The notes under the pieces: model-generated
The model's input: the letters and a program-made list of their open reading frames with translations, nothing else
Told to the model about the DNA's origin: nothing
Databases searched by the model: none
Assembly (NCBI RefSeq): GCF_000698575.1
Contig: NZ_JFHD01000037.1
Coordinates: forward strand, 42,592-66,591
Direction of reading: 5' to 3'
Origin: Caballeronia zhejiangensis
Lineage (GTDB): Bacteria; Pseudomonadota; Gammaproteobacteria; Burkholderiales; Burkholderiaceae
DNA length: 24,000 nt
Made by a program: the position numbers and the translations under genes
Part shown: one piece after another, positions 1 through 24,000 of the stretch
How the letters are laid out: every line of letters starts with the position of its first letter
Position numbering within the stretch: the first letter of the stretch is position 1

Positions 1-129
1 TTCGCATGGCGCGCGAAGAAGGCGTCTAAGGGTGCCCTTGATTTCCGTGCAATTTCCGGGTTAGAACGCTCTCGGCGTGGCGGGACTTTGCAGTCCGGCC
101 CCAAAAATATTACCCATCAAATCAAATAG

Positions 130-560
130 TTGCTGTTTGCCGGCCTGGAAGGGACCTATTCCAAACACGAGGGCGTGTTCAAGGTCTCCAACCGCGGAAT
201 GACGTGAAAATTCATGGCTAGCATGATGATGGGTGACACCGCCTTATTCCAGGACGAAGTCAATCCGGTGATGAGCGCTGCACTCGATGCCGGCCTCCAA
301 GTGACCGCATTTCACAAACACTTCTTTTTGATCAGCCAAAGGTGTTCTTCATGCATATCGGCGGTCACGGCGACGCCACCAAGCTCGCACAGGGCGTCAG
401 AAGGGTCTACGACCGAATCGCGGAGGTCCGATCCGCGCACGCTGGTCCCGAAAGCGTCTTTCCCAGTCTGATCGCCAATCCGGGCAGCATCAGCTCCGAG
501 CTGCTCGAAGTCAACCGGCCCGTCTGTCAGGCCGTGGAAGGCATCAAATTTACTCAATAA
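130..560 (+). pseudogene. Degraded DUF1259 (LppY/LpqO-like) domain gene remnant
   Basis: The frame starting at 130 reads LEGTYSKHEGVFKVSNRGMT, then an in-frame TGA at 205-207. It continues KFMASMMMGDTALFQDEVNPVMSAALDAGLQVTAFHKHFF. At the T-run 325-329 the family-like sequence continues in another frame as DQPKVFFMHIGGHGDATKLAQGVRRVYD (ORF 342..560). The segment normally found between the MG and the GD-hydrophobic-EDEV motif looks deleted. Family assignment is from memory of the DUF1259 consensus (GVyKvS...EVqpV...aiHNH...P...F.H.wG), not from a search. Confidence 0.55.
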
Positions 561-627
561 AAGCAAACAGTTCATCGGTTGTTGACGCCGGCCTCAGCGA
601 ATAGTCCCGATTCCCTGATCGCCCGCA

Positions 628-2646
628 TCATCGCGTGGACTCGGGTGGGACAAGTACAACGTCACGGACCACCCGATCGACAGTGGTCGAGCGCATGACA
701 GTCTGCCGCCGAAGACCGAGCAACGCGATGATGATCGATGGATCTACTACATTTTTTGTTTCCTCGATCGTGACTACGTGCGCCGGGCGATAAAGAGTCT
801 CCCGATACAGAGCACCGTACCACAGCGGCGCGCGGTCACTTGCGTCGCGAATGATGAAGTGTGAACGCCAAAGGCGTAGCACCAGACGGCTGCGCGATGA
901 GTCGGGATCGGTCCGCACGAGAGCAAGCTGCGAGGGTTCGCCCGCCGAGTATTTGGGCAGCACCGGCAACCGGTCGACTTGTGGCTGTGACAGCAACCAG
1001 CCGAGTGCCGAGCGCGCCGTCCAGGCGACAGCGGGCTGCCAGCCGGCCTGCTTTAGTGCGCTGATGATTGCATCATTGCTTGCCGCCCACTGTAGCGGTA
1101 ACGGTTCTTCCTCATCACCGCCGATTTCCATGCGCCGTGCCGGCAGTAGTTGCCAACCATTGTCGAGCCATTGCCCGATGGACAAACTCAGGGCAAGCCG
1201 CGCGATCGGTGAACCACTCGCCTTAACGGGTTGCGTGTGGCCGGAAATATACCCCGCTCCGGCAACCGCGAGCGTTCCGGTGATCAGCAGCGCCATCGCC
1301 TTGGGAGACACATCGTCGTCCACATGCCAGGAGGTGTAGGTGCCGGCAAACAGTGAAAGCCACGCGAGCCCGAGCGCCCAGCCGCCGAGAAGTCCGGAAA
1401 GCCAGGCCCGGCCGAGATAGAGATCGGCTATGGAGCCTATGACGATCCATAGCGCAACCGCCGTGGCGACGCCTGCACGCCAGCGCAAGGTTTGCTGGCG
1501 GCATAACAGCCAGCCGGCGAAGGCAAAGATCAGCAGACTGAACGCTGCGCGGCCGTCGGGCAGCGGGGTGTGAGGGGTACCGGGAATCCAGTCGACAGGC
1601 CGCGTGGACTTGAAATTGAACCCGAGAAACGGCGACAGCACGACCCCCACGCCAACCACGACAATCCACCAAACCGCGGACTTCCAGCTTCGCTTCCATA
1701 TCAGCCAAACAAGCACGACAGCTGAAACTGCGTAGACCACCGAGCGGTCATTCAACGCGGACAGACCGGTCATCAGCGAGTCGATCGGCGCGATGTGGAG
1801 TGACTGCAGGAAAGCGTAGAGCGCTGTGTCGGCCCGCATCAGTGGATCATTGGCGACTACGTCCTGCAGCACACCGCCAAAGAGCCACACGCTTCCGATA
1901 AAAAGCAGCACCAGCGCCGCCAACGTGGGGAACTCGGGCGAATCGAGATCGACGATCTTCCGCAACTGTGTTCCCAACCACGGAAGGCGGCGGGCCCAGT
2001 GCCGCGTCACTCGCGCCGCGACGCGTTTTGTCATCGGAAGGCCTCGCTCGACCATCAGCCTGACGAGACGCACGATGAGCCAGAGAAGCAGAGCCAAAAT
2101 AACGAAGATCGCGGCTAGGCGCGCGCTCACGGCTTCGGCCAGGGACGCGGATGCGCCGAACAGGATGCCCGGGGCGATATGCGTGGGCGCCCAGGCGAGC
2201 GCCGAGACCACATTGATCGGATAGAACTTCGCGCGAGCCATCCGGGCCGTGCCTACCACCAACGGCACGATCGCCCGCACCGGAGCGAAGAATCGGGCGA
2301 ACACGATGCTCTTGCCACCGTGCCGCGCGACGAACTGTTCGCCGCGTAACCAGGCGGCCTCATGGCCGTGCGATCGCGACCAGGCGCCGACCTGGGTGTG
2401 ATAACGCCGCCCCAGTTCGTAGCTCAGGCCGTCCCCGGCGATGGCGCCCAGCGTAGCCACGCCGATCGTGAGCCAGCCGTCCACCGCGCCGGCGCCGATC
2501 AGCGCGCCCGCGGCGAACATCACGACCCCGGCCGGCACGAACGTCCCTATCGCTGCAATCGACTCCGTGCATGCCGCAGCGAACACCACGGCGAGCACCA
2601 GATGCGGACGTTCACCGAACGACAAGAGCAATGCGTGGATGGACAT
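628..2646 (-). CDS. Fusion membrane protein: DedA/VTT domain + degenerate PAP2-like domain + LssY_C-like C-terminal domain
   Basis: 672-aa ORF with an ATG start, preceded by GGAGAG 6 nt upstream, and starting 13 bp after the RND stop. The N-terminus carries DedA hallmarks (GDGLSYELGRRY, ARFFAPVRAIVPLVVG). The middle region (aa ~270-435) has PAP2 topology and spacing but substituted motifs. The C-terminal ~180 aa (GQWLDNGWQLLPARR...LVLRLWRSHF...PLWYGALYRE) resembles the LssY C-terminal domain. Confidence 0.85.
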   Translation of the reverse strand: MSIHALLLSFGERPHLVLAVVFAAACTESIAAIGTFVPAGVVMFAAGALIGAGAVDGWLTIGVATLGAIAGDGLSYELGRRYHTQVGAWSRSHGHEAAWLRGEQFVARHGGKSIVFARFFAPVRAIVPLVVGTARMARAKFYPINVVSALAWAPTHIAPGILFGASASLAEAVSARLAAIFVILALLLWLIVRLVRLMVERGLPMTKRVAARVTRHWARRLPWLGTQLRKIVDLDSPEFPTLAALVLLFIGSVWLFGGVLQDVVANDPLMRADTALYAFLQSLHIAPIDSLMTGLSALNDRSVVYAVSAVVLVWLIWKRSWKSAVWWIVVVGVGVVLSPFLGFNFKSTRPVDWIPGTPHTPLPDGRAAFSLLIFAFAGWLLCRQQTLRWRAGVATAVALWIVIGSIADLYLGRAWLSGLLGGWALGLAWLSLFAGTYTSWHVDDDVSPKAMALLITGTLAVAGAGYISGHTQPVKASGSPIARLALSLSIGQWLDNGWQLLPARRMEIGGDEEEPLPLQWAASNDAIISALKQAGWQPAVAWTARSALGWLLSQPQVDRLPVLPKYSAGEPSQLALVRTDPDSSRSRLVLRLWRSHFIIRDASDRAPLWYGALYRETLYRPAHVVTIEETKNVVDPSIIIALLGLRRQTVMRSTTVDRVVRDVVLVPPESTR

Positions 2647-2659
2647 GGCCGCTCTCCGA

Positions 2660-5600
2660 TCAGGCAGCTGCAGGGCCGGGTTCGGTCAAGGCATCCCGCG
2701 CGAAGCGGCCGTAACGCAATGCCAGCGTCGGCAGCACGATCAGGTTCAGCGCCGTGGAGGTGATGAGCCCGCCCAGGATCACGATCGCCATCGGCCCCTC
2801 GATCTCATTGCCGGCCGCGCCGCTCGTCACTGCAAGCGGCAGCAGGGCCAGCGCGGTCACGAGCGCGGTCATCAGGATCGGCACGAGCCGCTCCGCCGCG
2901 CCGCGCACGGCCGTGTCAGCGTTCCACGGCAGTTTATCCACATGAACAAGGTGCTCGTAGTGGCTGATCAGCATGATCGAGTTGCGCAATGAAATGCCAA
3001 ACAGCGTGACAAAGCCCACCATGCTGCCAAGCGACAGGTTTGCGCCCGCGAGCACCACGCCCAGCACCCCACCCACGAGCGCAAAAGGCAGGTTGACCAA
3101 GACCAATAGCACGCCGCGGCTGTTCCTGAGTGCAAGGAAAAGCAGCAGCGCGATGCCGATGAGCGACATCGCGCCGTACACCAGCAGGTCATGCTGCGAC
3201 TGCGCGCGCGCCTCGCTTTCGCCGGCGAATACTGCGTAAGTCCCCGGGGGCATGTTGATCTCATGGTTCACACGTGCCTTGGCTTCCCTAACGAAGTCGC
3301 TGACCGGGCGGCTCCCGAGACCGACCGACACTGTCTGCATGCGCCGTCCGCCATCGCGGGTGATCTGATAGCGGCCAGAGATCTGGCGAATGGACGCAAG
3401 ATCGTGCAGCGGCACGGCAAGCCCGTCCGGGTTGCGCAGCATCAACGCGCCGACGCCATTGAGCGTAGCGCGTTCGCGAGGCGAGAGCACCGCCACGACG
3501 TCGTACGTGCGGCTACCCTGATAGATCTGTGAAACGGTGGCGCCCTGATAGGCGGACTGGATCGCATCGAGCACTTCCACTGGCCTGAAACCCCAACGGT
3601 TCAACTGGTCGAGCTTGAGCCTGACATCGAGTTCGGGAATGCCGGGGGGCGATTCCACCCGCACGCTTGCGGCGCCACGGATTGATCCAAGCACGTGGGC
3701 GATCTCCTGCGCCTTGCGATCAATCACATCGAGGTTGTCGCCGAATACGTTGACGACGACCGGCGCGGTCACGCCTGAAATGGTCTCGTCGATGCGCTCG
3801 ACCAGAAACGTGTTCACAGAGGTGGTGAGCCCGGGGAAACGCGCGAGCGCCTGCTGGATGCGATACAGCGCCCAGCTCTGAGCGGACGCGCTCATCGGCT
3901 TGAGATCGACCTCGAACTCGGAGAGCTGAACACCGACCGGGTCAACGACCTCGTTGGCGCGGCCCGCCCGCTGCGCGACAAGCCGCACGCCGGGCACCTG
4001 CATGAGGGCGTGGGAAACCTGCGTGCCAATGCGCATCGACTCCGCGAGTGACGTGCCGGGAGCCAGGCCCATGTGCACGATGTAATGTCCCTCGCGCAAC
4101 TCAGGAATGAAGTTGCCGCTCATGAACGGCACCGACACCAGTGCCGCCACGCACGTCAGTGTGACGACGATGACTACTGTCTTCACCCGTTGCTCGACTT
4201 TCAGCAACAGTGCGACGTAGCGAGCCTTCAGGCGGGCGATCATCCGTGGTTCGTGTTCCGGCAACGGGCCGCGCACGAGCAGGGCGAGTGCCATCGCGGG
4301 GGTAAGCGTCAGCGCCACGCAAAGCGAAGCGAGCACGGCGAGGATATAGGCGACGCCGAGTGGCGCAAACAGCTTGCCAGCGACGCCCGAAAGCGTCAGC
4401 ACGGGCAGAAAGATCAGCATCACGATGAAGGTGGCGAACACCACGGCGCTGCGGACTTCGAGCGACGCGCGCAGCACCACGCGAAACGCGGGCAGCGGCT
4501 TGGGCAGGCTGCGGTTTTCCCGTAGCCTGCGGTAGATGTTCTCGACATCGATGATCGAGTCGTCGACCACCTCGCCGAGTGCGATGGCAAGGCCGCCGAG
4601 CGTCATCGTGTTCAGGCTCACGCCCAGCGACGTCAGCACGATGATCGCAACGAGCAGCGAAAGCGGTATCGCCACAGCTGAGATGACGGCAGTGCGTGCG
4701 TTCAGCAGAAACAGGAACAGCACGACAATGACCAGCACCGCGCCGACGATCAACGCCATACGCAGGTGACTGACCGACGCATCGATAAAGTTGGCCGGGC
4801 GGAACACGTCTGCATTGACATCGACACCCTGTTTTTCGAGCACCGGCTGCAGGCTCGATAGTGTTTTCTCGATGCCCTTCGTGACGGCGAGCGTGTTGGT
4901 GCCGTACTGACTCTCCAGGACCAGCATCACGCCAGGCTGACCCATGATCGAGGCCGCGCCCACAGCGGGGGCGGGCGCCCACGTCACCGTCGCGACATCG
5001 CCGAGTCGAACGGCGGCGCCGTTGCTCCAGCGCAGCACGATAGCGGCAAGCTTGTCGGGTGTCGTGACCTGGCCGTCCGCGTTGATGGCGATGCGCTGGT
5101 TGTCGTTCTCGATAAACCCCGCGCCGCGCACCCCGGTGGATACGCGCGCCGCAGCCAACACGTCCTGCATCGTGAGGCCATAGCGCAATAGCTTTCCGGG
5201 ATCGACCTGGATCTGGAGCTGACGGGTTTGTCCGCCGAAGACGATGGCGTCCGCCACGCCGGGCACGCTGAGCAACTGCGGTCTGATCGTCCACTGCGCG
5301 ATGTCGTACAGCTCCAGCAGGGAATGCTTCTGCGAGGTCAGGCCGATCGTGCGCACGACACTGGTCGTGGTGGTGAGCGGCAGCAGCTTCGGCGGTAAGA
5401 CGCCAGCCGGCAGGCTTGCCGCCAGCGCGCTCACCCGCTCGGATACCAACTGGCGGATCTGCATCACGTTCGCATGTTCATCGAAGACCAGCGTGATGGC
5501 AGACAGGCCCTGCATCGACTTGGAGCGCATCGATTGCAGCCCGACCATGCCGCCCAGGGCGTTCTCGACAGGCTGTGTCACGAGTGTCTCGACTTGCTCG

Positions 5601-5773
5601 CTGGTGAGGCCCGGCGCTTCGGCCTGGACGATACTCATCGGCGGAGCGAACTCGGGAAACACATCGAGCTTCGCGCGGGTGAGCGAGTAAAGACCGTAGC
5701 CGGCCGTGATGAGGGCCAGCGCATAGATCACGCCGCGAAAGCGCAGCGAGAACCGGATGATTGCGTTGAGCAT
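2660..5773 (-). CDS. RND efflux permease, CusA/CzcA-family-like (substrate uncertain)
   Basis: 1037-aa ORF. The N-terminus MLNAIIRFSLRFRGV...DVFPEFAPPMSIVQAEAPGLTSEQVE is typical of CzcA/CusA-type pumps. It has 12-TM RND architecture, a TM4 motif LGGLAIALGEVVDDSIIDVEN, and sits last in an OMF-MFP-RND gene order. Confidence 0.93.
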   Translation of the reverse strand: MLNAIIRFSLRFRGVIYALALITAGYGLYSLTRAKLDVFPEFAPPMSIVQAEAPGLTSEQVETLVTQPVENALGGMVGLQSMRSKSMQGLSAITLVFDEHANVMQIRQLVSERVSALAASLPAGVLPPKLLPLTTTTSVVRTIGLTSQKHSLLELYDIAQWTIRPQLLSVPGVADAIVFGGQTRQLQIQVDPGKLLRYGLTMQDVLAAARVSTGVRGAGFIENDNQRIAINADGQVTTPDKLAAIVLRWSNGAAVRLGDVATVTWAPAPAVGAASIMGQPGVMLVLESQYGTNTLAVTKGIEKTLSSLQPVLEKQGVDVNADVFRPANFIDASVSHLRMALIVGAVLVIVVLFLFLLNARTAVISAVAIPLSLLVAIIVLTSLGVSLNTMTLGGLAIALGEVVDDSIIDVENIYRRLRENRSLPKPLPAFRVVLRASLEVRSAVVFATFIVMLIFLPVLTLSGVAGKLFAPLGVAYILAVLASLCVALTLTPAMALALLVRGPLPEHEPRMIARLKARYVALLLKVEQRVKTVVIVVTLTCVAALVSVPFMSGNFIPELREGHYIVHMGLAPGTSLAESMRIGTQVSHALMQVPGVRLVAQRAGRANEVVDPVGVQLSEFEVDLKPMSASAQSWALYRIQQALARFPGLTTSVNTFLVERIDETISGVTAPVVVNVFGDNLDVIDRKAQEIAHVLGSIRGAASVRVESPPGIPELDVRLKLDQLNRWGFRPVEVLDAIQSAYQGATVSQIYQGSRTYDVVAVLSPRERATLNGVGALMLRNPDGLAVPLHDLASIRQISGRYQITRDGGRRMQTVSVGLGSRPVSDFVREAKARVNHEINMPPGTYAVFAGESEARAQSQHDLLVYGAMSLIGIALLLFLALRNSRGVLLVLVNLPFALVGGVLGVVLAGANLSLGSMVGFVTLFGISLRNSIMLISHYEHLVHVDKLPWNADTAVRGAAERLVPILMTALVTALALLPLAVTSGAAGNEIEGPMAIVILGGLITSTALNLIVLPTLALRYGRFARDALTEPGPAAA

Positions 5774-5815
5774 GAGCGGTCTGTTGGATTCGTTTCTACC
5801 GGGCGAAACAACGGG

Positions 5816-6880
5816 TCAGTCATCGCATTCGGGCGGATCCTTGCAGGCCGTCGCGATCCCTTGAGGCTTCAGTTCCTCGGAAAGCAGCAACTGGGCGCCT
5901 TGCGTGACGACGCGGTCCCCGGTATGAAAGCCGGAATACACGAGAAAGCCCTGATCGCCCTCGTCGCCGGCGGAGACATAGCGGCGCGTGAAATGATCGG
6001 GTGCCGTCTGCACGTAAGCCCACGGCTGTCCGCCGTACCAAACGACGGCCGACTCGGGAACGACGAGCCTCTGTGAGGCCGGCGCCGGCATTGGCACATG
6101 CGCGCTGGTGCGGGTGCCGACAGGCAACGCTCGATCCGCTGCGTAAAACCAGGGACTGCCTTGTATCGACGGATCGGCCAGCGGCGACGCCGACAGCTTC
6201 GTCGCGGTGACATGCTCGCCGTCGGGAGCGTCCACCGTGATGCGCGCTGGCGCGTTACTCTGGAGCCCCGCGGGCAGCGTCACACGCAACACCGCCGTGC
6301 GGCCGGACAGCAACCGTTGAAACAGGTCGGATGTTGGCGCGATCGACGCTCGAGCGAGCGCATCACCGAACTGCTGGCGCAGCGTGGCTTCCAGCCCGCC
6401 GACTGCCGCGGTGGCCGATTGCAGCTTCGCCTGATCCGCCTGCATCCCTGCTCGCGCGTCCTGAAGGCTCTTCTGTGAGACGTTGCGATCATCCTCGTAC
6501 AGCACATTGCTGCGCTCATACTGCGTATGGGAATTACCGGCCTGAGCGGTGAGCGTATCGAGATCGGCGCGTGCGGCGGCCAGCCGGTTATGCAGATCGA
6601 AGAGCGGTTGAAGATCGACGACCGTCGCCCAGGCGTTGGCGTCAGGCTGCTTGGTAACGAGGGCGAGCGGGGCAACCTCGATGTGGCTTGCTTGCTGGAT
6701 CGCCTGGCTGACGGCTACCACTGTTTCGCCATTGACCGTCTGAACACCTGCCTGGGGCGCTGCTTGTGCGGTCGTGATTGTGGACGTTGGTTTGGGGTAA
6801 AGGTTTTGATAGATGTACCAGCACGCGCCGGCGGCCAGCGCGAGCGTGATGGCACAAAAGAAGAGCAGCCGGTATCTCAT
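5816..6880 (-). CDS. Putative periplasmic adaptor (membrane fusion protein) of the RND system
   Basis: 354-aa ORF between the OMF and RND genes, with a 4-bp ATGA overlap with the OMF gene. It has an N-terminal membrane anchor (LLFFCAITLALAAGACWYIY), a Q/A-rich coiled-coil segment, and a beta-rich C-terminus ending LLLSEELKPQGIATACKDPPECDD. The call rests on position and architecture; I did not recognise a strong family motif. Confidence 0.72.
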   Translation of the reverse strand: MRYRLLFFCAITLALAAGACWYIYQNLYPKPTSTITTAQAAPQAGVQTVNGETVVAVSQAIQQASHIEVAPLALVTKQPDANAWATVVDLQPLFDLHNRLAAARADLDTLTAQAGNSHTQYERSNVLYEDDRNVSQKSLQDARAGMQADQAKLQSATAAVGGLEATLRQQFGDALARASIAPTSDLFQRLLSGRTAVLRVTLPAGLQSNAPARITVDAPDGEHVTATKLSASPLADPSIQGSPWFYAADRALPVGTRTSAHVPMPAPASQRLVVPESAVVWYGGQPWAYVQTAPDHFTRRYVSAGDEGDQGFLVYSGFHTGDRVVTQGAQLLLSEELKPQGIATACKDPPECDD

Positions 6881-8268
6881 CGCCGTGGCTCCTGTTGGGT
6901 CAGTGATTCGTTCGCTGCCTCGGGCTCAAGGGGGCGCTGCATGGCATCCTCGAGCACACCGGCCGCCTTTTGGGCAGCGACGACGGCATCCAGGTGCGTC
7001 ATTTCGTTTGCCTCGAAGTCGGCCTTGGCCTGCGTGAGCGTCAGACGATCGATGTTGCCGGCGGCGAAACCTGCCAGCTGACTGTCCAGCTGACGCCGTG
7101 CGGTGGTGAGATGGCGTGCAGAGAGCTGCACGGCGTCAACGCTCGCCCGATAGTGGGCGAGGGCACGATCCAAATCACCGAGAATCGAATCCTGCAAGGC
7201 CGCCGTGCGTGCCGCGGCTTCGTTGCGCTTCGCCTCGGCCTGCGCGATGTTCCCCTGGTTCTGGTCGAAGATGGGAAGCGTGATGCCCGCAAGTCCGAAG
7301 CCGATTTTGTGCGTACCGGTGTCGTATGTATAGCCGGGTCCGAGATGGATATCGGGATACTGTTTGGCCACTTCGAGCTGAAGCGCCGACTCGGCCGCCG
7401 CGTATTCGGCCAGCGAGGCAAGCAGATCAGCACGATGGAAAATAGCGTCGCGTTGCGCGTCAGCGGCAGGCGGCGCTGACGGTGCCGTACCGAACTCGTC
7501 GAGGCTGAACTGGGCGCCGTCGAGCGCGGCCACCGGCACACCGATCGCCGACGCCAGTTGCGCAAGCGCATCCTGCTGCGCGCTTTGGGCCGCAGCCAGA
7601 TCAGCCCGCGCCTGTGTTGATGCGAGAACGGCCGCGTCGACGTCCGGTCCTGAGTTTTCGCCGACTGATCGGCGCTTGCTGACCATCCGAACGACCTGCT
7701 GCAGTGCTTCTGCCTTGCGCGACAGATCTACACCGCGCTCGCGCGCGGCGTACAGGGCGAGTAGCGCATCCCGAACTTGTCCGCGAACTCTCCATGCTTC
7801 GTTGCCTATTGAAAGGCGTGCGGCGTCCGACAGATGCGACGCCTGATCGACACGGTAGCCGCGCTTGCCCGCCGTCTCGATTGGAATATCAAGGGCAGGG
7901 CCCCAGATGAAGGGCGCGCCCGGACCAGGATTGGGCGTGGCGAACTGGAACGGCAACTGAAGGACCGGGTTCGGCATCGCGTCGGCAACCTGAATGCCGG
8001 CTTTCGCGGTGCCCCATTGAGCGCGTGCGACATCGAGCGCGGGACTGTAGTACCACGCTGCGAGTGTCAGCGTCCGTTCGTCCCATCGGGCGATCGGCCA
8101 TGGCTGGACGTCGTGACCGAGTGCCTTCGTGAGAAACGCGCGCAAGTCCTCGCTCGCGAGTGAGCGCTGCTCAAACTGTTGGGCCAGTTGATCAGGCGCG
8201 ATCGGCCGTGCGTGGTAGGACGCACAACCGGTGAGTAAGGTAAGGACAATCAGTATCGCGCGGCGCAT
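6877..8268 (-). CDS. Outer membrane factor lipoprotein (TolC/NodT family) of the RND efflux system
   Basis: ATG at 8268 gives MRRAILIVLTLLTGC with a lipobox (LTGC). The ORF track's longer start at 8280 is a TTG. Two TolC-like repeats with A/Q-rich coiled coils are present, and the position is the first structural gene of the efflux operon. Confidence 0.88.
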   Translation of the reverse strand: MRRAILIVLTLLTGCASYHARPIAPDQLAQQFEQRSLASEDLRAFLTKALGHDVQPWPIARWDERTLTLAAWYYSPALDVARAQWGTAKAGIQVADAMPNPVLQLPFQFATPNPGPGAPFIWGPALDIPIETAGKRGYRVDQASHLSDAARLSIGNEAWRVRGQVRDALLALYAARERGVDLSRKAEALQQVVRMVSKRRSVGENSGPDVDAAVLASTQARADLAAAQSAQQDALAQLASAIGVPVAALDGAQFSLDEFGTAPSAPPAADAQRDAIFHRADLLASLAEYAAAESALQLEVAKQYPDIHLGPGYTYDTGTHKIGFGLAGITLPIFDQNQGNIAQAEAKRNEAAARTAALQDSILGDLDRALAHYRASVDAVQLSARHLTTARRQLDSQLAGFAAGNIDRLTLTQAKADFEANEMTHLDAVVAAQKAAGVLEDAMQRPLEPEAANESLTQQEPRR

Positions 8269-8369
8269 TCCGGCATCCAAGGGTCTCCCGGCCGCCGGGG
8301 CGGACCGCTCATGACCCGGATGCTACGCACCCAGTTGTGAAATTTTCGTCAACAAGGTGGCTCTCAGTC

Positions 8370-9659
8370 CTACGCGGCGCTCGCGGGTTCCGCCAGGGGC
8401 AGGCTCAGCGACACGCGCGTGCCCTGATGCTGCTCGCTTTCGATCCGGATCGCCCATCCATGCCGGTCGCAGATCTTCTTGACGATCGACAGGCCAATAC
8501 CGAATCCCTGCCTTTCGGACGGCGTTCGCGAGGCCTGATAAAGTCTGTCGAAAACGTGCGGCAGCGCATGCTCAGGAATGCCCGAGCCGGTGTCTTCGAT
8601 GTGCAGCCGCCCGTGCGCGTAGGAAAAGCGCACACAGCCACGATCGGTGTACCGCAGCGCATTGTCGGTCAGATTTGACAGGACGATCGCCAAAGCGGAG
8701 CCGTTCGCTTTGACTCGAACCCTGCTATCGACGTCAATCACCGTCTGCACGCCGCTGGCGGCAAAGCGCTTCACAAATGGCGCGAGCGTGGTCCTGATCA
8801 AGCGCGTGAGATCGACCGGCTCGACGCCCTGAGCAGAATCGTCGCGGGCAAGCATGAGGAGCGCGTTGACGAGTTCGTGCATGCTGTCCGCCGCGCAGTT
8901 GATCTGGGCAAGCCGGGCGCGCGACTTGCCGCTGATTCCCGGATCCTGTTCCAGCAGTTCGCAGCTGGTCTTGATCGCCGTGAGCGGCGTGCGCAGTTCG
9001 TGGCTCACGTCGCCGGTGAACTCTTTCTCCCGCGCGATCATTTCCGCCATGCGCCGATGATAGTCGTTGAAGGCCTCGACCAGCCCGATGAGCTCGGCTT
9101 CGTCATATCTGCCTGGATTGATCAAAGCCGTGCTTTCGTGCCGCAGCGCCTTGACCTGGCGGGCAAGGCCCGCGACCTGCCGCACCAGCAGTCCCGCGAC
9201 GCCGTACGAAAGCCAGACCGTCAGCAGCGCAAAGAGGCCCGTGCCAGCCATCAGCACGTTGATCATCTCCTTGAAATGCTTTTCGTAGGCGCTGAAGTCG
9301 TAGACACGATAGAAGCGCGCCCCTCCGATCGCGGCGATGGCAACGTGAATCTCCCGACCGCCGACGATGATCTCATGCGTTCCGGCTGGCATCATGGCGA
9401 CGCGAGATGGCAGCGCCTGCGATGACTTGTCCGCTGCCGACACGTAGCCGCCGAGGCGCTGGTCGAAGGGCGGCAACAGTGACGGATTTGCCTGGTAGCT
9501 TCGCAGCACGCTGACCATATCATCGTGGATCAACGCGGCAATGAGCCTTTCCTCTTGCGCTTCGGCAAGTACCCTGACGCCCAGCGCCTGGGCGATGAGC
9601 AGGACGATCGTCAGCGCCGAGAAAACCAGCGCGACCTTGAGGCGCAGGCTACTTCGCAT
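8370..9659 (-). CDS. Two-component sensor histidine kinase (2 TM, periplasmic loop, HAMP, HisKA, HATPase_c)
   Basis: 429-aa ORF with an H-box FTGDVSHELRTPLT, an N-box LSNLTDNALRY and G-boxes EDTGSGIP / GFGIGLSIV. It overlaps the response regulator stop by 11 bp. Confidence 0.92.
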   Translation of the reverse strand: MRSSLRLKVALVFSALTIVLLIAQALGVRVLAEAQEERLIAALIHDDMVSVLRSYQANPSLLPPFDQRLGGYVSAADKSSQALPSRVAMMPAGTHEIIVGGREIHVAIAAIGGARFYRVYDFSAYEKHFKEMINVLMAGTGLFALLTVWLSYGVAGLLVRQVAGLARQVKALRHESTALINPGRYDEAELIGLVEAFNDYHRRMAEMIAREKEFTGDVSHELRTPLTAIKTSCELLEQDPGISGKSRARLAQINCAADSMHELVNALLMLARDDSAQGVEPVDLTRLIRTTLAPFVKRFAASGVQTVIDVDSRVRVKANGSALAIVLSNLTDNALRYTDRGCVRFSYAHGRLHIEDTGSGIPEHALPHVFDRLYQASRTPSERQGFGIGLSIVKKICDRHGWAIRIESEQHQGTRVSLSLPLAEPASAA

Positions 9660-10338
9660 CGGTGTCGCGGGCGACGAGCCGGTAACCGAGCCCGTGGACG
9701 GTTTCGATCAACTCTGCCTCGCCTCGTTGCGTCAGCGCCTTGCGCAGCGTGTAGATGTGCGCGCGCAACGTGTCGCTGTCAGGCTGCTCGTCGCCCCAGA
9801 CCTCTGATTCAAGCTCGGCCCGGCCGAATACCCGGCCCGGCGCTTGCATCATGATTCGCAGCAGCTGCAGGCATTTCGGCTGCAGCTTGATGAGTCGGCC
9901 CGCACGCTCGACCCCAAGCGATGTCAGATCGAGTCGGACATCCGCAACCCGTAGTTCTTGGGCGGCGACTTCGCCTCTGTAGCGTTTGATCAGCGCACCG
10001 AGCCGGGCGCCCACTTCTCGCAAGGAAAACGGCTTGACCAGGTAGTCGTCGGCCCCATGCATGAAGCCGGCGAGCCTGTCGTCGAGCGCGTCCCTGGCCG
10101 TGAGCATCAACACGGGCGTATCGCGATGCGCTTCTTCGCGCAGCTTTCGGCACAGCGTGAGGCCGTCCATGCACGGAAGCGACAAATCGAGCAGGATGGC
10201 ATCCCACGAAACGGCGACCGCCATCTCCAGACCAGCCTGACCGTTGGAGGCGTAGTCGACCACGTACCCGTTCGCTTCAAGATAGTCGTACAGGTTCGCG
10301 GCAATTGACGCATCGTCCTCGACAACAAGCACTTTCAT
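9649..10338 (-). CDS. OmpR/PhoB-family response regulator
   Basis: 229-aa ORF. The receiver domain shows MKVLVVEDD...ILLDLSLPCMDG...ADDYLVKPF, followed by a winged-helix C-terminus (LRAHIYTLRKAL...IETVHGLGYRL). Confidence 0.95.
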   Translation of the reverse strand: MKVLVVEDDASIAANLYDYLEANGYVVDYASNGQAGLEMAVAVSWDAILLDLSLPCMDGLTLCRKLREEAHRDTPVLMLTARDALDDRLAGFMHGADDYLVKPFSLREVGARLGALIKRYRGEVAAQELRVADVRLDLTSLGVERAGRLIKLQPKCLQLLRIMMQAPGRVFGRAELESEVWGDEQPDSDTLRAHIYTLRKALTQRGEAELIETVHGLGYRLVARDTDAK

Positions 10339-10362
10339 CAGCTTTTGGTCACCGGTTATTTT

Positions 10363-10388
10363 CTAGCAGGCCGTTGAAATATCCGTCG
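10363..10388. repeat. IS terminal inverted repeat (end proximal to the response regulator)
   Basis: Pairs with 11682-11708 in inverted orientation; see the mobile element entry. Confidence 0.8.
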
Positions 10389-10513
10389 TTGGCGCGCTAA
10401 GGCGCGTTGCGACGGATGCTGAACTCGCATTTCTGAATCGCACAAAAGCCTTTGTGAGCGTTCGAGGCTGCTCGTGAGTTCACGAAACCGACCCTATCGA
10501 TGCTTCCTGCCGT

Positions 10514-11623
10514 TCAAGCGGCAAGTGTTCGCATACGCGTCAGGTTGTAGCCAACCTGGGTCAGCACGAAGAGCTGGTCTACGCGTTCAAGTCCCCGACA
10601 CATCGCTTGTCGAATTCGCCCGACCGTCTTGCCCCATCCAAACACCTGCTCAATCCGTTTACGTTTTTGCTGGCTCACCGCGTAGCTTGGCCAACGTGTA
10701 GTTCGCTCATCAATCGCTGAGCCTCCTGAGCGCCCTTCGTTTTGCGCCACATGAGGCGTGACGCGATTCGAGCGACAACTGGCTACGAAGCCGGCGGTGT
10801 CATAGTTCTTATCCGCACCGACCGTGATGCCGCTCGGTGCGACACTCGCAGCATCGGCAAGCATCTGCGCCGCGCAGTCTCGCTCGGCGGTGCCGGTCGC
10901 CAGCGTCACCTGCGCGTTGACAACCAGTCCGTGTCGGTTATCGGTCAATACATGGCCCATATAACAGAGCATCGCTCCCGTTCCCTTGCTCTTGCGAAAC
11001 AGGCGCGCCTGCTCGTCCGTCGTGGACTGGTGCGTTTCGTTACTGCGTTTTTGCCCATGCCAATTGTCATTCGGTGCGGGCGGTTCGTCTGGAGGCGCAT
11101 CGTCGCCGCTCGGACTCGCCTTGGGCACGAAGCTCTTATGCCCGGCCCACGCCTGAATCAAAGTGCCATCGACGCTGAAATGCTCGCCAGAGAGATAGCC
11201 TCGCTCGCGGGCCGTCTCGACCGTCTCGTTGAAGAGCAACACCAGTACATCGTGTTCGAGCAAGCGGTCGCGATTCTTGCTGAACGTCGAATGGTCCCAC
11301 ACCGTTCCGTCCATCGGCAGACCGACGAACCAGCGGAACAACATGTTGTAAGAAATCTGTTCCATTAACATCCGTTCGCTGCGAATTGAGTACAACACCT
11401 GCAGCAACAGCGCCCGAACTAACTTCTCCGGTGCAATGCTTGGTCGGCCACCTCTCGCGTCTGCCTCGTACATTCGCGCGAACACATCATCCATGCGCTT
11501 GAGCGAGTCATTGAGCCATGTACGAATCGGACGCAACGGATGGTCCTTCGGCACGAAATCATCAAGCTTCAACACCGTGAACATCGACTCGGTAAAACTA
11601 TCGCTGCCGCGCATCCGTTCCAT
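10514..11623 (-). CDS. IS5-family DDE transposase
   Basis: The sequence MERMRGSDSFTESMFTVLKLDDFVPKDHPLRPIRTWLN...YNMLFRWFVGL...GADKNYDTAGFV...TPHVAQN...YAVSQQKRKRIEQVFGW is the pattern of IS5-type transposases (N-terminal DUF772-like region plus DDE_Tnp_1). The start is ambiguous: GTG 11659, ATG 11623 or ATG 11614. Confidence 0.9.
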   Translation of the reverse strand: MERMRGSDSFTESMFTVLKLDDFVPKDHPLRPIRTWLNDSLKRMDDVFARMYEADARGGRPSIAPEKLVRALLLQVLYSIRSERMLMEQISYNMLFRWFVGLPMDGTVWDHSTFSKNRDRLLEHDVLVLLFNETVETARERGYLSGEHFSVDGTLIQAWAGHKSFVPKASPSGDDAPPDEPPAPNDNWHGQKRSNETHQSTTDEQARLFRKSKGTGAMLCYMGHVLTDNRHGLVVNAQVTLATGTAERDCAAQMLADAASVAPSGITVGADKNYDTAGFVASCRSNRVTPHVAQNEGRSGGSAIDERTTRWPSYAVSQQKRKRIEQVFGWGKTVGRIRQAMCRGLERVDQLFVLTQVGYNLTRMRTLAA

Positions 11624-11681
11624 CTCGCTCTCGTGAATGACATCAGATTCAACGTTCACCCTTTTATTCAGGATGACCGTT

Positions 11682-11708
11682 CGACGAGGTATTTCAACGA
11701 CCTGCTAG
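11682..11708. repeat. IS terminal inverted repeat (transposase-start end)
   Basis: Pairs with 10363-10388 in inverted orientation. Confidence 0.8.
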
Positions 11709-11814
11709 TTCGATTTTGACAGCGACGTTAATTTTTAGCCTGGTTTGGATGTTGTGGTTCTGCATGAGACGGAGTGTGCTAAGCCACATTCGTACCGCGT
11801 CTCTCTCACCAGTT

Positions 11815-12372
11815 TCAAAAGGCGTTGTCTGCGCCGCTGCCTCGGCGCAGGGAAGGTAAGATCCGCGGAAGGACGTTTTTTGACTTCAAAGCCCAGTGCG
11901 TTAGTGCTCCTAGTACGTGCAATCCGACCAATGCAGCCAAGCCATATGCTGCTAACGAGTGAAGTTCCCCCAGCCACTTCGATAAATCACGGCTCTGTTG
12001 GACAATGATCGGTAGAGAAAAAAAGCCGAAAAAGCGCGCGGCGTGGCCGGCGGCATTAGTCTTCATCCAACCAAGCAACGGAATAGCCACCATCAACACA
12101 TAAAGCACATGATGGACCGCTTTTTCGGCAAAGCGAGCGGCTGTACCAACAGCGTTGATCGACCGTGGCAGCATATGTCGCGCCCTGAGCCGGTTTGCAA
12201 GGCGGACGGCCGCAAGTCCAAGTATGAGAATACCAATTGACTTGTGAAGCGCAATTAGATTTTCATGGTCGTCTAACATCAGGCCGATAAACAAATTGCC
12301 AATAAGTGCTACCGCCACTAGCCAATGCAGAAGAATGACCGACAGAGGATATCGCGTAACCTTTTTCATCAT
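11815..12372 (-). CDS. cybB: Cytochrome b561 family protein (CybB-like, 4-TM di-haem)
   Basis: 185-aa ORF containing RYPLSVILLHWLVAV...ALHKSIG...VHHVLYVLM...LHSLAAYGLAALVGLHVLGAL, which fits the conserved His pattern of the PF01292-type family. GAAGAGG lies 6 nt upstream of ATGATG. Confidence 0.88.
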   Translation of the reverse strand: MMKKVTRYPLSVILLHWLVAVALIGNLFIGLMLDDHENLIALHKSIGILILGLAAVRLANRLRARHMLPRSINAVGTAARFAEKAVHHVLYVLMVAIPLLGWMKTNAAGHAARFFGFFSLPIIVQQSRDLSKWLGELHSLAAYGLAALVGLHVLGALTHWALKSKNVLPRILPSLRRGSGADNAF

Positions 12373-12405
12373 AAGTTACCTCTTCGCATGGGAGACTTAT
12401 GCGAA

Positions 12406-12780
12406 TCAGCTAAGCAATTTGTGGTAGCGCTTCTTCGTACCGTTGATTTGGAGCAGTGCTCGCTTTGCGTCGCTCATATTGTTCGCCTGGATCGCCTTCT
12501 CGACCTGTGCCAGTTCCTCCCGCAGGGCCTGCATGCCTTCGTCGTACGTGCGCTGATCATCGTGATAGGACTCGCGGCTCGCCTGCCGCGCGTCGCCTTC
12601 GAACCTCGTCACATAGCCCCGCAGTTCAGGCATTGTGGTACTCGCCAGTGCGCCCTGCATCGCGCGCTTCATGTCCTTCATCAGCGTCTTGATTTCGCCA
12701 GCGTGCGCTTGTGGCGCGGCGGCAAGAAGTGAGGCACACAGCAGCGCGCAGAGGTTCATGTAAAGCCGGGGTTTTGCCAT
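12406..12780 (-). CDS. cybC: Cytochrome b562 family periplasmic protein
   Basis: ATG at 12780 gives the signal peptide MAKPRLYMNLCALLCASLLAAAPQAHA. The mature protein has an N-terminal Met-containing helix (IKTLMKDMKRAM) and a C-terminal KKRYHKLLS, comparable to E. coli b562 ...RNAYHQKYR (Met/His haem ligands). It lies 33 bp upstream of the b561 gene on the same strand. Confidence 0.78.
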   Translation of the reverse strand: MAKPRLYMNLCALLCASLLAAAPQAHAGEIKTLMKDMKRAMQGALASTTMPELRGYVTRFEGDARQASRESYHDDQRTYDEGMQALREELAQVEKAIQANNMSDAKRALLQINGTKKRYHKLLS

Positions 12781-13044
12781 GGCGTTCGATCCAGTAACAA
12801 TAGTAAGTCTGACGGCTTTCAAAACCGCAGGCTAGTAGAGCGTCAGCACTGGCCTGCAATCGTAAAGAAAGGTGTGACCGTCGGAATGCGTGCTCGTGAG
12901 GAGGCAGTCGCTCCCGCCAAGAGAAAATCATCTATAGGGTTGTTTCTTTCAAGTTTGTTTCAAGACCTGGACGCGAATGCCTGAACGAATTGGTCTCGCT
13001 CGAGCCCGGAATGTGCCACGAAGCGAGTGCGCAAACCCGTTGAT

Positions 13045-13071
13045 CCAAAAAGAGCCCGGCGGATGCCGGGC
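13045..13071 (-). terminator. Rho-independent terminator (minus strand)
   Basis: The minus strand reads GCCCGGC-atcc-GCCGGGC followed by TCTTTTT: a 7-bp all-GC stem, a 4-nt loop and a T-run. The plus-strand side lacks a T-run, so it is directional. Confidence 0.6.
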
Positions 13072-13314
13072 ATAAAGGACAGCCGTGCCGTTTTAATGTC
13101 ACGACTGCCGCGTGGCTTGACGAAACATACCGTTCACTATCCATCCGCCTTGTTTCTTGCCTTCACCTACCTTGTGCCGCGCCACCCGTCGTCGCCGACC
13201 GTGGAATTTGCAAGAGTCGATTTAGTTGTCGCAACGCCCACGATCCCATCGGGACGGTACCCGATTACAGATGTCCACGAGTGGGCTCAACCGTCGCCAT
13301 ACTGCAGGCCGATA

Positions 13315-13331
13315 GTTAACGAAAGCTTAAG
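13315..13331. promoter_or_regulatory. Orphan PmrA-box-like direct repeat GTTAAC-gaaag-CTTAAG
   Basis: Hexamer-N5-hexamer with an 11-bp period, located in a gene-less gap. It has the same architecture as the boxes at 15969 and 16367. Confidence 0.4.
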
Positions 13332-13502
13332 CGAAGCCATGCCGCTAAAACCAGTTGCGCGCTACTTCCGCCGTGGACTTGGTCTCGGATGTCAGCGCGT
13401 ATGGGCTCTGGCTGGAGAATCCGACCGCCACGCTGCAAAGTCGGTTGCGCAAGTTTCCTGGACCGACGGACAGCCGTAGGTGAAGCGAGCCCGGCGGCGA
13501 TG

Positions 13503-14888
13503 TTAACTGTTCTCACGCAAGCGCGGCTCATCGCTTCTTTCTGCAACGCACACATGCGGAATGCGCGCGACTGGGAAGCAGACGCGTACGGTCAGGCCAC
13601 GACCTTCGAGGCCATGTGCCAGAGTGATCGAGGCATGATGCTGTTCCGCGATGCGGCGGACAATCGAGAGACCCAGGCCGCTACCTGTTGCTGCGTGGCC
13701 GTTCCCGCGGTAGAACCGCTCCCATACGCGCGTATGGTCCACCTCTGGAATGCCGGGCCCAGTGTCGCGTACCTCCAGCACCGGCCGACCCTCGTGACCG
13801 TAGACTTCTACGTCGACTCGCGAGCCAGCTCCTCCATACCGAATCGCGTTGTCGACGAGGTTGTTCAACAGAATACGCAAGTTTTCTGCGTTTCCGCTGA
13901 CCGTCAATTTTTTACCTTCTGCGAGACCGAGGTCGACATTGTTGGATTCTGCGAATTTGGATCGCTCGCTTACAACGGAGCGAGCAAGAGCAGTGAGGTC
14001 GAATTGGCAGGTCTCAGCGAGCTGCGAGTCCGGCGCGAGCCTTGCCAGTGTCAGAAGCTGCTCAGACAAACGCGAGAGGCGAGTGGCACCCATTCTGAGT
14101 TGGGCAGTGATTTCCTCTCGCTCGGCGACGCTTGATGCCCGCTCCAACAACTCAGCTTGCAGTCCAAGACCCATGATGGGCGTTCGAAGTTCATGTGCGG
14201 CATCAGCAATGAAGTGTTTTTGCGCGGTGAATGCGTGATCGAGCCGAAGAAGAAGATCGTTGAGCGCATCGACAAGCGGTTTCACTTCACCGGGCATTGC
14301 CGCGGTGTCGATTGGCTGCATATTGTTCGCGTCGCGCCGTTTGAGATTTGCTGCGATCTCGCGCAGAGGCCGCAAACCGTAGCCAATCCCGAACCAAAGG
14401 AAGAGGGCGAGCAGCGGTATCAGCGACAGCACGGGCCAAAAGAGATGCATCGCGATTTCGGCGACTGCTTCCCAGCGGGCCTTCCTCAACTGCGCAACAC
14501 GCACCAACACGTCACCTTCTCGCGTAACGAACGAATGCCATAGTTGCCCACCCACCATGATATCGGCGAGGCCGGCGCCGGCCGGCGGCGGCAAACTCGA
14601 ATCGGGATCGCTGCTGAAAATCGGTGTAGAGCCGCGCCAGACCTGAAGCAGCACACCGTGCGATTGTTCGCCAGACATCCGGTCATCGTCGCTTCGCTGC
14701 AGACCGGTCAATGACACGTGATTGTCCTCATCGACCACCACATGCCGGCCGATCACCTTCAACTGGTCACTGAGGACTTCATCGAGTTCATACAATGCCC
14801 CCCAATAGGTAGCAGCACTTGCCAACAGGCCCGCTAAAAGGGTTGCGGGAAGCAGCCAGAGCACCAGTCGTCTGCGAAGGGATTTCAC
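13503..14888 (-). CDS. Two-component sensor histidine kinase (QseC/PmrB-like architecture)
   Basis: 461-aa ORF with two TM segments flanking a ~130-aa periplasmic domain, a HAMP domain, an H-box FIADAAHELRTPI, an N-box LNNLVDNAIRYG and G-boxes RDTGPGIP / GSGLGLSIV. The GTG start overlaps the regulator stop (GTGA). Confidence 0.92.
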   Translation of the reverse strand: MKSLRRRLVLWLLPATLLAGLLASAATYWGALYELDEVLSDQLKVIGRHVVVDEDNHVSLTGLQRSDDDRMSGEQSHGVLLQVWRGSTPIFSSDPDSSLPPPAGAGLADIMVGGQLWHSFVTREGDVLVRVAQLRKARWEAVAEIAMHLFWPVLSLIPLLALFLWFGIGYGLRPLREIAANLKRRDANNMQPIDTAAMPGEVKPLVDALNDLLLRLDHAFTAQKHFIADAAHELRTPIMGLGLQAELLERASSVAEREEITAQLRMGATRLSRLSEQLLTLARLAPDSQLAETCQFDLTALARSVVSERSKFAESNNVDLGLAEGKKLTVSGNAENLRILLNNLVDNAIRYGGAGSRVDVEVYGHEGRPVLEVRDTGPGIPEVDHTRVWERFYRGNGHAATGSGLGLSIVRRIAEQHHASITLAHGLEGRGLTVRVCFPVARIPHVCVAERSDEPRLRENS

Positions 14889-15547
14889 GCGATCTCCCCA
14901 ATTTGATAGCCGACCCCTCGCACGTTCCGGATCGCTTGTGCACCCAGCTTACGTCGGAGGTTGTGTACATGAACTTGGATCGCGTTGCTCTCAATCTCCT
15001 CGTTCCAGCCGTACAGGCGCTCCTCGAGTTGCTCTCGAGTAACGACAACGCTGGGATTTCGCATCAACTCATGAAGCAGAGCAAACTCTCGCGCCGTCAC
15101 ACCCACTTCCACACCACGTAAAAGGACGCAGTGACGGGCCGGATCGAGTTCGATCACCCCCGCTTGCAGTGTCGTCTGTGCCCGGCCTGCGTGTCGACGG
15201 TTCAACACGCGGATGCGAGCGAGTAGCTCCTCGAGCGCGAACGGCTTGACCATATAGTCATCGGCTCCTCCGTCCAAACCGCCAACACGATCTGCGATGC
15301 CGTCGCGGGCTGTAATAATTATCACAGCGGTCGCGTCGTTGCGGGCCCGCAGTCTCTGAAGAAGTGTCAGACCATCTTGCTTCGGCAGTCCCAGATCGAG
15401 CAAAACCAGGCCGTACGAGGTGGTGCGCAGGGCGATGGAACCCGCTTCCCCGTCCTGTACCCAGTCGACGGCCATTCCTTCCCGCCGTAACCCGTACTGC
15501 AACCCGCTGCCAATTAGAACATCGTCTTCGACCAGCAGTACCCGCAT
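14885..15547 (-). CDS. OmpR-family response regulator (QseB/PmrA-like)
   Basis: 220-aa ORF with MRVLLVEDD...LVLLDLGLPKQDG...ADDYMVKPF and a winged helix (IQVHVHNLRRKL...IRNVRGVGYQI). AAGGAA SD lies upstream of the ATG. Confidence 0.95.
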   Translation of the reverse strand: MRVLLVEDDVLIGSGLQYGLRREGMAVDWVQDGEAGSIALRTTSYGLVLLDLGLPKQDGLTLLQRLRARNDATAVIIITARDGIADRVGGLDGGADDYMVKPFALEELLARIRVLNRRHAGRAQTTLQAGVIELDPARHCVLLRGVEVGVTAREFALLHELMRNPSVVVTREQLEERLYGWNEEIESNAIQVHVHNLRRKLGAQAIRNVRGVGYQIGEIA

Positions 15548-15571
15548 ATCCGATTCCTTAAAAGCCCGGAG

Positions 15572-15886
15572 TCAGTGGTGACTGTACAGGGACTTCCAGT
15601 TACTAGCTGGCCGCGCACCGCCCGATTGTGACAAGCCGCTCGGCGTACCACCCACGTCTCGACTAGCAATGTTTGGCGATTGCGCTTGCGCCCCAATACG
15701 CGCCTCCGCCGCTTGAATGTCGGCCGGATATTTCACTTTGTTGGGTTTATACCCAGCTCGCTCCAGTTGAATCAACTCGTTGCGTACTTGTGCACGGGAA
15801 ACAGGGGTGTTCGATGCCTGTGCAAACGTTAGAGCCGGTGCGCTCAGCACCAGCGCCAGCGCCAAAACCTTGAATGTCGTGTTCAT
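15572..15886 (-). CDS. DUF4148 domain-containing secreted protein (paralog 1), first gene of the TCS operon
   Basis: ATG at 15886 is preceded by GGAGAG. Signal peptide MNTTFKVLALALVLSAPALTFAQ, then the DUF4148 core VSRAQVRNELIQLERAGYKP...YPADIQAAEAR. The stop is 24 bp before the regulator start. The 5' extension of the longer track ORF (to 16021) looks spurious. Confidence 0.85.
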   Translation of the reverse strand: MNTTFKVLALALVLSAPALTFAQASNTPVSRAQVRNELIQLERAGYKPNKVKYPADIQAAEARIGAQAQSPNIASRDVGGTPSGLSQSGGARPASNWKSLYSHH

Positions 15887-15968
15887 GTTCGATTCTCTCC
15901 AGTCAGGTGGACGTACAGCTGCGAGCGTTAGCGCGGGCAGCCCGTATTCCGCAGCTTGAGGGCGAAGA

Positions 15969-15985
15969 GTTAAGACATCGTTAAC
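15969..15985 (-). promoter_or_regulatory. PmrA-box-like direct repeat GTTAAC-gatgt-CTTAAC (read on minus strand)
   Basis: Hexamer-N5-hexamer with an 11-bp period, 83 bp upstream of the start codon of DUF4148 paralog 1 and the TCS operon. Confidence 0.45.
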
Positions 15986-16366
15986 GCGGCGAATGTTGAG
16001 AGTTTTGTGCCCATGACCCACGTGTCACAACGCTTTCTGAGGAATGAAGCGCAACCCGTTGTTCCAACTGCAGACCATGGCGCGTTTCTGCCGACCGACC
16101 TCTGAAGTCCGATAGGAGACGCCAAGGGCAAGAATCGATCGTCGCGGTGGTGCTGGGACTGCCCAACGACAAACAACGCGACGTTGTTGGCGTAGCGGAG
16201 GTCAGCCCTCGAATCCCTCATCAAACTCACCGTACACTGACTAGGTAATTACCTGAGTCTTAGGCGACACTTAGCGCTGGAAACCTTCACGCCGCGATTT
16301 CAAGCAGCGGTTACTGCTGCTGGACGGTGTCCCACCTGCCGGATCGCGATCCAGCCTCCTTGACTG

Positions 16367-16383
16367 CTTAACCAAACCTTAAG
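16367..16383 (+). promoter_or_regulatory. PmrA-box-like direct repeat CTTAAC-caaac-CTTAAG
   Basis: Hexamer-N5-hexamer with an 11-bp period, 75 bp upstream of the start codon of DUF4148 paralog 2. It is immediately preceded by TTGACT (16360-16365). Confidence 0.45.
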
Positions 16384-16407
16384 TATGGCTTGTTAGCTTT
16401 TCTCCAT

Positions 16408-16435
16408 CAGTTGCGAACATCCATGTTTGCAACTG
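16408..16435 (+). repeat. 28-bp near-perfect palindrome CAGTTGCGAACAT-cc-ATGTTTGCAACTG
   Basis: 13-nt arms with one mismatch, which would be a G-U pair in RNA. It ends 8 nt before the AGGAGA SD (16444-16449) of the DUF4148 gene that starts at 16458. Confidence 0.6.
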
Positions 16436-16457
16436 GAATCTCTAGGAGAACCTGATC

Positions 16458-16775
16458 ATGAAACTGCTTCTCACATCTATTATCGTCGCCACACTGGCCT
16501 CCCCGATTGCGTCGATTGCGCAAACAGCCCAGCCACAGCTGAGCCGCGCACAGGTGCGCGCTGACCTCCGACAGATCGAGCAGGCCGGGTACAACCCCGC
16601 CCGCCGCGACGATGTCAGCTATCCAGCGGACATTCAAGCAGCCGAAATGCGCGTTGCAGCGCGAGACGGCTTGGATGGCGGTAGATCGAGCATGGGAGGC
16701 GCTCCGACTTCCACTTCCGAATCGGGTCACGCTACCGCGAATCACGGTCGGAATTCGCTCTTCAGTCACCATTGA
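16458..16775 (+). CDS. DUF4148 domain-containing secreted protein (paralog 2)
   Basis: AGGAGA SD lies 8 nt upstream. Signal peptide MKLLLTSIIVATLASPIASIAQ, core LSRAQVRADLRQIEQAGYNP...YPADIQAAEMR, and a C-terminus SLFSHH that matches SLYSHH in paralog 1. Confidence 0.85.
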   Translation: MKLLLTSIIVATLASPIASIAQTAQPQLSRAQVRADLRQIEQAGYNPARRDDVSYPADIQAAEMRVAARDGLDGGRSSMGGAPTSTSESGHATANHGRNSLFSHH

Positions 16776-17193
16776 TCCGAGCGAAGTCGTTCGTGGGGGG
16801 AAGCTTGAGAAAGAGCAGCGGAAACACTGTCGTCCGCGTGGCGTCCGCCGTCACGACAACGTAGCCACACGGCGCAGGTCCGACGGCGGTTCTCTGGAAA
16901 CCCCAGAAAGTTTGCACGGCGAGACGAGGCCGCCGCCATTGGTGGAGACCGAAGCCCTCGTGCACGTCGGACAGTCATCCGTTGGATAGTCATCGAATGA
17001 CGCCCTCGATGCAAGGGAGGCAATCCTTAAATCTCCGCGGCCCAGGATTGAGCGGATTGTTGACCTGCCTCGCTGTGCACACCAACGATTCGCACGGGAG
17101 AGTTGTTGAAGTGCTCAGCTCGCATCGAGCGTTAGCCGGCGATCGCTCGTGTCTATTTGACGGGGCTCTTCGCTGGTACATCAGGAGCTGGCA

Positions 17194-17451
17194 ATGAGAA
17201 GCTCGTTGACATTTACGTTGGCGTTGCTGCTTGCGGTGGCGGGCGCGTCGAGGCTTAAAGCGCAGGAGATTCAAGGAAAGACACGGCAGCAGGTCATAGA
17301 GGAGACCAGACAGGCGTGGGTAGACGGATGGCTTCCCTATAACCGACACGACTATCCGTTTAGCGCAGCAACGATTGAACGAAATAAGGAGCGGTATCAG
17401 AGGCTTCACCCTGGTGTCAGAGCGAAAAGCCCTTGGCTTGGCCATGGATGA
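17194..17451 (+). CDS. DUF4148-like small secreted protein (paralog 3, divergent)
   Basis: CAGGAG SD. Signal peptide MRSSLTFTLALLLAVAGASRLKAQ, then KTRQQVIEETRQAWVDGWLPYNRHDYPFSAATIERNKERY, resembling the DUF4148 pattern (tR.qV..El..A...G.lp....YP.sa). Confidence 0.7.
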   Translation: MRSSLTFTLALLLAVAGASRLKAQEIQGKTRQQVIEETRQAWVDGWLPYNRHDYPFSAATIERNKERYQRLHPGVRAKSPWLGHG

Positions 17452-17873
17452 GCAAAGCGATCCAAGCGCGGCAACATTGTGGTCCGAGGTCGGCCTGCCT
17501 CTGCGAGATACGGGGGGGCGCACCGATCATCTCTGGTTTAGAGAGCACGGATAGCGACTCAGCGCCGCAAACGGGCCTATCGCTGCCTTACCAGGGAGCA
17601 TGGATGCGAATGTGCGCGTCGTCGGTCGTCAAGCCCGCCCCTCTGGTGTATATCCGATTTAACGGGTGGCGGGTGCACCGACGTGCGCCCACGTCGGCTC
17701 TGGGTATCCCGCGTTTTGTTGATCTCGCGCAACTCGTGGCACGTGCGACACACTTATTCTGGTGTGCGGACTCGTCGGCAAAAGAGAACACGGGGCGCGA
17801 CAACTCGGAAACGGTGAACGGCGAGCGCACCAAAGTGCGCCAGGGTTCAGCAAATTGGCGATCAGGAAAACCA

Positions 17874-18092
17874 ATGTTCAAACGAATAATGGTTGGGATC
17901 GATGGAAGCCAGGCCGCCATCGGGGCACTCGCCGAGGCAATCCGCCTTGGGGAGAGCGAAAGCGCTACTGTTCGTGCTGTCAGTGTCGTCGAACCCGAGG
18001 CCGACACGATCACCCCGTTCTCCGGCTTCGGTCACCCAGTGCCGGTTGCTCGATCACTTCGGGACGCGGCGCAGGCTGGGCTCGCGCCATGA
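17874..18092 (+). pseudogene. Universal stress protein (UspA family) N-terminal fragment, 72 codons
   Basis: AGGAAA SD, then [41 protein letters not shown], the typical Usp beta1-alpha1-beta2. The ORF stops after 72 aa, before the C-terminal G-x2-G-x9-G(S/T) ATP-binding region. Its TGA overlaps the PPK2 ATG (ATGA). It could instead be a genuine short ORF. Confidence 0.55.
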
Positions 18093-19000
18093 CGGAGATC
18101 AATTCAGAAAATTTTCGCGTTCGCGAGGCCGACGAGGTCGATCTTGACAAGTGGCCGACGCGCGTCAAGCCCGCCTATAAATCGAAGGATGAATATCGCG
18201 CGATGCTGGGAGACCACACAGGAAGGCTTGTCAAACTTCAAGACTTGCTCTACGCGGACAAGCGTTATGCGGTGCTATTCATCTTTCAGGCGATGGACGC
18301 TGCAGGAAAGGATGGGGCGATCAAACACGTCATGTCGGGCGTCAACCCTCAGGGTTGCCAGGTGTTCAGCTTCAAACATCCAAGCACGGAGGAACTCCAG
18401 CACGATTTCCTTTGGCGCACCACTCGCGACCTCCCCGAGCGCGGCCGTATCGGTATCTTCAACCGGTCGTACTACGAGGAGGTTCTGATCCTGCGGGTGC
18501 ATCCTGAAATTCTGCAAGGCGAAAGACTATCGACCGGCTGCGGCCGGGGCGAGGCGCTCTGGATGGGCAGGTACCGGTCCATCAAGGATCTCGAAGATCA
18601 TCTGTATCGGAATGACACGCGTATCGTGAAATTCTTCCTGCACCTCTCGAAGGAGGAACAGCGCAGGCGCTTCCTCGCTCGCATTGACGAGCCGAACAAG
18701 AACTGGAAATTCAGCACGGCGGACATTGAGGAGAGGAAGTTCTGGGGGCAGTACATGGATGCGTATGAAAGGTGCATGAGTGCGACGAGCACGGACTCCG
18801 CCCCATGGTACATCGTGCCCGCGGATGACAAGGAGGACGCGCGGCTTATCGTGTCGCAAATCATTCTCGATACGCTGGACACCTTGAAATTGCAGTACCC
18901 GGCGACGACTGAGGCGCGACGTAAGGAGCTGTTGGAGATTCGCGAACAGCTCGCTCAAGAGAATGACACTTCACGAGATCTGTCAGTTCGGACTGCCTGA
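18089..19000 (+). CDS. ppk2: Polyphosphate kinase 2 family protein (polyphosphate:nucleotide phosphotransferase)
   Basis: 303 aa from ATG 18089 (MTEINSENF...). P-loop-like [16 protein letters not shown] is present, along with [26 protein letters not shown] and [11 protein letters not shown], all PPK2 hallmarks. The 412-aa track ORF from 17762 carries a spurious Arg-rich extension. Confidence 0.92.
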
Positions 19001-19189
19001 CTGTCGCTTAGGAACATGACTAGCCTAATCGAACGAAGGCGATACTCGGGAGCGTCGCCATCCAAGGAACACACCTGAAGATAAGTCTCCTCCGTTTGAC
19101 GCATGAGACGCCGGACTCGCGCCACGCGATGCTTTAGCGAACTTACGGTCAACAAGCCTCGGCTTTCCTATCTGGGACATTGACTTTCG

Positions 19190-21571
19190 ATGGCAACCGC
19201 CGCTCATAGTCACACCGGGTTTGGACAAGTACCACCAGCGCTTCAGACCACCGATCATTCGATGGGTCTCGGTTCGGCGGAGGTGCAGCGTCGCCTTCAG
19301 CAGTTCGGCGCTAACGCTATCGAGGATGCTCGCACGCCACTATGGCAGCAGTTCCTCGGCAAGCTCTGGGGACCCGTGCCCTGGATGCTCGAAGCGGTGA
19401 TCGCGCTTCAGATTCTGCTCCGGCGCGACCAGGAGGCGTTTGTCATTTTATTTCTGCTCGCGTTCAACGCGATTGTCACCTTCTTGCAGGAGCGTCGCGC
19501 GCAGAATGCTCTGACCCTGTTGCGCCACCAACTGCAGGTCAGCGCGCGCGTGCTGCGCGACGCAGGGTGGAGGCGCTTGGCGGCCGCGCAGCTGGTGCCC
19601 GGCGACGTAGTACACGTGCGAGCAGGTGATCTTGTTCCGGCCGATCTCGTGCTATTCGACGGAGCAGTCGTACTCGACCAATCGGCGCTGACCGGAGAAT
19701 CCCTCGCCGTCGATGCAGGCCCCGGGCAACCTGCGTACGCCGGTTCCGTTGTGCGCCAGGGCGAAGCCAGCGGCGAGGTCACCGCCACCGGATCACGCAC
19801 CTACTTCGGACGGACCGCGGAGCTGGTCCGCACGTCCAGCGCGCCCAGCCATATGCAGCGAACGATTTTTTCGATCGTCAAGCGTTTGGTCGGGTTCGAT
19901 CTTGTGCTTATCGCGTTCGTCGTCTTCTATGCCGCGACGCATGATCTCCCGATGGCCGATACCGTGGTGTACACGTTGTTGCTACTTGTCGCATCGGTTC
20001 CTGTTGCGTTGCCGGCGACTTATACGCTAGCCACGGCCGTCGCCAGTACTCGCTTGGCGAAACAAGGTGTGCTGGTTACCCGGCTTCCCGCGGTAGAGGA
20101 AGCGGCAGCGATGGACACCTTGCTCTCGGACAAGACTGGCACGCTGACACAGAACGTCCTGTCGGTCACAGAGGTGAAAGCGCTGGCCGCCGTCGACGAC
20201 GCCGAAGTCTTACGCGCTGCGGCGCTGGCGAGCGATGAGGCCTCTCAGGATCCGTTGGACCTGGCAATTCTCGCCGCTTACAAAGCTGGTGAGCCGACCG
20301 AGCCCCTGCCCAAACGCATCAGCTTTCGGCCGTTCGATCCGGCGACGCGCTCAAGCGAAGGAGTCTATGCAGTTGACGGCGACGAGTGGCGCGTGTTGAA
20401 GGGCGCGGCTAGCGCGGTATTCGCCCAATGCGGAACCGACGCAGCCCAACGCGAAACCGCGCAGGCAGCACAGCAGGTGCTTGCAGAGGGCGGTGCGCGC
20501 GTGCTGGCGATCGCGGCCGGCCCGGCAGGGGCCATTCGGCTTCTCGGTTTGCTCAGTCTGGCCGATCCGCCACGGGTCGACGCAGCAAGACTGATTGCGA
20601 AACTCGGCCAACTCGGTGTGCGCGTGATTATGGCAACCGGCGACGCCCTGGAGACGGCACGAGCCATCGGAAAGCAACTCGGTGTCGGGACGCGCGTCTG
20701 TGTGGCCTGTAGCGGCGACCTAAGTCAACCAGAGCACTGCGATATCTTCGCCCGAGTACTGCCCCAAGACAAGCATGCAATCGTACGGGCTTTGCAACAG
20801 GCTGAACATGTCACGGGCATGACGGGCGATGGTGTCAATGACGCGCCGGCGCTTCGGCAGGCCGAACTTGGTATAGCCGTCGCCAGCGCGACGGACGTAG
20901 CGAAGGCTGCAGCCGGCATAGTCCTGACGGATCCAGGTTTATCTGGCATCCTTACCGTTATCACCATGGGGCGCGATGTGCACCGTCGCATGCTGACTTA
21001 CATTCTTAACAAAATCGTGAAGACGCTTGAGATTGTCGTGTTTCTCACGCTCGGTCTTTGGCTGACCGGCGGCTTCGTGATCTCGGCGCGTTTGATCGTG
21101 CTGCTGCTGTTTGCCAACGACTTTGTGACGATGAGCATCGCGGTTGACCGGGTGCGGCCGGCGAGCCACCCTCAGCGCTGGCAAGTCGGACAGCTCGTCG
21201 GAGCTGCTGCTCTGCTCGCTGCGGTCTCGCTTGTTTTCTCGCTATCGTTGTACGGCCTCGCACGCACCCAGTTAGGTCTGACCTCGACGCAGATGCAAAC
21301 TGCGGTGTTCCTGATGCTGGTATTCACGACCCAGGCCAACGTTTATGTACTGCGCAACGATGGCCGGTTATGGACATTGGCCCCGGGATTTGCCATGGCA
21401 TCTGCCAGCGTTGCAGACGTGATGCTCATTAGTGTAATGGCCGTGACTGGGACGCTGATGACGCCGATTCCGATCGAACTGGTCATCGTCATGGTCGGCG
21501 TCGTTGCGCTCTTCGCGCTTGTTCTCGACCAAGTCAAGCGGATCGTGTTTCAACGCTTCTCGCTCACTTGA
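19190..21571 (+). CDS. P-type ATPase, type IIIA (plasma-membrane H+-ATPase-like)
   Basis: 793-aa ORF with TGES (ALTGESLAV), a TM4 segment ASVPVALPATYTLATAV, the phosphorylation site SDKTGTLT, and MTGDGVNDAPALRQAELGIAV. It is strongly collinear with plant/fungal PMA-type pumps. The start is uncertain: ATG 19190 or ATG 19262, neither with a clear SD. Confidence 0.9.
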   Translation: MATAAHSHTGFGQVPPALQTTDHSMGLGSAEVQRRLQQFGANAIEDARTPLWQQFLGKLWGPVPWMLEAVIALQILLRRDQEAFVILFLLAFNAIVTFLQERRAQNALTLLRHQLQVSARVLRDAGWRRLAAAQLVPGDVVHVRAGDLVPADLVLFDGAVVLDQSALTGESLAVDAGPGQPAYAGSVVRQGEASGEVTATGSRTYFGRTAELVRTSSAPSHMQRTIFSIVKRLVGFDLVLIAFVVFYAATHDLPMADTVVYTLLLLVASVPVALPATYTLATAVASTRLAKQGVLVTRLPAVEEAAAMDTLLSDKTGTLTQNVLSVTEVKALAAVDDAEVLRAAALASDEASQDPLDLAILAAYKAGEPTEPLPKRISFRPFDPATRSSEGVYAVDGDEWRVLKGAASAVFAQCGTDAAQRETAQAAQQVLAEGGARVLAIAAGPAGAIRLLGLLSLADPPRVDAARLIAKLGQLGVRVIMATGDALETARAIGKQLGVGTRVCVACSGDLSQPEHCDIFARVLPQDKHAIVRALQQAEHVTGMTGDGVNDAPALRQAELGIAVASATDVAKAAAGIVLTDPGLSGILTVITMGRDVHRRMLTYILNKIVKTLEIVVFLTLGLWLTGGFVISARLIVLLLFANDFVTMSIAVDRVRPASHPQRWQVGQLVGAAALLAAVSLVFSLSLYGLARTQLGLTSTQMQTAVFLMLVFTTQANVYVLRNDGRLWTLAPGFAMASASVADVMLISVMAVTGTLMTPIPIELVIVMVGVVALFALVLDQVKRIVFQRFSLT

Positions 21572-21737
21572 TCAATGACTGTAAGCGCAGGTCTTGCGTT
21601 CAGACATTGCGTGCTGCTCCGAGGGTAACGGAGTTCGGCCTAAGGGGACTAGTATGGCCGCTCGCTAAGGCCGCACAAGGGTGAGGGTGCCTCTGTCGCG
21701 ACCGGGTAATAACAAATGATTCAAATTGGGGTGATCG

Positions 21738-22862
21738 TCAGGAAACCGACACGCCGAGGAGACGTCCGACACCAAATGTAAAAGCCGCCGCTGCAAGACC
21801 AATGACGATCTGACGAACTGCGGAGAAACCTGCGCTTCTTCCGTTGAATAGCGACGTAAAGACCCCGATCGCTGCAAGCGCAAGGACGCTCAACCCGATG
21901 CATTGCACAATCGCGAATTGACCAGAAGACCATAGGAATGGCATCGCAGGAAAGACCGCCCCGACGGCGAAAAGACAAAATGACACTCCTGCCGCGGACC
22001 ATGGATTCCCGCCTAGCTCGGCTGGATCGAGGCCAAGCTCTTCGCGCGTGAGGGCATCGAGCGCTTTGTCCTTATCTCTCATGATTTGTGACGCGACGCG
22101 ACTTGCTTCTTCGCTGTCGAGCCCCTTCGCCCGATAGATCAAGCGAAGCTCATGCTCTTCTGCTTCAGGCGTGTGCTCCAATTCGTCGGCTTCTTTTTGG
22201 ATCTGTGTCTTCGCCAGCTCCCGGGCATTGGTGACCGATAGCCATTCACCCAGCGCCATGGAGCAGGCGCCGGCAATGATACCGGCAAGTGCCGTCAGGA
22301 GAATCGCCTTGTTTTGGGTACCTGCGCCCGCAACACCCATAATCAGGCAGAAGTTCGACACCAACCCATCGTTGGCACCGAGCACAGCAGCGCGAAGATC
22401 GTTGCCAGAGGATACGCCCCTGTGCCACGACTCGGCATTGGCGATTTCGGCGCCTTTTGTCGCGGCAGGCTTGCCATCGTTCGCCATTGCCTGAACGACG
22501 CTGGCGTGGTGGTGCTCGTCTGCTGACATCTTAGCCGTGTCAGGATTGCCGGCATATTTGTTCCGATCTGCGAATTCAGCGGCAGCGAGCGACGGGAGGA
22601 CAAAGCGTGGGCCGAACGCGCGGACCAGCGCCTTCATCAGTCCCGTCTTAATGCTTGGGCCTGTGCGAACACGTTGATGGTTAGCTCGAAGCTTATCTGC
22701 CCACACTTGAGCGTGCTGCCGCTCCGATGAGGCCAATTCCGCGAATGTCCGCTTTCGGTCCGCCTCCTTTTCGACGCGGGCGAGAGTCTCGTAGATCGCT
22801 GCGCTGTGCAACTCATCAGCTAAGTTTGCGCGATAGCGTCGTAGTTCGTTTTTCGATGCCAT
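21738..22862 (-). CDS. mbfA: MbfA-like protein: N-terminal ferritin-like (erythrin) domain fused to a VIT1/CCC1 iron transporter domain
   Basis: From ATG 22862 the sequence reads MASKNELRRYRANLADELHSAAIYE...SSERQHAQVW (two ExxH motifs), then RAAVLGANDGLVSNFCLIMGVAGA and C-terminal TM helices typical of VIT1. The 48 upstream codons of the track ORF look spurious. Confidence 0.87.
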   Translation of the reverse strand: MASKNELRRYRANLADELHSAAIYETLARVEKEADRKRTFAELASSERQHAQVWADKLRANHQRVRTGPSIKTGLMKALVRAFGPRFVLPSLAAAEFADRNKYAGNPDTAKMSADEHHHASVVQAMANDGKPAATKGAEIANAESWHRGVSSGNDLRAAVLGANDGLVSNFCLIMGVAGAGTQNKAILLTALAGIIAGACSMALGEWLSVTNARELAKTQIQKEADELEHTPEAEEHELRLIYRAKGLDSEEASRVASQIMRDKDKALDALTREELGLDPAELGGNPWSAAGVSFCLFAVGAVFPAMPFLWSSGQFAIVQCIGLSVLALAAIGVFTSLFNGRSAGFSAVRQIVIGLAAAAFTFGVGRLLGVSVS

Positions 22863-23497
22863 AGAGGCTATGCCATGGGATAGACGTAAGACTTTAACCC
22901 GGAAGTGCTTCAATGCGCCGGCAAGACCCTTGGTGCGCCTATAACCAAGAATGGCAATGGTTCGTATTTGCGGACGTCCTTGTCGAGAAAGATGCGATCC
23001 ACGCATCGATTCCGGCTAGACGCTATGGGTTTCTTAAGAATCGCCGACTACAATCACGGCACTGGTTGCTCGAGAAGCCCCCCTCTCGGTGGCGAAGCTC
23101 TCACATACAAGGTCCGTCTTGAAGCGAGATCTCGTCCGCATCGTTCGTGCGCATACAAAGCCGCAGCGCTAGCAGCGATGCTGATGCAACTTACTGAACT
23201 CGCCACTATTCAATGTTTTGGGATTCCGGAGAGGATCTTTGAGCCGCCCCGATTTAGGCTGGCGGTTGCTGCGGCGATGGTCGCATTCGTTGGCGCGTCG
23301 CGGCTTGTCAGCTATCTCGCGTACACGAGTATCAACTGTATCGTCAACGTCGATGCCCGAAACGATTCACCTGACAGCCGAGGCGCGGTAATGCGATTCT
23401 TGAGCCAAATGCATCGTGACTTTACAGGCTCAGCGCCGGCGGCTCCAATTGACCCTGACGCCAGATCCTAACCAATTTGTCCTTTCCGATCGAGCTT

Positions 23498-24000
23498 ATG
23501 CAGCGCAACCAGCTATCCAACGCTACCGACACCGTCACTCGAATTGCAGCGGGCGATGACCGTACGACGTACGATTACACTTCAATCTTCCTCCACTGGT
23601 TAACAGTCGGTTTGGTCCTCGCGCAATTTGGGCTGGCGCAGATCTGGGAATATCGTTCCGCGGCCAACCCGGCATCTCATGATCGTGGCGCACATGTCGC
23701 TGGGCATTCTCTTGTCGGCGGTGATTGTGCTGCGGATCGTTTGGCGTCTATCGCCAGGACACGAGACGCCGCCCGCCACAGCCGGTTGGACAGAGCGTGC
23801 GGCCCAGGCGATTCACTATCTGCTCTATGGTCTGTTGGTTTCAGAGGCGGTGCTTGGTTTTGTTCTCCGTTGGTCGGGAAACGAGTCCATAAGCTTCTTC
23901 GGACTGCTGCTCCCACCACCGTTTGCACCTTTCAGTAAGTCAGTTCATCACGACATCGGGGAGGCACACGAATTCATCGCATGGACGATCATTGTGATGT
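23498..24000 (+). pseudogene. Second cytochrome b561 (CybB-like) gene, frameshifted, 3' end beyond the window
   Basis: The frame from ATG 23498 gives ...YDYTSIFLHWLTVGLVLAQFGLAQIWEY and then becomes non-family sequence. The family sequence VPRPTRHLMIVAHMSLGILLSAVIVLRIVWRL...AIHYLLYGLL...EAHEFIAWTIIVM continues in the +1 frame from 23655 to the window end. E. coli CybB has FPRSDRPLINMIHVSCGI at the equivalent position. One extra base sits near 23654. Confidence 0.7.

Follow-up and report, generated by a model that had tools for sequence, protein, structure and literature searches.

Three exact copies of a TTAA-N7-TTAA box in the window (the 24-kb stretch of Caballeronia zhejiangensis DNA that was analysed) are very probably the dimer-binding sites of the adjacent response regulator of the PmrA/QseB clade. 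All three boxes, S1, S2 and S3, were located in the non-coding DNA surrounding a single two-component system (Table 1). Their non-random occurrence, their conservation, the geometry of the promoters in which they lie and the DNA-reading residues kept by the regulator were established by computation.

Table 1. Boxes, promoter elements and genes in the window (positions refer to the whole stretch)
Feature	Position	Strand	Description
Cytochrome b561	11815..12372	-	Pfam
Cytochrome b562 homologue	12406..12780	-	PF07361; possible distal S3 target
ORF-free stretch of ~245 nt	13045..13292	-	from S3; candidate non-coding RNA or b562-b561 leader/attenuator
Intrinsic terminator	13054..13071	-	GCCCGGC-ATCC-GCCGGGC then TCTTTTT; invariant in locus L001
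-10-like hexamer CAGTAT	13299..13304	-	10 nt past S3; predicted transcription start near 13292
Box S3, CTTAAG-CTTTC-GTTAAC	13315..13331	-	exact match (plus strand GTTAAC-gaaag-CTTAAG); third predicted regulator-dependent promoter
QseC-like sensor histidine kinase	13503..14888	-	Pfam, NCBIfam
Response regulator, PmrA/QseB clade	14885..15547	-	Pfam Response_reg + Trans_reg_C; predicted box binder
DUF4148a	15572..15886	-	Pfam; signal-peptide protein, first operon gene, C-terminus SLYSHH
-10-like hexamer CAAGCT	15953..15958	-	10 nt past S1
Box S1, GTTAAC-GATGT-CTTAAC	15969..15985	-	exact match; predicted operator/activator site of the DUF4148a-regulator-kinase operon
Box S2, CTTAAC-CAAAC-CTTAAG	16367..16383	+	exact match; predicted activator site of the divergent DUF4148b gene
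-10-like hexamer TAGCTT	16394..16399	+	10 nt past S2
DUF4148b	16458..16775	+	Pfam; divergent paralog, C-terminus SLFSHH

The boxes and the adjacent regulator

The pattern TTAANNNNNNNTTAA was matched exactly three times in the window, at 13316-13330, 15970-15984 and 16368-16382. S1, with the minus-strand reading GTTAACGATGTCTTAAC, ends 83 bp ahead of the DUF4148a ATG (15886), and S2, CTTAACCAAACCTTAAG, ends 75 bp ahead of the DUF4148b ATG (16458). The 17-mers, coordinates and distances quoted in an earlier note on this DNA were all correct, and its assignments of the genes around the boxes were confirmed with Pfam and NCBIfam. The two DUF4148 proteins scored 55.4 and 48.6 bits (PF13663, gathering cut-off 27) and a third copy, at 17194-17451, scored 29.4 bits; the DUF4148 domain is very short.

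Each of the sites is a pair of TTAA-core hexamers with a centre-to-centre spacing of 11 bp. The likeness to the PmrA box proposed in the earlier note held for the core and the spacing but not for the strict enterobacterial YTTAAK-N5-YTTAAK, which S2 and S3 fit with 1-2 mismatches and S1 did not match within 2, the half-sites GTTAAC and CTTAAC of the window being outside strict YTTAAK. At related sites the family consensus was GTTAAC-N5-CTTAAG. Both GTTAAC and CTTAAG are palindromic, so a direct repeat is not deducible from the hexamers alone, and the orientation of the boxes was assigned by the flanking -10 element. When up to two core mismatches were allowed together with a -10 element, no additional convincing box was found within the window; the best extra matches, with TTGA and TTCA as cores, are probably sites of a different regulator.

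The regulator scored 245 bits with the NCBIfam PmrA model and 229 bits with that of QseB, in both cases under the equivalog cut-off (345 for QseB), and is therefore an orthologue of neither. The kinase reached 232 bits against a QseC cut-off of 475, with a match covering residues 122-437 only. Judged by these profile matches, the pair belongs to the QseB/QseC clade without being equivalogs. In PmrA the bases of TAA are read by T187, N188, V192, H195, N196 and R210 (PMC4660055, PMC10570014). The regulator of the window aligned without gaps to the structures of Klebsiella PmrA (KpPmrA; 4S04, 4S05 and 8JO2; E = 3e-53) and carries S187, N188, V192, H195, N196 and R210, the exchange of T187 for S being the sole change at the listed positions. 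The TAA-reading residues expected of a cognate regulator from the PmrA/QseB clade are present in the product of 14885-15547.

The boxes and their 11-bp spacing were kept in orthologous loci of five genera while the intergenic surroundings were not. S1 was kept ahead of the operon in fifteen loci (L001, L002, L004, L005, L007, L009, L017, L019, L020, L027, L029, L032, L033, L115 and L116), and S2 in L001, L115 and L002, where a frameshifted DUF4148 gene follows the box. Among the orthologous loci, L003, L018, L021, L022, L031 and L034 had one-mismatch boxes only and L030 had no box. The box stood ahead of the operon regardless of whether its first gene encoded DUF4148, the regulator itself or cytochrome b562. 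In an alignment of four loci, with kinases 81-95% identical to that of the window, conservation within the divergent intergenic region was confined to the two boxes with their promoters, S1 forming one of the two conserved islands. Altogether 90 exact boxes were counted in 105 related loci (737 kb in total) against 1.7 expected, approximately 50 times the background. Both the conservation check on orthologous promoters and the frequency check, which had been put forward as ways to challenge the motif, came out in its favour.

Another PmrA/QseB-like regulator, with its gene outside the window, could also be the reader of the boxes; their placement beside this one would in that case be incidental or a sign of cross-regulation. 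PmrA is known to bind the E. coli qseBC promoter (PMC5053249), bacteria of this group have several PmrA/QseB-like paralogues each, and distant paralogous systems share nearly the same box, CTTAAG-N5-CTTAAG, so that the specificity of paralogues may be low. Such a reading is nevertheless improbable. In the more than 100 loci compared, which represent many genera, a regulator-kinase pair of this type was the sole constant neighbour of the box. Of 22 sites of the close family, 17 have GTTAAC as the upstream half-site, where the distant family prefers CTTAAG, a difference that points to co-evolution of box and local regulator. RR2 (9649-10338), the one other regulator of the window, was considered as the binder and rejected, as its residues 188, 192, 195 and 196 are D, A, Y and T and the TTAA-reading residues are lacking.

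Promoter geometry and frequency of the boxes

An nAnnnT hexamer was present 10 or 11 nt past the box in 86 of the 90 boxes, counted in at least one orientation. The counts were 67 and 34 at offsets 10 and 11 and 3-12 at all other offsets between 0 and 30, with about 3% at any one offset as background, and S1, S2 and S3 all obey the 10-11 nt rule. The box therefore occupies the place of the -35 element, as in PmrA- and QseB-activated promoters, standing at or flanking that position at a fixed distance from the -10. The -10 elements of boxed promoters were mostly weak (that of S1, CAAGCT, is one of them) and no conserved -35-like hexamer was found there. A generic sigma-70 promoter scan missed all three promoters of the window because the -35 is lacking, as is expected of activator-dependent promoters.

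In the circuit that we infer, the regulator, once phosphorylated in response to the sensed signal, would bind the two TTAA cores flanking the -35 place, substitute for the -35 contact and activate transcription, as PmrA does at pbgP and QseB at ygiW-qseBC. Binding at S1 would then drive the DUF4148a-regulator-kinase operon, a case of positive autoregulation, and binding at S2 the divergent DUF4148b gene. The view of the earlier note that the sites are operators of the adjacent QseB/PmrA-like regulator is thereby largely supported at the computational level by conservation, frequency and the TTAA-reading residues. An autoregulated operon with a small local DUF4148 regulon likewise appears to be the best reading, with the addition that S3 would be the promoter of another target.

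It is very unlikely that the regulator binds the boxes yet represses by blocking the -35 region. A box that overlaps the promoter core, as here, could serve repression as well, and both activation and repression by QseB have been reported at its own promoter (PMC5053249). Nonetheless, the composition of the promoters described above is an activator-dependent signature, and their geometry resembles that of the PmrA/PhoB activation complexes (PMC10570014).

The window contains 20 TTAA tetramers, six of which make up the three box pairs, and among all 20 no further pair was found at 40 bp or less, whatever the spacing. In dinucleotide-preserving shuffles TTAA-N7-TTAA occurred on average 0.02 times per window and no shuffle reached three. 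The earlier note was right that the pattern occurs only three times in the window, clustered in non-coding DNA round one two-component system. The boxes might have been a chance by-product of composition, e.g. rare AT-rich palindromes (HpaI and AflII sites) in the intergenic DNA of a GC-rich genome, and TTAA is indeed rare in the window, with 11 of the 20 copies in its 3.9 kb of intergenic DNA, and GTTAAC and CTTAAG are restriction-type palindromes, but this explanation is effectively refuted by the 200,000 random placements of the 11 TTAA within intergenic DNA, none of which yielded three 11-bp-spaced pairs, and by the spacing and position kept across genera at a fixed distance to the -10.

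Site S3 and the ORF-free stretch

S3 lies 172 bp past the kinase stop codon and the DNA around it has no credible ORF, in agreement with the gene-less gap recorded in the earlier note. What did not stand is its status of a mere operator: a correctly spaced -10 is present in the minus orientation only, and S3 is predicted to be an oriented minus-strand promoter, not an orphan operator, with a non-coding transcript or the cytochrome b562/b561 pair as the candidate target. The minus-strand transcript past the kinase gene would be either a non-coding RNA of ~245 nt ending at 13054-13071 or a read-through into b562/b561, upstream of which the strong terminator is placed.

The S3 box was kept in L001, where the equivalent of its -10 is CAATAT at the same place. 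No ORF of the 13045..13292 stretch was conserved relative to L001, and the indels there are not multiples of 3. In C. jiangsuensis the box, the -10 and the terminator are intact and identical or nearly identical, whereas the DNA between them shows substitutions and indels. An analogous unit (box, -10, ~150 nt, terminator) is independently present in Paraburkholderia (L003, L006), and in L010 the box is placed immediately ahead of b562-b561-regulator-kinase. RNA folding gave a z-score of -0.96 for the ~245-nt stretch, no better than shuffles, and of -1.16 for the candidate transcript of L003; in both, the terminators alone stand out structurally. A search of the entire window with Rfam at gathering thresholds gave no matches, and the S3 leader is therefore not a known riboswitch or sRNA. 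By a blastn search of 72,556 plasmid records with 12790-13500, which gave zero matches, the S3 region has no homologue outside Caballeronia and is lineage-specific.

S3 alone could be the decaying promoter relic of a gene since lost, with no present function. In 45 of 80 distant loci the box comes straight after the kinase gene, followed in 36 of the 45 by a DegP-like gene, and in these distant relatives the post-kinase box drives the DegP/HtrA protease; the corresponding DNA of the window is geneless and, as stated, lineage-specific. A relic is considered rather unlikely, since the promoter elements and the terminator were preserved in C. jiangsuensis, where the intervening sequence has drifted, a similar unit exists independently in Paraburkholderia and a protein-coding relic was undetectable. 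A lost gene was looked for by tblastn of DUF4148, BOF, PepSY, b562, b561, DegP-like and other proteins against 12780-13503, which returned noise only.

Related systems and the possible role of DUF4148

The closest parallel described for the box is that of QseB, which binds CTTAA-N6-CTTAA flanking the -35 of ygiW-qseBC (PMC5053249). The core and the spacing of this box, known from Aggregatibacter actinomycetemcomitans and also from E. coli qseBC, are the same as those of TTAA-N7-TTAA. The two systems are further alike in the repeats flanking the -35, in the autoregulated operon and in a small secreted-protein gene under the same box, co-transcribed upstream or divergent (PMC5053249). They differ in that the window has DUF4148, without the OB-fold BOF/YgiW, in two copies under boxes, of which one is co-transcribed and the other divergent, in that its family prefers GTTAAC as the upstream half-site, and in that its regulator and kinase score under the QseB/QseC equivalog cut-offs; the window has neither QseB/QseC orthologues nor an adjacent BOF/YgiW gene under the same box. 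The QseC-like sensors of Burkholderiaceae have been listed as devoid of the acidic motifs (EYRDD-type) required for signal recognition by QseC (PMC5053249).

Orthologous kinases (56-65% identity) of Bordetella sp., P. lacunae and B. cenocepacia adjoin a BOF/YgiW gene that is transcribed divergently, and the boxes there face in both directions; BOF stands at the DUF4148 position in the orthologous loci L027, L033, L034, L035 and L038. Since one and the same position is taken in orthologous systems by either DUF4148 genes or a divergent gene for YgiW (BOF), the system appears to be a QseBC/ygiW-type module in which DUF4148 replaces YgiW. It would then correspond, in Burkholderiaceae, to QseBC/ygiW, with secreted DUF4148 proteins in the YgiW position.

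The PmrA box (pbgP, ugd, pmrCAB) resembles the boxes described here in its two TTAA-core hexamers 5 nt apart and in replacing or overlapping the -35, and it is read head-to-tail by a dimer of the OmpR/PhoB type (PMC4660055, PMC10570014). The PhoB site covers -41 to -25 and the pmra-box lies four bp further downstream (PMC10570014); in our interpretation, the box in the window is separated from the -10 by ~2-3 bp more than at pbgP and is nearer to the PhoB position. The window differs from the PmrA system in having no lipid A modification genes. Its kinase presumably also differs from PmrB, with a long QseC-like periplasmic domain in place of a short loop.

In B. cenocepacia, BCAL2831-BCAL2830-BCAL2829 encode a regulator, a kinase and a periplasmic HtrA protease, and transcription of the cluster depends on the regulator (PMC5295037). 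This arrangement is like that of the distant family, represented in the comparison by metagenomic loci, in which a CTTAAG-N5-CTTAAG box follows the kinase stop ahead of a DegP/HtrA-like gene, the likeness being one of gene order. The window in contrast has no protease gene and its S3 faces ORF-free DNA. In Burkholderia pseudomallei the DUF4148 genes BPSS1038 and BPSS1996 adjoin IrlRS and IrlR2S2, a linkage that was called possibly coincidental (PMC7549894). A secreted DUF4148 protein beside an OmpR-family two-component system is common to both cases, but in B. pseudomallei the two-component system, of the CopRS/CzcRS-like type, precedes the DUF4148 gene and an operator was not put forward, whereas in the window DUF4148 comes first, upstream of a PmrA/QseB-like regulator to which a conserved operator links it.

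DUF4148 is a Burkholderiales-wide secreted family of uncharacterised function. One of its members is a virulence factor of B. pseudomallei (PMC7549894), and in Achromobacter DUF4148 belongs to the genes with the strongest induction by arsenite and antimonite (PMC11719878). As a tentative proposal, the DUF4148 proteins may be box-controlled periplasmic partners of the QseC-like kinase that have displaced the unrelated YgiW/BOF, their conserved C-terminal LYxHH tail acting in metal or sensor docking in a CpxP-/ZraP-like feedback, together with a regulator-dependent sRNA driven by S3 in the 3' part of the kinase operon.

The circuit itself is of the ordinary self-regulating kind, and its added value is the link to DUF4148, for which the predicted boxes provide the first operator-level tie to a regulator. 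They define a testable regulon for an uncharacterised two-component system of Caballeronia and other Burkholderiaceae, and the motif with its fixed -10 spacing can be used as a genome-wide predictor of the regulon. The exchange of DUF4148 and YgiW at one position of orthologous loci suggests that both families do the same job, which, if true, would help to assign the functions of both.

Occurrence and conservation of the boxes

The TTAA-N7-TTAA pattern (hereafter the box) occurs exactly three times in the 24-kb window, with matches at 13316, 15970 and 16368, as the earlier note had counted, and re-reading of the sequence confirmed the coordinates, sequences and distances given there for the three sites (S1 to S3). 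Dinucleotide-preserving shuffles of the window contained 0.02 such pairs on average and no shuffle reached three. Six of the 20 TTAA tetramers of the window form the boxes, and no further TTAA pairs up to 40 bp apart, at any spacing, were found in it. The intergenic DNA (3.9 kb, 56 % G+C) contains 11 TTAA; none of 200,000 random placements of TTAA within it yielded three 11-bp pairs.

Features of the window (genes from Pfam, NCBIfam and the contig gene calls; boxes with the -10-like hexamer that follows them)
Feature	Position	Strand	Spacer to -10	-10-like hexamer
DedA/LssY protein (DedA-LssY fusion)	628-2646	-		
RND efflux operon	2660-8280	-		
Second two-component system	8370-10338	-		
IS transposase (DUF772/DDE)	10514-11659	-		
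Cytochrome b561	11815-12372	-		
Cytochrome b562	12406-12780	-		
Box S3	13315-13331	-	10 nt	CAGTAT
QseC-like kinase	13503-14888	-		
PmrA/QseB-like regulator	14885-15547	-		
DUF4148a	15572-15886	-		
Box S1	15969-15985	-	10 nt	CAAGCT
Box S2	16367-16383	+	10 nt	TAGCTT
DUF4148b	16458-16775	+		
Third, divergent DUF4148	17194-17451	+		
Usp	17604-18092	+		
PPK2	18089-19000	+		
P-type ATPase	19190-21571	+		
VIT1 (iron/manganese transporter)	21738-23006	-		

The kinase is 100 % identical to a protein annotated 'MULTISPECIES [Caballeronia]'. Orthologous kinases (60-95 % identity) were found by a one-genome-per-species scan in Caballeronia, Paraburkholderia, Herbaspirillum and further Burkholderiaceae; plasmid and secondary-replicon records were the source of the Burkholderia cepacia complex (Bcc) loci, and further loci, for which Pfam calls had been precomputed, came from exact-protein look-ups. 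With few exceptions these loci (the close family) carry an exact or one-mismatch box 60-140 bp 5' of the operon's first gene, whether this encodes a DUF4148 protein, the regulator (L007, L009) or cytochrome b562 (L010). When the divergent intergenic region was aligned for four loci with kinases 81-95 % identical to that of the window, the boxes proved to be kept in the orthologous promoters: conservation was confined to two islands, each made up of a box and the promoter following it, and the ~350 bp separating them were scrambled by substitutions and indels. The box is also far above background frequency, since 105 related loci (737 kb), including 80 metagenomic loci with kinases 34-60 % identical (the distant family), contain 90 exact boxes versus 1.7 expected from first-order Markov simulations.

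In P. lacunae three half-sites stand in register 5' of the regulator gene (L033:5199-5226, GTTAGC-N5-GTTAAC-N5-GTTAAC), an arrangement that could allow alternative or extended occupancy.

Promoter geometry and the predicted reader of the boxes

Every exact box was inspected in both orientations for an nAnnnT hexamer (n, any base) starting d nt after the 17-mer. Counts of such -10-like hexamers peak at d = 10 (67) and d = 11 (34) and are 3-12 at all other offsets within 0-30; 86 of the 90 boxes have one at either of these two distances when both orientations are considered, and only 9 have one in both. All three boxes of the window obey this rule. Assuming a 17-bp spacer, the -35 hexamer position would be between the two TTAA cores and the box would span approximately -40 to -24, matching the range of the PhoB site at pstS (-41 to -25; PMC10570014). 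As the PhoB site precedes the pmra-box by four bp (PMC10570014), the box described here would lie a few bp 5' of where the pmra-box is found at pbgP. No recognisable -35 was found at S1, S2 or S3 and a generic sigma-70 scan missed all three promoters, as expected for activator-dependent promoters; we infer that they are activated by the regulator. With sites oriented by their -10, GTTAAC-N5-CTTAAG emerges as the preferred form in the close family (first base of the upstream hexamer G in 17/22, last base C in 18/22) and CTTAAG-TCNNN-CTTAAG in the distant family.

The regulator aligns without gaps to Klebsiella pneumoniae PmrA, structures of which have been solved as a DNA complex (4S04/4S05) and a transcription-activation complex (8JO2), and whose base-specific contacts are made by N188, N196 and R210 (PMC4660055, PMC10570014). 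At the PmrA positions it has S187, N188, V192, H195, N196 and R210. Its closest NCBIfam models are PmrA (245 bits) and QseB (229 bits), both below their equivalog cut-offs, which places it by sequence in the PmrA/QseB clade as an orthologue of neither. The earlier note had proposed that the boxes are operators of this adjacent regulator, which would make its operon autoregulated and give a small local set of DUF4148 targets; the PmrA-type residues of the regulator, the conservation of the boxes and the promoter geometry support this reading as far as computation reaches, binding itself being predicted.

The second regulator of the window (9649-10338) was rejected as a box binder because its residues at 188, 192, 195 and 196 are D, A, Y and T. 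Two other repeats share the 11-bp periodicity and the ~11-nt distance to the -10 with the boxes but differ in their cores, and they may be operators of this second regulator. One (12948-12964, minus strand, CTTGAA-ACAAA-CTTGAA, 11 nt, TATAGA) lies ~170 bp 5' of cytochrome b562; C. jiangsuensis retains the corresponding repeat but not its -10. The other (8338-8354, minus strand, GTTGAC-GAAAA-TTTCAC, 11 nt, TAGCAT) occupies part of the 90-bp gap that precedes the outer-membrane efflux gene.

Site S3 and boxes downstream of kinase genes

At S3 a correctly spaced -10 is present in the minus orientation only, so transcription from it is predicted to begin near 13292 and to proceed with the same polarity as the kinase operon. 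The strongest terminator of the region (GCCCGGC-ATCC-GCCGGGC followed by TCTTTTT, 13071-13054) lies ~245 nt downstream. C. jiangsuensis retains an intact box, -10 and terminator, whereas the interval between them differs by substitutions and by indels of 1, 2 and 6 nt and is therefore non-coding. The region gave no protein relic, no Rfam family and no homologue among plasmid records, and the predicted fold of the transcript is no more stable than shuffles.

Boxes also follow kinase genes elsewhere. In the distant family 45 of 80 loci (among L042-L114) have an exact CTTAAG-N5-CTTAAG box right after the kinase stop, mostly within ~100 bp and occasionally overlapping it; next comes a gene for a DegP/HtrA-like protease (Trypsin_2 and two PDZ domains) in 36 of the 45 and for a PepSY protein in two. 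This layout is reminiscent of the regulator-kinase-HtrA cluster known from B. cenocepacia (PMC5295037), and CTTAAG-N5-CTTAAG looks like the general operator of such Burkholderia-type clusters. Taken with these boxes, the orientation and -10 of S3, its conservation and the analogous units described below, S3 is regarded as a genuine regulon promoter.

A discrete non-coding RNA is narrowly the likeliest of its candidate products, though less likely than not. An independent transcript is favoured by an analogous unit after the kinase gene in Paraburkholderia (L003:5527-5722, L006:5595-5790), in which a box is followed after 11 nt by TAAAGT, then by ~150 nt in which no ORF is conserved, and finally by a terminator with a GC-rich hairpin and T-run; the two copies come from the same genome as near-duplicates and are thus not independent. 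L032:7701-7860 has the same unit (the hexamer being TAAAGT or TACAGT across the three), but its sequence departs from theirs after ~150 nt, a short distance ahead of an IS110 transposase gene. This Paraburkholderia unit is a candidate regulator-dependent small RNA. A leader reading through into b562/b561 is almost as likely as a discrete RNA, and is favoured by L010, where a box stands directly 5' of b562-b561-regulator-kinase. That S3 is a relic seems less likely than either.

Locus types and the predicted regulon

Orthologous kinases occur in two locus types. In the DUF4148 type (Caballeronia, most Paraburkholderia, Burkholderia plasmids) the regulator has one or two DUF4148 genes ahead of it, and additional DUF4148 genes nearby have boxes of their own. 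In the BOF/YgiW type (a Bordetella sp. MAG, L027; P. lacunae, L033; the B. cenocepacia chromosome, L034; metagenomic L035 and L038) a BOF/YgiW-family gene is divergent from the regulator and the short intergenic region holds two boxes, one per direction. A ygiW gene adjoining qseBC, co-transcribed or divergent and controlled by QseB, is the hallmark of the QseBC locus (PMC5053249), and by this comparison the window holds a QseBC/ygiW-type module in which the place of YgiW is taken by an unrelated secreted family, DUF4148. DUF4148 genes also lie beside IrlRS-type systems in B. pseudomallei, a linkage deemed possibly coincidental (PMC7549894).

System-linked DUF4148 proteins (window and L001-L032) end in a tail [LM][YF]xH[HP] (SLYSHH, SLFSHH, KLYAHH, QLYRHH, SLYGHH, SLYGHP) that comes after a Gly/Ser-rich, apparently disordered stretch; the exceptions are the Bcc-plasmid copies overlapping the regulator gene (L017, L020), with different C-terminal ends. 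The third paralogue of the window has neither box nor conserved tail, and a different C-terminus. Other box-preceded genes that recur in the close family are a TolC/RND efflux operon (L017, L019, L020; L115 with one mismatch), a DUF347 membrane protein (L006) and a cupredoxin-like protein (L032).

In C. concitans the divergent box-driven gene (L002:2072-2461, minus strand) opens as DUF4148, with a signal peptide and LTRAEVRA, and then changes frame; either the gene is a frameshifted pseudogene or the sequence contains an error. C. jiangsuensis (L001) is without the IS element, and there b561 is only 138 bp from the second regulator; the insertion, between b561 and the second two-component system, may have split a former b562-b561-RR2-HK2-RND unit (RR2 and HK2 being the second regulator and its kinase). 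The system of the window is surrounded by cation/envelope genes (Usp, PPK2, P-type ATPase, VIT1, RND efflux, the DedA-LssY fusion), and a Burkholderia plasmid orthologue (L020:5361-9236) has PAP2 phosphatases, an MFS transporter and a DedA/PAP2 fusion on its flanks; these neighbourhoods hint at a metal or envelope-stress signal.

PmrA and QseB already provide precedents for the motif type, its promoter position, autoregulation and a small secreted partner protein under the regulator's control. New here are the half-site variant, the exchange between DUF4148 and YgiW, and the predicted regulon, which would comprise DUF4148 paralogues, efflux and possibly cytochromes b562/b561 or a small RNA.
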